A stretch of DNA of 64,000 nt from a bacterium (lineage in GTDB: Bacteria; Electryoneota; JAOADG01), in assembly GCA_963681965.1 (NCBI GenBank), contig OY820579.1:1216001-1280000 (forward strand). Direction: 5' to 3'. How positions within the stretch are numbered: the stretch's first letter is position 1; the number at the start of each line of letters is the position of its first letter. This document shows, piece after piece, positions 1 to 64,000 of the stretch. The notes beneath the pieces were generated by a model that saw only the letters and a program-made list of their open reading frames with translations, was not told where the DNA came from and made no database searches. The translations under genes were made by a program, and so were the position numbers.

Positions 1-1
1 C

Positions 2-703
2 CACGATGCACACGCTCGATTGAGTTTACGCGTTGGTGCCAATGTTATTTGCGAAAAACCGCTTGTCGTTAATCCATGGAATCTAGATCAATTGATCAAA
101 TTGGAGCAGGATTACGGAAAGAAAGTATATACCGTAATGCAACTGCGTGTTCATCCCCGATTGATTGCACTTAAGGAACAAATCCAACAGCAACCCGGAA
201 TGAAACACGATGTTACCTTATCCTATATCACCCCGCGCGGATCGTGGTATCAAGCATCATGGAAGGGTGTACTGGAAAAATCCGGAGGCGTTGGTACGAA
301 TATCGGGATTCATCTCTTTGATTTGATGATTTGGCTGTTCGGCGATGTTACAGGTTATGAAGTGCATTATTGCGATTTGCATAAAATGACTGGCGTTATC
401 GAGTTTCAAAATGCCCATGTTCGATGGTTCTTATCTATCGATAAAAGAGACCTTCCCCGCGAATACGATTCCTCGGGTTATACCGCATACCGGTATTTGT
501 CGATTGACGGGATCGAAACGGAATTTTCGGAAGGTTTTGCCGATTTACATACACTGGTATACAATGATATCATCGCCGGTAAAGGGTACGGAATCGAAGA
601 TGCTCGACCTTCGATCGACCTGGTTTATCATCTTCGGAATTTTAAACCGATCGTTCCGGCTGGCGATTGTCATCCGATCTTGGAGAAATTGATATCAAAC
701 TAG
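2..703 (+). CDS. wbpB: Gfo/Idh/MocA oxidoreductase, WbpB/WlbA-like UDP-GlcNAcA 3-dehydrogenase (5' end outside window)
   Basis: Frame open from position 2 (HDAHARL...); ICEKPL motif, NIGIHLFD, EFSEGFADLHT; precedes wbpD/wbpE-like genes. Confidence 0.85.
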   Translation, partial: HDAHARLSLRVGANVICEKPLVVNPWNLDQLIKLEQDYGKKVYTVMQLRVHPRLIALKEQIQQQPGMKHDVTLSYITPRGSWYQASWKGVLEKSGGVGTNIGIHLFDLMIWLFGDVTGYEVHYCDLHKMTGVIEFQNAHVRWFLSIDKRDLPREYDSSGYTAYRYLSIDGIETEFSEGFADLHTLVYNDIIAGKGYGIEDARPSIDLVYHLRNFKPIVPAGDCHPILEKLISN

Positions 704-769
704 TATCGTCACAATTCAAAAGGCTAGATATGTTGGATTTGTGGATCGTTTTGTCGTCTTGAGGGAACA

Positions 770-1444
770 ATGAGTGAGAAATCATACTTTGCTCATCCTA
801 CAGCAATCGTTGATGAACCGGTTGAGATCGGTGAAGGGACGAAAATCTGGCACTTCTCTCACGTTATGAAAAACGTTACGATCGGAAAACGATGTGTATT
901 TGGTCAGAACTGCAATATCGATAGCGGCGTAATCATCGGTGACAACGTTAAAGTGCAGAATAATGTCTCGATCTATACCGGAGTGGTAATTGAGGACGAT
1001 GTATTTCTTGGACCATCCTGCGTATTAACGAATGTTACCAACCCGCGATCGCAAGTTAATCGGCATACCCTTTACGAAAAAACGATTTTGCGACGCGGCT
1101 GCTCGATCGGTGCCAATGCCACTGTCGTATGCGGTATTATGATTGGTCGATATGCTTTTATCGGCGCAGGAGCAGTTGTTACAAAAAGTATTCCCGATTA
1201 CGCATTGATTTTAGGAAATCCGGGAAAACAGCGCGGTTGGGTTAGTCGACACGGATTGCCGTTAAAAGACCCTGATACAAACGGTATTTTTACTTGTCCT
1301 GAAAGTGGTTTGCGGTATCGGGAAGCCGATGCCGGCAAATTGATTTGCATCGATGTCGATGAAGACGCTCCACTTCCAGAAGAATTACGAATGGGTGCAA
1401 CATACTATGACGATATCGTGCATCCCGGTGAGCGATTGAACTGA
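770..1444 (+). CDS. wbpD: Hexapeptide-repeat N-acetyltransferase, WbpD/WlbB-like
   Basis: IGEGTKIWHFSHV, VKVQNNVSIY, GPSCVLTNVTNPRS motifs; left-handed beta-helix repeats. Confidence 0.88.
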   Translation: MSEKSYFAHPTAIVDEPVEIGEGTKIWHFSHVMKNVTIGKRCVFGQNCNIDSGVIIGDNVKVQNNVSIYTGVVIEDDVFLGPSCVLTNVTNPRSQVNRHTLYEKTILRRGCSIGANATVVCGIMIGRYAFIGAGAVVTKSIPDYALILGNPGKQRGWVSRHGLPLKDPDTNGIFTCPESGLRYREADAGKLICIDVDEDAPLPEELRMGATYYDDIVHPGERLN

Positions 1445-1501
1445 TCGGTCATTAGAATTGGTGTTACTTCGTTTTATCGAGATTACGTGATAAGGTAGCG
1501 A

Positions 1502-2620
1502 ATGCAGGTTCCCATTCTGGATCTGAAGGCACAATATCTTTCGTTGAAAGAAGAGATCGATAATGCGATTCGAACTGTTTTCGATTCGCAACAATTTATC
1601 AATGGTCCGCAAGTTGGAGAATGTGAAAAGGCAATTGCAGCCTACTCACAAGCGCTATTTGCAACCGGTGTTTCTTCTGGTACGGATGCGCTGTTAATTC
1701 CGCTGATGATCGAGAAGATCGGTCCCGGCGACGAAGTGATTGTACCGAACTACTCGTTTTTTGCGACCGCTGGAGTTGTCGCACGCGTAGGTGCAAAACC
1801 GGTGTTCGTCGACATCGATCCTGTAACCTTCAATATCGATCCACAAAAAATTGAAGAGAGTATTACCGCCAAAACAAAAGCGATCATCCCTGTACATTTA
1901 TTCGGACAGATGGCGGACATGATGGCGATCGGCGAACTCGCCGATAAATATCATCTGATCGTAATCGAGGATGCTGCACAAGCGATTGGCGCCGAGTGCA
2001 ATCGAAAACGCGCCGGATCGTTCGGTCATTACGGAACACTCAGTTTCTTTCCCTCGAAAAATCTTGGTTGTGCCGGGGATGGTGGAATGATTATCACTTC
2101 GGATCCGAAGCGTGACGAATTGTCCAAGATCTTTCGACAACATGGATCGAAAGTAAAATATCGACATACGCATATTGGCGGTAATTTTCGATTGGATACG
2201 CTTCAAGCGGCAATACTATTGGCAAAGCTTCCACTGTTAGATCGGTGGACTGCAGCACGTCAAGAACACGCAAAGTATTACCGGGAATTGTTTGAACGTA
2301 CGGGGTTGCTTGGAACCGATCTAATCGCACTTCCGGAAGAAACTTGCGATCGACATATTTTCAATCAATATGTCGGCCGATTTACTCGTCGCGATCGTCT
2401 AATAGCATGGTTGCGGGACCACGGAATCGAATGTGTGGTTTATTACCCGATTCCATTTCATCAGATGGAATGCTTTGCCGATCTAGGCTATTCGATCGGT
2501 GATTTTCCCGAAAGTGAAAAAGCTTCGGGCGAAGCTTTGGCGATACCGATTTACCCTGAAATGACTTCTGAGATGCAAGAATACGTCGTCGATACGATAG
2601 CTGAATTTTACCGAAAGTAG
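1502..2620 (+). CDS. wbpE: DegT/DnrJ/EryC1/StrS PLP-dependent aminotransferase, WbpE-like
   Basis: SSGTDAL, IEDAAQAIGA, SFFPSKNLG (PLP lysine), NFRLDTLQAA; context with wbpB/wbpD. Confidence 0.85.
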   Translation: MQVPILDLKAQYLSLKEEIDNAIRTVFDSQQFINGPQVGECEKAIAAYSQALFATGVSSGTDALLIPLMIEKIGPGDEVIVPNYSFFATAGVVARVGAKPVFVDIDPVTFNIDPQKIEESITAKTKAIIPVHLFGQMADMMAIGELADKYHLIVIEDAAQAIGAECNRKRAGSFGHYGTLSFFPSKNLGCAGDGGMIITSDPKRDELSKIFRQHGSKVKYRHTHIGGNFRLDTLQAAILLAKLPLLDRWTAARQEHAKYYRELFERTGLLGTDLIALPEETCDRHIFNQYVGRFTRRDRLIAWLRDHGIECVVYYPIPFHQMECFADLGYSIGDFPESEKASGEALAIPIYPEMTSEMQEYVVDTIAEFYRK

Positions 2621-2625
2621 GTAAT

Positions 2626-4176
2626 ATGATGTGTTCCAGCAATTTTCGAACAATTGCAATACTATTGTTGTTAGCGATTTCTACGATTGCGTTTGCTCAG
2701 GGAATACAATTACCTCAAGATTTTGGCTATTCAAATCGACATGCCGAATTAATCGATGCCGGGATTCTTTGGCATTCTAATTCGACATTTCATCCCGCAA
2801 CGATATCGAACATTGATGAACAATCTCTACTTTCAAATTCCGAACCGGGACCTCGATGGGTACAAAAGTACTTAACAGATTTTACCGGTTGGTGTAACAA
2901 GGCAAAAGACGGTAGTGAAAAAGGAATCTCCGCTAATTTTCTAGTTCGATTAACTGCCACTGCTCCCGGTGGTCCCAATCGGATTTATGAAAAGACTGGT
3001 ATCACACCCGAACTTTGGATGCATATTCAAATGCACCGCCATTTTTATATCGATTTCGACGCACGATTTACGAATGAAGGTAAATCGCTTGAGCATTTTA
3101 GCGGAAGACCGAAAAGAATCTCGCGAGCCAGTTTCAATACTTCGGAAATCGATCATGCTGTTATCGGATATGAAAATAATTGGATCAAAGTCGATTACGG
3201 TCGATCACGGGAAATTTGGGGAGCCATGCCGGAGAATAATCTACTCCTGGCGGGATCTTCGCCTGCATACGAACGGTTACTCTTCCAATTGAACCACAAG
3301 CGATTTAGTTATCGCTGGTTCTACGGCTATTTGGAATCGGTTTGGGATACTGCAAATGCAGTCGATATTAATCGATATTTAGTTGGTCGCTGTTTCGAAT
3401 ACAACAACCACAAAAATTTGGTCTTGAATCTAGGCGAAACAATCATTTATTCCGGTCCCAACCGTGTTCCCGAATTATCGTACTTAAATCCGATTTCGGA
3501 ACATGTCGAAATCGAGACGAATGCTCGCGACAACAGTCATTACAATCAGCAAAACTCCGTATTCTTTCTTGGTGTAGATTGGCTGGCACGCAAAAATTTG
3601 CGGATCTCAACGACCTTCGGTGCCGACGAATACCGCATTGATCGTGGCGAACAAAAAAAATTCGGGGAAGCGCTGCTTTATTTTGGTCGGGTGGCTTGGA
3701 CACCGACTTACAATCCTGCGTTGATCACCCTCTTTGCACAAGGCTATCGAATTGATACTTACTCCCAACAGCATCGATATCGCTGGGATAATAACCTTAC
3801 TCATGGTCAATTAATCGGTTCACCGATCGGAAACGATGCCGATGATTTCTCCGCTGGACTACGAATCATTCTTCCCGTTCCAGTATCGACTGAGGTGTCG
3901 TATGGTCGAATGCGATGGGGAGAGAATTCAATGATCTTACACCCATATACTGCTTATGTTAAATTTGATCGACCGGTATTCCCAAGTGGTGAAGTGCGAA
4001 CCAACCGGTATCTTGCAATGAAATTGGATTCGCAACCATTCTCATTCTTCTCGCTGCAAGTTGCTTCACACATCGACTTGTCCCACAGTGGAAGCGGAAG
4101 TGCGATGGAGCGATGGACTGTTACCGGACAATTCCAAGTCCCATACTTCACCACAAGTAAGTTTGTTGAGGAATAG
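2626..4176 (+). CDS. Outer-membrane beta-barrel, capsule assembly Wzi-like
   Basis: Signal peptide; YGRSREIWG, GETIIYSG...SYLNPI, GSPIGNDAD motifs resemble Wzi; polysaccharide locus context. Confidence 0.6.
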   Translation: MMCSSNFRTIAILLLLAISTIAFAQGIQLPQDFGYSNRHAELIDAGILWHSNSTFHPATISNIDEQSLLSNSEPGPRWVQKYLTDFTGWCNKAKDGSEKGISANFLVRLTATAPGGPNRIYEKTGITPELWMHIQMHRHFYIDFDARFTNEGKSLEHFSGRPKRISRASFNTSEIDHAVIGYENNWIKVDYGRSREIWGAMPENNLLLAGSSPAYERLLFQLNHKRFSYRWFYGYLESVWDTANAVDINRYLVGRCFEYNNHKNLVLNLGETIIYSGPNRVPELSYLNPISEHVEIETNARDNSHYNQQNSVFFLGVDWLARKNLRISTTFGADEYRIDRGEQKKFGEALLYFGRVAWTPTYNPALITLFAQGYRIDTYSQQHRYRWDNNLTHGQLIGSPIGNDADDFSAGLRIILPVPVSTEVSYGRMRWGENSMILHPYTAYVKFDRPVFPSGEVRTNRYLAMKLDSQPFSFFSLQVASHIDLSHSGSGSAMERWTVTGQFQVPYFTTSKFVEE

Positions 4177-4267
4177 CCCTTTACGTACGATCGTTATTGT
4201 AAGAGAATCTTTCCACTGAAGGTGCGGTACGCTTTCTAATCGAGGGAGGTTTGCCAATGCTATTCCC

Positions 4268-6103
4268 TTAGAAATCCGATTCAATCTTATACGCGATCTC
4301 AGCCTCGTAAGACACAATCTCCGGGCTTCCCACATGTTTCTTTATCCTAATTGTGGAAAGAAACACTTTAACCGATAAATCGTCATTAGATGCAACGATT
4401 GACATCTTCTCTGGTGGAATTTTATTGGTGGATTCCGTGCCATATTCTGCAATAATATTTGCTAGATGATGTTTAAAGTCAATCTGAAGCGAAGTTGCAG
4501 GGAGTGTGTCGTGCCTAACTGATACAGTTAACGTACTCAGATCCTGTCCGATTTGATAGATAATTCCCTGGTCTAAGAATTCGCGATTCTTGACTCCCGA
4601 GTGAACTCGTTGTCCACGTAATAAACGATTATAGCCCTTAATGTCCAACGCTTTTTCGCGATCGATCGATAAAGTGATGGTCCCATCATCGGAAGCTTGC
4701 CATCTTCGAACGAACGGCACACCCATCCGTTTTGCGATGGACTCCGATTCGATAATGGTGTTCCCAGTACCTGCGGATTTATTTTTCAGACTTTCACTAA
4801 ACCATGGTTGGATTGCATCGAATCCATGGACTTCGGATAAATAGTCGAGGATCGAACTGATTTGCCGAGTTGCTTCAAATTGTAGCGAATCATGTTTATT
4901 CTGCACCCGTCCATTAACAAGAATGTGATTCTTTTCAAGTAGTATCTTGAGACGTTGAACCTGATTTTTCTCCGAAATCGCAAAAACTCCCCATGGACCG
5001 CAGCTAACGATAAACACCGTTACACATAGAGAAATTGGAATGAAGAGTATTTTCTTATTCTTGCTGAAAATGAAATACGGTGTAAAGACACAAAGCCAGA
5101 CTACTGTTGCGATGCCAAGATATCTTCCCTCGGTGATTCCGTACTCGGCAACACGCTGCCAGACGGCTAGGAAAAGCATGATTGTTAGTGGGATAATGAC
5201 CACATAAAACCATTTGGTAGCAATTTTCATCCAGCGATTCTCGATTCGCTCTCGAATAGGGTATACTAACAACACAGATACTAACCCAGTTGCGATGAAT
5301 CCAAGAATAAGCCGGCTCACCCACCCTCTTGGCCAGTCCCATGCTAGAATAATTTTACCCAGATAGAGATAGAGGATGATGAAATAGATGAGTACTAAGG
5401 GAAAGAGGATATACTGGGAAAAGATCTTGAGTTCTTTCGGATAATCCTCAATATTGTCAAGACTTTTCAGATCTTTTGGAACGCCAGTCAGAAAGAACCA
5501 AGTTGTAAATAATCCATTGACTAAAACGATCAATTCTGCGTACCGCTTGCCAGGGATATCGATATCAAACAAGTAATTCAGTGCCGCGAGCGCGATTGCC
5601 AGACCTCCGCTCAAGACTATGGCATATAGTCCTGTGGTGAAAACTCTCTGGTACAAAATTTTACAGAAATTCCAGTACTCTAATTCATTTTCGTACTTAT
5701 AGAACGGGGCGGAGAGATTAAATAAAACCAATCCCAATGTTAGTAGAAATAGCCGAATTAGATGGATGCTAGGCGCATTGTGGAGATTCTGTGGGACTGT
5801 TAACACATACAGACCGACCAAGATGATCCCGGTAAATTGCACACCCAGTGTAACCGACCGACTCCATTTCCATTTTTCAGAAATAAGTGCTAGACCCGTT
5901 AGAAGTGGAAATCCGAGAATTGCACCAAAGATCAATTGTATTAATACCGTTGGTTCGGAAGCTGCCTGACTGTCGATCAACAATATCGTGCACGTGGTTC
6001 CGAAAATAGCTACTAGTATGGCTAAAGGAAAGCGTGCGAAAGTTTTGCGTGCGTCGACCAAAGTTTGAGTGATGGATAGGAGTTTCACTTTTGTCTCATT
6101 CAT
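4268..6103 (-). CDS. DUF4153-family multi-pass membrane protein
   Basis: About 11 hydrophobic segments; PLVLIYFIILYLY, WDWPRGWVS, RVAEYGITEGRY, GPWGVF motifs. Confidence 0.7.
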   Translation of the reverse strand: MNETKVKLLSITQTLVDARKTFARFPLAILVAIFGTTCTILLIDSQAASEPTVLIQLIFGAILGFPLLTGLALISEKWKWSRSVTLGVQFTGIILVGLYVLTVPQNLHNAPSIHLIRLFLLTLGLVLFNLSAPFYKYENELEYWNFCKILYQRVFTTGLYAIVLSGGLAIALAALNYLFDIDIPGKRYAELIVLVNGLFTTWFFLTGVPKDLKSLDNIEDYPKELKIFSQYILFPLVLIYFIILYLYLGKIILAWDWPRGWVSRLILGFIATGLVSVLLVYPIRERIENRWMKIATKWFYVVIIPLTIMLFLAVWQRVAEYGITEGRYLGIATVVWLCVFTPYFIFSKNKKILFIPISLCVTVFIVSCGPWGVFAISEKNQVQRLKILLEKNHILVNGRVQNKHDSLQFEATRQISSILDYLSEVHGFDAIQPWFSESLKNKSAGTGNTIIESESIAKRMGVPFVRRWQASDDGTITLSIDREKALDIKGYNRLLRGQRVHSGVKNREFLDQGIIYQIGQDLSTLTVSVRHDTLPATSLQIDFKHHLANIIAEYGTESTNKIPPEKMSIVASNDDLSVKVFLSTIRIKKHVGSPEIVSYEAEIAYKIESDF

Positions 6104-6567
6104 TTACTAGTGGAATATACAAATTGTAATTAAATAAACGATCATATCTCATTTCATGTAACTCTCTTTATACACGTAGAAAGAAATTTTAGTTTCCCTC
6201 ATCAGAACACCGATCACTAAAGTTCGAATATTGAATTGATAGATGGATTGATTCAAATAGATGCAAATCGGGCAACTATATCAAAATAACTCGTTTTGCT
6301 TTTTGTGAAAAGAAGATTCGGTGTTTCAGGATAGCAAGGTCACTTTAAAGAGCAAGGATACTGGATGCGCCAATTGATCTTTAAATTATCAGAGTTGAAT
6401 AACATCATTCCAAGTGAAGTGCTCTGCAGTATGTTTCACTGATGGTATCGATTGGTTCAAAGAGATCGCGATTTTTACTATGTGTTGATCCGAAGGGCAA
6501 TCAATAAACTGGCACTCTTCGGCACCGAACGTCTTCCGTGACAACAATGAACTTATTTCTGAATTCA

Positions 6568-8325
6568 TTACTGCTTTGGGATATGTAATGTGAAAGTTGC
6601 GCCTTTCCCCAATTCAGATCGAAGATCAGCAGTACCTTGGTGAGCGAGCGTGATATGTTTGACGATAGCGAGACCCAAACCGGTACCGCCGAGATTGCGA
6701 CTGCGGGATGCGTCAACCCGGTAAAACCGTTCGAAAATGCGCTCTTGATGCTCTAGTGATATTCCCGGTCCATGATCGGTTACTAAAATCATAACCTCGG
6801 AATCGATCAACTTTGCCGATAATTCCACCGGCTTACCCTCGCCATACTTGAATGCATTATCCAGCAGATTCATTACCGCTTCTGGCAGTAGCCGGGGGTC
6901 TGCATGAATAATTAGGGTCTCGGGAATACTGACCGAAAAGACGACCTTCTCTCGTTCGGCACGAATTCGAAATTCATCGATCATCGGTTCTAGTGCATCG
7001 AACAGATTGAATTCACATAAATCGATGGTATAATCAGCGCGCTCAATCCGCGATAAACGTAATAAGTCTTCAATGATTGCATTAAGCCGATTGGTTTGTC
7101 TAACCGCTACATCAAGGAACCGTTGCGATTGCTCAGGATCCGATATATCGCCAGTTTGCAGCGCCTCTAAGTAACCTTTGATCGAAGTCACCGGAGTACG
7201 CAACTCATGCGATGCGTTCGCGATAAATTCCTGACGTATCTTTTCCAAATGATTCAATTTCGTTACATCGCGTAACACGATCAAAGTGCCATTCCGATGT
7301 TGATCATCCATTTTTAGTTGACAACAATAGGCACTTAACAACTTTCCATTGGGAAGTGTAAGAAGCGTCTCTTCCTGATTTGAACCGGGTTGTGCTGATT
7401 GTGCCAATGCAAGTAACGGTGCGTTTCGAATGCATTCCACTAGTAGTTTTCCCGATACGTTTTCGGTGTCAACTCCAAACCATTCCGAAGCTGCTCGATT
7501 GATACGAATTAATCGACCTTCATCATTCAGCGCAATGACCCCTTCCACCATATTGGCGAGCAGCGCTTCCAGTTCATTGCGCTGCAATTCGATCTCTTTG
7601 AACCGTAGATGTAGTTCATCGGCAAGGCTGTTCATTGCCGATGCCAGTTGTCCTGCTACGGGTTCGGAGAATCGGGGGTAACGGTATTGTAGATTGCCAG
7701 TAAAGAATTTCGGCGAGTCGGTAACCATTTGCTGAAGTGGGTGAATCAAGATGTGCGACATGATCCATCCGATCAGAAGCACCCCGATGAATACGATAAG
7801 TCCGATTCCGATCAACTTATTTCGAAGCGGTAAAATCAACCGGGTGACTGCTTCACGCGGTTCGCTTAATCGTAGCACAAGCGTTTGCTTGCTGGGTAAC
7901 GATACCCGTTTGACGAAATAAAGATCGGTGGTCTGATCGGAAGTACTGTAGCGTTCAATGGTTGCAGTTCCGTTTTTCAATGCTTCGACAATCTCTGGTC
8001 GATAGTCGGTTGTGACAATTTTATTTCCATGATGACGCGAGTCGCCAATCAATTGACCCGTCGAATCGAAGAGCGTTAACCGGCTTTGAGCCCGGAAACT
8101 GATCATGTGGAGCAACGAATCGATTTCGGAAGGAGAAAACTGATAGATGTTATGCGGTATCACTTCTTCCAGTAACTCGGCACGTAGGCGCATATCCGCA
8201 TAGAGTTGTTCGTGCTGGATCTGCTTGAAATAGAAGTGGACAACCAATAAGGCGATCAGAACAGCGCCACCGAGTGTAATAGCAAAGAATAGGCGCAGTT
8301 GATTTAGTAGCGTGAGTCGTGTCAT
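6568..8325 (-). CDS. phoR: Phosphate regulon sensor histidine kinase
   Basis: Two TM segments, HAMP, PAS, FIANASHELRTP H-box, NLLDNAFKY, RVDASRSRNLGGTGLGLAIVKH; operon with phoB/phoU. Confidence 0.9.
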   Translation of the reverse strand: MTRLTLLNQLRLFFAITLGGAVLIALLVVHFYFKQIQHEQLYADMRLRAELLEEVIPHNIYQFSPSEIDSLLHMISFRAQSRLTLFDSTGQLIGDSRHHGNKIVTTDYRPEIVEALKNGTATIERYSTSDQTTDLYFVKRVSLPSKQTLVLRLSEPREAVTRLILPLRNKLIGIGLIVFIGVLLIGWIMSHILIHPLQQMVTDSPKFFTGNLQYRYPRFSEPVAGQLASAMNSLADELHLRFKEIELQRNELEALLANMVEGVIALNDEGRLIRINRAASEWFGVDTENVSGKLLVECIRNAPLLALAQSAQPGSNQEETLLTLPNGKLLSAYCCQLKMDDQHRNGTLIVLRDVTKLNHLEKIRQEFIANASHELRTPVTSIKGYLEALQTGDISDPEQSQRFLDVAVRQTNRLNAIIEDLLRLSRIERADYTIDLCEFNLFDALEPMIDEFRIRAEREKVVFSVSIPETLIIHADPRLLPEAVMNLLDNAFKYGEGKPVELSAKLIDSEVMILVTDHGPGISLEHQERIFERFYRVDASRSRNLGGTGLGLAIVKHITLAHQGTADLRSELGKGATFTLHIPKQ

Positions 8326-9011
8326 GAGGGTTCTTTCAATCGGTACCCAATACCATGCACCGTTTCGATGAGCGATCCGCTAGATTTGAGTTTCTTGCGT
8401 ACGGCGGCAATATGCACGTCGACCGATCGATCGGTTACCATGGAATCGCTTCCTCTGGCAGCATCGACAATTTGATATCGAGTGGAGACTCGACCAGGTT
8501 TTTTTAAGAAATGACTCAGAATGCGGAACTCGGTTGACGTCAGTTTGATCAATTCGCCACAGACTTTTACCAAGTGAGAGTCGACATCCACTTCAATTTC
8601 TCCAAAGCGAATAATCGAATCAGTATTGTCACTGATTCCGACAACCCGACGCAACACTGTTTTTATCCTAGCTAACAGGACACCTGCTGCAAATGGTTTG
8701 ACAATATAATCGTCAGCACCAAGTTCCAGACCACTAATAATGTCTTTCTCTTCACCCCGTGCCGTGACCATAATGACTGGCACGTTTTTTAATGCATCGG
8801 TTGCTTTCAATCGCTTACAGATTGTCAACCCGTCCATTCCCGGTAAGGTTAAGTCAAGTAAGATTAAATCAGGTGTATTGGTTTGAAGGGTTTGCCATGC
8901 AGATATACCATCGGAGGCAATTTCACAGCGATACCCCTCCCGCTTAAGGTGGTATTTAATGAGTTCAGCAATATCGTGTTCATCTTCGATGATGAATATT
9001 GCTTCATTCAT
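8322..9011 (-). CDS. phoB: OmpR/PhoB response regulator
   Basis: IIEDE, LLDLTLPGMDG, GADDYIVKPF, DRSVDVHI, ETVHGIGY; start reassigned to MNEAIF at 9011, overlapping the phoU stop. Confidence 0.9.
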   Translation of the reverse strand: MNEAIFIIEDEHDIAELIKYHLKREGYRCEIASDGISAWQTLQTNTPDLILLDLTLPGMDGLTICKRLKATDALKNVPVIMVTARGEEKDIISGLELGADDYIVKPFAAGVLLARIKTVLRRVVGISDNTDSIIRFGEIEVDVDSHLVKVCGELIKLTSTEFRILSHFLKKPGRVSTRYQIVDAARGSDSMVTDRSVDVHIAAVRKKLKSSGSLIETVHGIGYRLKEPS

Positions 9012-9699
9012 CCTGTGCATCCTCTTCGGTACTAAGTGCTTCCCGTTCGCGAATATGTCGGACGATAATTCCATCCACAAGATAGATAACATCTTCGGCG
9101 ATGTTAGTCACTTGATCGGCGCATCGTTCGAGATAGCGTGAAATTGAAACCATTTGCAGCACGGTCGCGACCGACGATGGTTGAGCTTGGATCAACTCCT
9201 GAGCAGCATGATAACATTCGCGATGCATTTCGTCTACTTGATCGTCTAACAGGCACACATTACGGGCTAGATTACCGTCGAGTTTTACCAGCGCGTCAAG
9301 TGCTTTACGCAGCATTTCCTTGACTTTATCCGACATCGCCCGCACATCCACAATCGGAGGCAAGTGATTATCACCGTGAAGATCGGAAACGCGTTGAGCG
9401 ACATTTACTGCTAAATCGCCAATCCGCTCCAAGTCGTTATTGATCTTCAGAACTGCTATCACAAACCGCAGATTATTGGCAACCGGTTGGTAAAGAGCAA
9501 GAATCTTCAAACAATCTTCCTCGATCCCAACTTCACGCAAATCGATCTGTGCATCGGCATCAACAACTTGCTGTGCTTGCGAACTGTTACCTAATAGAAG
9601 TGCATCGATCGCAAGCCGAAGCTGCTCTTCGACCAGAGCGCCTATCTCCAGAATCTCCTTTTTCAGGTGTTCCAGTTCTTTTTCCAATCGCCAGGACAT
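9004..9699 (-). CDS. phoU: Phosphate signalling complex protein PhoU
   Basis: LYQPVANNLR, DLERIGDLAVN, YLERCADQVTNIAE; ATG at 9699 with GGGAGGAG RBS. Confidence 0.93.
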   Translation of the reverse strand: MSWRLEKELEHLKKEILEIGALVEEQLRLAIDALLLGNSSQAQQVVDADAQIDLREVGIEEDCLKILALYQPVANNLRFVIAVLKINNDLERIGDLAVNVAQRVSDLHGDNHLPPIVDVRAMSDKVKEMLRKALDALVKLDGNLARNVCLLDDQVDEMHRECYHAAQELIQAQPSSVATVLQMVSISRYLERCADQVTNIAEDVIYLVDGIIVRHIREREALSTEEDAQDE

Positions 9700-9734
9700 A
9701 CTCCTCCCAATCAAATATACCAAATAAACGGAAT

Positions 9735-9756
9735 GAATGTTAAGAGAATGTTAAGA
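9735..9756 (-). promoter_or_regulatory. Pho box facing phoU-phoB-phoR
   Basis: Perfect 11-bp tandem GAATGTTAAGA x2, i.e. TTAACA half-sites on the minus strand. Confidence 0.7.
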
Positions 9757-9783
9757 CTGGAAAACTTGCCTTCTCCGAGTGTA

Positions 9784-9822
9784 TTAACAAATTCTTAACA
9801 TCTCCTTCATTTATTGTTAACA
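9784..9822 (+). promoter_or_regulatory. Pho box array facing porin-pstSCAB
   Basis: TTAACA at 9784, 9795 and 9817 plus degenerate TTCATT at 9806, all in 11-bp register. Confidence 0.7.
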
Positions 9823-9896
9823 TCGAATTGCTTTCTTGGGATACGAAACGAGTGGAACCACTCATAAGCAAAGTCAACCCAAGGAAAGGAAGAAAT

Positions 9897-11342
9897 ATGA
9901 AGAAGATGATACGGACTGTGGTTTTGCTTCTCATTGTTATTGGTATTGCAAATGCAGAATCAGTTCAAGACTCATTATCAAATCGAATCGCCGATCTAAA
10001 GGGACAGGTCGAGGGAATAAATGAAACGGTGCTTGCTATGCAAAGCACTGTCGATGCGTTATCGAAGATTAAATTCTCTGGTTACCTCCAAACACAATTT
10101 CAAGTAAATGGGATGGATGGTGGTAAAAATGTCGCAGGTGGAGATTTTACAGCTAACACGCATTCACGGTTCCAGCTTCGCCGCGGTCGGTTAAAGGCGA
10201 TGTACGATAACGGTCTTTCGCAGTATGTGATCCAGATCGATGTGACTCCTGCCGGTGTCGGCATTAAAGATGCTTATGTCACGATCAAGGAACCATGGTT
10301 GAAGTGGGTATCGCTGACGAGTGGTGTTTTTGATCGACCGTTCGGATTCGAAATTTCGTATTCCTCGAGCAGTAGAGAAGCACCTGAACGCTCCCGTCTA
10401 TTCCAAACGATGTTCCCGGGAGAACGAGATCTCGGAGCCAAAATCGAAGTTAATCCCGATAAAGGTCTACTGAGTCACTTTAACCTAAAGCTTGGTATCG
10501 TAAACGGTATGGGTCCGACGACTACAAACCTAACAACTTATACTAGCACCAGCACCCCAAATCATACAAATTCTTCTACTGCAACGGACTCAATTAAGTC
10601 GGTTTCAACAACAACCGTAACGAACTCATCTTCGAGTGTTTTCGAAAACGACAACATCAAAGATCTGATCGGACGAATCGGTTTCACCGCACCAATGGTA
10701 GATCAAAATCTCGAAATCGACGGTGGTGTGTCTTGGTATCAAGGAAAGGTAACATCCAATTCACCGGATGTTTACTCTTACGAAAAATCTCAAAAAATGT
10801 ATGTCAAAAAGTCCGATGCAGCGAATATTAACAAGCATTTCGATCGTAGCTATCTCGGACTAGATGTACAACTTTACTATGACTTACCATTCGCTCAGAA
10901 TATGGGATTTTCGCTGCGCGGCGAATATATCTCCGGCAAGCAGCCCGGAACCAGCGGATCCAGCGGTTTTTATAACCCATCTTCAAAAGCAGATGTGCAA
11001 GCCCTTTACAATCGAAATTTCATGGGCTATTACGTCAATTACGTGCAGAACCTAGGTCTAAAGAATCAACTGGTTGTCAAGTATGATGCATATGATCCAA
11101 ATACCGATGCCAGCGGATCGGATATCGGATCGACCGGTTCCAATTTGAGTACTACCGATATCGCCTACAACACTTTGGGAATCGGATTGGTACACCACTG
11201 GGATAGCAATGTCAAGTTCACGCTCTACTACGATATCGTAAAGAATGAGACCGTGAATAGTGCTGCTTCCGGAAGTTTAGCTACACTTAAAGATGATTTG
11301 AAGGATAATGTCTTAACCCTGCGCATGCAATATAAGTTTTAA
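9897..11342 (+). CDS. Putative phosphate-selective porin (OprO/P-like)
   Basis: Signal peptide from MKKMIR, N-terminal coiled coil, FQLRRGRLK, KDAYV, PFGFEISYSSS, C-terminal QYKF; first gene of the pst operon. Confidence 0.75.
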   Translation: MKKMIRTVVLLLIVIGIANAESVQDSLSNRIADLKGQVEGINETVLAMQSTVDALSKIKFSGYLQTQFQVNGMDGGKNVAGGDFTANTHSRFQLRRGRLKAMYDNGLSQYVIQIDVTPAGVGIKDAYVTIKEPWLKWVSLTSGVFDRPFGFEISYSSSSREAPERSRLFQTMFPGERDLGAKIEVNPDKGLLSHFNLKLGIVNGMGPTTTNLTTYTSTSTPNHTNSSTATDSIKSVSTTTVTNSSSSVFENDNIKDLIGRIGFTAPMVDQNLEIDGGVSWYQGKVTSNSPDVYSYEKSQKMYVKKSDAANINKHFDRSYLGLDVQLYYDLPFAQNMGFSLRGEYISGKQPGTSGSSGFYNPSSKADVQALYNRNFMGYYVNYVQNLGLKNQLVVKYDAYDPNTDASGSDIGSTGSNLSTTDIAYNTLGIGLVHHWDSNVKFTLYYDIVKNETVNSAASGSLATLKDDLKDNVLTLRMQYKF

Positions 11343-11350
11343 ACTGTGGG

Positions 11351-12187
11351 ATGAAAGGAAATTCTATGCGATCATTACTTTTAATAGCCGTCCTGCTGAT
11401 TGTCACTTCATTAGCGATCAGCGGTGAAACGATCACTGTCAAAGGTTCCGATACGATGGTGATTCTGGCGCAACGGTGGGCGGAGCGATATATGTCTGCC
11501 AATCCGGATGCTACCATTCAGGTCACTGGTGGCGGTTCCGGTGTGGGATTGTCGGCACTGATCAATGGAACAACCGATATCGCTAATTCATCGCGACCGA
11601 TTAAATCGAGCGAACGTGAAAAACTAAAGCAGCGATACAATACTCTTGGTGTCGAAGTGAAAGTTGCTCGCGATGGTCTTTCACTTTATCTGAATGAAAC
11701 GAATTCCATTAAGGAATTGTCACTCAGTCAGATTAAGGATATCTATACCGGAAAGATCAATAATTGGAAACAAATTGGCGGACAGGATGCAAAGATCATC
11801 CTTTACGGTCGCGAGAACAGTTCTGGTACTTATGTCTATTTCAAGGACAATGTCCTCGAAGGAGCCGACTTCACATCTACGATGCAGTCGCTTCCCGGTA
11901 CGGCAGCGGTAGTGAATGCGGTATCGAAAGACAAAAATAGTATCGGTTTCGGCGGTGCTGCCTATGCGAAAGGCGTTAAGTATGTAGCGGTCAAGAAAGA
12001 TGCTGGCTCCCCAGCATACGAGCCGACCGAAGCCAACGTCCGCAATGGCAACTATCCCATCAGCCGGTTTCTATTCATGTATTTGCGCAGCAAACCGACT
12101 GGTGCTGTGAAAAAGTACATTGATTGGATCTTGAGTAATGATGGTCAGAAAGTGGTGGTCGAAACCGGTTACTTCCCGATTCGATAA
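11351..12187 (+). CDS. pstS: Phosphate ABC transporter substrate-binding protein
   Basis: KGSDTM, GGGSGVG, DIANSSR, GRENSSGTY, YPISRFL. Confidence 0.95.
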   Translation: MKGNSMRSLLLIAVLLIVTSLAISGETITVKGSDTMVILAQRWAERYMSANPDATIQVTGGGSGVGLSALINGTTDIANSSRPIKSSEREKLKQRYNTLGVEVKVARDGLSLYLNETNSIKELSLSQIKDIYTGKINNWKQIGGQDAKIILYGRENSSGTYVYFKDNVLEGADFTSTMQSLPGTAAVVNAVSKDKNSIGFGGAAYAKGVKYVAVKKDAGSPAYEPTEANVRNGNYPISRFLFMYLRSKPTGAVKKYIDWILSNDGQKVVVETGYFPIR

Positions 12188-12190
12188 TCC

Positions 12191-13219
12191 ATGAAATTTA
12201 CAACTGCAATATTTCGCAAGCCGATATACCTAATCGATTTCACTGCCGAAGTGGTGGTGAAATCGGTTGCGTTTATCTGTTTGATCACCATCTTTCTGAT
12301 TTTTGTGTTTGTCTTTCGGGAAGCATATCCCCTATTCTTTTTGAAGCAACAAAAAGCAACTACGCAACAAGTCGACCAGTCCGAAAACTATGGCGAAGAC
12401 AGTACAACGGTTTCTGCAACCACTATCCAACGTGATGATCGGGAATCGTCGGAACCGAGATTTACGGCTGGTCAATTGGCTGGAACCGAGTGGCAACCGG
12501 TATCGGGAAAGCCTCTCTTCGGTCTTCTACCCTTGCTATGGGGAAGTTTCAAAGTCACGTTGATCGCAATTCTGCTAGCGGGTCCGATCGGTATTCTTGC
12601 AGCATTATATACTACTCAGTTTGCTCCAAAATGGATGAAAGAACTACTAAAACCGGCAATCGAACTGTTAGCCGGGATCCCATCGGTGGTGATCGGTTTC
12701 TTCGCATTGATCGTGCTTGCAACACTGTTTCAGAAATCATTGGGACTCCAGTATCGACTTAATGCATTCACCGGTGGTGTTGCTTTATCGTTGGCAGTCA
12801 TTCCGATTATTTACACAATCACTGAGGAAGCTTTGAATGCCGTTCCGAAGAATCTTAGCGAAGCGGCTTTGGCACTTGGTGCGACGAAGTGGGAAACGGC
12901 TTTGAATGTTATTCTACCGGCAGCAACTCCCGGTGTAGTGGCATCCCTTATTCTCGGGTTTGGTCGCGCGTTTGGTGAAACGATGATCGTTCTACTCGCT
13001 ACTGGAAATGCCGCAACACTTTCCTTATCGCCATTCGAACCGGTTCGAACACTAAGTGCTACGATCGGTGCCGAGATGGCTGAGGTGGTGTTCGGAGACA
13101 CGCACTATGGTGTATTGTTCTTCATTGGAACCTTGCTCTTTCTTATCACATTTACTTTGAATGCCGTTACCGAGTTCTATGTCCGCAAGAAATTGTTAAA
13201 ACGGTTTCGGGGGGCATAA
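12191..13219 (+). CDS. pstC: Phosphate ABC transporter permease
   Basis: [35 protein letters not shown]. Confidence 0.95.
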   Translation: MKFTTAIFRKPIYLIDFTAEVVVKSVAFICLITIFLIFVFVFREAYPLFFLKQQKATTQQVDQSENYGEDSTTVSATTIQRDDRESSEPRFTAGQLAGTEWQPVSGKPLFGLLPLLWGSFKVTLIAILLAGPIGILAALYTTQFAPKWMKELLKPAIELLAGIPSVVIGFFALIVLATLFQKSLGLQYRLNAFTGGVALSLAVIPIIYTITEEALNAVPKNLSEAALALGATKWETALNVILPAATPGVVASLILGFGRAFGETMIVLLATGNAATLSLSPFEPVRTLSATIGAEMAEVVFGDTHYGVLFFIGTLLFLITFTLNAVTEFYVRKKLLKRFRGA

Positions 13220-13222
13220 CGA

Positions 13223-14137
13223 GTGCGATTAACTACCAAAAAGAAAATCTATGGATCGCTGTTGCTTGCAATCAGCGCTGGTTCGGCATTACTAGTAATC
13301 GGTGTCGTATTATTCATCTTGGGAGATATCGCCATCGGTGGATACCGACACATCACCTGGGAATTTCTGACTACTGTCCCAAAAGAAGGGATGACTGAGG
13401 GGGGAATCTTTCCCGCGATCATTGGGACATTCTTACTAGTACTAATCATGTCGATTGCAGGAATCCCAGTAGGTACGATTACGGCGATTTACTTGAGTGA
13501 ATATGCGAAACAGACTTCAATTTGGGCACGATTGATCCGATTTTCCGTCAACACTTTAGCTGGTGTTCCATCCATTGTCTTTGGATTGTTTGGACTCGGT
13601 TTCTTCATTCAGTTTGCCGGGCGAGGAATCGACTCGGTTTTTCTCGATGGAAAACTCCATTGGGGACAACCCAATATTCTCTGGGCAAGTTTGACGATGG
13701 CGCTTCTAACACTCCCGGTAGTTATCGTGTCGGTGGAGGAAGCACTTCATAATGTGCCTCGCGAACTTCGTGAAGGTGCATTGGCACTGGGAGCAACTAA
13801 GTGGCAGGTGATTTGGCATGTGGTCATTCCCAATTCTCTTTCCGGAATTATGACCGGAGGGATATTAGCTGTTTCGCGAGGAGCCGGGGAAGTTGCGCCG
13901 ATACTATTTACCGGTGCTGCTTACTTTCTTCCGAAGCTGCCAAAATCATTCTCGGATCAGTTTATGGAGTTGGGGTATCATGTGTATATCATGACCACCC
14001 AGTCGACCGATGTCGAAGGAACGCGCGGTATTCAGTATGCGACTACACTGGTGTTGCTGCTGTTGACGTTTTCCCTCAATTTTTCCGCTTTTTTTCTTCG
14101 CTATCGGATGAGGCAAAATAGAATTCAGAATATTTAG
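13223..14137 (+). CDS. pstA: Phosphate ABC transporter permease
   Basis: [33 protein letters not shown]; GTG start. Confidence 0.95.
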
Positions 14138-14139
14138 GA

Positions 14140-14919
14140 GTGGAACACTTGACGAAATCGAAACTCGAATTACGGATGAGCAGTGATAAACTATCGGTAT
14201 TCTACGGCAAGAAACAAGCGTTAAAAGAGATCACTCTCCCGATCTATACCAATCAAGTTACTGCGCTGATTGGACCTTCCGGTTGCGGTAAATCGACTTT
14301 TCTACGGACTCTTAATCGGATGAATGATCTAATCGAGAATATTCGTATTGAGGGAATCATTGAACTGGATGGGTCGGATATCTATCGTAGCCAGATCGAT
14401 CTTGTGAATCTGCGGAAGCGGGTAGGAATGATCTTTCAGAGATCGAATCCATTTCCAAAATCGATTTTCGAAAATGTCGCATTCGGACCGAAACTATACG
14501 GAATCCGCGATCGCAATGAGTTGTATGAAATTGTCGAGCGAACTTTAAAACAGGCAGCACTTTGGGAGGAAGTCAAGGATGATCTGAACAAGAGCGCACT
14601 TGCGCTTTCAGGAGGACAACAGCAACGCCTTTGCATCGCCCGGGCGTTGGCAGTGGAACCTGAAGTATTGTTGATGGATGAACCTGCTAGTGCACTTGAT
14701 CCCATCGCAACAGCTCGCATCGAGGAACTGATTGGTCAATTGAAAGCAAAATATACCATTGTCATCGTGACTCATAACATGCAACAGGCTGCGCGCGTCA
14801 GTGATCGAACCGGTTTCTTCTATTTGGGTGAATTGATAGAATTCGATGAAACCGTTAAAATCTTCACACATCCCGGCAAGAAGCAAACTGAGGACTACAT
14901 TAGTGGTCGATTTGGGTGA
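14140..14919 (+). CDS. pstB: Phosphate ABC transporter ATP-binding protein
   Basis: [42 protein letters not shown]. Confidence 0.97.
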
Positions 14920-15148
14920 TCTATCACATAGTTAATCTATATACCATTAATGAGCTCAACAGAGACCTAAATAGTCCATGATTTATAAATTGGTTCTGTA
15001 TCAAGAAAATTAATTAAATTCTAATGCTAGCTTTTTGATAAAAAGTGCGCATATCCGTTCCAGATTCTCGTGCGAGTAATTGAATTATTCTTCGCTTTCT
15101 ATTGAATGGAAGTAAATTTTATCCCGAGAAATTGAAGACTAGGTTGCA

Positions 15149-18100
15149 TCACTTCATCAAGATTAGCTTCCTTACTGCATGGTTTTTACCAGCATGGAAA
15201 GACAACCAATAAATACCACTGAGATGATCAGCACCATTCCAGCGAATAGAGTGTGAACCGGCTGACAAATACCCCTGCAGTAAAGTACTAATCAGTCGTC
15301 CGGTAACATCATAAACCTCAATCTTGACAGCAGACTGTACCGGTAGATTGAAACGAATTGTTGTTTCTGGATTGAAGGGGTTGGGGTATGGGTCATGCAC
15401 AAAAAAAACGGTCGGGAGTTCATCGGTTTGCTCTGCAATTCCATCAACTGAAGTAATAAAATGGTTCGTCGCTGAGTACTGTCCCTCGCCGCTTGCATTT
15501 GCGCCACATACGTTCCAATAATAGTTCGTATTGGATTGTAACAAACGGGTCGAGAAGGTTAGATGCGAAGTAGTATCGTTAATTACTGGGGACCAGAATT
15601 GCGGGTCATCATCAACCTTGATCCGGTAGTAATTAGCATTCGTAGCAGCTTGCCATGAAAATTGCGTCGGATTAATCGCCACATTACTTGCACCGTTGGA
15701 CGGCAAAGTAAGTATCGGGACAACTGGTAACGTTTCCGAGATGGTGGTAAAATAGAACGCTTCAGACCAATTAGAGTAGCCTACCCGATTTCTCTCGCGG
15801 ACATGCCAATAGTAGGTCGTTGAATAGGATAAGTTAGAACAGGTAACATTGTTCGATCGAAGATTTGTATAGTTCCTTACATTCAGATCAAATGATGAAG
15901 ATGTCGCGATTTGTAGTTGACAAGTATCGGCAGTTGGTATCACGCTCCAACTTAACGTTGGTTCAAGCGATACATCGGTCGCTCCATTCGTCGGTGTTAC
16001 TAATGTTGGCGGATTAGGTACCGTTACCGAAACTGTCGTAAAATGAAATGTGTTTGACCAATTGGATAAGCCGATATGATTTCGAGCCAGAACTCGCCAA
16101 TAATAAGTCGTCGAATTTGCAAGGGTGATTGAAGAGCATGTATAGGAATTATTATTGATATAATTTGAATTAATCAAAATCGAACTAAAATCTGGTGAAC
16201 TTGACAATTGTAAATAATACGTACTGGCATTGTAAATTCGATTCCAACTTAACGTTGGAGACAGCAATACACTGATAGAGCCGTCTTCAGGCGAAACTAG
16301 CTCGGGAGGATTCGGGGTAGTTTCAGCGTTCGTTGTGAATTGATAGACTATGGACCAATTAGATGTGCCAGCAGAATTTGTTGCTCGAACGCGCCAATAG
16401 TAAGTCAATGAATACAATAACCACGAGACATCGTAATGAGTCTGTGTTAGACCTGTAACATCATATGGTAAATATAAAAAATCGGATTCAGTTGAAATCT
16501 GAAGCTGATAATTCTGAGCATTAGCAACTGTATTCCAACTCAATGTTGGCCAATTCAAGATATTTGTCGCGCCATTCGCTGGTGAAATCAATATTGGTGG
16601 GCTTGGAAATCCAATCGGAAGTGTTGTAAAATGATCGCTGGTCCACCCTGAACTATCGGTACTGTTTACCGCTCTTACACGCCAATAGTATGTAGTCGAG
16701 TTATTTAATGTCGTACCGGTATAACAGGTATCCGTTAGGTTGGCTTGATTGATAATTAAATTCGTAAAATTCGATGATGTTGATAGCTGAAGGCGGTAAT
16801 TCAACGCACTTATCATAGCTCGCCACGAGAACAATGGAATAATAGGAGTGTTGATCTCATTACTGGATGGTGCAATTAGGATCACCGGGTCCGTTGAAAT
16901 GTGTGGTGGTTCTATTACAAAGTTAGTACTAGAAGTGGTGCCACTCCAGATCGCTGCAACTTGATTTCTACTGTTGATGACAGTTTCCAGAAACGAATGA
17001 TTGGTACTGGAAACACCATTTCCCTGAGACAATGTTCCGTTATTTACCCAACTAGAACCATTATCCGTAGAATGCCATGAGGAAATCGATGAATTGATCG
17101 CCCGAAAATAAGCAGTAAGCGCTAATTTTCCAGTAGAACCGATAGCTAGCGACGGCTTCCAATAAGGATCAGTCGAGCTGGAGAAGGGCTCTGGAGTTTG
17201 CCACGAATTTCCATTATTGCTACTCACTGCACACAAGACTTGTGAGTAGGAAGCGCTAGTGTATTCGGAAGCAACAGCTACGACACCTGATTTCGCACCG
17301 ATCGAACTTGATTGTGCAGTACCATCAGAGTTATATATGACTCTAAAGATAGACCAGGAAGACGCCACTATATTTTTTGAAGCGACATAAACTCCTCCGG
17401 GCCATGCTGAATAGATCGTGGAAAGAAGAATCCGTCCATTGGTTACTGCAATCGATTTGGATCGTGAAGAATTTATCACCCCATTCGTGACGAATTCCAA
17501 TGCTGACCAGGAATTACCGCTATCGGTAGTGCGTGAATATAATAGTGAGTCGTGAGCCGTTAGCGATAAATAAAATTCAATTTCGTCACCCGAACGCTCG
17601 AGTTTGTTGGAACAGATTGAAACAGATGGAATAATTGTTGTGTTATGGCTGTAGATCGTAGTGGCATTCACGTAGTTACCGGATGTGTCCCAATGAGCGA
17701 TCATGACACTCGTTGAATTATTCGTAGTATCGTTGATCGCCAGCGCTACCAGTAAAGTGTTACGACCATTTGAAATTTCCACTGCGGGAGTACCGACAAT
17801 ATTGCCATTAGGGGCATTGGTTGTACATAGCAAATTCCATGATTGACCGAAGTCGACCGATTTATAAATTTTAAGCCAGGAATTGTGAGCGTGTATTCCA
17901 CCATACGTGCATACAGTCGCATACATGACATCATTTTCGGCAATGGCAATATTTGGTGCATAACCGGTTGTGTCTAAAACAATCACATTTACTTCATCAG
18001 TCGAAGTGACGGTTTGAGAAGAGGAGTGAATTGAGTGATTCGAGCGAGATTGCAAGATTGGATTGAAACTAGATTTCGCAGGAGTCGATTGGGATTGGGA

Positions 18101-18217
18101 CATCACCGATGACTTTTTTGTATTCCGGTCGACAGGGATTGATTGTGAGACCGGAATAATAGCGAAAAGACCAATAGCTGAAATTAATAACATCCATAAA
18201 TTCGGCGACAATTTCAT
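15149..18217 (-). CDS. Secreted protein: BNR/Asp-box propeller, five FN3-like repeats, C-terminal secretion-tail (T9SS type A-like) domain
   Basis: Signal peptide; SxDxGxSW boxes; repeated PxLxxPxNG...TYYWRVRA units; YPNPFNPET tail ending in K. Confidence 0.8.
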   Translation of the reverse strand: MKLSPNLWMLLISAIGLFAIIPVSQSIPVDRNTKKSSVMSQSQSTPAKSSFNPILQSRSNHSIHSSSQTVTSTDEVNVIVLDTTGYAPNIAIAENDVMYATVCTYGGIHAHNSWLKIYKSVDFGQSWNLLCTTNAPNGNIVGTPAVEISNGRNTLLVALAINDTTNNSTSVMIAHWDTSGNYVNATTIYSHNTTIIPSVSICSNKLERSGDEIEFYLSLTAHDSLLYSRTTDSGNSWSALEFVTNGVINSSRSKSIAVTNGRILLSTIYSAWPGGVYVASKNIVASSWSIFRVIYNSDGTAQSSSIGAKSGVVAVASEYTSASYSQVLCAVSSNNGNSWQTPEPFSSSTDPYWKPSLAIGSTGKLALTAYFRAINSSISSWHSTDNGSSWVNNGTLSQGNGVSSTNHSFLETVINSRNQVAAIWSGTTSSTNFVIEPPHISTDPVILIAPSSNEINTPIIPLFSWRAMISALNYRLQLSTSSNFTNLIINQANLTDTCYTGTTLNNSTTYYWRVRAVNSTDSSGWTSDHFTTLPIGFPSPPILISPANGATNILNWPTLSWNTVANAQNYQLQISTESDFLYLPYDVTGLTQTHYDVSWLLYSLTYYWRVRATNSAGTSNWSIVYQFTTNAETTPNPPELVSPEDGSISVLLSPTLSWNRIYNASTYYLQLSSSPDFSSILINSNYINNNSYTCSSITLANSTTYYWRVLARNHIGLSNWSNTFHFTTVSVTVPNPPTLVTPTNGATDVSLEPTLSWSVIPTADTCQLQIATSSSFDLNVRNYTNLRSNNVTCSNLSYSTTYYWHVRERNRVGYSNWSEAFYFTTISETLPVVPILTLPSNGASNVAINPTQFSWQAATNANYYRIKVDDDPQFWSPVINDTTSHLTFSTRLLQSNTNYYWNVCGANASGEGQYSATNHFITSVDGIAEQTDELPTVFFVHDPYPNPFNPETTIRFNLPVQSAVKIEVYDVTGRLISTLLQGYLSAGSHSIRWNGADHLSGIYWLSFHAGKNHAVRKLILMK

Positions 18218-18647
18218 TCTACACTCCTCTATGAAGTGAGTAAGGATTCATTGATAATCAGAGATACCCTTACTGGATCCGCGGCTAGTTTCTTATCGCA
18301 ACCAGTTAATCACCAAACATTAACTTCAATATAATATTCTCATGTAAACTTTAAAACAGAATTTTAGTTAAAACGAAATAATTATTATGGATTGGGATAA
18401 ACAACTAGTTAAATTCCTGTTCAATATACTTTTGGTAGTATTCCTTGAAGCATGAATGAACACTGTGTTGGAACAATTATAATAAAGGTTATCGCTTAAT
18501 GGAAAAAGAATGCCCGCACTAGAACCTCACTAACGCCATTTTGCACACGCAGAATTATCATAATCAATGAAGTGATGGCATCCGAAATGAATGACTTAGT
18601 AAGCTACGCGGTTCTGAATACTTCACCGATGCTCTGCACCTGAAGTG

Positions 18648-18688
18648 ATGTCACACTGGTCACATTCCTGCGTAGCGTAGCCCAGCAG
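18648..18688. repeat. 41-bp remnant of the IS3 sub-terminal sequence found at 43523..43563
   Basis: 38/41 identical to atgtcacactggtctcattcctgcgtagcgtagcggagcag. Confidence 0.75.
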
Positions 18689-18728
18689 TTGTTAGCAAGC
18701 GTTCGATTGTATCAGTTGCTGTGATTCT

Positions 18729-21700
18729 TTACTTCAGTAATATCGCTTTCTTGGTGGCAATAAAACCCGGTGCCGTAATCGAGATAAAATACACACCAGT
18801 CGAGTTGCGATCGGATTTCCATACAACCAAATGTTGTCCGGCAGTGGTCATACCTTCGTGCAAAACGGATACTTTTTGTCCGAGTGAATTGTACAACGTG
18901 ATCGTAACGAAGTCTCTTTCCGGTACATCGAATTTGATATTTACCGATGTGTTGAAAGGATTGGGATACGCCGGGAATAACTTGAAGCTGCTGGGAATAT
19001 ATTTGCTGTATCCGCTTACTGGAATCCGTAATGTATCGCTGTCGATCGCATTCGATACGATTCCGACGACTCCGGTGAAATACCCCGGCGCAATCGGTTG
19101 GAAATAAATGTGAACCGTAATCGAGTCGCCCGGTTGAATCGTCCATGAATCGCAACGGATGTAAAATGGTGGAGAGTCGATCATACTAGTAATCACTATA
19201 GGAGTATTACCGCTTGCACGCAATTTAAAGCTGACGGAATCCGCTTGCGCAGTATCGGACGCGGCAGGGAATTCGATCGACGGTATTGATGCTTTGGCGT
19301 AGCTTCCCAGTCCCAATCCCGTAACTGGTAATGCAATTGACTGGTAAGGACTCTCAAATGTTAATCTCACCGTATCGACCGATTGCAGTGAACTGTCAGG
19401 TGCGAATATTACCCATATCAGCAGAGAGTCGTTACTCACTGTAAGTGAATCGGTGTCGGGAATCAGCACCGAGAAGATTGCAGGATAATTGCATGAAGCA
19501 GAATAATATCGGAATGGTAAATTGCTTCGATTGGCGATCTTGAACATCAAAGAATCGGTAGTACCAACGCGTGTACCGGTAAAACTCAGCGTATCCGCCG
19601 ATTGATATAGATGGGCTTGCGGAATGATCGCAAAATCGTTATCGGAAGTATCGCCATAGGCATATTGCGTCATTCCACGTGCCAGCGCGCGAATGCGTGA
19701 CGAATTGGAAATTGGTGCCGAAACCGGATCGAAGATCCATTGCCCCGCATCGGTTGCGACCGAATCGACCAGTGTTTCCCACGAGCCAAAGGGGTAGTTT
19801 CGATTCAATTCGATGGTGATCCCGTACGGTAGATAAGTTCCGCTAAAGTGAATTGTATCGCGCAGACCAACCGCGAAGTGTTCACCGCCATTCGGTCGAA
19901 TGAGACTCACCGAACGTTGTACGATTGAGAACGACGAGTAGGAAATCGCGTTAACATACGAGTACTCATTACTTCTAACTCTAATCCGACAGTTGGTAGA
20001 TGTTACCACAGGAGTCCAACAATAGTAATTGTGAGCCACATCGATTGGGGAAGCTAGAGTCAACCATGTTCCCGTCGGATAGTTGGAATTGACTGCGATC
20101 GAAACCGTGCCAGTAAGATTTGACGCTGTCCATCGGATCGTATCCTGTTCGCCGCGATAGTAAGTTTCACCGCCATTTGGTTGAATGAGACGCACCGAAC
20201 GTTGAACGATTGAGAACGACGAGTCGGAAATCGCTTCAACACTAGAGTATTCATTACTCCTTATCCTAATCCGACAGTTGGTTGATGTTACTGCAGGAGT
20301 CCAACAATAATAATTGCGAGTGACATCGACTGCGGAATCCAGAGTTAACCATGTTCCAGCCGGATAGTCGGGATTGAATGCAATCGAAACCGTTCCGGTC
20401 AGATTTGGTGCTGTCCATCGGATCGTATCCTGTTCGCCGCGATAGCAAGTTTCACCGCCATTTGGATGGAGTAGAGCGATCAATGAAGAGTGAATTCGAA
20501 CATTCGTAACAAAAAGATCCGGACCATAACCATTACCGGAAACAAGTGCAAACTGAACATACGGTTGACCCAAGCAACCGGTTCCTGCAAGCGAAATCGA
20601 AGCATGACCCCAGGTACCAACTGTCGCTGGTGCGTTATAACTACCCCCTGTACCGGCTGGGAGCGAGTCATCGCCAGTGCCGCGTCCCCAGCGCTTCCAG
20701 ATGGTTGACCAGCTAGCTCCACCATCCAGTGTGTATTTGATCATTAACGAGTCATTATAACTATAATTGTACTGATGTGACCAGTCGAAATCGAAACTGG
20801 CGGAAGTAACGCCAACTGTCGTAACAATCGGGGTTATCAGATAATCCATCTGATCTTGTGAAGAATACATCCACCAGTTCATATGTGCACTGTACGGAGA
20901 ATTATACTGAGTCCAAGTAATGGCCGAATCGGGATTGATAATCATCCATTCCGCTGGTGGAAAAGGACCGCTGAAGTTTTCTATAATCGGTAGGTTATGG
21001 ACTGCCATTGCCGTACCGGTTACGTTGATTATTACCGGGTTATTGATTGCATTGGAGATAAACGTTAAAGTACCGGCAATTGCGCCACCTTGAGTAGGCA
21101 ACCAGATGAGGTCAATATTCTGAGTACTACCGGGAGCGATCGTTTGCGAATTCCAGCTCGTGGTTACTGCGGGATTGCTGGAAGCGACATAGGAAATTAA
21201 CAATGGCGTGCTACCGGTATTTCGAACCGCATAGGTTAACGTTGCTGGCATTCCAACTCTATGAATTCCGAGATCCGCAGAAGTAATCGGTGTCGCCGAA
21301 GATGTGGTTGTGAACGCTAATGTCGGTAATGACAAGGTCGAACCGTTCACTGCGGCAAATCCAGTGGAAGTCGCATTTGCATTGGTTGAGAATACACGAT
21401 ACCAGTAATGAGTATTGGTCGTTAAGCCCGCATCCACAAACGTGACTATACCCGAACCGGCATGTGCGGGAAGAGTTGAATTGTAATAAAAAGTGATACC
21501 ATCTAATGAGCGCTGAACGATGAAACCAGTTTCGTTAGCCGAATTATCCCGGAATGAACCAGTTATCGTAGACAAGGTTGCTGCGACAAATTGACCATTA
21601 TCTGGAGCATTCGGTGCAATACCTCGACCGGATTGGAATGACCAGGGAGGACCGGTCATAACTGTCGAACCCATGCGGGAAGCAACGCGCCAATAGTACA

Positions 21701-24700
21701 TAGCCATTGTGTCCAAAGTTGCTGGCGTGTATGTCAACCCGGGTTGATTCGATGAAACCAACGGTGGAGGATCCGATCTGCCGAAATAGACATCGTAACC
21801 CGTAGCATTGGCATCGCCAACCCAACTCAATGTGGCATTTATCGGAACGCCAGTTGAGTTGTTGTCAGGAACCGGAGACATTGGTGCAGTCAACCTGAAG
21901 AATCGATAGGTTCTTAGCGAATCCGGAACCGGAGGACCGTATTGGAGACATCCGTTTATGCCATTTGTGTCTTGAATGGCAGCCGCAGCAAATTCGCTTT
22001 GGGTTGTCGAGTTACGGGGTCCGTAATTCACATCCACCCGACCATCTTCGTAAATAACAACTTGAGCCGCAATTGGACCCGTGCCGCCAAGCGTGGCTAG
22101 GTTTGTATACGTTACTACCAAGCGGTTCGGAGCAGTTCTGTTTTCGTACATGACAGTAGTCCCAACGACCGACATATCATAGTTCCAGAAGTAAACGCCG
22201 GCGGGATATCCACCGGTCAACGGGAACGTCGCAGAGGTATAGTTGTATGGGTTTTGACCGCCAAACTGAATTCGACCATTACTTCCGGCATACCACGTTG
22301 TATAGGTGCGACCATAGAACGAGAAATTGAAGCCGATGTTGTACGGACCTGCGCTACCGTCGTCGGTGTTGTTCCAGCCACTGACAGTGATAGCCGAGGC
22401 AGAAGGGGTAATCCAATTGTAGCCGGTACCGTTTGTGGCAATCATGCGGTAACCATAAGCATCCGGTCCGAGATTGAACGGATCGCCGGTTGTCATGGAA
22501 ACTGCCGGTCCATAAGCGGTTTCAACATTCAAACCATTCCGCGCCTTCACGGCAAAAGTATAAGTAGTGGCTTGGGACAAACCAGTTACGGTTACCGTTC
22601 CCCACATTGCCAATGATTGCCAGACAGCGGTTGAGCCTAATGCGCCGGTTGCCTGAACGAACTGGTTGGTGGTGGTTTCGTGAATTGCATAGGTCGCCGC
22701 AGAGGGATTAGTCGGGAAACCATTGGTTGGCGTCAGTTGAATAGTTCTGAAACTGGCGCCAGTAAACGTTGGGGCACCAGGAACACTGGCAAGCGTCCAG
22801 CCATTACCGGAAGCATAACCGGATGAAGTTCCCTCAGAGTTAGTTGCATATACCTGATACCAGTATCGAGTCGAAGGGATTAAACCGCTATTGGTATAGA
22901 AGGTAGCATTCGCTTCTGCAGTCGTTAAATCGGTAAATGTAATTCCATTCAACGAACGTTTAATCACAAATCCCGTCTCGTTTGTGGAAAGATCCACCCA
23001 GTTAAATGTCAACGATGTGGTCGTAAGGTTGGTGATCGGTGATGTGGCAGTTCCCGGCGCATTCGGAGAAGCGCCGGTACCGGTCGTGAATGACCACGGT
23101 GTTCCACTTGAAGTGGTACCGAAATCGTTAATGGCATTGACGAACCAGTAGTACGTCGAATTCGGTTCCAAATACGTGGCAGGCATATAGCTTGGATTTG
23201 TTAACCCGGTAGCAATTGCAGTGGTCGGTGGATTGGTTGTTCCGAGATAGACATCGTACGAAATCGGTGTAGAACCACCCGATGCACTCCAACTTAGTGT
23301 TGGGTTGATAATCACTCCAGTCGCACCATTTGCCGGAACCGGGTCGGTCGCGGCAGTGGGTATACTCGTTACAAACTGACCTTCGTCTGCGCCGATATCC
23401 GGTGTCATTGGGTTACGGGCTTCATTGTCGATATCCGTCATAATCAGTGCCTCACGAGTACCATGATTTTCGACCGGCGAGTAACTCTGATGCAGCATTA
23501 TATGCGGATTCGAAGTTGAATTGATGAATTGAGGATCGCCGAAAGTCGAATGTTCGTCGACACCCGGATACACACTTCGCCATGAAGTAGAGTCTATCCG
23601 ATATACGGCCCCACGCACGCCAATATAACCTCCAGTTGTGTTTGGAATGTAATAGTTGTTGTAATCGCAAAAGTAATTCGGTGCGGATGGTAAAGGCATA
23701 TACATGCCGATGTGGTACGGAGTGTTTGAGGTTTGGTTACCAAGGTTCGCGAAAATATTGTTCTTGCACGTATCGTTGAAATTATAAATCGAACTATAAT
23801 AGAGACAAGCCGAAGAGAAATTCTGCGTCCCGGTTTGATTCAGCATAATCGTATTATTCAGAATCGTCGGGTAGTAATAACCGACATAGATACCGTACGT
23901 GTAATACGCTGCCGAGGTCGAACCGGTAAAGGTCTGCTGCAGATTGTAGATCATGTTGTTAAAAATTCGCTGATAGCCATATGTGTAGTAATAGTATGAG
24001 TAGATCCCGTAGATGGACGAAAAACCGTTGTTATACCTCGCCGTAAAGTCATAAATGCGATTATTGTAGATCATGGTAGGAGTTAAAGTCCCGCGGGTAT
24101 AGGGGCAATAATATAGATACAGACCGTACATCGCATAGCTCGTACTGTAGGTCTTCATGTTTTTAATATCGATATCGTGTACAGTGAATCCATTTTGATA
24201 AGCGGCATAAATGCCATATGCAGCTCCAGCACCACCAATCGTATCATCTTCGGCATAACCGATGGTAAACCGATTGGGATTGCCAAGACCGGCGACTTCG
24301 CTACCGATTTCCGTTCCAAAATCGGGATATGAGGAATAGGAGTAGCAGTAGACTCCAGCACGAACCTTCGAAATCTTCAAGTTCAGATAGCGGTTGTAGC
24401 TCTGGCTTCCCAATGCGGAAGTCGGGTAAAAGGAAGAATTGCAATATTGATACACACCGTAGGTTGTATAGGATGCTGAGATACGCATTTGAATCGACGC
24501 ATTCTTGACGGTGTTGTATTGTGCTCCTTGTGTTGCAGAACTGTTATTCACCCAGTAGCCGTAGTATAACGAATATGTACCCGTACTAGTATCGATCACA
24601 TTGATGCCATCGAACGTCACATACTGCACACCAGAGAGTTTTACGCCATACTGAACCGTGGTTATTACGGTCGGGCTGATATTGACACCCGGACCGGTAG

Positions 24701-26027
24701 CATGGAATATGACCGGACTGGAAGCACCCATACCGGGAAACGGTCCATTCATTGTTACCGATGCGACATAAGTACCCGGCGACACATTGAAAGTGATACC
24801 TCCCATTCCGACACCGATATTGTATAGTGTCGAGATCGCGTCAGAGAAAGAGGTAAAATTGTCACCACTGGTCGGGAACGCTGGATTGATCGTCTTAGTG
24901 CCAGTGAGGGCGGAAATTGTGTTAAATGTCCAGATAGGTGAAGTAGAAATTGATGGTGTAGTACCATATCCCACAACTTTCCAGTAGTATCGATTATTGG
25001 CGCTAATAGGCATGAAGTATGTAGTGTCCGTACCGGAATAAACCAAAGCGGTCGGAACACTATTCTCAACATCGGACTGATTGGTCGAACAATAGAGCTT
25101 ACAACTGTCGACACGAGGACCAACGGTCCAGGTTAACGCAATGGAGTCTGTGGTCAAACCAAGTGTTTGATTTGCAGGGGCGACTAGTCTTACCCAATTG
25201 TTCGGATAAATAAATAGAATGGCACTTTGACTTGGCGGGCATGTTATACTGTACTGATACTGACATGCAGTTGTACGGCTATCATTTTGCAAACCGATCG
25301 TACCGGTATTTGTGGACGCAGTATTGTATTGCATTTTAATCGAACCGCTCGCATACAGAAGCACCTGATATCGTTCGCCCGTGTCGACAAACCACTGCAC
25401 GATAAAAGTAGTGTCATTGTACTGTTGATATTTTATGTAACGATCCCCCACAGTAACGTAAGAGTCGCGGTACAGCACGGCAATCAAAGATCGCGGCATA
25501 CTGGTCGATGGCATCAAGTATTGCGAATAATAACCGCTCGTTAAATTTGCAAATGTGCTGTTGACCGATAGCCAACCGTCGGTACTCATCGTTACGGAGG
25601 TGTAGTTGTTACCGTAAAACGGGAAAGTGAATCCGAGTGGAACCATTGCCGAAGTGTAGTCGTCACCCGTTGGACCCGTGGTACCGGACTCGCTAATATC
25701 GATCCATTCGTAGCTCGGACCCGGAGGATTGGTTTGGTTATTATTATCAATCCACGTATAGCCAAAGCTATCCGGAGCTGAACTATGAGTATCGATGGAG
25801 CTTATCGACGGAATACTACCGCGCAACGACTCGAGATACGGTGTTACGGCAGCCTTATCCTGCGGTGTGATCGGAAGTCCCAATTGCATCCGATGGATGA
25901 TCGAGTCGCGATATACAGAGGAGAATTGCGATGCGATGAGGGGTGCATCAACTACATTTGCCGCAAAGGATGTGCAGCATAATAGCAAACACCCGACTGC
26001 GATTAGAAGGATATTATGAGAATTCAT
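18729..26027 (-). CDS. Giant secreted modular surface protein (beta-helix, FN3, Ig/ASH-like and adhesin-like domains, secretion tail)
   Basis: Signal peptide from MNSHNILL (26027); PDSFGY/PDAYGY modules, parallel beta-helix with PDIGADE, FN3 NETGF motifs, PNGGE Ig repeats, YPNPFN tail. Confidence 0.8.
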   Translation of the reverse strand: MNSHNILLIAVGCLLLCCTSFAANVVDAPLIASQFSSVYRDSIIHRMQLGLPITPQDKAAVTPYLESLRGSIPSISSIDTHSSAPDSFGYTWIDNNNQTNPPGPSYEWIDISESGTTGPTGDDYTSAMVPLGFTFPFYGNNYTSVTMSTDGWLSVNSTFANLTSGYYSQYLMPSTSMPRSLIAVLYRDSYVTVGDRYIKYQQYNDTTFIVQWFVDTGERYQVLLYASGSIKMQYNTASTNTGTIGLQNDSRTTACQYQYSITCPPSQSAILFIYPNNWVRLVAPANQTLGLTTDSIALTWTVGPRVDSCKLYCSTNQSDVENSVPTALVYSGTDTTYFMPISANNRYYWKVVGYGTTPSISTSPIWTFNTISALTGTKTINPAFPTSGDNFTSFSDAISTLYNIGVGMGGITFNVSPGTYVASVTMNGPFPGMGASSPVIFHATGPGVNISPTVITTVQYGVKLSGVQYVTFDGINVIDTSTGTYSLYYGYWVNNSSATQGAQYNTVKNASIQMRISASYTTYGVYQYCNSSFYPTSALGSQSYNRYLNLKISKVRAGVYCYSYSSYPDFGTEIGSEVAGLGNPNRFTIGYAEDDTIGGAGAAYGIYAAYQNGFTVHDIDIKNMKTYSTSYAMYGLYLYYCPYTRGTLTPTMIYNNRIYDFTARYNNGFSSIYGIYSYYYYTYGYQRIFNNMIYNLQQTFTGSTSAAYYTYGIYVGYYYPTILNNTIMLNQTGTQNFSSACLYYSSIYNFNDTCKNNIFANLGNQTSNTPYHIGMYMPLPSAPNYFCDYNNYYIPNTTGGYIGVRGAVYRIDSTSWRSVYPGVDEHSTFGDPQFINSTSNPHIMLHQSYSPVENHGTREALIMTDIDNEARNPMTPDIGADEGQFVTSIPTAATDPVPANGATGVIINPTLSWSASGGSTPISYDVYLGTTNPPTTAIATGLTNPSYMPATYLEPNSTYYWFVNAINDFGTTSSGTPWSFTTGTGASPNAPGTATSPITNLTTTSLTFNWVDLSTNETGFVIKRSLNGITFTDLTTAEANATFYTNSGLIPSTRYWYQVYATNSEGTSSGYASGNGWTLASVPGAPTFTGASFRTIQLTPTNGFPTNPSAATYAIHETTTNQFVQATGALGSTAVWQSLAMWGTVTVTGLSQATTYTFAVKARNGLNVETAYGPAVSMTTGDPFNLGPDAYGYRMIATNGTGYNWITPSASAITVSGWNNTDDGSAGPYNIGFNFSFYGRTYTTWYAGSNGRIQFGGQNPYNYTSATFPLTGGYPAGVYFWNYDMSVVGTTVMYENRTAPNRLVVTYTNLATLGGTGPIAAQVVIYEDGRVDVNYGPRNSTTQSEFAAAAIQDTNGINGCLQYGPPVPDSLRTYRFFRLTAPMSPVPDNNSTGVPINATLSWVGDANATGYDVYFGRSDPPPLVSSNQPGLTYTPATLDTMAMYYWRVASRMGSTVMTGPPWSFQSGRGIAPNAPDNGQFVAATLSTITGSFRDNSANETGFIVQRSLDGITFYYNSTLPAHAGSGIVTFVDAGLTTNTHYWYRVFSTNANATSTGFAAVNGSTLSLPTLAFTTTSSATPITSADLGIHRVGMPATLTYAVRNTGSTPLLISYVASSNPAVTTSWNSQTIAPGSTQNIDLIWLPTQGGAIAGTLTFISNAINNPVIINVTGTAMAVHNLPIIENFSGPFPPAEWMIINPDSAITWTQYNSPYSAHMNWWMYSSQDQMDYLITPIVTTVGVTSASFDFDWSHQYNYSYNDSLMIKYTLDGGASWSTIWKRWGRGTGDDSLPAGTGGSYNAPATVGTWGHASISLAGTGCLGQPYVQFALVSGNGYGPDLFVTNVRIHSSLIALLHPNGGETCYRGEQDTIRWTAPNLTGTVSIAFNPDYPAGTWLTLDSAVDVTRNYYCWTPAVTSTNCRIRIRSNEYSSVEAISDSSFSIVQRSVRLIQPNGGETYYRGEQDTIRWTASNLTGTVSIAVNSNYPTGTWLTLASPIDVAHNYYCWTPVVTSTNCRIRVRSNEYSYVNAISYSSFSIVQRSVSLIRPNGGEHFAVGLRDTIHFSGTYLPYGITIELNRNYPFGSWETLVDSVATDAGQWIFDPVSAPISNSSRIRALARGMTQYAYGDTSDNDFAIIPQAHLYQSADTLSFTGTRVGTTDSLMFKIANRSNLPFRYYSASCNYPAIFSVLIPDTDSLTVSNDSLLIWVIFAPDSSLQSVDTVRLTFESPYQSIALPVTGLGLGSYAKASIPSIEFPAASDTAQADSVSFKLRASGNTPIVITSMIDSPPFYIRCDSWTIQPGDSITVHIYFQPIAPGYFTGVVGIVSNAIDSDTLRIPVSGYSKYIPSSFKLFPAYPNPFNTSVNIKFDVPERDFVTITLYNSLGQKVSVLHEGMTTAGQHLVVWKSDRNSTGVYFISITAPGFIATKKAILLK
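19908..20465 (-). repeat. Tandem 285-bp (95-aa) intragenic duplication of a PNGGE Ig-like domain
   Basis: 19908..20180 and 20193..20465 align ungapped with long identical runs; a more diverged third copy lies at about 19625..19900. Confidence 0.9.
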
Positions 26028-26705
26028 CTTACAATCCTCCACATGTCGATCATTGTCAAGAAGCACTTTTTAGGTAGGAATCACCGTAAAACTGTAATTA
26101 CTTAATGTTTAAAATAACGTGGGCATAACATAATTACAATATAAAGAGTCAATATATTCAATTTTTTTTGATCCTAACTTGATGAAGCGGAAAATCGAAT
26201 TTGAAATGACGAAGAAGATGAAGAAGATAATGATATCTCACCGTTAGAAAAATCTTATTGCATGTAAAACGATTGTGTGTCAGCTAGACCAATATGCTGT
26301 AATCGGAAACTTATCTCTCTGCAGTGGACCGAAAAAAAATTATCCATTCCTCCGAATATCGCCCCTAACTCAAGTGAGCATTCTGACAGGAATTCGGAAT
26401 TCTAGTGAGTGATCGGATGTTTGTGTGTGTACAGATTTTATACAAGTTCTTGACTAATATTTTGATCCGTCTGTTCTCGACTTTTCCCGAAAAAGCGCTC
26501 CCAGAGCCAGTTTGCCCTTTGTTAGCGGTTTCTAGTTTTCTTGGCAATTTTTTTCAATTGAAGATATCACATTATAATTCGTCATGGTTTAATCCATGTT
26601 CCGAATTTTCTCCACACCTATTCTTCTACCAGGAATTTCACATCAATCACGTTACTTGATCGAAAGCGGATTTGAATGCATCAAATGTTCAACGAACAAT
26701 GAACC

Positions 26706-26733
26706 GGAAGTTTTTCTGTTTTGCTGCGTCTAA
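26706..26733 (+). promoter_or_regulatory. Candidate ECF-sigma promoter 1
   Basis: GGAAG-N16-CGTCTAA; same motif and spacing at 29461 and 30505. Confidence 0.6.
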
Positions 26734-27058
26734 CCATCGGATATGTATTCTTCCACTTCTGGCAGACACATCTAGCAGCAAAAAGTATAAACCACTTTCT
26801 CTTCCAATAATTTCTCAAGCTGGATTCATTGTCAAGAGTATGGACGATCAATCTCAATCACCACTTGTGCCGATTGGTTAGCAGTTTCGACTGCTTTTAT
26901 TGGGTTACTGTGATCAATGGCTCGAGTATCGATCGAACGAAGGTAAACGAGACAATTGTTAGTAGCGGATATGTCAAGTGTAATTCTAAACTAAAATCAC
27001 GCTCATACTGTCTGTTTCATGACTAGATTATTTATTATATCGTAACTGAGGGAAAAGG

Positions 27059-28810
27059 ATGAAGTGGCATCAAGCAATCTTTCCAGCAAATCGCACTCAA
27101 TCACTAGCATGCAATCAATTGATTTCCTTACAGCGACAATTACTGTTTTTAGTTTCTACTTTGGTTGTGTTTCTCTTTAGTGAGGCACATGCGGTCTTTA
27201 TCGGCAATGAGTTGTTGGGAAGACCAACTCCAAGCTCCGTCACGATCAATGCTTGTACTGATTCGGTGTATCAAGTGTACTATGAGTTTGGAATCGATTC
27301 GACCACATTCACGCGAAGAACTTTGACGATTAGCTGTCAGGATAGTATCCCATTTGTAACTATTCTCGATAGTTTGAATGCGAATACCCGATATTATTAC
27401 CGGCTACGATATCGGTTTGATAGCACATCACAGTTCCTTTCCCATCCAATCCGACATTTTCGAACTGCCAACACCAACCGCAGTACATTTACTTTCGCGA
27501 TTCATGCCGACCCACACATGGATACTGCTTCCAGTGTTGCCGTGTATACACAAACATTACAAAACACACTGAATGCCGATCCTGATTTCATGATCGACTT
27601 GGGGGATAACTTTTTCTGCGAGAAATTACCGCCTTATACGCAGCCGAGAATAACACAGCGACACCAGTATTTGCGATCATTTTATGACATCGCCGCTCAC
27701 TCAGTTCCATTATTTCTGACCCTTGGTAATCATGAAGGGGAACAGGGATGGCGATTGAACGGTACTGCAGATTGTCTCCCGGTGATGGCGACGAATACCC
27801 GAAAGTCATATTTTCCCAATCCGGAACCCGATGGATTCTATTCCGGTGATACGACGCATGAAGCATTTGTCGGACGTCGAGAAGGATACTACTCTTGGGA
27901 ATGGGGAAATGCACTGTTTGTCGTACTCGATTTATACTGGTATCCAACGCAGAATCCGCAACAGGATTTGTGGCGGTTTACTCTGGGTCAGACACAATAC
28001 AACTGGTTTGCGAATGTTCTTCAAAACAGTCAGGCGCGATTCAAATTTGTTTTCATCCACCAGTTAGTTGGTGGCAATGCGAATGATCCTCGAGGTGGCA
28101 TTGAAAGTGTACCATTCTTCGAGCAGGGAGGTAGAAATCTCGATACAACGTGGGGATTTTCTACCCATCGTCCCGGTTGGGCACTACCTCTGCACCAATT
28201 GATGGTGCAGAATCATGTATCGGCGCTATTCCATGGTCACGATCACTTCTATTGCAAACAGGATCTTGATGGAATCGTCTATCAGTTGGCACCACAACCA
28301 AGTAACGTCAATATGTCAGCTGCCAATTCCGCAGCAGGCTATGGCTATGTAAATGGCACAATCCTTCCGACTCGCGGTTTTTTGAATGTGACGGTGGCGG
28401 ATACTGTCTGTCGAGTGAATTATGTTCGAACTTACTTGCCATCAGAAGAAAATGCAACGAGACACAACGGTGATATCGGAGATACATACACGATCGTGCA
28501 TACCGATTCCGGAACAGCATCGATCTTTAATGAATCGATCATCCCAAATTCCGCACAACTAAAGCAGAACTATCCGAACCCGTTCAATTCCGAAACCAAT
28601 ATCTCGTTTGATCTCGTAAAACAACAACAAGTGAAGCTGGAAATCTTTACTTCTACAGGTCAGTTGGTTCAACGGCTTATCGAGGAAAGTCTTCCCGCTG
28701 GTCGATATAAAATTCATTACCGTCCGGCACATCTGGCTAGCGGTACATATTACTATCGTCTGACCAGTGGAGTTCAAATCACTACTGCAAAAATGATATT
28801 ATTGAAGTAG
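27059..28810 (+). CDS. Secreted calcineurin-like (purple acid phosphatase-type) metallophosphoesterase with secretion tail
   Basis: ADPH, DLGDNF, LGNHEGE, FIHQ, HGHDHFY metal motifs; N-terminal FN3-like domain; YPNPFN tail. Confidence 0.85.
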   Translation: MKWHQAIFPANRTQSLACNQLISLQRQLLFLVSTLVVFLFSEAHAVFIGNELLGRPTPSSVTINACTDSVYQVYYEFGIDSTTFTRRTLTISCQDSIPFVTILDSLNANTRYYYRLRYRFDSTSQFLSHPIRHFRTANTNRSTFTFAIHADPHMDTASSVAVYTQTLQNTLNADPDFMIDLGDNFFCEKLPPYTQPRITQRHQYLRSFYDIAAHSVPLFLTLGNHEGEQGWRLNGTADCLPVMATNTRKSYFPNPEPDGFYSGDTTHEAFVGRREGYYSWEWGNALFVVLDLYWYPTQNPQQDLWRFTLGQTQYNWFANVLQNSQARFKFVFIHQLVGGNANDPRGGIESVPFFEQGGRNLDTTWGFSTHRPGWALPLHQLMVQNHVSALFHGHDHFYCKQDLDGIVYQLAPQPSNVNMSAANSAAGYGYVNGTILPTRGFLNVTVADTVCRVNYVRTYLPSEENATRHNGDIGDTYTIVHTDSGTASIFNESIIPNSAQLKQNYPNPFNSETNISFDLVKQQQVKLEIFTSTGQLVQRLIEESLPAGRYKIHYRPAHLASGTYYYRLTSGVQITTAKMILLK

Positions 28811-28873
28811 TGATAAGAATAATTCAATGAATATTCTCTGAAAGTACGGAGTTGATAATCGACCGTAAGTGTT

Positions 28874-29446
28874 ATGAATGATCCGCTGATAGCAGCGCTG
28901 AAAGCGGGATCACCAGTCGCGTATAGGCAGTTTGTAAATGATCACTTGAAACAGGTGATCAATATCTGTTATCGCTTTATCGACAATCGCGCGGAAGCGG
29001 AAGATCTGGCGCAGGAAACATTTATTGAAGTGTACGAATCGATCGGAAAGTTCCGGGGCGATTCCAGCATTTCTACGTGGGTTTATCGCATTGCGGTTCG
29101 TAAGTCTATTGATTATTGCCGAAGAAAAAACGCACAAAAACGAAAAGGATTGCTAACCGGTTTGCTTCGATTGGGAGATTCCGGAGTTGATAATTTAGCA
29201 TCAACGCAATTTGATCTTGAAAAAGAAATGGAAGAAAGTCAACGACGAAAAATGCTGTTCGGTGCTCTGGCATCTTTACCGAAAAACCAGCAAACTGCAT
29301 TTTTACTGAGTAAGTACGACGATCTTAGCTATGAGAAGATCGCTGAAATAATGCAAGTTACGGTGTCTGCAGTCAACGCTTTAATGCATCGTGCAAAGAG
29401 CAATCTGCAAAACCGTTTGAGACGTGTACTTACTGAAGATGGTTGA
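28874..29446 (+). CDS. ECF RNA polymerase sigma factor
   Basis: AEDLAQETF, FRGDSSISTWVYRIA, LSYEKIAEIM...V...MHRAK. Confidence 0.93.
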   Translation: MNDPLIAALKAGSPVAYRQFVNDHLKQVINICYRFIDNRAEAEDLAQETFIEVYESIGKFRGDSSISTWVYRIAVRKSIDYCRRKNAQKRKGLLTGLLRLGDSGVDNLASTQFDLEKEMEESQRRKMLFGALASLPKNQQTAFLLSKYDDLSYEKIAEIMQVTVSAVNALMHRAKSNLQNRLRRVLTEDG

Positions 29447-29460
29447 TGTTGTAAGGTGAA

Positions 29461-29488
29461 GAAAGTTTTTACTTCAAATTGCGTCTAA
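29461..29488 (+). promoter_or_regulatory. Candidate ECF-sigma promoter 2
   Basis: GAAAG-N16-CGTCTAA, 22 nt before the anti-sigma-like start. Confidence 0.6.
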
Positions 29489-29510
29489 GTAGAGAAGTGT
29501 GGAGAAGAAT

Positions 29511-29861
29511 ATGAAATCCCAACTTGATATCGAAGAGAATATACAGCAGATAATCGAGTGTCTTGATGGTCGTGAAAATATCGATGCCAGCCCTTTCTTC
29601 CAGATAAAATTGGAAAAGGCAATACTAGTTCGATCATCATTCCGTGACACATGGCTCTACCGATCCACACTCGGTTATAAACTTGCTCCCGCTTGGTTGG
29701 CACTAATTCTCATTCTTAACATTGTCTCTTTATCATTAAGCATTACTCATACGCACAGGGATGAGAATACTTACTCCCAGAAATTTAGAAAAGCCGCTCT
29801 TGAATTGTACTCGTATCCCGGAAGTGGTTGGGAAGGTGAAAGTAATGGAACTGGGAATTAG
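29511..29861 (+). CDS. Putative single-TM anti-sigma factor
   Basis: Directly after the ECF sigma; SPFFQIKL motif then one TM helix; GGAG RBS before 29511. Confidence 0.6.
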   Translation: MKSQLDIEENIQQIIECLDGRENIDASPFFQIKLEKAILVRSSFRDTWLYRSTLGYKLAPAWLALILILNIVSLSLSITHTHRDENTYSQKFRKAALELYSYPGSGWEGESNGTGN

Positions 29862-29870
29862 GAGGAATCA

Positions 29871-30458
29871 ATGAACCAAAAAGGAGCAATGAATTGGCAA
29901 ACCTGGATCATAATTATCCTCGTCTTGCTGAACATTGCATCACTTTCGGGATTGTGGATCTTATATTCCAATCAGGCTCCCCCTCCACCACGAAAAGAAA
30001 ATGATCGTACTCCACTTGAGGATGTCATCATTGAAGGAGTTGGACTGGATGAGGCACAGGCTCTACAGTTCAGACAACTTCATCTGGTTCACCGAAAACT
30101 GAAAGACAGTCTTGATGCTGAGACATTCAAACTGAAAGGGTTGATGCAAAAGGAACTGTTTGCGGCATTTCCCGACACGGCAAAAATGTCGCAGATGGTG
30201 CAACAAATTGCTGCGCTTCACGCTGAGCACGAACGGCAGTTATATAATCATTTTCTTGATTTGAAACGGTTGTGTAGACCCGATCAATTTGAGAATCTTG
30301 AAAAATTACTGAACGAGATGTTGGTGGTAATAAAGAAACAACCTAAATCAAATTCAGAAGATGGAAGATCGTCTCCACCTGATACCAATCACAATAGTAA
30401 ACCGCCACGTCCTAAGAATGATCGTGGTCGAAGACCACCACCGGGCGAAGGGAATTAA
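29871..30458 (+). CDS. Spy/CpxP-like periplasmic protein (heavy-metal sensor/chaperone type)
   Basis: N-terminal TM anchor, helical GLDEAQALQF...HFLDLKRLCRPDQ core, Pro-rich tail; typical ECF/anti-sigma/Spy context. Confidence 0.7.
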   Translation: MNQKGAMNWQTWIIIILVLLNIASLSGLWILYSNQAPPPPRKENDRTPLEDVIIEGVGLDEAQALQFRQLHLVHRKLKDSLDAETFKLKGLMQKELFAAFPDTAKMSQMVQQIAALHAEHERQLYNHFLDLKRLCRPDQFENLEKLLNEMLVVIKKQPKSNSEDGRSSPPDTNHNSKPPRPKNDRGRRPPPGEGN

Positions 30459-30466
30459 TTAAGATG

Positions 30467-30502
30467 AAAAAAGTGCCTCCGTTTTTCGGAGGACTTTTTT
30501 TT
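30467..30502. terminator. Probable bidirectional intrinsic terminator
   Basis: aaaaaagt-g-cctccg TTTTT cggagg-actttttttt. Confidence 0.75.
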
Positions 30503-30504
30503 GC

Positions 30505-30532
30505 GGAAGATTAAACAGGTAATTACGTCAAA
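30505..30532 (+). promoter_or_regulatory. Candidate ECF-sigma promoter 3
   Basis: GGAAG-N16-CGTCAAA immediately after the terminator and before the DUF1566 gene. Confidence 0.6.
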
Positions 30533-30579
30533 GAGTAAGATGAAGGAAACGAACGAAATATCTGACCCTGTATCGGAGA

Positions 30580-32856
30580 ATGATTATGATTAAGCAACGA
30601 CTTTTATGTTCTGTTATGCGAACAGTCTATCTAGTTCTGGTTATTGGGTTTGCGATTCGGCAAATCGGCGCGTCGGAACCGCCTCGCAAATTCCGATTAC
30701 CAGATACCGGACAGTCAGTAAGTTACACGGACACTTTCGGTGAAGATGCCGATTATAGTTTGAATCCTCCTGTACTGACGAATAATGGCAATAGCACAGT
30801 TACAGATGGTGTAACGGGTTTGATGTGGCAGGCAATCGATGGTGGTGAGATGACTTACGAATCTGCCGTCGCTTACTGCAATAATCTAGTGCTTAGTGGT
30901 TTCAGCGATTGGCGATTACCGACACCCCATGAGTTATTTTCGATTCTGAATCTGGGAAGACAGAATCCTGCTATCGATACTCTATATTTTCCGAACACTC
31001 AAGCAGAATATTGGTGGTCGAGTGATCGACAGGTCGATGATACCACGAAAGTTTGGGTTGTGAATGCCGGTGGTGGAATTGGCAATCATTCGAAAAGCGA
31101 AACGATCAGTGCCGGTGGTATCCGGCGTATTCATGTTCGCGCAGTGCGAGATGTTCAATCCAAAATGATTGGCGATCGCCACTTTACCGCAAACACTACA
31201 ACAGGCATTGTTATCGATCAATTCACCGGCTTGATGTGGCAGCGATTGGTTTCACCAGATACCCTTACGTGGGAGGCTGCCCTTCAGTACGCAGAATCGC
31301 TGACACTCGGTGGGTACTCCGATTGGCGTCTTCCTAATATTAAAGAATTGCAATCGATTAGCGATGAACGGATTCATCACCCTTCACTCGATACAAATTA
31401 CTTCACACTACCAAATCTGAGATATTACTGGTCTTCGACGACGCTTCGCGGAACGACAACCCGTGCTTGGTATCTCGATGACAACTACGGTATCACTACG
31501 TACGCCGAAAAAATTCGAAGTCTAGGTGTTATTTGTGTTCGGGGAACATCTACTACACCACAGACGACACCGGAGATGATTTACCTGAATGGCGGTGAAT
31601 ATGTAATGGGAGATCATCACAACTACGTCGACCCACAACATCCTAGTGATGAGCGCCCTCTCCATACTGTTGTTGTCGACTCATTTTACATTGCGAAGAA
31701 CATGGTCACCAATCAGCAGTACTGCGATTTCTTGAATTCGGCGTACGCACAAGGATTACTCTCAATTTCCAATGGACGAGTAACTGGAATAGGTGATACG
31801 AATACGTATTTTCTAACCCGCATATTTGCAGACTACAGCAGCATCGGGTGGGATGGTACGCAATTTTCGGTTATCGACTACCGGAGCAACCATCCAGTGG
31901 TGGGTGTGCTTTGGTTCGGTACGATTGCCTATTGCAACTGGCTAAGTGGACAACAGGGTTTCCAATCTTGTTATACACTTTCCAATGGAGATTGTAATTT
32001 CACACGGAATGGTTACCGACTGCCGACTGAAGCCGAATGGGAGTATGCGGGGCGTGGGGATCAAAACAGTCCCTATTATATCTTCCCGTGGGGAGACGAT
32101 TCGACTTCGCAAAATCATGCGAATTGGCCCAGTTCAGGCGACCCTTATGAGACAACTGCGAATCCGCAATCGACTCCAGTTGGATTTTACGATGGCACTA
32201 GGCACTACAAGTATGAGTTTAACTGGCCGGGTGCCGCAACCAACTATCAGACCTTAAACGGTTCCAATCCATTCGGGTTGTTTGATATGGCGGGAAATTG
32301 CTGGGAACTAATTAACGACTGGTACGGACAGAATTACTACAGTGTCAGCACTTCGAACAATCCCACTGGACCGACTAGTGGTTTTATCATGCCCGATGGT
32401 AAACCGTATCGCGGGATGCGCGGCGGCAACTGGTACAACGGACAGTGGGGGCACTCGCGAGTTGCCAATCGCAATCCCTCTTACTACCGCGGTCCACAGG
32501 ATCCCAATCATCCGTGGTACCATGTCAGTTTCCGAATTGCAAGAAAAGGTGCACCGGTATCTGATGTGAAGCAAACCGGAACGCAGATTCCGTGTTCCTT
32601 TGCGTTGCTACAGAATCATCCGAACCCGTTCAATGCCACAACAACAATCTCGTTCAATTTACCTCACAGTGGTAGAGCCCGATTGCTCGTCTATGATATC
32701 ACCGGTAGAGAGATTATGACTCTATTAAACGGTGAACAAACATCAGGTAGTCACCGGATTGTATTGAATGGATCTTCCCTCAGCAGTGGTGTCTATTTCT
32801 GCAAGCTGACTCAGGGTTCAAACGAGCAGATGATTAAAACTGTTTTACTGAAGTAA
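30580..32856 (+). CDS. Secreted protein: two DUF1566 (Lcl) domains, FGE-sulfatase (SUMF1) domain, secretion tail
   Basis: DxxTGLMWQ...DWRLP twice; YRLPTEAEWEYAGRG, NPFGLFDMAGNCWE, RGGNW; HPNPFN tail. Confidence 0.85.
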   Translation: MIMIKQRLLCSVMRTVYLVLVIGFAIRQIGASEPPRKFRLPDTGQSVSYTDTFGEDADYSLNPPVLTNNGNSTVTDGVTGLMWQAIDGGEMTYESAVAYCNNLVLSGFSDWRLPTPHELFSILNLGRQNPAIDTLYFPNTQAEYWWSSDRQVDDTTKVWVVNAGGGIGNHSKSETISAGGIRRIHVRAVRDVQSKMIGDRHFTANTTTGIVIDQFTGLMWQRLVSPDTLTWEAALQYAESLTLGGYSDWRLPNIKELQSISDERIHHPSLDTNYFTLPNLRYYWSSTTLRGTTTRAWYLDDNYGITTYAEKIRSLGVICVRGTSTTPQTTPEMIYLNGGEYVMGDHHNYVDPQHPSDERPLHTVVVDSFYIAKNMVTNQQYCDFLNSAYAQGLLSISNGRVTGIGDTNTYFLTRIFADYSSIGWDGTQFSVIDYRSNHPVVGVLWFGTIAYCNWLSGQQGFQSCYTLSNGDCNFTRNGYRLPTEAEWEYAGRGDQNSPYYIFPWGDDSTSQNHANWPSSGDPYETTANPQSTPVGFYDGTRHYKYEFNWPGAATNYQTLNGSNPFGLFDMAGNCWELINDWYGQNYYSVSTSNNPTGPTSGFIMPDGKPYRGMRGGNWYNGQWGHSRVANRNPSYYRGPQDPNHPWYHVSFRIARKGAPVSDVKQTGTQIPCSFALLQNHPNPFNATTTISFNLPHSGRARLLVYDITGREIMTLLNGEQTSGSHRIVLNGSSLSSGVYFCKLTQGSNEQMIKTVLLK

Positions 32857-32896
32857 CAAAGCCTTGCAGAGCGACATCACGGAAGGAGCCGATATT

Positions 32897-34597
32897 ATGA
32901 GAAATTTGCATCGAATAATTTTTGCCATTCTGGCAACAGCCACATTTTCATTGGCACAACCACGAACAGTAGGTGTGATTGTCAATGATACATCGCTGGC
33001 ATGGCAGGGATATACTCTGCTCGCGCCGAAACTCAATTCTGCGACCTATCTCATTAACAATGAAGGTAGAATTGTTAACCGATGGACACGATCCTCCTAT
33101 CCTCCCGGACAGTCAGTGTATCTGCTTCCCAATGGGCATCTTTTGCGTACTTGTTTTGTTCAGGGCTCATTGAGTTCCGGTGGTGGTGAAGGTGGAAGAT
33201 TGGAGGAATACACTTGGGGCGACACACTGGTCTGGTCGTTCGACTATACCTCACAAAACTACGTCTCACACCACGATATTCGGGTCTTACCGAATGGGAA
33301 TATTTTATTACTTGCGATTGAGAAGAAAACCTATGCTGAGTGTGTTGCGGCTGGTTTCAATCCCGCTCGGATTCCCGATGTACAATCACGCGGATACATG
33401 CTTCCGGATTATGTAATTGAGGTTCATCCCACTCTCCCTACCGGAGGAACGATTGTATGGCAGTGGCATACATGGGATCATCTGATCCAGGACTTTGATG
33501 CGACAAAATCGAATTATGGAACACCTTCTCAACACCCGGAGTTGATCGATTGCGATGGCGATGGCAGAAATCTCCCGGTGTTCTGGAATCACATGAATTC
33601 AATTACCTATAGCCCTGCGCTTGATCAAGTATTGCTCAGTGTTCGGGGTAATAGTGAAATTTGGGTAGTCGATCACAGCACAACAACCACTCAGGCTTCA
33701 TCTCACACTGGTGGTACACACAATCGCGGTGGTGACTTGCTTTATCGCTGGGGTAATCCAACTTGTTACGGTTCAGGAACTGCCACCAATCGTCAACTTT
33801 TCGAGCAACATGATGCTGAGTGGATTCCTGCCGGTTCACCGGGAGCAGGTCATATTACGATCTTCAACAATGGATTGAATCGTAACTACTCTTCCGTTGA
33901 CGAGTTCATTCCGCCCGTGGACAGTGCTGGAAACTACACCTTCACTGCTCCGCGATTTGGTCCGACATCGGCAACGTGGACGTATACTGCCTCACCGCCA
34001 TCAGCGATGTATGCCGCGGATATCTGTGGTGCACAGCGTCTACCGAACGGTAACACACTCGTTTGTTATGGAACGAAGGGCAACCTCATTGAAGTAACTT
34101 CCACGGGTCAAACCGTTTGGTTCTATACAAATCCGGTAATCAATTCCGGACCGGTGATGCAGGGTGATTCCATCACTGATGATCCGACTCATCCCGGGGA
34201 ACGATTGAATATGGTTTTCCGTGCAAACCGCTATGCACCGACTTATACAGGATTTCAAGGTCGCGATTTAACACCGGGGAATTTCATTGAAAGGTACCCC
34301 AATGCAGTCGGCGAAAGTAGTACTAGAATACCTACTACACTGTCGCTGAACAGTTGTTATCCGAATCCATTCAATGCCGTAACGCAAATCTCGTTCACAG
34401 TTCCTAAGACCATGTACCTCAATTTGCAGATTTTCGATATGCAAGGACGAAGTATTGCCACATTGATCGATGCCAATACATCCTCGGGATCTCACCGCAT
34501 TGCATTTGATGGAAAGCTGCTGTCAACCGGTATCTATTTTGTTAGACTGAGTGGATCCGGCATTGTGGATACCAGGAAACTTGTGCTACTCAAGTGA
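32897..34597 (+). CDS. Arylsulfate sulfotransferase (ASST) family protein 1 with secretion tail
   Basis: HHDIR, WNHMN, SVR, QHD motifs, AQRLPNGNTL; GGAG RBS before MRNLHR; YPNPFN tail. Confidence 0.82.
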   Translation: MRNLHRIIFAILATATFSLAQPRTVGVIVNDTSLAWQGYTLLAPKLNSATYLINNEGRIVNRWTRSSYPPGQSVYLLPNGHLLRTCFVQGSLSSGGGEGGRLEEYTWGDTLVWSFDYTSQNYVSHHDIRVLPNGNILLLAIEKKTYAECVAAGFNPARIPDVQSRGYMLPDYVIEVHPTLPTGGTIVWQWHTWDHLIQDFDATKSNYGTPSQHPELIDCDGDGRNLPVFWNHMNSITYSPALDQVLLSVRGNSEIWVVDHSTTTTQASSHTGGTHNRGGDLLYRWGNPTCYGSGTATNRQLFEQHDAEWIPAGSPGAGHITIFNNGLNRNYSSVDEFIPPVDSAGNYTFTAPRFGPTSATWTYTASPPSAMYAADICGAQRLPNGNTLVCYGTKGNLIEVTSTGQTVWFYTNPVINSGPVMQGDSITDDPTHPGERLNMVFRANRYAPTYTGFQGRDLTPGNFIERYPNAVGESSTRIPTTLSLNSCYPNPFNAVTQISFTVPKTMYLNLQIFDMQGRSIATLIDANTSSGSHRIAFDGKLLSTGIYFVRLSGSGIVDTRKLVLLK

Positions 34598-34613
34598 TGT
34601 AACGTGAGAGGAG

Positions 34614-36344
34614 ATGATCATGAGTAACGATATATGTAAAATTGCATTGATGATCGGGATACTGCTATTCCTATCGTTCGCAATGCAATCAGTCGCGCAC
34701 TCACAGCCTCGTACGATGGGACTAATGCTGAATGATACTGCATTAGCTTATCGTGGATACACTTTGTTAGTACCCAACAAGTATTCGGATACTTACCTGA
34801 TCGACAACGATGGTCGATTAGTACATTCTTGGACGGCAAGTACCTATCCACCTTCTCAGTCGGCTTATATCCTGCCAAATGGTCACTTGCTTCGAAGTTG
34901 TAAAATACCGAGTGCGATCAACACCGGTGGTGTAAGTGGTGGGAGGATTGAAGAATACACTTGGGGTGACACATTGGTGTGGTTTTATACCTATTCTACC
35001 GACACTACTCTTCAACACCATGATATCCGACCGCTTCCCAACGGAAATGTTCTGATGCTGGCGGTTGAGAAAAAAACGTACGCGCAGTGTATCGCAGCTG
35101 GTTTCGATTCGGCACGAATTCCCCAGATTAGAACAACGGGATATATGCTGATCGATATGGTAGTGGAAGTACAACCGACTTATCCATCAGGTGGAACGAT
35201 TGTGTGGCAGTGGCATACTTGGGACCATCTAATTCAAGGTCGTGATTCGTCTAAAGCCAATTATGGCAATGTGGCTGCGCATCCGGAATTGATCAGTACC
35301 GCAGGAAATGGTGGTAATCTCAATGTATTCTGGAACCACATGAATTGCGTGACCTACAATCCACAGTTGGATCAGGTGATGGTGAGTGTTCGCCAAAATA
35401 GCGAATTGTGGATCATCGATCACAGCACTACTACGGTTCAGGCAACATCTCATACCGGCGGTCGTTACGGACATGGCGGAGATTTACTTTACCGCTGGGG
35501 TAATCCGGTCTGTTATTCAAATGGAACAAATGCCAATCAAATGTTGTTTCAGCAGCACGATACTGAATGGATTACACCAGACTGCCCCGGAGCAGGTCAT
35601 ATTACCATCTTCAATAACGGTCAGGGAAGAAATTATTCTTCTGCCGATGAAATAACTCCTCCGATCGATAGCCTCGGTTTTTATTCGCGTGGAACTGGAG
35701 CTTTCGGACCGACGCAAACAACATGGTCTTATACTGCAACTCCGAATACTGCTTTTTATGGTGCGAATATTTCAAGTGCACAACGTCTCCCGAATGGAAA
35801 TACGCTCATCCTGAACGGTCCGAAAGGAACGATGTTTGAGGTGACTACAACCGGGCAGATGGTTTGGCAGTATATCAGTCCGGTAACAAATCTGGGTCCC
35901 CTATATCAATACGATACGATCCCGGACGATACCTCCAATGTTGGAACGAAACAAAATCTCGTGTTCCGAGCAAACCGCTATGCACCGACTTATGCAGGAT
36001 TTCAAGGTCGCGACTTAACACCAGGGAATTTTATCGAAAGGTACACCACTGCAGTTTCGCAGCCGGAGCATGAATTACCTCAATCGATCAAGTTATTCGA
36101 TTGCTATCCCAATCCATTCAATGCTACTACTGAAATTAGATTCGATGTACCCAAATCAACACAGGTTTCACTCCGAGTATACGACATGCTTGGGCGAAAA
36201 GTTGCTGAACTTGTGAATGATCGAGTGGCAACTGGAACACATCGAGTCTCATTCGATGGAGGTAAAATTGCGACCGGTGTGTATATCGTCAAATTGGAAG
36301 CCGATGGAAAGTTGGCGGTAAAGAAATTGGTACTGTTAAAGTAG
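34614..36344 (+). CDS. Arylsulfate sulfotransferase (ASST) family protein 2 with secretion tail
   Basis: Paralog of the upstream gene with the same motifs; YPNPFN tail. Confidence 0.82.
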   Translation: MIMSNDICKIALMIGILLFLSFAMQSVAHSQPRTMGLMLNDTALAYRGYTLLVPNKYSDTYLIDNDGRLVHSWTASTYPPSQSAYILPNGHLLRSCKIPSAINTGGVSGGRIEEYTWGDTLVWFYTYSTDTTLQHHDIRPLPNGNVLMLAVEKKTYAQCIAAGFDSARIPQIRTTGYMLIDMVVEVQPTYPSGGTIVWQWHTWDHLIQGRDSSKANYGNVAAHPELISTAGNGGNLNVFWNHMNCVTYNPQLDQVMVSVRQNSELWIIDHSTTTVQATSHTGGRYGHGGDLLYRWGNPVCYSNGTNANQMLFQQHDTEWITPDCPGAGHITIFNNGQGRNYSSADEITPPIDSLGFYSRGTGAFGPTQTTWSYTATPNTAFYGANISSAQRLPNGNTLILNGPKGTMFEVTTTGQMVWQYISPVTNLGPLYQYDTIPDDTSNVGTKQNLVFRANRYAPTYAGFQGRDLTPGNFIERYTTAVSQPEHELPQSIKLFDCYPNPFNATTEIRFDVPKSTQVSLRVYDMLGRKVAELVNDRVATGTHRVSFDGGKIATGVYIVKLEADGKLAVKKLVLLK

Positions 36345-36365
36345 GATTTCCTTGGGGAAGATTCC

Positions 36366-37185
36366 GTGAGAACATTGTTCTTGGCGTTTGTTGCGATTTT
36401 TCTAATTGCAACGACTACTTCGATTGCTCAAACTCGCACAGTCGGTGTGATCATCCACGATTCGTCACTCGCATGGCAGTGTTACACTTTGATTGCTCCC
36501 AAGCTCAATACGATGACCTACTTGATTGATAACAATGGTCGAATCGTCAATGAGTGGACTAATTCATCTTACCCTCCGGGTCAATCTGTTTATCTGCTTC
36601 CGAATGGACATTTACTTCGCAGTTGTATGACACATGGTTCTCTTAGCTCCGGTGGTGGGGAGGGCGGGCGGATTGAAGAGTATACGTGGGGGGATACGCT
36701 TGTACGGTAAATGATACAGTCATGTCGCACCATGATATTAGACCGCTTCCTAGCGGCAACATTCTCGCGTTGCAAACAGAAATCCCTCATACTACCGTGG
36801 TCCCGACGATCCGAACCACGCATAGTACTATGTCGGATTCCGAATTGCACGAAGAGCCACGATTGCTGTTGTTTCGGCACCAACAACACCAGATAGCTTA
36901 ACAATCGTTGTTTCGAAGGGAAGCGTGACCCTGTCATGGTTACCTGCTTCCGGAACGATCACTGGATATCGAGTTTATCGAAGTATAACCGGATACTTTA
37001 ATCCACCCGAGGCTGGAACGTTGATCGGAACAACTGATGCTGGCGTCACCACATTCACCGACATTACTACAGGTACTGAAGCATGTTACCGAGTAACTGC
37101 TTTTTACGGGTACAGTTTAGTCAACACCGCTATTGGTGAAAAGGAAATTGGAAGAACAGTTTTTCCTGTGAACCGGAAGAAATAA
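36366..37185 (+). pseudogene. Chimeric pseudogene: ASST N-terminus fused to an FGE-sulfatase C-terminus plus an alternative C-terminal domain
   Basis: ASST start to EEYTWGDTLV, frameshift, then MSHHDIRPLPSGNIL; from 36760 HSRVANRNPSYYRGPDDPNHA*YYVGFRIARR (matches the end of the 30580 gene; TAG at 36823), then PDSLTIV...GYRVYRS...CYRVTA. Confidence 0.85.
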
Positions 37186-37916
37186 TGAAAATCGCTAATT
37201 GATACAAATCTTCGACAATTAGAAAATTGGTAAATTCTTGATCGATTAATGAATTTTTCGGCTGTAACTCCGTAACTTAAAAAGCAGTTTATCAACCGAA
37301 AACCACTGATAATCTCGCTAGAAAGTTTAGTCAGTGCAACGAGTCGCGGTGGCTCCCTTTACTGTCTTTGAACAGCTTTTCATTGTTTTGGAAATGCCAA
37401 TTATCAAAATCATGAAAACTGAAGGCGACACTGACCTTATGTACAAATTTCGATTCTTTCTACCCTGATTGATATAAATGAATGATTTTTCTACCTGCCA
37501 ATCAAAATAGAATTTTGATGAATTATCCTGCCATTTGTGTTAGATTTGTCTTTTTCGTTCGTCACGCCGAATAATCGATCTTACTTCGATGAATTCAATA
37601 AATTCAAGGATTTTGCTTGAATGTACCAGATGCGTTATCTTTAAGTTATATAAATAGGGTTTCAATGTTTCCTCCCAACAAATTTCACGACTGGTATGAT
37701 CCACGGTTCGATCAACCGTGCGAAGCGATAGAAATAATCCTGTTGTAAGATTACCCAATGCAAGATTGCGTTGGGTTTTTTAATATGTTTCTGCTAACTC
37801 GTGTTATCATAAGTTGAAAAGCATGAGTAGAAAGAATAATAGATATTGTCTGCCCTCTGAAACCTTGACTCTTAACATTTGAACTAGGGTACGTTCTGAT
37901 ATGAATTGGGGGAACT

Positions 37917-40900
37917 ATGCGTTTGTCCATATCAATCTACCTAGCTATGCTCCTTATTTCACAACCACTCGCTTCCACGCTGAAACCGGGCATCGATTAT
38001 ATGCCGAATCTCATCGAATTCAAGCTGACAGCCGAATTCAATCGCACAGTCAATAAAGCATCCGACGGGCATATTAACTATCCCACCGGCAATAAATCAA
38101 TCGATGTAATGATGCAGAAATACAACATTAAACAACTAAAACCGATCTTTACATTCGATCCGATTTCACTCAAAAGCGAGCACTTTTGGGCACTAGGAAT
38201 GGATCGGTACTACCTCTTCCGCAGCGGTCTCAGCAAACCATCGGCATTCGGTTCCGAGACGGTACTGGATGTGTCGACTGCGCTCAAATCATTGACATCG
38301 TTGATAGAAGAAGCCGATCCGGCTGCGATCTATCAACCCTGCTACACGCCAAACGATTGGACGATTCAAAGCAACCCGTACAGTCCTGGCGATCCCATGT
38401 GGGGACTCGATTCGATGCATTGTCCTCAGGCTTGGGATTACTGGCGGGGCGACCCGAACAGTAACCCAGTCTTGGTGGTAACGATCGATACCGGTGTTGA
38501 CCTTTACCATGAGGACTTGGTAGCAAACTTCAAAGTCAATACCGCAGAAGACCTGAATCACAATGGTCGCTACGATGAAAATGATCTCAACGGGATCGAT
38601 GACGACGGCAATGGTTTTGTGGATGATGTTGTCGGTTACGATTTTGTCGATAACGACACATATTGGCTTTCCGGTGTCCAAAATGTACCGGGAGAAGATT
38701 ATTCGCCGCGCGATGGCACTCCGATGGATTTCAATGGTCATGGTACACACGTGTGCGGTACGGTTGCCGCTCATACCGACAATACTGTTGGTGTCCCATC
38801 TGCATCTTACAGTGTCAATACGATCGCGGTTCGAGCTGCACTTGCATGTCGACTTAACGGTACGAATAATCTGACCGCACGCTTCGTTAGCTCGGATGTA
38901 GCACCAGCAATTCAGTATGCCGTCAATCGCGGAGCTCGTGTCCTGAGTTTGAGCTTTGGTGGCAGCTCAACATCGCATGCCCAGGAAGTCGCCTTAGGGT
39001 ATGCTCATCATCAAGGAAATTGTCTCCCGTTTGCTGCTGCTGGTAACGATAACACATCAAATTCAACTTATCCGGCGGATTATCCCGAAGTTTTGAAGGT
39101 CGCGGCATTATCGTTTGGTAATGTCAAAGCCGACTATTCGAATTATAGCTCGAACGTTGCTGTTTGTGCCCCCGGCGATGTAATCCTGTCAACCACAGTG
39201 CGTAATTCTTACAATGTAAACAACGGGTATGGGCTATCGTCCGGTACTTCGATGGCGTGTCCGAATGCGGCGGCGGTGGCAGGTTTCATTCTTTCGATGG
39301 TTCCCACTTTAGACCACGATACACTTGGGGTCGTGATGATGCGAACCGGACACGACCCATCGCAATGGAACAACTCCAGTTACAACGGAATGCTGGGAAA
39401 GTTAGTTGATGCAGCGGCTGCGATTCGAAGTTTACGTCCTCTCGGACTAACTTCACCGGTTTATGATTCGCTGACGCTTACGGTCGGGAACGCACTTGTG
39501 CTCCAGTGGACTTCGGTACCAAGCATCACTACAACCCGCGTCGAAATCAATCGCAACTACCCGACCGGCGCATGGCAAGTCATCTGCGGGAATGCACCCA
39601 ATACCGGGTCTGCGGTCTGGATCGTCGATGGGATCGCCGGCGACCACATGCGATTTCGAGTGCTTGATGCCGATAACCCGAGCCAGAATGGCGATACGAC
39701 CCGAGTCGACTCGCGCGTCATGGCGCAGCGGCAGTTGCCGTTGATTGAAAACTTTTCTCTTCACTCATTTCCACCACCGGGATGGACTATCGTACCGACA
39801 CCCGAGATTTTATTATCGGGTTGGAGCCGGTACGATGGCAACAATGGAAATAACGGCGTCGCCAGTTGTCCGACCAACTACTCGGTGCGACGAAGATACG
39901 AACTGTGGTCACAGAGTTTCTCAACGATAGGTGTTAGTGCCGTTACCGTAAGGTTCAAACTATCCTGTTCGCTCTCCGGAAATGATCAGTTGGATGACTC
40001 GTTGATGATCGCGTATGAAGCTAATCCGCAATTGCCTTATCAGGTCGCCGCGGTTAAGCGTACACGTGGCACCGGCGACGAATGGATTTTCTATGGTACC
40101 GGAGGCGATGTCAATACTCCCGCGAGTTCGGATTGGGGAACGTGGGAAGTTCAACTGCCGAATTTCGCAACGCAATCAAGTTCGGTTCGCATCGGACTAC
40201 TCGGGACCAATTACCGAACCGACCGACCGAATTTCTTTATCGACGATTTTGAAGTTCAACCGTTCGCGCTGGTCGTCGGACCTTCAATGTGTTGGTATAC
40301 TGCGCTTACCGGTAACTCGGTTTCGCTAGCATGGGACAATCTATCGAACAACGAAACCGGCTTTCTAGTGCAGCGTTCGACGGATGGTGTGAATTTTGTT
40401 ACGCGTGGAACAACGAATCCGAATGTAACATCGTTCACGGACAACACGCTCATACCGGGTACCATGTATTACTATCGTGTTTTTGCGCTGAGTGGTACGA
40501 TGCAATCGACGCGTTCGGCGGCGTTAACACTCACAAGCCCCCCGGCAATACCACTGGCACCAATTCTGGGAAATGTCGGTACGACGATGCTCGAGTTGAC
40601 ACCCCGTAATGCAGCGAACAATGCTAACAATCCCGGTATCGGATACATGATTTATGTGCTGGATGATCAAAATAACTGGTGGGTACAAGGTGATAATACG
40701 CTCGGCTATACTCCCGTTGCACTACAACTTTCGGAATGGGGAACGCGGAGGATTACGGGCTTGACGCCCGGACATACAGTGCAAATTGGTGTCCATGCTA
40801 CAACTACCGATCATGTCTCATCAGCAATGTCGCCGACCGTTACCGCACAGCTTGTCACCGCGTGGAACCCGCCCTTAGTGCAGAACTTTGGGACAACCGA

Positions 40901-42773
40901 TTTTCCGCCTTGGGACTGGGAACTGCGAGGTTCCAATGCCGAACGGATGGACTGGGAACCATACCGCGACTCGGTTGAGCAGTATAGCGCGGCAGTTTTC
41001 CGCTGTTACGAGGACAATATTGGAAATCGCGCGGGTGAACTGGTTTCGCCACCCATGGAGCTAGGGGAAGCGGCGGCAATCCGACTCACATTTCAGATCA
41101 GTTATACGCCGCGTGCAATATCCGGCAACGATTCCTTGATTGTGTATGCGTTCGACAACGTCCTCTATACCCGGACACCATTGATCACTCTGGCGACGAA
41201 TGGTTCCGGATTAGATGGACTGACTGGTGGTAGCGGTGGTACACCGGGAATGCCCGCTCCGCGATCGACTTGGCGGACGATCGAAAAGACTTTCCTAGCG
41301 AATCAACTTCCAATCAGTTCATTCCAATTTGAGATTTATGCCAAGAGTGCGCAGGGGTCAAACATCTACTTTTCAGAACTTGGTGTCTATCGGGACTATC
41401 CTCCCGGTTCACCCAGTAACGCTTATGTGGACAATCGGTTCGATACGCGCCTGCGAGTGAGTTGGGTCGATCAATCGTATAACGAGACCTCATTTATTTT
41501 AAATTACTCAACCGACAATTCTACTTGGTCACCGGACTTCTCCGTTGCAGCCAATGAAACTACGCATACTTTCAATTCACTGCAGGCGGCGCAGCAATAT
41601 TATTTCCGCATTCGCGCCGATCTCAATGGTCTCTCGTCGGAAACCTTCGCCGCGGCTTCCGGTTGGACGCTGCCCTCAATTCCGAATAATCCCATGAGTC
41701 GCTTTGCCGGTTGCATGACCGTCACAATCCAGCCGGTGAACAGCCTCGCAGTACCTAATTCATCACTAGCCGAGTATAACATCCAGGAACTGACTACCAA
41801 CAGATTTGTTCAAAGCGATGGAACGCTGGGAATGACAGCAGTATGGCAAACACTGGAACAGTGGACTGATTCAGTTGTGGTGCGTGATCTATTCGCATAC
41901 AATAGTTATCAATTTGCTACTTCGGCGCGTAATCCCAATGGCGATGTTGCGGCAATGCCATCCGTACCGCTGACGATGATGACGCGACCATTGTTCCAGT
42001 TACCGCTTAGCCGTGATTTCAGTACCGATGAATTTCCACCACCGCTATGGGAAATTGAAAACCCGAATGATCTCATCGGCTGGGAACGACTCACCGGTTT
42101 CAATTGCAACAACGGTGTTGCAATAATTGAGCAATATCATAATTCGGAACTCGGAGATCGTGATATCCTCTGGACACCGTTTATTAATATGACCACTGCC
42201 GACAGTGCGCAATTTTCGTTTCGGTGGTCCTACACACGCTGGCTAAACTTTAACGATTCACTCCAAGTGATTGTTCAGGATCAATACGGTGTGTCTTGGA
42301 TATTGTTAACGATGTCGGCTTTGGGTAGTGGAGCAGACTCGCTTCCGTCTGGATTTGGTGGTAGCGCGCAATTACCGGCGAATGCAGGCACGTGGCGGCA
42401 AGCGGTAATCAATATCCCGCCTGGAATTTTCGCACAGCGTTATTTACGGTTCGGAATTGTTGCAATCAGTCAGTACGGAGCAAACATTTACATCGACGAC
42501 ATCGCTGTTGATCCGATGCTGCAGCAATCACCCGGCGAGCCAACGAATGTTACGATTTCATACACCAATCCGAATGCTGTTATTTACTGGCAGGCACCTT
42601 CGTTTGGGACAGTAACCGGTTATCGCATCTACCGCAGTAACACTGGTTATTTCACTCCACCAAGTGTTGGCACTTTAATCGGTGCAACGACAGCTACAGT
42701 TCATGAATTTACCATTACAAATGTGAGAGGGCAGTATTACTATCGTGTGACTTCAATCAACGGAACACCTTGA
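37917..42773 (+). CDS. Secreted S8 (subtilisin-like) serine protease with FN3 and adhesin-like domains
   Basis: Catalytic motifs IDTGVD, GHGTHVCG, AAAGND, SGTSMACP; signal peptide and prodomain; no YPNPFN tail. Confidence 0.9.
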   Translation: MRLSISIYLAMLLISQPLASTLKPGIDYMPNLIEFKLTAEFNRTVNKASDGHINYPTGNKSIDVMMQKYNIKQLKPIFTFDPISLKSEHFWALGMDRYYLFRSGLSKPSAFGSETVLDVSTALKSLTSLIEEADPAAIYQPCYTPNDWTIQSNPYSPGDPMWGLDSMHCPQAWDYWRGDPNSNPVLVVTIDTGVDLYHEDLVANFKVNTAEDLNHNGRYDENDLNGIDDDGNGFVDDVVGYDFVDNDTYWLSGVQNVPGEDYSPRDGTPMDFNGHGTHVCGTVAAHTDNTVGVPSASYSVNTIAVRAALACRLNGTNNLTARFVSSDVAPAIQYAVNRGARVLSLSFGGSSTSHAQEVALGYAHHQGNCLPFAAAGNDNTSNSTYPADYPEVLKVAALSFGNVKADYSNYSSNVAVCAPGDVILSTTVRNSYNVNNGYGLSSGTSMACPNAAAVAGFILSMVPTLDHDTLGVVMMRTGHDPSQWNNSSYNGMLGKLVDAAAAIRSLRPLGLTSPVYDSLTLTVGNALVLQWTSVPSITTTRVEINRNYPTGAWQVICGNAPNTGSAVWIVDGIAGDHMRFRVLDADNPSQNGDTTRVDSRVMAQRQLPLIENFSLHSFPPPGWTIVPTPEILLSGWSRYDGNNGNNGVASCPTNYSVRRRYELWSQSFSTIGVSAVTVRFKLSCSLSGNDQLDDSLMIAYEANPQLPYQVAAVKRTRGTGDEWIFYGTGGDVNTPASSDWGTWEVQLPNFATQSSSVRIGLLGTNYRTDRPNFFIDDFEVQPFALVVGPSMCWYTALTGNSVSLAWDNLSNNETGFLVQRSTDGVNFVTRGTTNPNVTSFTDNTLIPGTMYYYRVFALSGTMQSTRSAALTLTSPPAIPLAPILGNVGTTMLELTPRNAANNANNPGIGYMIYVLDDQNNWWVQGDNTLGYTPVALQLSEWGTRRITGLTPGHTVQIGVHATTTDHVSSAMSPTVTAQLVTAWNPPLVQNFGTTDFPPWDWELRGSNAERMDWEPYRDSVEQYSAAVFRCYEDNIGNRAGELVSPPMELGEAAAIRLTFQISYTPRAISGNDSLIVYAFDNVLYTRTPLITLATNGSGLDGLTGGSGGTPGMPAPRSTWRTIEKTFLANQLPISSFQFEIYAKSAQGSNIYFSELGVYRDYPPGSPSNAYVDNRFDTRLRVSWVDQSYNETSFILNYSTDNSTWSPDFSVAANETTHTFNSLQAAQQYYFRIRADLNGLSSETFAAASGWTLPSIPNNPMSRFAGCMTVTIQPVNSLAVPNSSLAEYNIQELTTNRFVQSDGTLGMTAVWQTLEQWTDSVVVRDLFAYNSYQFATSARNPNGDVAAMPSVPLTMMTRPLFQLPLSRDFSTDEFPPPLWEIENPNDLIGWERLTGFNCNNGVAIIEQYHNSELGDRDILWTPFINMTTADSAQFSFRWSYTRWLNFNDSLQVIVQDQYGVSWILLTMSALGSGADSLPSGFGGSAQLPANAGTWRQAVINIPPGIFAQRYLRFGIVAISQYGANIYIDDIAVDPMLQQSPGEPTNVTISYTNPNAVIYWQAPSFGTVTGYRIYRSNTGYFTPPSVGTLIGATTATVHEFTITNVRGQYYYRVTSINGTP

Positions 42774-42954
42774 GGATTGCGCTATATTCGAATAGCAGAA
42801 AATTAATTTTACCTTTTGTCATTTGAATCAATGACGAATTGATAATCTCAAGCGAGAGTAATAGCTTCGTTAGAAGCTCGATGGTTATATCGGATGATAA
42901 CCGTCTTGAATACGATAGCGATGAAGTAATAAAATACCGCTATTCGTGAATTTT

Positions 42955-42990
42955 CGCCCGTTTCGCTATTGCGAAGCGGGCGTCTTATTT
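42955..42990. terminator. Probable intrinsic terminator
   Basis: cgcccgtttcgc TATT gcgaagcgggcg followed by tcttattt. Confidence 0.6.
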
Positions 42991-43310
42991 CAACCACAAA
43001 AAGAAATCATCAGATATTGAATTAATATTGTCACTCTTACCATCTATGTCAGGCAGTGGACGTTTCTGACATCCACTTCCATTTTGCACCGCTAACACCA
43101 ATGAGGGTAACAGAATGGTTTACCGAACGATCACGATACCCATAGTTACCACTCGGTAGATTACTTACATTCTAAATGCGATCCGAAAATCTGACTGTTC
43201 GATCTGAAGCAGATAAGCTCTACACAGTTGTTAACAGTAGGAAGGTAAAGAAGGTTCGACTCATGAGTAGCTCCCTTCGGGTTTGTTAGAATTTCTATCA
43301 GCGATTATTC

Positions 43311-43491
43311 TCATTTAAGAAGAATCATTTTTTTTGTTACAGTATCGTGAGCCGTTTTTAATTGGTAAAAATATGTGCCCGATGAAAGCGATTTACCATC
43401 AACTAAACATACATATCTGCCCGGTTTAAAAAATTTATTGAAGACATTTTTCACTTCTCGACCCTGTAAATTGTAAATATTCAAACTGACG
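43311..43491 (-). pseudogene. 3' remnant of a secretion-tail protein truncated at the IS3 end
   Basis: VSLNIYNLQGREV...LSSGTYFYQL...TKKMILLK is a partial secretion tail; it abuts the IS inverted repeat at 43492. Confidence 0.85.
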
Positions 43492-43525
43492 TGATCTGCC
43501 CCCATTATTTGTACCAGTGTCTATG

Positions 43526-44401
43526 TCACACTGGTCTCATTCCTGCGTAGCGTAGCGGAGCAGGAATGAGTGGTAACTCTGTTTCCGGTGCCGGCGGCAG
43601 ATAGCCCAAAGAGCTGTGCGGTCGAATCGTATTGTAATGGTGCCGCCATTGTTCGATAATCACCTTTGCTTCCAATATGGTATCAAAGATTTCACCCTTC
43701 AGCAACAGTTTCAACCGACAGTTAAAACTTTCGATGTATCCGTTTTCCCACGGGCTGCCAGGCGTAATAAACAAGGGTTGCACATCAACCCGGGGCAGCC
43801 ACGCTAGTACCTCATTCGCCGTAAACTCAGGGCCATTGTCACTACGAACATGAATCGGTGTACCTCGTACTACAAACAGTTCTTCCAGTACGCAAAGAAC
43901 ATCATCCGCCTTGATCTTCCGGGCTACCAGGATCGCAAGGCATTCCCGGGTGTATTCGTCCATGATCGCAAAGATCTTGAACGAACGACCATTCGACGTA
44001 TGCCACGTGACAAAGTCGAAGCTCCAGACATGATCCGGATGTTCCGGACGTAGACGGATGCAGGAACCATCATTCAGCCACAGTCTTCGACGCTTCTTCT
44101 GCTTCTTCGGGACCTTCAGTCCGGACTGTCGCCAGATCCGTTCCACCCGTTTGTGGTTTACCCGCCAGCCGATGTTACGGATCATCGCCGTTACGATCCG
44201 GTAGCCATACCCGCCATACTGGCAAGCCAGAAATACCACCAGCGAGACCAACGGGCCTTCGTCGGCACGACGAAGCGGTGCATACCGGTGACTCGTTCGT
44301 GGTTCGCAAAGAACCGTACAGACCCGTCGTTCCGAGACCCGATCAATGCCCAGCGAATGGCGAACAGTAAGCGCAGTCTCGCGACGCTTCGCCGGGCACA
44401 C
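43526..44401 (-). CDS. IS3 OrfB DDE transposase (probably fused to OrfA by -1 frameshift)
   Basis: YGYRIV, WSFDF, DEYTRECL, RSDNGPEF, PGSPWENGYIESFN, RPHSSLGY. Confidence 0.93.
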   Translation of the reverse strand: MCPAKRRETALTVRHSLGIDRVSERRVCTVLCEPRTSHRYAPLRRADEGPLVSLVVFLACQYGGYGYRIVTAMIRNIGWRVNHKRVERIWRQSGLKVPKKQKKRRRLWLNDGSCIRLRPEHPDHVWSFDFVTWHTSNGRSFKIFAIMDEYTRECLAILVARKIKADDVLCVLEELFVVRGTPIHVRSDNGPEFTANEVLAWLPRVDVQPLFITPGSPWENGYIESFNCRLKLLLKGEIFDTILEAKVIIEQWRHHYNTIRPHSSLGYLPPAPETELPLIPAPLRYAGMRPV

Positions 44402-44676
44402 TATTTTCCCTTGAGAGCCTCCTGCAGGATCTCTTTGTCCAAGGTCAGATCAGATACGACCTTCCGAAGACGGCCATTCTCGCGTTCCAGTTCCTTCAAA
44501 CGCTTCGCCTGATCCAGCTTCAAACCACCGTATTCCTTGCGCCAGTGGTAGTAAGTATGTTCCTGGATGCCCAACTTCCGGCAAACTTCACGGACGCTCA
44601 TCCCCTTCCCAATCTCAACTTCCGCTTCACGAAGCATCGGGATAATCTGCTCCGCAGTTCGCTTCACTCCACGCAT
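44401..44676 (-). CDS. IS3 OrfA (HTH)
   Basis: EQIIPMLREAE...TYYHWRKEYGG...RLKELERENGRL; ends in a GGGAAAA slippery site followed by a GCCCGGCGAA...TTCGCTGGGC hairpin. Confidence 0.92.
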   Translation of the reverse strand: MRGVKRTAEQIIPMLREAEVEIGKGMSVREVCRKLGIQEHTYYHWRKEYGGLKLDQAKRLKELERENGRLRKVVSDLTLDKEILQEALKGK

Positions 44677-44766
44677 GAAAACCTCCCATAAAAGGTACTA
44701 CTCTGACATAGAGAGTGGTACTACTTTCGGGGGCTAGATCAATGAAAGAAAAAAGAGCAATACAAA

Positions 44767-45426
44767 ATGATGAAATCCAGTAAAGACATGGGCTCCAATA
44801 AAAAAAACTGCGCAAACAAGCCCGCGCTACCGGTTTCAGTTTCGAATACGCAAGGAAGCGTAAATGAGAAGCAGACGTTGAATGGTGCTGTGATCTGTGG
44901 TGTGGTTTCGAAGAAAGGAAGCCCATGCAGCCGACCAGCAATGGCGAACGGACGTTGCCGTTTTCATGGTGGAAAGTTGATCGGTGCAATCATGGTTCGA
45001 CCTGGAAATCGCAATGCTGTCAAGCATGGTGCATTTCTGCCTGATATCCAAGACGAGCGCGAACAGAATGCGTTCGATCTGTTCCTGTCTGATCTGTACG
45101 AAGTCTTCCCGGATTTGAACAAAGCAAGCGATCTCCGGCATGCGCAGCTCGCTGCCATTACCTATATCCGTTTGCTACGTGCGCTTTGGGGCGAAGCGTC
45201 AAGCTCTACGATAGACGATCTATCCCGAGCGTTCACGCGGCACCTGGCGGCAATACGGGTAAACCGTGACCAACGAGTGAGCGAGACCGATGCCCACGCA
45301 GGTCCGAGATCGCCTGCCGAATATGCGGTCGAGATCATTCAGCAGGTTCGGATGTATTCGAAGGGGGGCGCTGCTCCAGTTTCAATCGATCCAGTTTTAC
45401 TCGGGTTGGACGTAGAAAATGACTGA
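44767..45426 (+). CDS. HGGxSTG-domain protein, probable small terminase-like
   Basis: CGVVSKKGSPCSRPAMANGRCRFHGGK...GNRNAVKHG motif. Confidence 0.65.
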   Translation: MMKSSKDMGSNKKNCANKPALPVSVSNTQGSVNEKQTLNGAVICGVVSKKGSPCSRPAMANGRCRFHGGKLIGAIMVRPGNRNAVKHGAFLPDIQDEREQNAFDLFLSDLYEVFPDLNKASDLRHAQLAAITYIRLLRALWGEASSSTIDDLSRAFTRHLAAIRVNRDQRVSETDAHAGPRSPAEYAVEIIQQVRMYSKGGAAPVSIDPVLLGLDVEND

Positions 45427-45451
45427 GATGCTTCAGGGGCTAAAGTGTCAT

Positions 45452-45529
45452 AATCCTATCGCTTACGTTTTCAAAGCGATAGGATTGAATGATTCTAATC
45501 AGGATTATAATAATCTGGATTATAATCTT
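45452..45529. repeat. Cluster of inverted and tandem repeats (candidate recombination or binding site)
   Basis: aatcctatcgctt-N9-aagcgataggatt; tandem taatc(a/t)ggattataa x2; gattataat-N7-attataatc. Confidence 0.55.
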
Positions 45530-46105
45530 TCAGCACACAAGCGTGCCAGGTGGGCTGGTCAGAATAGCCAAATCAAGTGTCGCCAGAAAAACGGAAAATA
45601 CCCATCGCAGAACATCGCAAATTCGCTTCGAGAAATCGAGACTTACGATCTAACTCGTGAATTTGTCAGCACTGAATCGGTATTCTACGATTGTGATCCG
45701 CTCGGGTTGGCAGCTGCGTCGTCGTGGAGTTCTGTTCAAATTCCAACGTGTGTCTGCTGTGTCCAGAACGTGTCAGAAGGTCGCTCTGATCGAAAATACA
45801 AAGACTTAGCAGATTTGCTGGTATGTCACTACGGCGAATGTGTTCAAACGGCAAATGTGGAATATGGAAATAATTATGGATCGAACAGCACAACTCGCGA
45901 TAAATCAAAGAGTTGGCGATCTGTTCGAATATGTTCTGTCACCGCAGTGAAGCTTCGTCGGCCCAAGGTCTGGATCGTTCAATCGCAACCACAAAACGCA
46001 ACCGGCAAAGCTCGAAGCGAAAAACGCAGGGTAGCCCCAAAGGGGGTGTCTGGCACGGTATTAGGGTCGAAAATCCGAGTCACCAGTGAAACTCAGGTTC
46101 GAAAC

Positions 46106-46330
46106 TCAGTGGGCGAGCTTCTTCAGCGTTTCCTCATGCTCTTTCCTCAGCTGTTTCGTTGCGCTGGCAACCCTTTTATCGTGGCTCCGATGCACTGGTC
46201 TGATTATCAGCTCGGTTCCATTGGTGGTTACATCCAACACAGAATCTTCGTCGATTTTCAGTATTTCGAGGATGGGACGCTCAATCACAAGTACCAAGTT
46301 ATCTTCGATGGAAACCAATCGCTTACGCAT
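46106..46330 (-). CDS. AbrB/MazE-like DNA-binding (antitoxin-type) protein
   Basis: MRKRLVSIEDNLVLVIERPILEILKIDEDSVLDVTTNGTELIIRP fits a swapped-hairpin pattern. Confidence 0.7.
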   Translation of the reverse strand: MRKRLVSIEDNLVLVIERPILEILKIDEDSVLDVTTNGTELIIRPVHRSHDKRVASATKQLRKEHEETLKKLAH

Positions 46331-46402
46331 GTGAAGCACCTTCTTAGACTTGCGGATTGCTCTTTTCACCTTTGGTATAGTCCTTATCAATTGTTACTGG
46401 AG

Positions 46403-47614
46403 TTACAGCGCCCCAAAAGGCACAGCCAGATTTCCATTCCCCAATGGTATGATCTCATTACCGAGATGAATCACATATCCGGGCTGCGCTTGATCACCGT
46501 AAATACTGCGAAAGGTCTCGATACCCTTTGCCATTTCTGGTCGCGGGGTAGAAGTCTGTTTAATCTCTATCGGAATCAGTTTCATTCCGGATTCGATCAC
46601 GAGGTCCACTTCGTTCCCTTCCGATGTGCGCCAGAAATAAAGACGCGGCTCGAAACCTCGATGAGCATACCGGCGGTAGATTTCGCAAACGACTGCCGTT
46701 TCGACAATCGCTCCACTCATCACATTGCTCTTGGCTTGTTCTTCAGTCTGGAGTCCAGCAAGATGGCAGAGCAGTCCGGTATCGAGGACAAAAAGCTTAG
46801 GACTTTTAACCAAGCGTTTTCCAGCATTCCTGAAGTAAGGTGGCAGGATCAGAACTTGGTAGGTGGCTACCAAAATCGAAAGCCATGCCTTGATCGTGTT
46901 CAGCGATACACCGAGTTCTTTGGAGATTTCGGACAAGTTCGTGAGCTGAGAACTCCGAAGCATGATGGTTTGCAGGAAAACTTGAAACAGGTGCAGGTCA
47001 CCCAGTTGCCTGAGTATTCGGACATCCCGCTCGAGGTACGTCTGGACATAACTGTCGAACCAGAGTGCAGCATTGGCGCGTGGTCGCAAAGCAATGTCGG
47101 GATAACCACCACGCAGGATCGACCGCCAGTTGTCATTCGGAATGACTTGACCGGGCTTGAGTGCCTTCTTTCGCTCCCAAGGAAAAGTGTCATCTTCATC
47201 TTTGAGCAGTTCTTTTCTGGTGAAAGGAAACAGCCGAAGGATGGCGATACGACCCGCGAGACTTTCGGTGACGTGTTGCGACAACAGCAGATTTTGCGAT
47301 CCGGAGAGAAAGTACTGTCCCTTCAGAGCGCGGTTTTCATCAATCCGATTCTTGATGTCCGGGAGCAGTTCCGGAACATTTTGGATCTCATCGAAGATGA
47401 CTGGTGGCGAGTAACTGTCAAGAAAGCCAACGGGATCGTTCTTCGCGGCGACTTTATGCAATGGGGTGTCGAGGGACACGTACTTAGCGCTCGTCCCGAA
47501 CACATGCTTGAGCATGGTAGTTTTGCCAACCTGGCGCGGACCAGTCACGCTGACTGCGGGAAATTCTTCGGCAGCGCGAAGCAGTGTCGATTCCAATGTT
47601 CGGTGATAGTACAT
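46403..47614 (-). CDS. AAA_14 ATPase with C-terminal DUF4143 domain
   Basis: TGPRQVGKTT, IFDEIQ, ESLAGR, GGYP, TYLERD, KSPKL..LDTGL, EVDLV...IEIK. Confidence 0.92.
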   Translation of the reverse strand: MYYHRTLESTLLRAAEEFPAVSVTGPRQVGKTTMLKHVFGTSAKYVSLDTPLHKVAAKNDPVGFLDSYSPPVIFDEIQNVPELLPDIKNRIDENRALKGQYFLSGSQNLLLSQHVTESLAGRIAILRLFPFTRKELLKDEDDTFPWERKKALKPGQVIPNDNWRSILRGGYPDIALRPRANAALWFDSYVQTYLERDVRILRQLGDLHLFQVFLQTIMLRSSQLTNLSEISKELGVSLNTIKAWLSILVATYQVLILPPYFRNAGKRLVKSPKLFVLDTGLLCHLAGLQTEEQAKSNVMSGAIVETAVVCEIYRRYAHRGFEPRLYFWRTSEGNEVDLVIESGMKLIPIEIKQTSTPRPEMAKGIETFRSIYGDQAQPGYVIHLGNEIIPLGNGNLAVPFGAL

Positions 47615-47629
47615 GGTCGTTCCTTACTC

Positions 47630-47678
47630 GAAAACACCTGCAATATTGCATTTGAAATGCAATTCTGCAAGTGTTTTC
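47630..47678. promoter_or_regulatory. 49-bp palindrome just upstream of the ATPase gene (candidate operator)
   Basis: 24-bp arms, 21/24 complementary, 1-nt centre. Confidence 0.6.
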
Positions 47679-47713
47679 AGCTTGAACTCAAAATACAAAG
47701 CAGTGACAATCAC

Positions 47714-48243
47714 TTAGTTAGCGTTCGTCGTGCGGCTTTCCATCGCATCTTCCAACGACTCGTCGGTGACGTGGGCATAAATCTGCGTATGGACGATACT
47801 GCGATGCCCGAGCGCTTTCTGGACTACGAGGATATCGTGGTTCTTAGCATACAACGAAGTTGCGAAAGTGTGCCGGAGTTTGTGGGGAGTGACTTGCTTC
47901 TGGATACCTGCTCGTTTTACCCACTTCGATACAACGACTTGAAATCCCCGGGTAACCATTCGACCGTATTGCTGGTTGACGAAAAGAGCATGCATGTTGC
48001 TGTCAGGTGCGAAGTGCTTTCGTTCACCTTGGATGTATTGATCAATGGCCTCGCGTGTAATCGATGGCAGAAATTTGCGAATGGGGTTACCCCCCTTTGC
48101 TCGCTTTATGAAGAGATGTTTGTCGACAATATCTGTCAGTTCGATTTGTGCCAGTTCACCTACCCGAATTCCGGTATCGAGCAGCACTCGGATAATTGCG
48201 TAGTCCCGTTGCTGGTGAACATTGCGTGTATGATCTCGCAGAC
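47714..48243 (-). pseudogene. Tyrosine recombinase, catalytic C-terminal half only
   Basis: QRDYAIIRVLLDTGIRVGE, RAKGG, HKLRHTFAT, LGH, TQIY; recombinase-like sequence ends near 48243 with no N-terminal domain. Confidence 0.85.
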
Positions 48244-49812
48244 ATCGAGAACAACGATACGACTCTTTCCGATAGTGATATCGATGGATTGCTTGCAGAG
48301 AACAGTAAAGCGGGAAGCTTTGTTCAAGACAACTTCAAGGGTTTGTTTTTCGCCAAGGGTGTGCATGCCGCCATTGATAATATCCGCACCAACATTGACG
48401 ATCTTCGAGGCTACAAAAAAGACATTGCACTCTTTGCACTGGCGAAAGCGTGTATCAGTGGCAAGGGGGGGTTCGGACATTTCCAGTCGTCGGTTCGGTA
48501 CGGCAAGTTCGAAGATACTCTTGCTGAGTTTACGAAGCGATTCCGTGATAACTGTGTAACGATCAATCAACTCGTGTTCGACAACAAGAAAGAAAATCGT
48601 GCAGAAAACTCTACTATCGATGAGTTGCTACCGGGTGTTAAAGTTGATCTAGCCTATTTCGATCCACCGTATGCTACTGAGTTTTCAACAACGAATTATG
48701 AGAGTTCTTATCACTTTATCGAAGGATTGATGACCTACTGGAAAGGTCTTACGATCAACGACGATAGTGCTACCCACAAATTTTTTGAAATTGAAGAACA
48801 AACTGTTACCCAGAATAGCGCTGATACATTTTTTGAAATATTCCTGAGAGGCGCACAAGGGATCAGTTGTTGGATTATCTCATACCGTGATCACGCATTT
48901 CCAAACGAAGCGAAGATCAAATCGCTCATCTCGGATTCTGGAAAAGTATCTAGGATGTTCTCGAAGGATCATTCTTACCAATTGGCTGGAAACGATCGTC
49001 ATGGTGAAGCATCGCAAGCGAAGGAACATATCTTCGTATGTGGTCCTACCGAAACCGCGATCCGTTCGCAAGCAGATTGGGAAGAGGAAGCAAAGTCGAT
49101 TTCTCAATGGCAGCCAGTGACTGCCTCGTCGATCGCTTCAACAAGCAGATTGCATTGCTCGACTATAAATGCTGACATCAAACTGGTGTCTGAAGCAGAA
49201 GATAGTATTGAGAGTCCCACCGATCCGGAGTTTGTGTTCGTTTTGACTCATGTCGGGACGAATCTAAACGGCGACAATTTTACCCGTGACGAACTGATTA
49301 AAGCTGCACCGACAGCGATTACCCGAAAAGTTGATCTCAAGCATTCGCAGGATCTCACTGACATCGTAGGTGGTATTACCGATTCCCAGTGGAAAGACGA
49401 GGATGGCGGTCTCGTTGAATGTACCGGTCGTCTCTTCGTTGCTGACAATCCGCACGCACAACTCGCCTACCGGCTCATGAAGGAAGGTATTGTTAAGCAG
49501 GTCTCGATGGAATGCCAGTATGATGCTGGTGAATGTTCGATCTGCGGCAAGAAGTTTTCATCGAAGTCCGATTACTGTATCCATCTTCGCAAATACAAAG
49601 GTGCCATCTATCAGGGTAAACCAGTATTTGAAATCCTTCGCGGTGTCGTGTTTACCGGTGTGGGATTGCTATCCGATAAAGGTGCCGACGAGCGTGCGGT
49701 TATCCGTTCCATTGCGGAAACAGGAGTCAAAATGAAAACGCAGGCATTGTCTTTTTCTGAATATTTCCTCCAGCAACAGCGTAGCATGACGCTGTGGGAC
49801 ATCGTGGGATGA
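48196..49812 (+). CDS. 5'-truncated DNA adenine methyltransferase fused to a phage prohead protease-like domain
   Basis: DLAYFDPPY (motif IV) but no FxGxG; then THVGTNLNGDNF...H...VSMEC...CSICG...CIH...FTGVGL; MTase-like sequence starts near 48244. Confidence 0.7.
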   Translation: MRSPVAGEHCVYDLADIENNDTTLSDSDIDGLLAENSKAGSFVQDNFKGLFFAKGVHAAIDNIRTNIDDLRGYKKDIALFALAKACISGKGGFGHFQSSVRYGKFEDTLAEFTKRFRDNCVTINQLVFDNKKENRAENSTIDELLPGVKVDLAYFDPPYATEFSTTNYESSYHFIEGLMTYWKGLTINDDSATHKFFEIEEQTVTQNSADTFFEIFLRGAQGISCWIISYRDHAFPNEAKIKSLISDSGKVSRMFSKDHSYQLAGNDRHGEASQAKEHIFVCGPTETAIRSQADWEEEAKSISQWQPVTASSIASTSRLHCSTINADIKLVSEAEDSIESPTDPEFVFVLTHVGTNLNGDNFTRDELIKAAPTAITRKVDLKHSQDLTDIVGGITDSQWKDEDGGLVECTGRLFVADNPHAQLAYRLMKEGIVKQVSMECQYDAGECSICGKKFSSKSDYCIHLRKYKGAIYQGKPVFEILRGVVFTGVGLLSDKGADERAVIRSIAETGVKMKTQALSFSEYFLQQQRSMTLWDIVG

Positions 49813-50454
49813 TTGCAAAGCTATCTCAACGATCTACTAGGCAAAGTGAAGAATGAAGACCTCACCAACGACCAAGCCTTCGAACTGATGCAGAGTGGCG
49901 TTGAGCAATTTCGTTCCTCGCTGGAGGAGCTGTTTCAAAATCCAGCCGATTTACCAACTGTGGAGGCAAAGAAAATGACTGATCCAAAACCACCGGAAAT
50001 CCCTCCGGCGAGTGCGGCAGCTCCGGGAAGCGAACAGATTAAGACGCTTGAACTGGAGAATGCTGATTTGAAAAAGCGCGTCGATGAGCTATCGAAGCAA
50101 CTCGATGCACTGAAGAAAGCTGCTGCTCAAGAAAAAGCGAAGTCGAAAGCAACGGAACTAGTGAAGCGATTCGAACTCAAAGGTCGGACGTTTGCCAATG
50201 ATACCGAGCGTGAAGTGGAGATTGAACGATTGGCAGCCCTATCTGATGAAGCGCTAGCGGCAGTGGAAATCACTGTTTCGGCAATGCCTGATCTTTCCGC
50301 CCAGGCAAATCGCCAGCCAATACTCAAGACCGATGCTGGTGTAAAGCCGGTCAATGTTGCCGACACGGCGCCCGGCGACGAACTCAAAACTGGTCTCAAA
50401 GACGGCTTAATGGCGGCTTACAAACAGAATCGCGGCGAAGCGGTCACGAACTGA
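49813..50454 (+). CDS. Putative capsid scaffolding protein (in frame with the upstream ORF after one TGA)
   Basis: Coiled-coil, Ala/Lys/Glu-rich; lies between protease and decoration/capsid genes; internal GGAGG-preceded ATG at 49975. Confidence 0.65.
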   Translation: MQSYLNDLLGKVKNEDLTNDQAFELMQSGVEQFRSSLEELFQNPADLPTVEAKKMTDPKPPEIPPASAAAPGSEQIKTLELENADLKKRVDELSKQLDALKKAAAQEKAKSKATELVKRFELKGRTFANDTEREVEIERLAALSDEALAAVEITVSAMPDLSAQANRQPILKTDAGVKPVNVADTAPGDELKTGLKDGLMAAYKQNRGEAVTN

Positions 50455-50467
50455 GAAGGAGATCTCG

Positions 50468-50887
50468 ATGGCAAATTACCTGAATGCCGCCTTGCCTGGC
50501 ATCGCATACGGCAATGGCGAACTGCAGGGTCCGGGAAATCCCGGACAAATTGTAAAACTGGTCGGTAATGATCTGTTCGAAGTGGTCAGTAATGCGAATG
50601 ACGAACCGTTCGGTTTGCTGGGTCGCACAAATCGGCTCAAGAGCGGACCAATCCCGACATCCACCGACAAAGTACTAGCGGTTGTATTCGTTGGCGATGG
50701 AATCTACGAAACGGATAACTTTTCCGGGTCGATCACTGCCGGCAATACACTGACATTCGATGCATCGCTCGGCAATCTGAAAGGTGCCGGAGCCGGTGCA
50801 AAGATAATTGGTCGTGCGCTGTCAGTTTCAGACGGCATGCTCAAATTTCAATGGACGAATCACGGGACTAGCGTCCCCTCGACGTAA
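50468..50887 (+). CDS. Putative capsid decoration/cement protein
   Basis: 139 aa, Gly-rich beta pattern (GIYETDNF...AGNTL...IIGRALSV); position just before the capsid gene; AGGAG RBS. Confidence 0.6.
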   Translation: MANYLNAALPGIAYGNGELQGPGNPGQIVKLVGNDLFEVVSNANDEPFGLLGRTNRLKSGPIPTSTDKVLAVVFVGDGIYETDNFSGSITAGNTLTFDASLGNLKGAGAGAKIIGRALSVSDGMLKFQWTNHGTSVPST

Positions 50888-50897
50888 GGAGGTTTCA

Positions 50898-51764
50898 ATG
50901 ATTAGCACCGAAGTGAACTCTCGCGAATTCATGGAGAAAATGGGTCAATTGATGACCCGTTCTCTGGAAACCCCGGAAGGAATGCATGCAATGGCGGAAG
51001 CGATTGCTCCTCCGATTGAAATGGAAATCAATCGCCGGATCATCACACCGTTATTGCTTACTGAACACCCATTACCGCCTGGACAACCGGCAAAGTACCA
51101 GAAAGTACCCGGTATCAAAGCACATTGGATCGCCACTGGTGGAATCGTTACATCTACCGATGTCGCTGATTTCGATGAAGTGGAATTTCCAATTGACCGC
51201 ATTCCGGCAAATCCGATGGTTGATGTTTCGGCATTGCAGAGTGGTAACGTCGGTACACTCACCGATCACCAGAATAAAGCGGCAAACGCAATCCGGAAGG
51301 AAGTCGACAAGCGAACAATGTCGCTATTTTCGGCTTCAGTTTCGCAATCGAATACCATCACCATTACCAGTGGTGGCAAGCTGACCGAAACCGCCTTCTA
51401 TCAGGCAATTGCCAAAGTTGAAGACCTCGAGCTGAATCCGAAATTTATTCTAATGCGTGGTGCGAGAATGTCAGATTTGAAAAGCTGGTCGAATCTTGAT
51501 CCGCAGACCAACCGCGAATTGTTCGAAAAGGGCGTTGTCAAGACAATGGGTGGAGCAGGTTTAATCAATACTGCTGCTGCATCGTTATCGGAAGTTATCA
51601 TCGTTCCGGACACTGAGATCGGTAAATACGCCATTCGAAGTGCAATCACTGCTGAACCCTACAAGGATGTTCCACGATTCAAAGTCGGTTGGGTGGTTTG
51701 GATGGAATGTGCGCTCGGTATTACCCGTCCCGATCTGTTGTTCAAAATCGTAATCAACGGGTGA
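50898..51764 (+). CDS. Major capsid protein (probable HK97 fold)
   Basis: 288 aa with strong AAGGAGG RBS; AIRKEVDKR spine-helix pattern, C-terminal GWVVWMECALGITRP; gene order. Confidence 0.75.
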   Translation: MISTEVNSREFMEKMGQLMTRSLETPEGMHAMAEAIAPPIEMEINRRIITPLLLTEHPLPPGQPAKYQKVPGIKAHWIATGGIVTSTDVADFDEVEFPIDRIPANPMVDVSALQSGNVGTLTDHQNKAANAIRKEVDKRTMSLFSASVSQSNTITITSGGKLTETAFYQAIAKVEDLELNPKFILMRGARMSDLKSWSNLDPQTNRELFEKGVVKTMGGAGLINTAAASLSEVIIVPDTEIGKYAIRSAITAEPYKDVPRFKVGWVVWMECALGITRPDLLFKIVING

Positions 51765-51768
51765 TGAT

Positions 51769-51963
51769 ATGGCAACACTGAAGAATATTTCGGGAATGAC
51801 ACTAGCATTTCCGTCAGGAGTTATCCTCGCACCCGATGCAACACTCTCAGTAAGTAAACCAAATGTGGAACAGAAGGAAGCGATGAGTCTCGGCTTACTA
51901 GTGGAAGCGAAGGGGTTGGAACCTGCAGGCGATTGCGAGAATGGAAAGCAGCCGAATCCATGA
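51769..51963 (+). CDS. Small phage hypothetical protein
   Basis: 64 aa directly after the capsid gene; ATGA overlap with the next gene. Confidence 0.55.
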   Translation: MATLKNISGMTLAFPSGVILAPDATLSVSKPNVEQKEAMSLGLLVEAKGLEPAGDCENGKQPNP

Positions 51964-52388
51964 CGTTAGGTTCTGAACTCACCGCCAAGTTGCGGCTCGA
52001 CTATCACGATACGCTGAGCGATCCGGAACACGATCTATCGGATGAACAGCTTTGTCGGTGTATCGAGCGCGGATTGTTGTTTCTGAATCGAGATTTCGCT
52101 GCGGTCTACACAGTATGTGGCGATGGCATTGATCCGGCGCTCTCACAGGAACATCGGGAAATGTTACTTCTGCGGTCACTTGCACTAGTGTGCGAACTGA
52201 TGGCAGCGAAATCATCACGTCATGTTTCATTCTCTTCCGGTGATAAATCGGTGACCCATGGCGATGAAGCAAGGATCTGGCTCGCACTGGGTGAACGCAG
52301 TATGGCACGATACGATGCCGCAGTGGAAGTTTGGACGGGTGGAGTCGGTAGCCTGCAGCCCTTGCTGTATGGTGATTCGGAGTCATGA
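51960..52388 (+). CDS. Putative head-tail connector/adaptor
   Basis: Helical N-terminus (LSDEQL), SFSSGDKSV hairpin; position after the capsid gene; ATGA coupling at both ends. Confidence 0.65.
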   Translation: MTLGSELTAKLRLDYHDTLSDPEHDLSDEQLCRCIERGLLFLNRDFAAVYTVCGDGIDPALSQEHREMLLLRSLALVCELMAAKSSRHVSFSSGDKSVTHGDEARIWLALGERSMARYDAAVEVWTGGVGSLQPLLYGDSES

Positions 52389-52759
52389 CAACCTTTCTGA
52401 CCATCGCACAAGCGAATCAGATTCGTGCCGATATGAAAGCGCTTATTGAAAGTAGTGGCGAATCGGCTACACGTTCGCGGCAAGTCTTAACACCGGTATT
52501 GTACGGTGGGCAACCTATCGGTGAATCGGTCAATCAGATCACTTTTCCAGTGTTGCGTAAGCCGCTCCCGGAAAACGATCTGATAAAAAATGGCAATGGA
52601 ATGGTGTTGTCGGTATTGCCGGATGTGGATGTTCAGGAGATTGATCTCGTGACAGTGGATGGTGTGCACTATGGTATCGCAGAGATCACCGAATTCAATT
52701 TGTTCGGTGTAGTGACACACCGGGAGATCAAGCTCGAACCGTACCGGAGTCATACGTGA
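52385..52759 (+). CDS. Putative head closure protein
   Basis: 124-aa beta-rich protein, DVQEIDLVTVDGVHYGIAEI; position in the neck module. Confidence 0.6.
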   Translation: MTTFLTIAQANQIRADMKALIESSGESATRSRQVLTPVLYGGQPIGESVNQITFPVLRKPLPENDLIKNGNGMVLSVLPDVDVQEIDLVTVDGVHYGIAEITEFNLFGVVTHREIKLEPYRSHT

Positions 52760-53229
52760 AAATTGTCATCGACACACGTGCGTTTGCAAAGAGCAAAGCT
52801 GTGCTTCGGAAGCATCCGTTGTTGCTACAAGCGGCATTACAAAGCGCGATGGTAACGCTTGCCGAGGATGTTCGCAAGGTTGCAGTAACGAAACTGCGCG
52901 ATAGTGGTGCAGTCGATTCCGGTTTACTGATGAACAGTATTTCAGTAGTGCCGGAAAGTAAACGCAAACTGATCGTTGGAACCAATGTCGCTTATGCAGC
53001 TGCGGTGGAATTTGGTGCACGTGGTCACTGGCTCCATATCGATTCAGTTCCCGGTATGCGGCTCTGGCTTAAGCGTCATGGAATTTCGGGGTGGAATTCG
53101 CGGAAGTTTTTCTATGTCGCACCCAAACCGCGTCCGTACTTCGAACCGGCATTTGTACATGGAAAAATGATTGCACCGAAAGTAATCGAAGTGGCACTTG
53201 GTAATGTGTTACTGGGACTCCATTCGTGA
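52756..53229 (+). CDS. HK97 gp10-like neck/tail completion protein
   Basis: VDSGLLMNSI, VGTNVAYAAAVEFG, PRPYFEPAF. Confidence 0.85.
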   Translation: MKIVIDTRAFAKSKAVLRKHPLLLQAALQSAMVTLAEDVRKVAVTKLRDSGAVDSGLLMNSISVVPESKRKLIVGTNVAYAAAVEFGARGHWLHIDSVPGMRLWLKRHGISGWNSRKFFYVAPKPRPYFEPAFVHGKMIAPKVIEVALGNVLLGLHS

Positions 53230-53744
53230 AGCTGGAACTCGCATTAGCGCAGTGGATTACGAGTAATCATCCAGAGCTGCATGTGTTCAAGGATGATCTC
53301 GCGCATACCGCCGCCGGGTATCCTTATCCGGTGATGCTGATAACCGAGATCGATGCCAGGCGAAGACAGATCGGGACCGGACCGTACGATGCAGTCGATG
53401 TTGTTGTTGAACGGAAATGGTGGAACGTCGAGCGAACGCTGCGACTTACGGTACGCTCACCGGCGGACAAGCAGTGCGATGGTAACACGATTGTTCATGC
53501 ATTGATCGAACAGATCGATAACACATTGCAGTCACTGTTTCGTATCGGGTCGGTGGATTTGCCACTGGGAGAGGATACGGTACATGTCGCAATGGCGAAT
53601 CATGCTGGTTTTCATGAGCTACCTGCCATCACTGACAAGTTGCCATTCGTGTATCAACGAGCATTATCGTGGCGGTTTCAGGAAGTTACGAGTCAGGAAT
53701 TTGAAATGGTGCCGCTGCTGATTCCCAGTGGAGTATTGCATTAG
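53226..53744 (+). CDS. Putative tail terminator-like protein
   Basis: Position after the gp10-like gene; YPYPVMLITEI and a tail-terminator-like size and pattern. Confidence 0.5.
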   Translation: MKLELALAQWITSNHPELHVFKDDLAHTAAGYPYPVMLITEIDARRRQIGTGPYDAVDVVVERKWWNVERTLRLTVRSPADKQCDGNTIVHALIEQIDNTLQSLFRIGSVDLPLGEDTVHVAMANHAGFHELPAITDKLPFVYQRALSWRFQEVTSQEFEMVPLLIPSGVLH

Positions 53745-53746
53745 CT

Positions 53747-53968
53747 GTGGATGTCAATTCGCTGGTAACGGGTAGTGGCAAAACTTTATCACAATTGGCG
53801 GAGAGTGAACGACAAACGCTGAGTATCACCAAACAGATCGAGCGAGAACAGGTAACGCGGGATTTATCCGAACAAATCTATACTCTACAACGTGCCATCG
53901 CTGAAGCGCCGACACAGGAGCAGCTCGATGCAATCGCCAGCACGATTAGTACGGGAGCTGCACTCTGA
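53747..53968 (+). CDS. Small coiled-coil hypothetical protein
   Basis: 73 aa, GTG start with GGAG RBS, TGATG coupling to the next gene. Confidence 0.5.
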   Translation: MDVNSLVTGSGKTLSQLAESERQTLSITKQIEREQVTRDLSEQIYTLQRAIAEAPTQEQLDAIASTISTGAAL

Positions 53969-54591
53969 TGTCCGATACCATTCTGAATTTATCGGGACTG
54001 CCACCTCAGCGCGCAGCGACGCTATACGATCTGCTGGCACGTACTCGTCGCGATAGTAATTGGCAATCGATTCCGGTGCGGGCAGTATTAGTACCAGACG
54101 ATGGAACGCTCACCATCAATGGTCTTCGGGATAGTCGGTATGCGTTGCTGTTTTCAGATCCGACTGCAATGTCGTTTTCCCGGTTCAAGCTTGAAGTTGG
54201 CGATAAATCAAAGTACCGGACGATCTATCTGAGTGATCCAATTCCGACACCAGTATTGCAATCCGTAGTTGTTTCCGTTCGGCTGAATGAAATCATCGCC
54301 CGTTTGAATTGGTCGATCCAAAGTGATGCCGCAGTTGTCACATTCGATGTTTACCGAAAGTGTGTGAACGAATCAGTGTTTACTCTCGCGCATACAGTTG
54401 CCGATCGGACTTCGAGGCATTGTGAATTGACCGGACTACAAGCCGAGAGTCGGTTTCACTGGTACATCGTGGCACGTGGAGCGGGACAATTTGTTCGAAA
54501 GTCGAACACTGTAGAAATGATAACTCCGGTTTCGCCGGTCGCCGAACCGAATCTGATCGTGAATGGAAATTTTGAGACTGCCGTCTGGTAG
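53968..54591 (+). CDS. FN3-domain protein ending in an isolated CBM4/9-type first strand (fibre gene A)
   Basis: LNW...FDVYRK...LTGLQAESRFHWYIVA FN3 pattern; terminal NLIVNGNFETAVW. Confidence 0.7.
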   Translation: MSDTILNLSGLPPQRAATLYDLLARTRRDSNWQSIPVRAVLVPDDGTLTINGLRDSRYALLFSDPTAMSFSRFKLEVGDKSKYRTIYLSDPIPTPVLQSVVVSVRLNEIIARLNWSIQSDAAVVTFDVYRKCVNESVFTLAHTVADRTSRHCELTGLQAESRFHWYIVARGAGQFVRKSNTVEMITPVSPVAEPNLIVNGNFETAVW

Positions 54592-54609
54592 TCAGGAGAA
54601 TGTTGTATT

Positions 54610-57225
54610 ATGGCACAACCGATTAAAATCTCGACCGTCGAAAAACTGTTCGGCAACCAGTCAATGGAAATCAATCCCGATGGTACGTCTGCAACGGTGC
54701 TAACTGACTTAACCAAGACAAATTATGTGAATCTGCAAGGTCTGACTGCGGTTACGGTTTCTTGCTACATCAACGCTAAGGCTTACTCCAGTGGTTACAT
54801 CGTAGCCCGGGCAGTATTCTTCGATATCAATGATGCGCAACTTGGTACACATGACTGGGTAACACTTTCTGCGGTCACAACTGGATTTTCACGGTTTTAC
54901 CAGACCTATTATCTGTCACAATCGCCGGTTCCTGCCAATACGGTTAAAATGAAATTGCAGTTTGGTGGCATCCAGAAAACCGGGGTTAATCCGAACTTCG
55001 ATACATTCATCGATGGCGTAAAAGTTGAGCAGGGAGACAAGCTCACTGCTTATACCGACTATACGCTGAAAGAGAATGATTCGCTTGATCTGGTTGGCGA
55101 TGGTGTCATTTTCAAAAAAATAACCGGTGTCAGCAACAGTAATCAGGTGACGGCAGATTCGATCGAAACTGCAGCGGTTACTAGCTTAAAGATCGCCGAT
55201 GGTGCGATAAGTACGTCAAAAATTGCCACTGGTGCTGTTACAACTAACGAATTGGGTGCAAATGCAGTTATAACGTCTAAACTCGCAAGCGGAGCGGTAA
55301 CTAGCAACGAGTTGTCAGCTAACGCTGTCATTGATACGAAAATCGCTAGCGGTGCAGTAACGACTGCAAAAATTGCTTCAGGAGCTGTGAATTATTCAAA
55401 GTTGGCTGCGAATTCCGTCATTACGTCTAAAATTAGTGCTGCAGCAGTTGATAGCTCCAAAATAGCTATTGGTGCTGTCGGAATTAACCAAATTGCAGCG
55501 AATGCCGTAGATAATACGAAGCTCGCCGATAATGCCGTGACTAGTTCGAAACTGCAGGATGCGGTAGTCACAAATTCGAAGATTCAATTCGGTACGGTGG
55601 CCGAGGATCGACTCAACAATTCTCTCACCACGAAGCTCTGCAAACTTCAATCTGATGGTACCTTCAAGGGCGATGTCTATTCCAATGATGGTGTAGTCAA
55701 GCTGATCGATTCTGCAACAGGTATGGTAACTTCTGCTTTACAGACGAGCAGTGGCGCTTCCCTAAATGATCGAGTCGAAGCGATCTATACAGATGTTTAC
55801 AACAAAGATGTAGCATTGCCGATTCTTGACAGGAATGTCAATAAATCCTTAGTACATGGAACTTTTAAAACTTATCGCCCTGGTACGACAACTGCAGATC
55901 TGAATATCGGTGTAATCGGTGACTCATGGGATGATTTATTTGAGCTGACCCGCGCGGATAACGGTGAGGATTTACTCGATGAAACCGGAGCGCCAATCAA
56001 AGTAGTAGCGCTCTGGGGAAAGCAAAGTAAGGTGAGTTCAATTATTGCTGGTAATGATCCCAATGGAGTCGGAGCCGGATGGTCTCGCACCGATGGCGAT
56101 GGCACGACCAACTCGACTTGGGTAGAACTCTCGGCTCTTCCAACTGCAAATTTCAACATCGTTTATTCTATCAGAAAAAAACTGTCAACTCTGCAAACGC
56201 GAGACCTAGTCACCGTCGGTGTGATCAAGGGGGGACAATCCGATGCGAACATTACCGGCGCACTGCATGATCTGAAAGGTACGACCAACTGGAATGATGC
56301 GGTCCCAAGTGGTAGAAAACTTACCGATCTGACCACAACGAAAGATGCCGGGGCGACTTATATCATCGCCGATGGTAAGGTAAAGGGAAGCTCGATTGTC
56401 GCCGGTGAAGTAGGCACTACCCAGCTTGCCGACAATGCGGTAACCACCAGCAAGATTCCCGATAACGCTATAAGCACCCAGAAAATTAATTCTGGATCGG
56501 TTACAGGTGATAAAATCGCACCTACAACCATCACAGCTTCGAACATAGCTAATTCAACCATAACCGGAACGCAAATTGCCTCCAGTACAATTACCGGTAG
56601 TAACATTGCTTCTGCGACAGTTACACAATCGAATCTCGCAAATAACTCTGTTGGTTCGGCTCAAATTGCCGATGCCAATATTACCAACGAAAAAATCGCG
56701 AATCTCGCTGTCGATTCAACAAAACTTACTAATGGGGCCGTGACGAATGAAAAGATTGGTGCCAATGCTGTTGATTCCTCTAAGCTCGCCAATGGCGCCG
56801 TTGGAACCACTCAACTTACCAATCTAGCGGTTGATAATTCGAAGTTGGCTGACGCGAGTGTTATCACCAGCAAGATCGCGAATCTCGCAGTCGATTCGAC
56901 CAAGATCGCTGATAGTAGTGTTACCACTGTGAAGATTGCGGCAAATGCTGTCGACGCTACTAAAATCGGTTCTGGTGCGGTTGGAACCACACAGCTAGCC
57001 AATAGCGCAGTCGATTCCACTAAGCTTGCAAACAATGCAGTTGTTGCTGGAAAAATTGCGACCAACGCTGTTGTCAATGGTAATATCGCCGATGGTGCAA
57101 TTACCGATACAAAAATTTCCGACGGATCGGTAACGACTGCCAAGCTCAATGCCACTGCCCTTTCAGTATTCGATGGTCGCAATATGGTGCAGAATCCATC
57201 ATTTGAATCGGGGGCATGGATCTGA
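54610..57225 (+). CDS. Fibre protein with 10-aa AVTxxKIAxG repeats and an N-terminally incomplete CBM4/9-like domain (fibre gene B)
   Basis: Two long decapeptide repeat blocks; N-terminal FGNQSMEI...FIDGVKVEQG; terminal NMVQNPSFESGAWI. Confidence 0.8.
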   Translation: MAQPIKISTVEKLFGNQSMEINPDGTSATVLTDLTKTNYVNLQGLTAVTVSCYINAKAYSSGYIVARAVFFDINDAQLGTHDWVTLSAVTTGFSRFYQTYYLSQSPVPANTVKMKLQFGGIQKTGVNPNFDTFIDGVKVEQGDKLTAYTDYTLKENDSLDLVGDGVIFKKITGVSNSNQVTADSIETAAVTSLKIADGAISTSKIATGAVTTNELGANAVITSKLASGAVTSNELSANAVIDTKIASGAVTTAKIASGAVNYSKLAANSVITSKISAAAVDSSKIAIGAVGINQIAANAVDNTKLADNAVTSSKLQDAVVTNSKIQFGTVAEDRLNNSLTTKLCKLQSDGTFKGDVYSNDGVVKLIDSATGMVTSALQTSSGASLNDRVEAIYTDVYNKDVALPILDRNVNKSLVHGTFKTYRPGTTTADLNIGVIGDSWDDLFELTRADNGEDLLDETGAPIKVVALWGKQSKVSSIIAGNDPNGVGAGWSRTDGDGTTNSTWVELSALPTANFNIVYSIRKKLSTLQTRDLVTVGVIKGGQSDANITGALHDLKGTTNWNDAVPSGRKLTDLTTTKDAGATYIIADGKVKGSSIVAGEVGTTQLADNAVTTSKIPDNAISTQKINSGSVTGDKIAPTTITASNIANSTITGTQIASSTITGSNIASATVTQSNLANNSVGSAQIADANITNEKIANLAVDSTKLTNGAVTNEKIGANAVDSSKLANGAVGTTQLTNLAVDNSKLADASVITSKIANLAVDSTKIADSSVTTVKIAANAVDATKIGSGAVGTTQLANSAVDSTKLANNAVVAGKIATNAVVNGNIADGAITDTKISDGSVTTAKLNATALSVFDGRNMVQNPSFESGAWI

Positions 57226-57971
57226 TGAGCTATTTCGATACTGATAATTCTCATTCTGTATTCGGTGGTTCTTCACTGCGGCTGGTCGGCGACTCGACCA
57301 TGCCGAATGTCATCACTGGACACAGCAATTCCATAACAGTTATTAGCCGGGATTCGATAGTGATATCCGCATATGTTTTCGCACCGGCAATTAGTGCTGG
57401 CACAACCTTTACCGGTCGAATCGAATACATCGACCAGAACGGAAGTTCACTGGGAAGTGGGGATTGGCTTAAACTGACAGTTTCAAACAGCCAGTTTACT
57501 CGGTACTATGCGATCAAAGATATTACCACATTTCCCAATGAAACCGATGCAATTCAGCTATCATTTTCTCTGACCGAAGCTGCAGGGAAGCCGACAGGTA
57601 CGGTATATGTCGATTGTGTGAAATGCGAGTACGGAAACAAGCTGACCGGGTATTCCGAATCGGTGTTTTATGAAGAAATCTGCCAGCACATCGGTGGCTT
57701 CGGGATTCCGAAGATCGGAACATCGCAAATCGAAAACGATTCTATCACCAGTGAAAAGCTGGCAATCGACTTTACCAGTCTTGAGAAAATAACCGATACT
57801 GCAATACAGTTCGATGGTTCAACACTGACTACTAATAAGCAGTTAAGCATTTGCAATGGATTGGCAGCTAATGGTAAACCCGGCATTACACAGACAATCG
57901 AAGTTCCGGATGCTGGTGGCGGGATATACACCATCGCTATTACCGATGGCATCATTACGAGCATCACATGA
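57225..57971 (+). CDS. Fibre tip-like protein with an N-terminally incomplete CBM4/9-like domain (fibre gene C)
   Basis: TGATG coupling; FGGSSLRL...YVDCVKCEYG; two decapeptide repeats; C-terminal ITDGIITSIT. Confidence 0.72.
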   Translation: MSYFDTDNSHSVFGGSSLRLVGDSTMPNVITGHSNSITVISRDSIVISAYVFAPAISAGTTFTGRIEYIDQNGSSLGSGDWLKLTVSNSQFTRYYAIKDITTFPNETDAIQLSFSLTEAAGKPTGTVYVDCVKCEYGNKLTGYSESVFYEEICQHIGGFGIPKIGTSQIENDSITSEKLAIDFTSLEKITDTAIQFDGSTLTTNKQLSICNGLAANGKPGITQTIEVPDAGGGIYTIAITDGIITSIT

Positions 57972-58255
57972 GCGAACCGGAACACATCGAGCATTCGCTG
58001 TTAGAGCCACCATATTCCTGCCAGTACCACTTGGCAAAGATGGAACAGGTATCGCAGCAACTAGCCGATCTTCGCGATGCGGTGAAAGAACTTAACTCGT
58101 CGATCAAAGGAAATGGGAAAGAAGGTATCATCGTAAAAGTGGATCGTAATACCAATTTCCGGTTGTTGATGACGAAGCTGCTCTGGTTTTTGTTTACACC
58201 ATTGTATGGTGGATTGATCGCATTTGTTTTTCAACATTTTGTGGTACATCACTGA
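57968..58255 (+). CDS. Small membrane protein, holin/XhlA-like
   Basis: Coiled coil, GNGKEGIIVKVDR, C-terminal TM; precedes the holin. Confidence 0.55.
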   Translation: MSEPEHIEHSLLEPPYSCQYHLAKMEQVSQQLADLRDAVKELNSSIKGNGKEGIIVKVDRNTNFRLLMTKLLWFLFTPLYGGLIAFVFQHFVVHH

Positions 58256-58262
58256 GGTAAGT

Positions 58263-58679
58263 ATGAGCCTTTTAACTGCTGTTCCGATTGTAGGACAGAT
58301 CATCGAGAAAGCCGCCGGAATCATCGACAAGTGGGTCCAGGATAAAGATCTTGCTGCAAAATTGAATTACGATTTGCAGGCGCAGATGTTGTCGCTCGAC
58401 TATAGTGCACTCGAAAAGGAAATCGATGCCAAGGCGAAAGTGTTGGTAGCTGAGGTACAGGGTCAGAGTTGGTTACAACGCAACTGGCGACCATTGCTCA
58501 TGCTTGTATTTACCTACATTGTTGCGCACAACTATGTGATTGCACCGATCTTCAGTATTACCTCAGTGCCGGTGCCGGAACAGATGTGGACGCTCTTGAA
58601 CATCGGTATTGGCGGTTACATCGTCGGTCGCAGCGCCGAGAAAATTGCATCGGTCGTGAAAAAGGAAGATTCGAAATGA
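58263..58679 (+). CDS. Holin, 3-TM (GTA holin-like) family
   Basis: AEVQGQSWLQRNWRPLLM...LLNIGIGGYIVGRSAEK; GAGGT RBS before 58263. Confidence 0.85.
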   Translation: MSLLTAVPIVGQIIEKAAGIIDKWVQDKDLAAKLNYDLQAQMLSLDYSALEKEIDAKAKVLVAEVQGQSWLQRNWRPLLMLVFTYIVAHNYVIAPIFSITSVPVPEQMWTLLNIGIGGYIVGRSAEKIASVVKKEDSK

Positions 58680-59242
58680 CACTTAATGATATTGAATTTG
58701 TACCCGCAGCTGTTGGAAATTATTCTTCGCGTCCTCGTGGTATAGTGATCGATACTATCGTCATTCATTACACGGCGAACGGCAGTATCGAGGATACCAT
58801 CGCATGGTTCCAGAATCCGGTGAATAAAGTATCGGCGCATTATGTGATTGGTCTCGATGGTCGCATTGTTCGGATGGTGCAAGACGCGAAAAAAGCTTAC
58901 CATGCCGGTGTATCACAGTGGAACGGTCGTACCGGCGTCAATGAATTTTCCATCGGTATCGAACTTGTCAACTGGGGTCCAGTCAAATTGCGCAATGGTG
59001 CGTTTTTCGCATGGCCAAGTGATTATTCACATCCTTATAAAGGGGATATGCCTGTGCTTATTGAGTCTGAATACTGGCAACCCTACCCGGAACCGCAGCT
59101 AATTGCGCTCGAGCAACTGGTACAACTCCTCTGCGAAGAGTACCCAATTCAGTGGGTGGTAGGGCACAATGAGATAGCACCCGAACGCAAGATTGATCCA
59201 GGTCCAGCATTCCCGTGGGAGCGTTTTCGCTTTAAAGTTTGA
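58676..59242 (+). CDS. N-acetylmuramoyl-L-alanine amidase endolysin (Amidase_2/AmpD-like)
   Basis: IVIHYTA, VSAHYVI, AYHAGVS, SIGIELVN, GHNEIAPERKIDPGP; ATGA overlap with the holin. Confidence 0.92.
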   Translation: MTLNDIEFVPAAVGNYSSRPRGIVIDTIVIHYTANGSIEDTIAWFQNPVNKVSAHYVIGLDGRIVRMVQDAKKAYHAGVSQWNGRTGVNEFSIGIELVNWGPVKLRNGAFFAWPSDYSHPYKGDMPVLIESEYWQPYPEPQLIALEQLVQLLCEEYPIQWVVGHNEIAPERKIDPGPAFPWERFRFKV

Positions 59243-59811
59243 CACAATCGAAACATTTAACATTCTTCAATTTGAACTCCAACACTCTCATTTTTCCCTC
59301 TAGATTTGGTGAAGATTTACTTCGAATGTCCTAAGTAGGTATACATTGGTATTATTCCCTTTTCTCCAGCATCGATGCCAAGTCGATTGGCAGAACTGCT
59401 CATTTTGTGGTCTCCAATTTTCGAAAACATCGACTTGCTGGATCGCTTTGCTGCCCAAAGTCGATCAATATTTTGCTGACACCTAATTTTTATGTGGCAT
59501 ACAATTACTCGTGTAATGAAAGAAATTTACTAAATATCAACGCCTAAATTTCACTAATACTATTTTCAAAACAATGTGAGAAATTGATAGCTCTAGGAAG
59601 ATTCTGCAGAATATTTTATTTAGTATTGATAGCGGATGTCAATGATCTTACTTTATGACTAATTACAACGGATACATACTTGGGCGGCTTGCAGTGATTA
59701 AGATCGATGTAACCGAAAATCTTACTGGTTTACTGAGTATTCTGCGCCCATGCTTGAAGTGCTGGGCGTTTTCTTGTATGCTGAATTAGGTTAGAGGGAA
59801 GTGGAGGAAAG

Positions 59812-62382
59812 ATGCGAACGAATAGATTGATCCAGACGATCCTCGCAGTCGTTATCCTGATCGGTTCAGTATATGGTGTCAGTGTGCAATCGACGCGATT
59901 GCCACACCCATTCCAGTTTACCGAGAACAAGGGGCAATGGGATTCCGCCGTCCTCTATAAGTGTGAAGTGCGGCGCGATGGCTTCACCTGGTTCCTCGAA
60001 CGCGATGGTGTCACACTGGTTACGTCTGTGATCGATTCAACAAAACCCATTGACAATACCCGATTCAATCCGTTGGATCGCGATCTCCCACCGCGCTATG
60101 CGTTAAAATCGCATGCCCTCAAATTCAAATTCATCAGCGAATGCACGACACAAAAGGATGTCGGAATAAATTCCGACCTACGAAAATACACTTGCGCAAA
60201 ATCCATCGATGCACAAGGTGAACTATCGTGGCACAATAATTATTTCCTCGGAAATGATTCGTCGAAGTGGGCACCGGATTGTAGGAACTTTACATGTATC
60301 GTGTATCATGATGTCTGGGACGGCATCGATGTCGAGTGGTATGAGAGCAAAGGTCATCTTGAATTCGATTTCGTGGTACATCCCGGTGCTGATCCGAAAC
60401 AAATCAGGATGGTGTGTGAGGGATTGGAAGCGCCAATAGTAGGCGGTGGACGGACACTCTTGTCCGTCGACTCAATTAATTCTATCACAAAAAGGAGTCG
60501 GACAGGAGTGTCCGACCTCCTCTTATCAAATGAACTTTCGCTTCCCACCTCCCTCGGTGAATTACGGATGTCAATTCCGGGTGCATACCAAACCATTACT
60601 GATGGCACTCATGGAAACAATGTCACGGCACAATTCAAACTCGTGACGGGAAACGTCTTCGCTATCGATTTGCTGAATGGGTTCGATCCCTCTCAAACAC
60701 TCAGAATCGACCCGCTGGTGTATTCAACATATTTGGGCGATACGGGACAAGATAATGCATATTGTGCAACTGGAAATCGATCTACTAATTTATTCATTTC
60801 AGGCCTCACTTATAGTACAGACTTCCCGATATCTTCTGGAGCTCTACAAAATTCAATAAATGGAACTGAAGATGCATTTATTACACATATAAGTAATAGC
60901 GAGGCAATCGAATATAGTACTTATATCGGTGGATCAGATTTTGAGGAAAGTATCGCAATGGTTTCCGATGATAGTGGAAATATCGCTATCACTGGACAAA
61001 CACGAAGTACTAACTTTCCGATCACCAATTGGAGCCATTTTTATGGTGGAAATTATGATTGCTTCGTAACTAAAATTAACCATCTCGGATCTCAAATATT
61101 ATTCAGTACATATATCGGCGGTCCTCATGACGAGGATGGAAGAGGAATCATCACCGATGGAAATGGTGGAGTAATTATCACAGGTAAAACTGAAGGATTA
61201 TCCGAAGGATTCATCTCACCGAACGCATATCAACAGACTCAAGATGGATCCAATGATTGCTATCTAATTCACTTAAGCAATACTGGTAATCAAATTATTT
61301 ATGGTACGTATCTGGATGGCTCGACATTATCTGAAGGAAAGAGTTTAGTAGTTGATAATATCGGATCGATATCGGTCACCGGTACAACTTATAGTACTGA
61401 TTTCCCGGTAACTACGGGAGCGTTTGACACAACCTATAATGGAAGTAACAATGGTGATTGTTATATAACAAAATTAGGCCCAGACAGCTCATCATTAATT
61501 TTTAGTACCTTCCTTGGAGGGTCTGGATTCGATTGGGGGAATAAAATTGTTAATAACTCCGATAGTACTTTTACCATTCAAGGATTTACATCTAGCGTTA
61601 ATTTTCCAACAACTCCTGGTAGTTTCGATACTACTTTTAATGGTGATATCTGGGGTGACAATTTTATTGCAAAATTGAACGCTGCTGGTTCACATCTAAT
61701 TGTTAGTACATTTTTGGGTGGTTCCGGTTCAGAAGGTGGTTCGATGATTGCGAACGATCAAAATAGCTTTATTATCGCCGGGGGCACATCCAGTGTCGAT
61801 TATCCAACTACGGCTGGATGTTTTGATTCAACTTATCATGGTGGTGAATTCGATTGTTATGTGACTTGGATGAATAATTCTTGTTCGAATATTGTTTATA
61901 GCTCGCTATTCGGTGGTTCTTCCTATGATGCTGTACGGGGATTGATAGATCTAGGAAACTCAGAGTGCTGTTTAGTGGGAACGACCAACAGTTCTGATTT
62001 TCCTACAACAAATAACGCAATTGATACAACTTCTCGCGGTTCTTACGATGTATTTATTACTCGTTTTCTATTATCGCCAAACTCTTTATCGCCGGATCAA
62101 TTAAGAGAATTTAAACCGAGCAGATTCACACTTTATCCAAGCTATCCGAACCCGTTCAATAATTCGATAAATATTCGTTATGACATACACCAGAGTTGTA
62201 AAACGTCATTCGATTTGTTTGATTTAAATGGTAGAGAATTAATGAAATTAGAAAATCAATGGCAAGGACCTGGAAAATATAAATATCAATTATCTGCTAA
62301 AAATCTTACTTCTGGAGTTTACTTTCTTCGTATGAAAGTTGACAAGCAAATCACAACACAAAAGGTTGTTATTGTAAAATGA
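59812..62382 (+). CDS. Secreted SBBP beta-propeller repeat protein with secretion tail
   Basis: FTENKGQW N-domain, IDPLVYSTYLG, repeated GxTxSxDFP...D.FITK...STYIGG; YPNPFN tail. Confidence 0.88.
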   Translation: MRTNRLIQTILAVVILIGSVYGVSVQSTRLPHPFQFTENKGQWDSAVLYKCEVRRDGFTWFLERDGVTLVTSVIDSTKPIDNTRFNPLDRDLPPRYALKSHALKFKFISECTTQKDVGINSDLRKYTCAKSIDAQGELSWHNNYFLGNDSSKWAPDCRNFTCIVYHDVWDGIDVEWYESKGHLEFDFVVHPGADPKQIRMVCEGLEAPIVGGGRTLLSVDSINSITKRSRTGVSDLLLSNELSLPTSLGELRMSIPGAYQTITDGTHGNNVTAQFKLVTGNVFAIDLLNGFDPSQTLRIDPLVYSTYLGDTGQDNAYCATGNRSTNLFISGLTYSTDFPISSGALQNSINGTEDAFITHISNSEAIEYSTYIGGSDFEESIAMVSDDSGNIAITGQTRSTNFPITNWSHFYGGNYDCFVTKINHLGSQILFSTYIGGPHDEDGRGIITDGNGGVIITGKTEGLSEGFISPNAYQQTQDGSNDCYLIHLSNTGNQIIYGTYLDGSTLSEGKSLVVDNIGSISVTGTTYSTDFPVTTGAFDTTYNGSNNGDCYITKLGPDSSSLIFSTFLGGSGFDWGNKIVNNSDSTFTIQGFTSSVNFPTTPGSFDTTFNGDIWGDNFIAKLNAAGSHLIVSTFLGGSGSEGGSMIANDQNSFIIAGGTSSVDYPTTAGCFDSTYHGGEFDCYVTWMNNSCSNIVYSSLFGGSSYDAVRGLIDLGNSECCLVGTTNSSDFPTTNNAIDTTSRGSYDVFITRFLLSPNSLSPDQLREFKPSRFTLYPSYPNPFNNSINIRYDIHQSCKTSFDLFDLNGRELMKLENQWQGPGKYKYQLSAKNLTSGVYFLRMKVDKQITTQKVVIVK
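60159..60181 (-). repeat. GTAG-type REP-like palindrome inside the CDS
   Basis: Minus strand reads GTAG GTCGGAA TTTA TTCCGAC A. Confidence 0.7.
60445..60520. repeat. REPIN-like inverted doublet inside the CDS
   Basis: ggtggacggacactcttgtccgtcgactc ... gagtcggacaggagtgtccgacctcc: two palindromic units in inverted orientation. Confidence 0.7.
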
Positions 62383-62456
62383 GGTGGTACCCTCAGTTTG
62401 GACAGTTTTGTGCGAATCTTAGTTAGATTGCACCGCCCACTGTCTGCTGTTTCTTG

Positions 62457-63266
62457 TCAGGCAGCTGCCTGACAAGAAAGATTTCTTAGACTATCGGTGT
62501 AGACTTCATCTGGGGTTTGATAGCCCAAGCCTTGGTGCGAACGTTCGCTGTTGTAGAACGAAAAATACTCACCGATGCTACGCTCTGCAATGCGAACTGA
62601 ATCGTACCCTTTCAAGTATACTTCCTCGTACTTCAACGACTTCCACAACCGTTCGACAAAACGGTTATCCATCCACCGACCTTTACCATCCATACTGATC
62701 CGAACGCCTGCCTCTTTCAAAACATCCGTAAATGCGATGCTGGTAAACTGACACCCTTGATCGCTGTTGAAGATCTCAGGCTTCCCATACTTCGACAATG
62801 CTTCCGTCAGCGCTTCCACACAGAAATCGGTGTCCAGCGTATTCGAAAGTCGCCACGACAGTACTTTCCGGCTGTACCAATCGATCACCGCCACCAGATA
62901 CACAAAACCCCGAGCCAATGGGATGTACGTGATATCGGTTGCCCACACTTGATTCGCCCGATCTACCACAATATCGCGAAGCAGGTACGGATAAATCTTG
63001 TGTTCCTTGTCAGGAACCGTCGTACGCGGCTTGCGGTACAATGCTTCCAGACCGAGGATGCGTAGCAAGGAACGAACCTTTTTCCGACCAACATCGATAC
63101 CCTGCTTCGATAACTCCACCACCAGTTTACGGGCACCGTAGAACGGAACCTTCAGGTGAAGCTCATCCAGCGTTCGCAACAGCATCAATTTGTTCGAATC
63201 AAGCGGAACAGGGCGATAGTAGTAACTGCTGCGTGGAACCTTGATCAAAGAACACTGCTGAACCAA
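62457..63266 (-). CDS. IS3 OrfB DDE transposase
   Basis: [45 protein letters not shown]. Confidence 0.95.
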
Positions 63267-63289
63267 CGGTAAACGGGCACCCGGATCGA

Positions 63290-63592
63290 TCAGCGCTTCA
63301 CGCTCAGAACGCCCAAGCGACTGAGCCCCCGTGACAAAAAATCGTTCTCCATCGTTAACTGGCCAATCTTGGCGCGAAGCTCCTTAAGGTCTACTTCTTC
63401 ACTTCCTGACGACTCGGTCTTGCCAAACACCGATGCAGCATGATCCAAAAGCTGCCTCTTCCACTGGCTGATCTGATTCGGATGAACCTGATACATACTC
63501 GCCAGTTCCGATACCGTCTTGTCACCCTTGAGGGCTGCTAATGCTACCTTCGCCTTGAAATCAGGCGATAAGGTCCGTCGTAATCCCGACAT
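63290..63592 (-). CDS. IS3 OrfA
   Basis: FKAKVALAALKG...VHPNQISQWK...KIGQLTMENDFL; TTTTTTG slippery site at 63335..63341. Confidence 0.93.
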   Translation of the reverse strand: MSGLRRTLSPDFKAKVALAALKGDKTVSELASMYQVHPNQISQWKRQLLDHAASVFGKTESSGSEEVDLKELRAKIGQLTMENDFLSRGLSRLGVLSVKR

Positions 63593-63734
63593 TGTAAACT
63601 CCCTGCTTGCTGTCAAAATATCGGGCAAAGCAATCTAACTAACAAACTGTCCAGGAAAACGGGACCACTTCAAAATGAGGCCACTCTTACTATGCTCATC
63701 TTTAAAGAGTTGTCGATCAATTCAAGGAGGAAAG

Positions 63735-64000
63735 ATGCCCCGAATAGTTGGAATTATCGCTCTATATTTATGCATTTTTTCAATTTGTTACTCACAGACG
63801 ATTCGATTTCACGGTCGTCAGTGGCAACATTATTTTAATCATCGCAATTCAGAGGCAATTCCTTATCAAAAAGTCACTTTTAATGATGGTTTTATATCAA
63901 ATCAAGTTAGGTTAAATGGTCTGAAGCGCGATAATTGGAATCCTGATCAACCGTATTGGTATGCAAACGATGCAGCATTGGTTTTTTCTTCAGGAAATCA
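63735..64000 (+). CDS. Secreted protein, 5' fragment running off the window
   Basis: AAGGAGG RBS; MPRIVGIIALYLCIFSICYS signal peptide; frame open to the end of the window. Confidence 0.65.
   Translation, partial: MPRIVGIIALYLCIFSICYSQTIRFHGRQWQHYFNHRNSEAIPYQKVTFNDGFISNQVRLNGLKRDNWNPDQPYWYANDAALVFSSGN

What the first reader, a model, noticed from the sequence alone, without database searches (positions are those of the whole stretch)
53968..57971. CBM4/9-like domain split at the same point across two consecutive gene boundaries: a possible strand-complementation fibre chain
Seen: gene A ends NLIVNGNFETAVW* (54550-54591) and gene B begins with the rest of a galactose-binding-like domain (FGNQSMEI...VSCYI...FSRFY...FIDGVKVEQG). 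Gene B ends NMVQNPSFESGAWI* (57181-57225) and gene C begins with the rest of a second such domain (FGGSSLRL...ISAYV...FTRYY...YVDCVKCEYG). Established: NLxxNxxFE...W is the N-terminal segment of CBM_4_9-type domains and is normally contiguous with the rest. The junctions differ: TAG plus 18 nt in frame with its own AGGAG RBS, versus a TGATG coupled overlap in another frame. One recoding mechanism or two chance nonsense mutations therefore explain this poorly. Inference: each protein donates its C-terminal strand to complete the next protein's domain, linking FN3 anchor, repeat shaft and tip into a modular, swappable fibre. I do not know of this being described for phage fibres.
Basis: partly seen in the sequence, partly recalled or inferred. 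Interest (0 to 1): 0.88.

Follow-up and report, generated by a model that had tools for sequence, protein, structure and literature searches.

The report
Split jelly-roll joints in a prophage tail fibre
Three neighbouring prophage tail-fibre genes are each cut at the same point inside a sugar-binding-type domain, so that the end of one protein probably plugs into the start of the next to join the fibre segments.

Summary
Gene A (53968-54591) and gene B (54610-57225) each end with N-x-x-x-N-x-x-F-E-x-x-x-W. Genes B and C (57225-57971) each start about 20 profile positions into a CBM-like jelly-roll domain.

A profile built only from contiguous homologs gains 18-21 bits when the true tail is placed before the domain. 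Shuffled tails add 0-2 bits.

The split is conserved:
- All 11 A homologs are 207 aa and all 6 C homologs are 248 aa.
- B relatives down to 43% identity begin and end the same way.
- A, B and C have dN/dS of 0.06-0.27.

Recoding is excluded. The A-B spacers are 18, 17 and 14 nt, only the window's copy is in frame, and the stop is TAG or TGA.

The best reading is two trans strand-complementation joints linking A, B and C. Confidence is 0.6. It is supported by the invariant tails, a tail that is disordered in A alone, and a weak complex-prediction pass (0.54 against a best control of 0.02). Binding itself is not shown.

Pfam CBM_4_9 matches none of A, B, C or the A-B read-through; the similarity is at fold level (CBM16/22/4 and phage fibres).

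I rate it a new variant of a known kind.

The parts
53747..53968 (+). 73-aa ORF. It equals the C-terminal 73 residues of a 706-aa protein that precedes gene A in the second prophage (L005). Its stop overlaps the start of A (TGATG).
   Evidence: DNA similarity to L005 begins at window position 53723.
53968..54591 (+). Gene A, 207 aa. It has an N-terminal beta-sandwich, an FN3-like domain (about residues 96-185) and a C-terminal donor tail.
   Evidence: fn3 at 16.9 bits, below the cut-off; AF2; tandem FNIII matches.
54544..54588 (+). Donor tail of A, EPNLIVNGNFETAVW (residues 193-207). It corresponds to the missing first segment of B's jelly-roll domain.
   Evidence: 11 of its 15 positions are invariant in 11 homologs, against 52 of the other 192. 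It adds 21 bits to the profile score. Its pLDDT is below 50 in A alone.
54589..54609 (+). TAG stop plus an 18-nt spacer holding the AGGAG ribosome-binding site of B. It is in frame with B in this copy only.
   Evidence: The spacer is 17 nt in L005 and 14 nt, after a TGA stop, in L011.
54610..57225 (+). Gene B, 871 aa. It runs: acceptor domain, roughly 10-residue-repeat shaft, central globular region, second repeat shaft, donor tail.
   Evidence: (PHROG 892 tail fiber protein, E 1e-69).
54610..55074 (+). Acceptor domain of B (about residues 1-155). It is a CBM-like jelly roll that lacks its first roughly 20 profile positions.
   Evidence: aligns to profile positions 21-162; AF2 model; Foldseek matches to CBM16/22/4 and to phage fibre proteins.
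57175..57222 (+). Donor tail of B, GRNMVQNPSFESGAWI.
   Evidence: Conserved in L005, L011, L014 and P0008; P0009 ends NLVQGGSFENGVW. It adds 18 bits to C's domain score. Its codons carry synonymous changes between loci.
57223..57227 (+). TGATG: the stop of B overlaps the start of C, a translational-coupling arrangement.
   Evidence: It is identical in the window, L005 and L011.
57225..57971 (+). Gene C, 248 aa. It has an acceptor domain (about residues 1-150; window 57225-57674), a short neck and a small C-terminal tip. It has no donor tail.
   Evidence: (26-27% identical to the B N-domain, E about 4e-14).
57968..59242 (+). Context: a 95-aa ORF, a holin (58224-58679) and an amidase endolysin (58676-59242). 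They close the fibre-lysis block shared with L005.

Best explanation
A, B and C are three separate, translationally coupled tail-fibre proteins of a myovirus-type prophage family.

At each of the two joints, a CBM-like beta-jelly-roll domain is encoded in two pieces. Its first segment (N-L-x-x-N-x-x-F-E-x-x-x-W) is the free C-terminal tail of the upstream protein. The rest of the domain is the N-terminus of the downstream protein.

The proposed mechanism is that the tail of A inserts into the incomplete domain of B, and the tail of B into that of C. This would complete each fold in trans, as in donor-strand complementation. It would join the FN3 adaptor, the long repeat shaft and the tip non-covalently.

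Shown: the split, its conservation, purifying selection on the tails, and the absence of recoding.

Inferred: physical insertion, the order A to B to C (from gene order and from which protein carries a donor, an acceptor or both), and trimeric stoichiometry (recalled as usual for fibres, not tested).
For: 1. The tails are the missing piece. In the 1.84-billion-protein search, 5 of 15 hits (P0013, P0015, P0017, P0018, P0019) align in one stretch from query residues 3-7, that is from the A tail through the B domain. By reading the sequences, 9 of the 15 carry the motif contiguous with the domain. The profile test gives +21 bits (A tail with B domain) and +18 bits (B tail with C domain) in the window; the three loci span +18 to +22. 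Control tails change the score by -0.2 to +2.6 bits across the three loci.

2. No substitute in cis. B has only 5 residues, and C only 6, before profile positions 21-23.

3. The split is conserved.
- The 6 closest hits (29-92% identical) start within 12 residues of their own N-terminus.
- P0008 (681 aa, 70% identical) and P0009 (870 aa, 43% identical) also end with the motif.
- All 11 A homologs are 207 aa and all 6 C homologs are 248 aa.
- Complete A-B-C loci are present in the window, L005 and L011. A further B-C junction is in L014.

4. Selection acts on the peptide.
- 11 of the last 15 residues of A are invariant, while overall identity falls to 46%.
- The tail codons differ synonymously between loci.
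- dN/dS is 0.23-0.27 for A, 0.06-0.09 for B and 0.10-0.14 for C. For B and C this covers the two comparisons with unsaturated dS.

5. In the AF2 model of A alone, the FN3 domain is confident (10-residue block means 83-96) but residues 193-207 are below 50 with no secondary structure. The tail therefore does not pack on A itself. In the read-through model, the same segment rises to about 65, beside a domain at 89-97.

6. Complex prediction with B 1-165 and A 95-207 returned the verdict 'weak support'.
- The score was 0.54 (runs 0.59, 0.51, 0.54). The best of 3 controls scored 0.02.
- The pass mark was reached by 58 of 80 solved complexes and by 2 of 110 mismatched pairs.
- Scores of 0.60 or under were reached by only 7 of those 80, and by both mismatches that passed.
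- The runs agree in at least 94% of contacts, and the partner's pLDDT is at least 86.
- My own alignments were used, so these counts hold only roughly.

7. Coupled expression. The AGGAG or AGGA site before B, and the TGATG at the B-C junction, are conserved at all three loci.
Against: - No binding or structure has been measured.
- The complex pass is weak. No contacts were returned, so I could not check that the tail sits in the first-strand position. Halves of a known fold can pass by likeness to solved intact CBM structures.
- In the read-through AF2 model, the tail segment reaches only about 65 pLDDT. DSSP calls almost no strand there.
- The profile gain is the same for non-cognate tails: B tail with B domain gives 133.1 bits, and A tail with C domain gives 89.8 bits. 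Neither specificity nor chain order is demonstrated.
- The B-C joint was not folded at all.
- The window's own prophage lacks tail and baseplate genes. This copy may therefore never assemble a fibre, although its genes are still under purifying selection.
Confidence: 0.6

Rival explanations
1. The tails are conserved for another reason, and the truncated domains stand alone. For example, the tails could bind an assembly chaperone, the baseplate or a host glycan. Alternatively, they could be kept as part of a conserved module boundary, with the fibre segments joined through other surfaces.
For: Binding was not measured. The complex prediction gave only weak support and returned no contacts. The B domain is modelled confidently (pLDDT 89-97) while the tail segment reaches only about 65. 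The profile cannot separate cognate from non-cognate tails.
Against: The tails are homologous to exactly the segment the next protein lacks, at two junctions. Conservation is at the amino-acid level, with synonymous DNA changes, so this is not a DNA recombination signal. A has no other obvious C-terminal docking element beyond its FN3 domain. The donor/acceptor bookkeeping (A donor only, B both, C acceptor only) fits a chain.
Confidence: 0.25
2. Trans complementation occurs, but with other connectivity. The B tail could enter the B acceptor, giving B-B polymers of variable length capped by C. Alternatively, the A tails could bind both B and C, giving a branched fibre.
For: Non-cognate tails give the same profile gain as cognate ones. 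B carries both a donor and an acceptor.
Against: The A-type tail (NLI[VI]NGNFE) and the B-type tail (N[LM]VQNPSFESGAW) are each conserved in their own position across loci. The B and C acceptor domains are only 26-29% identical. This pattern suggests matched pairs. Gene order and coupling fit A to B to C.
Confidence: 0.1
3. Recoding. TAG readthrough at the A-B junction and a frameshift at the B-C junction would make fused A-B-C polypeptides in which the domains are contiguous.
For: In the window, A and B are in the same frame and separated by one TAG and 18 nt. A run of five G lies just before the B stop.
Against: The spacers are 18, 17 and 14 nt. A and B are out of frame in L005 and L011, and also in L016 by my reading of the match coordinates. 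L011 uses TGA as its stop. The G run is broken in L005 and L011, and there is no slippery heptamer. The ribosome-binding site and ATG of B are conserved. TAG ends other genes in the window, and the window holds no tRNA gene.
Confidence: 0.03
4. Artefact or decay: sequencing errors, or two nonsense or frameshift mutations in a dying prophage gene.
For: The window's prophage is incomplete. It has no tail or baseplate genes, and the 73-aa ORF is a remnant of a 706-aa gene.
Against: The same gene ends appear in independent assemblies at 46-86% identity. dN/dS is well below 1 in all three genes.
Confidence: 0.02

Closest known systems
Donor-strand complementation/exchange in chaperone-usher pili
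   Same: An incomplete beta-sandwich in one subunit is completed by a short terminal extension from the neighbouring subunit. Repeating this builds a linear non-covalent fibre.
   Different: Here the fold is a CBM-like jelly roll that lacks its first segment, not an Ig-like fold that lacks its last strand. The donor is a C-terminal tail, not an N-terminal extension. The subunits are three different phage proteins used once each. I did not look for chaperone or usher genes, and the ORFs beside A, B and C are phage structural and lysis genes.
Split nozzle of Pseudomonas podophage A1002 (gp39/gp42). PMC13730344: passages read by term search, not the whole text.
   Same: A phage tail domain that is normally one polypeptide is encoded by two genes. 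One protein supplies the beta-strands missing from the other. The authors call this 'structural complementation'.
   Different: That case concerns the beta-propeller and platform of a nozzle protein, at one split, and it is shown by cryo-EM. Here a jelly-roll domain is split at two successive fibre joints, and the case rests on sequence and prediction only.
Contiguous CBM-like domains in phage fibres and tailspikes. Foldseek matches include mycobacteriophage Douge gp20 (8zdp), Klebsiella phage Kp7 gp52 (7xyc), the K2-2 tailspike (8iq9), the phi812 baseplate (9euf) and the Tuc2009 tripod (5e7t).
   Same: The same jelly-roll fold class, set inside host-recognition proteins (E 6.6e-6 to 2.1e-4; TM-score normalised by query 0.48-0.62).
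   Different: As far as the fold search shows, each matched chain was aligned over 165-202 columns to the 188-residue read-through model, tail segment included. None of them is reported here as split between genes.
CBM4/CBM16/CBM22 carbohydrate-binding modules and Pfam CBM_4_9 (PF02018)
   Same: The fold matches (2zey and 2zex CBM16, 4xup CBM22, 1k42 CBM4-2). The N-terminal motif aligns to PF02018 profile position 1 in the cellular FN3-CBM protein of L009.
   Different: No Pfam match for A, B, C or the read-through. Sugar binding is untested.
Multi-gene tail fibres such as T4 gp34-gp35-gp36-gp37 (recalled)
   Same: A fibre built end to end from the products of consecutive genes.
   Different: I know of no description of those joints as a split jelly-roll domain.

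Membership tests
Pfam CBM_4_9 (PF02018) | Match to the Pfam profile at or above the gathering score (25.9 bits) | tested here: not met
   no PF02018 match at E <= 1 for A, B, C or the TAG=Q read-through of A-B; among 10 relatives, only the L009 cellular protein passes (35.2 bits); P0019 is below the cut-off (22.8 bits).
Pfam CBM_4_9 (PF02018) | Beta-jelly-roll fold of the CBM4/9/16/22 type | tested here: met
   The AF2 read-through model has mean pLDDT 84.5. Foldseek against the PDB gives 89 matches at E <= 0.001, including CBM16 (2zey, TM-score normalised by target 0.69), CBM22 (4xup, 4xuo) and CBM4 (1k42, 3k4z).
Pfam CBM_4_9 (PF02018) | Carbohydrate binding | not testable with these tools
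Donor-strand complementation fibres (chaperone-usher type) | An acceptor domain that lacks a strand, and a neighbour that carries that strand as a terminal extension | tested here: met
   profile positions 1-20 are absent from B and C and present as the A and B tails; the tail is unstructured in A alone.
Donor-strand complementation fibres (chaperone-usher type) | Physical insertion of the donor strand into the acceptor | tested here: inconclusive
   weak support. Score 0.54, best of 3 controls 0.02. The mark was reached by 58 of 80 solved complexes and 2 of 110 mismatches, but scores of 0.60 or under by only 7 of those 80 and by both mismatches that passed. No contacts were returned.
Donor-strand complementation fibres (chaperone-usher type) | Ig-like pilin fold with a periplasmic chaperone and an outer-membrane usher | tested here: not met
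   The fold is a jelly roll, so the Ig-like pilin part is not met. Chaperone and usher genes were not searched for; the genes scanned around A, B and C gave phage head, neck, baseplate and lysis families or no match. The system may work like this family, but it is not a member of it.
Phage tail fibre proteins (PHROG tail fibre families) | Profile match, and position next to baseplate and lysis genes | tested here: met
   B matches phrog_892 (E 1e-69), phrog_28766, phrog_21412 and others; a holin and an endolysin follow; baseplate wedge genes precede the block in L005. A and C have no PHROG match.
Programmed stop-codon readthrough or frameshifting | A frame relation and recoding signal conserved among relatives | tested here: not met
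   The spacers are 18, 17 and 14 nt and only the window is in frame. The stop is TAG or TGA. There is no conserved slippery site.
Fibronectin type III domain (gene A) | Pfam fn3 match or FN3 fold | tested here: inconclusive
   Pfam fn3 scores 16.9 bits, below the 25 cut-off. Homolog P0030 carries a precomputed PF00041 hit. The AF2 model shows a beta-sandwich at residues 96-185 with block-mean pLDDT 83-96. Foldseek's best matches are tandem FNIII proteins, with TM about 0.4 over both domains.

The most novel reading that the evidence does not exclude
The split jelly roll is a true plug-and-socket connector for phage fibres. Two orthogonal tail/socket pairs (A type and B type) would dictate the assembly order A-B-C. 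They would let shafts and tips be exchanged by recombination at a conserved joint, without refolding the whole fibre. That would be a natural donor-strand joint of a kind my searches did not find described for tail fibres. It could also be reused as a covalent-free assembly tag.
Probability: 0.3. Interest if true: 0.75.

Novelty: new variant of a known kind. Interest (0 to 1): 0.62.

Why it matters
How the separately encoded segments of long phage fibres are joined is known for few systems. It also limits fibre engineering for host-range work in laboratory phage-bacterium pairs.

A short, invariant C-terminal peptide that completes the next protein's domain would be a simple joint that can be recognised from sequence alone. 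It would explain why the gene boundaries sit inside a domain. It would give a rule for finding fibre partners in metagenomic phages: a donor tail followed by a truncated acceptor. It would also suggest a natural split-domain pair for protein assembly.

The idea is directly testable with peptides and two small domains.

Its reach is limited. The family was found in 3 of 79 genomes of the phylum, in the 6 loci returned by the genome and metagenome scans, in no viral-contig scan and in no deposited phage genome.

Tried and rejected
Searches that returned nothing useful:
- Pfam on the split and read-through proteins gave no CBM_4_9 match.
- Viral-contig scans with the C alignment and with P0009 found no relative.
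- tblastn of the junction region against 50,697 deposited phage records found no match.
- The word-indexed search with B residues 1-170 returned only B itself and P0008, 2 of 718 candidates. Alignment depth for the folds therefore stayed low (18, 20 and 11 rows).

Recombination. A sliding-window comparison of the window with L005 gave 60-96% identity in 150-nt windows, with the lowest values in the repeat shafts. It shows no clean breakpoints at the gene boundaries, so I make no claim of recombination exactly at the joints.

TAG reassignment. I rejected it because TAG ends other genes in the window, and ARAGORN found no tRNA gene there.

Literature.
- 'tail fiber' + 'strand complementation' gave 0 papers.
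- 'split domain' + 'tail fiber' + 'phage' gave 0 papers.
- 'donor strand' + 'bacteriophage' + 'tail' gave 48 papers. Of the 15 listed, the one I opened (PMC13266070, two passages) concerns sheath strand exchange.
- A six-term search led to PMC13730344 (passages read).
- A CBM/cryo-EM search and a Douge search were seen as listings only.
- Supplementary files were not consulted.
- These searches cover open-access papers and bioRxiv only, so 'not described' means not found in these searches.

Not done:
- No trimeric models.
- No read mapping or RNA evidence.

Full report
**What is there.** The region lies at the end of a prophage late operon. Upstream genes match PHROG families for a major head protein and a neck protein. 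Downstream genes match a holin and an amidase endolysin.

The three genes of the finding are:
- A, 53968-54591, 207 aa.
- B, 54610-57225, 871 aa.
- C, 57225-57971, 248 aa. The ORF finder lists an ATG at 57216. The 6 homologs all have 248 aa and begin MS[YF][FY]DT.

- A ends ...EPNLIVNGNFETAVW-TAG. An 18-nt spacer with AGGAG follows, then the ATG of B, in the same frame.
- B ends ...NMVQNPSFESGAWI-TGA, and the A of that TGA is the A of C's ATG (TGATG). C is in another frame.
- TGATG also joins the preceding 73-aa ORF to A. ATGA joins C to the next ORF.

**Is the tail really the missing part of the next domain?** I searched 1.84 billion representative proteins with the stretch from A residue 192, through the TAG (read as Q) and the spacer, to B residue 165.
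- Fifteen proteins had E <= 0.001.
- The six closest (P0007, P0008, P0009, P0010, P0003, P0012; 29-92% identical) match from query residue 24-35. They start at their own residue 1-12, so they are split in the same way.
- Five more distant hits (P0013, P0015, P0017, P0018, P0019) match in one stretch from query residue 3-7, which is from the A tail onward. In four of them this lies inside the protein; P0015 begins with the motif itself.
- By reading the sequences, 9 of the 15 hits have the N..N..FE..W motif contiguous with the domain.

I then built a profile from 9 contiguous domains only and scored the window's pieces.

| Piece scored | Bits | Profile positions |
|---|---|---|
| B(1-165) | 113.1 | 21-162 |
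| A tail + B(1-165) | 134.3 | 3-162 |
| C(1-150) | 70.5 | 23-160 |
| B tail + C(1-150) | 88.7 | 3-160 |

- In the window, shuffled tails and an internal A 16-mer changed the scores by -0.2 to +1.7 bits.
- L005 and L011 behave alike. Across the three loci the tails add 18-22 bits and the controls change the score by -0.2 to +2.6 bits.
- B and C have only 5-6 residues before profile positions 21-23, so they cannot supply the missing segment themselves.
- Non-cognate tails give the same gain, so the profile says nothing about pairing specificity.

**What fold is it?**
- Pfam finds no CBM_4_9 match in A, B, C or the read-through.
- An AF2 model of the read-through piece has mean pLDDT 84.5. The domain scores 89-97 and the tail part about 65.
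- Foldseek against the PDB gives 89 matches at E <= 0.001. They are led by mycobacteriophage Douge central fibre gp20, CBM16 and CBM22. Klebsiella phage Kp7 fibre gp52, the K2-2 tailspike, the phi812 baseplate, CBM4 and the Tuc2009 tripod follow.
- A cellular lipoprotein found through gene A (L009, 359 aa) has FN3 followed by a contiguous domain. That protein matches PF02018 at 35.2 bits from about its NLIVNGNFE motif (residue 205), aligned to profile position 1.
- The domain is therefore a CBM4/9/16/22-like jelly roll. The motif is its first segment. A's FN3 plus tail mirrors the FN3-CBM junction of an unsplit protein.

**Is the split conserved or accidental?**
- All 11 A homologs (46-100% identical) are 207 aa and end at the same W.
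- 11 of A's last 15 positions are invariant, against 52 of the other 192.
- The same genome holds a second prophage (L005) with A', B' and C'.
- A metagenome contig (L011) has A (46%), B (681 aa, 70%) and C (60%) in the same arrangement.
- A genome of another genus in the same family (L014) shows the B-C junction.
- L010 has A intact, but the B gene is cut short after its first roughly 200 nt by inserted DNA.
- P0009 (43% identical to the B domain) both starts inside the domain and ends NLVQGGSFENGVW.
- dN/dS is 0.23-0.27 for A. For B it is 0.06-0.09 and for C 0.10-0.14, in the two comparisons per gene where dS is not saturated.
- The tail codons differ synonymously between loci.

Sequencing error and gene decay are thereby excluded.

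**Recoding?**
- The A-B spacers are 18 nt (window), 17 nt (L005) and 14 nt (L011).
- Only the window's copy is in frame.
- L011 uses TGA rather than TAG as its stop.
- The ribosome-binding site and ATG of B are kept at all three loci.
- At the B-C junction the TGATG is identical in the three loci. The run of five G before it is broken in L005 and L011 by synonymous changes in the B frame, and no slippery site is present.
- TAG ends other genes in the window, and the window holds no tRNA gene.

The products are therefore separate polypeptides, made by coupled translation.

**Does the tail bind the next protein?** This step is inferred.
- AF2 of A alone gives two beta-sandwiches, about residues 1-62 and 96-185. 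The second has 10-residue block means of 83-96.
- The same model leaves residues 193-207 below pLDDT 50 and without secondary structure, so the tail does not fold back on A. Foldseek sees tandem FNIII-like proteins.
- Complex prediction with B(1-165) and A(95-207) gave 'weak support'. The score was 0.54 (runs 0.59, 0.51, 0.54), against a best control of 0.02 out of 3.
- The pass mark was reached by 58 of 80 solved complexes and 2 of 110 mismatched pairs. Scores of 0.60 or under were reached by only 7 of those 80 and by both mismatches that passed.
- The runs agree in at least 94% of contacts, and the partner's pLDDT is at least 86. My own alignments were used, so these counts hold only roughly.
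- No contacts were returned. Because intact CBM folds are in the PDB, the pass may reflect likeness to them rather than binding.
- From memory of CBM4-type structures, the first segment lies next to the last strand of the domain. In B and C that strand is the conserved [FY]-[IV]-D-[GC]-V-K motif. I could not check this on the models.

**Proposed mechanism.**
- A has a donor tail only, B has an acceptor and a donor, and C has an acceptor only.
- With the gene order and the coupling, this fits a linear chain: A (two-sandwich adaptor), then B (long shaft of roughly 10-residue repeats with a central globular part, by eye), then C (tip).
- Each joint would be the jelly-roll domain completed in trans.
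- Fibres are usually trimers (recalled). If so, each joint would hold three completed domains.
- Alternative connectivities, such as B-B polymers or branching, are not excluded.

**Context.**
- DNA similarity between the window and L005 begins at 53723 and runs to the end of the endolysin gene at 59243. It is about 80% identical over 5.5 kb.
- In L005 and L011 the block is preceded by a 706/703-aa protein. In L005, where I scanned them, the genes before that protein are baseplate genes.
- In the window only the last 73 codons of that protein remain, directly after head and neck genes. The window's prophage looks tail-less, either deleted or recombinant.

**Comparison with known systems.**
- The logic is that of donor-strand complementation in chaperone-usher pili (recalled). 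The fold, the polarity and the machinery differ, so it is not a member of that family.
- Strand exchange between sheath subunits is described for contractile systems (PMC13266070, two passages).
- A tail protein split into two genes, whose products complete each other's beta-propeller blades, is described for phage A1002 (PMC13730344, passages).
- My searches found no description of a fibre joint made from a split CBM-like domain. They cover open-access papers and bioRxiv only, and supplements were not seen.

**Verdict.**
- I rate it a new variant of a known kind.
- It occurs in a rare family: 3 of 79 genomes of the phylum, none in deposited phages.

Noticed in passing
window 43000-59243, compared with L005 (G000:C1:2540000-2556000): The window's prophage goes from head and neck genes (major head protein 50898-51764; neck or tail-completion protein 52756-53229) straight into the fibre-lysis block. 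It has no sheath, tube, tape-measure or baseplate genes. The second prophage has baseplate wedge genes and a 706-aa protein before gene A. Similarity between the two starts abruptly at window 53723. The window's element looks like a deletion or recombinant derivative, yet A, B and C remain under purifying selection.
   Followed up: partly
window 53747-53968 and 53968: The 73-aa ORF is the C-terminal, helix-rich end of the 706-aa protein of L005. It overlaps gene A by TGATG, the same coupling as at the B-C junction. A also has a second invariant block in its N-terminal domain, GLRDSRYALLF at residues 52-62. That block may be its docking site for the upstream protein.
   Followed up: no
L010 about 8800-12342 (metagenome locus): In this relative, similarity to the window's gene B stops after its first roughly 200 nt. 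ORFs that by eye look like type I restriction-modification subunits (673 aa and 454 aa) follow. The 706-aa homolog is truncated next to a 500-aa ORF that by eye looks like a recombinase. No family search was run on these.
   Followed up: no
window 48196-50454: The 538-aa and 213-aa ORFs both match PHROG 27806, annotated 'DNA methyltransferase'. They match consecutive parts of one 798-position profile (111-592 and 611-726). This looks like another gene in two pieces within the same prophage, although from its position it might be a portal or scaffold region.
   Followed up: no
window 59812-62382 and 62457-63628: After the endolysin come an 856-aa ORF with many repeated 'S/T-DFP' beta-propeller-like units and, by eye, a C-terminal sorting-type domain. 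Two minus-strand ORFs that look like the two parts of an IS3-type transposase follow. Neither was tested.
   Followed up: no
P0016, P0017, P0018, P0020: The contiguous homologs of the domain sit in proteins with N-terminal repeats (..AAGAWIGTV.ETIK..) and a shared C-terminal ...LKGFY.GGTT end. This looks like another fibre-like family, of unknown origin.
   Followed up: no
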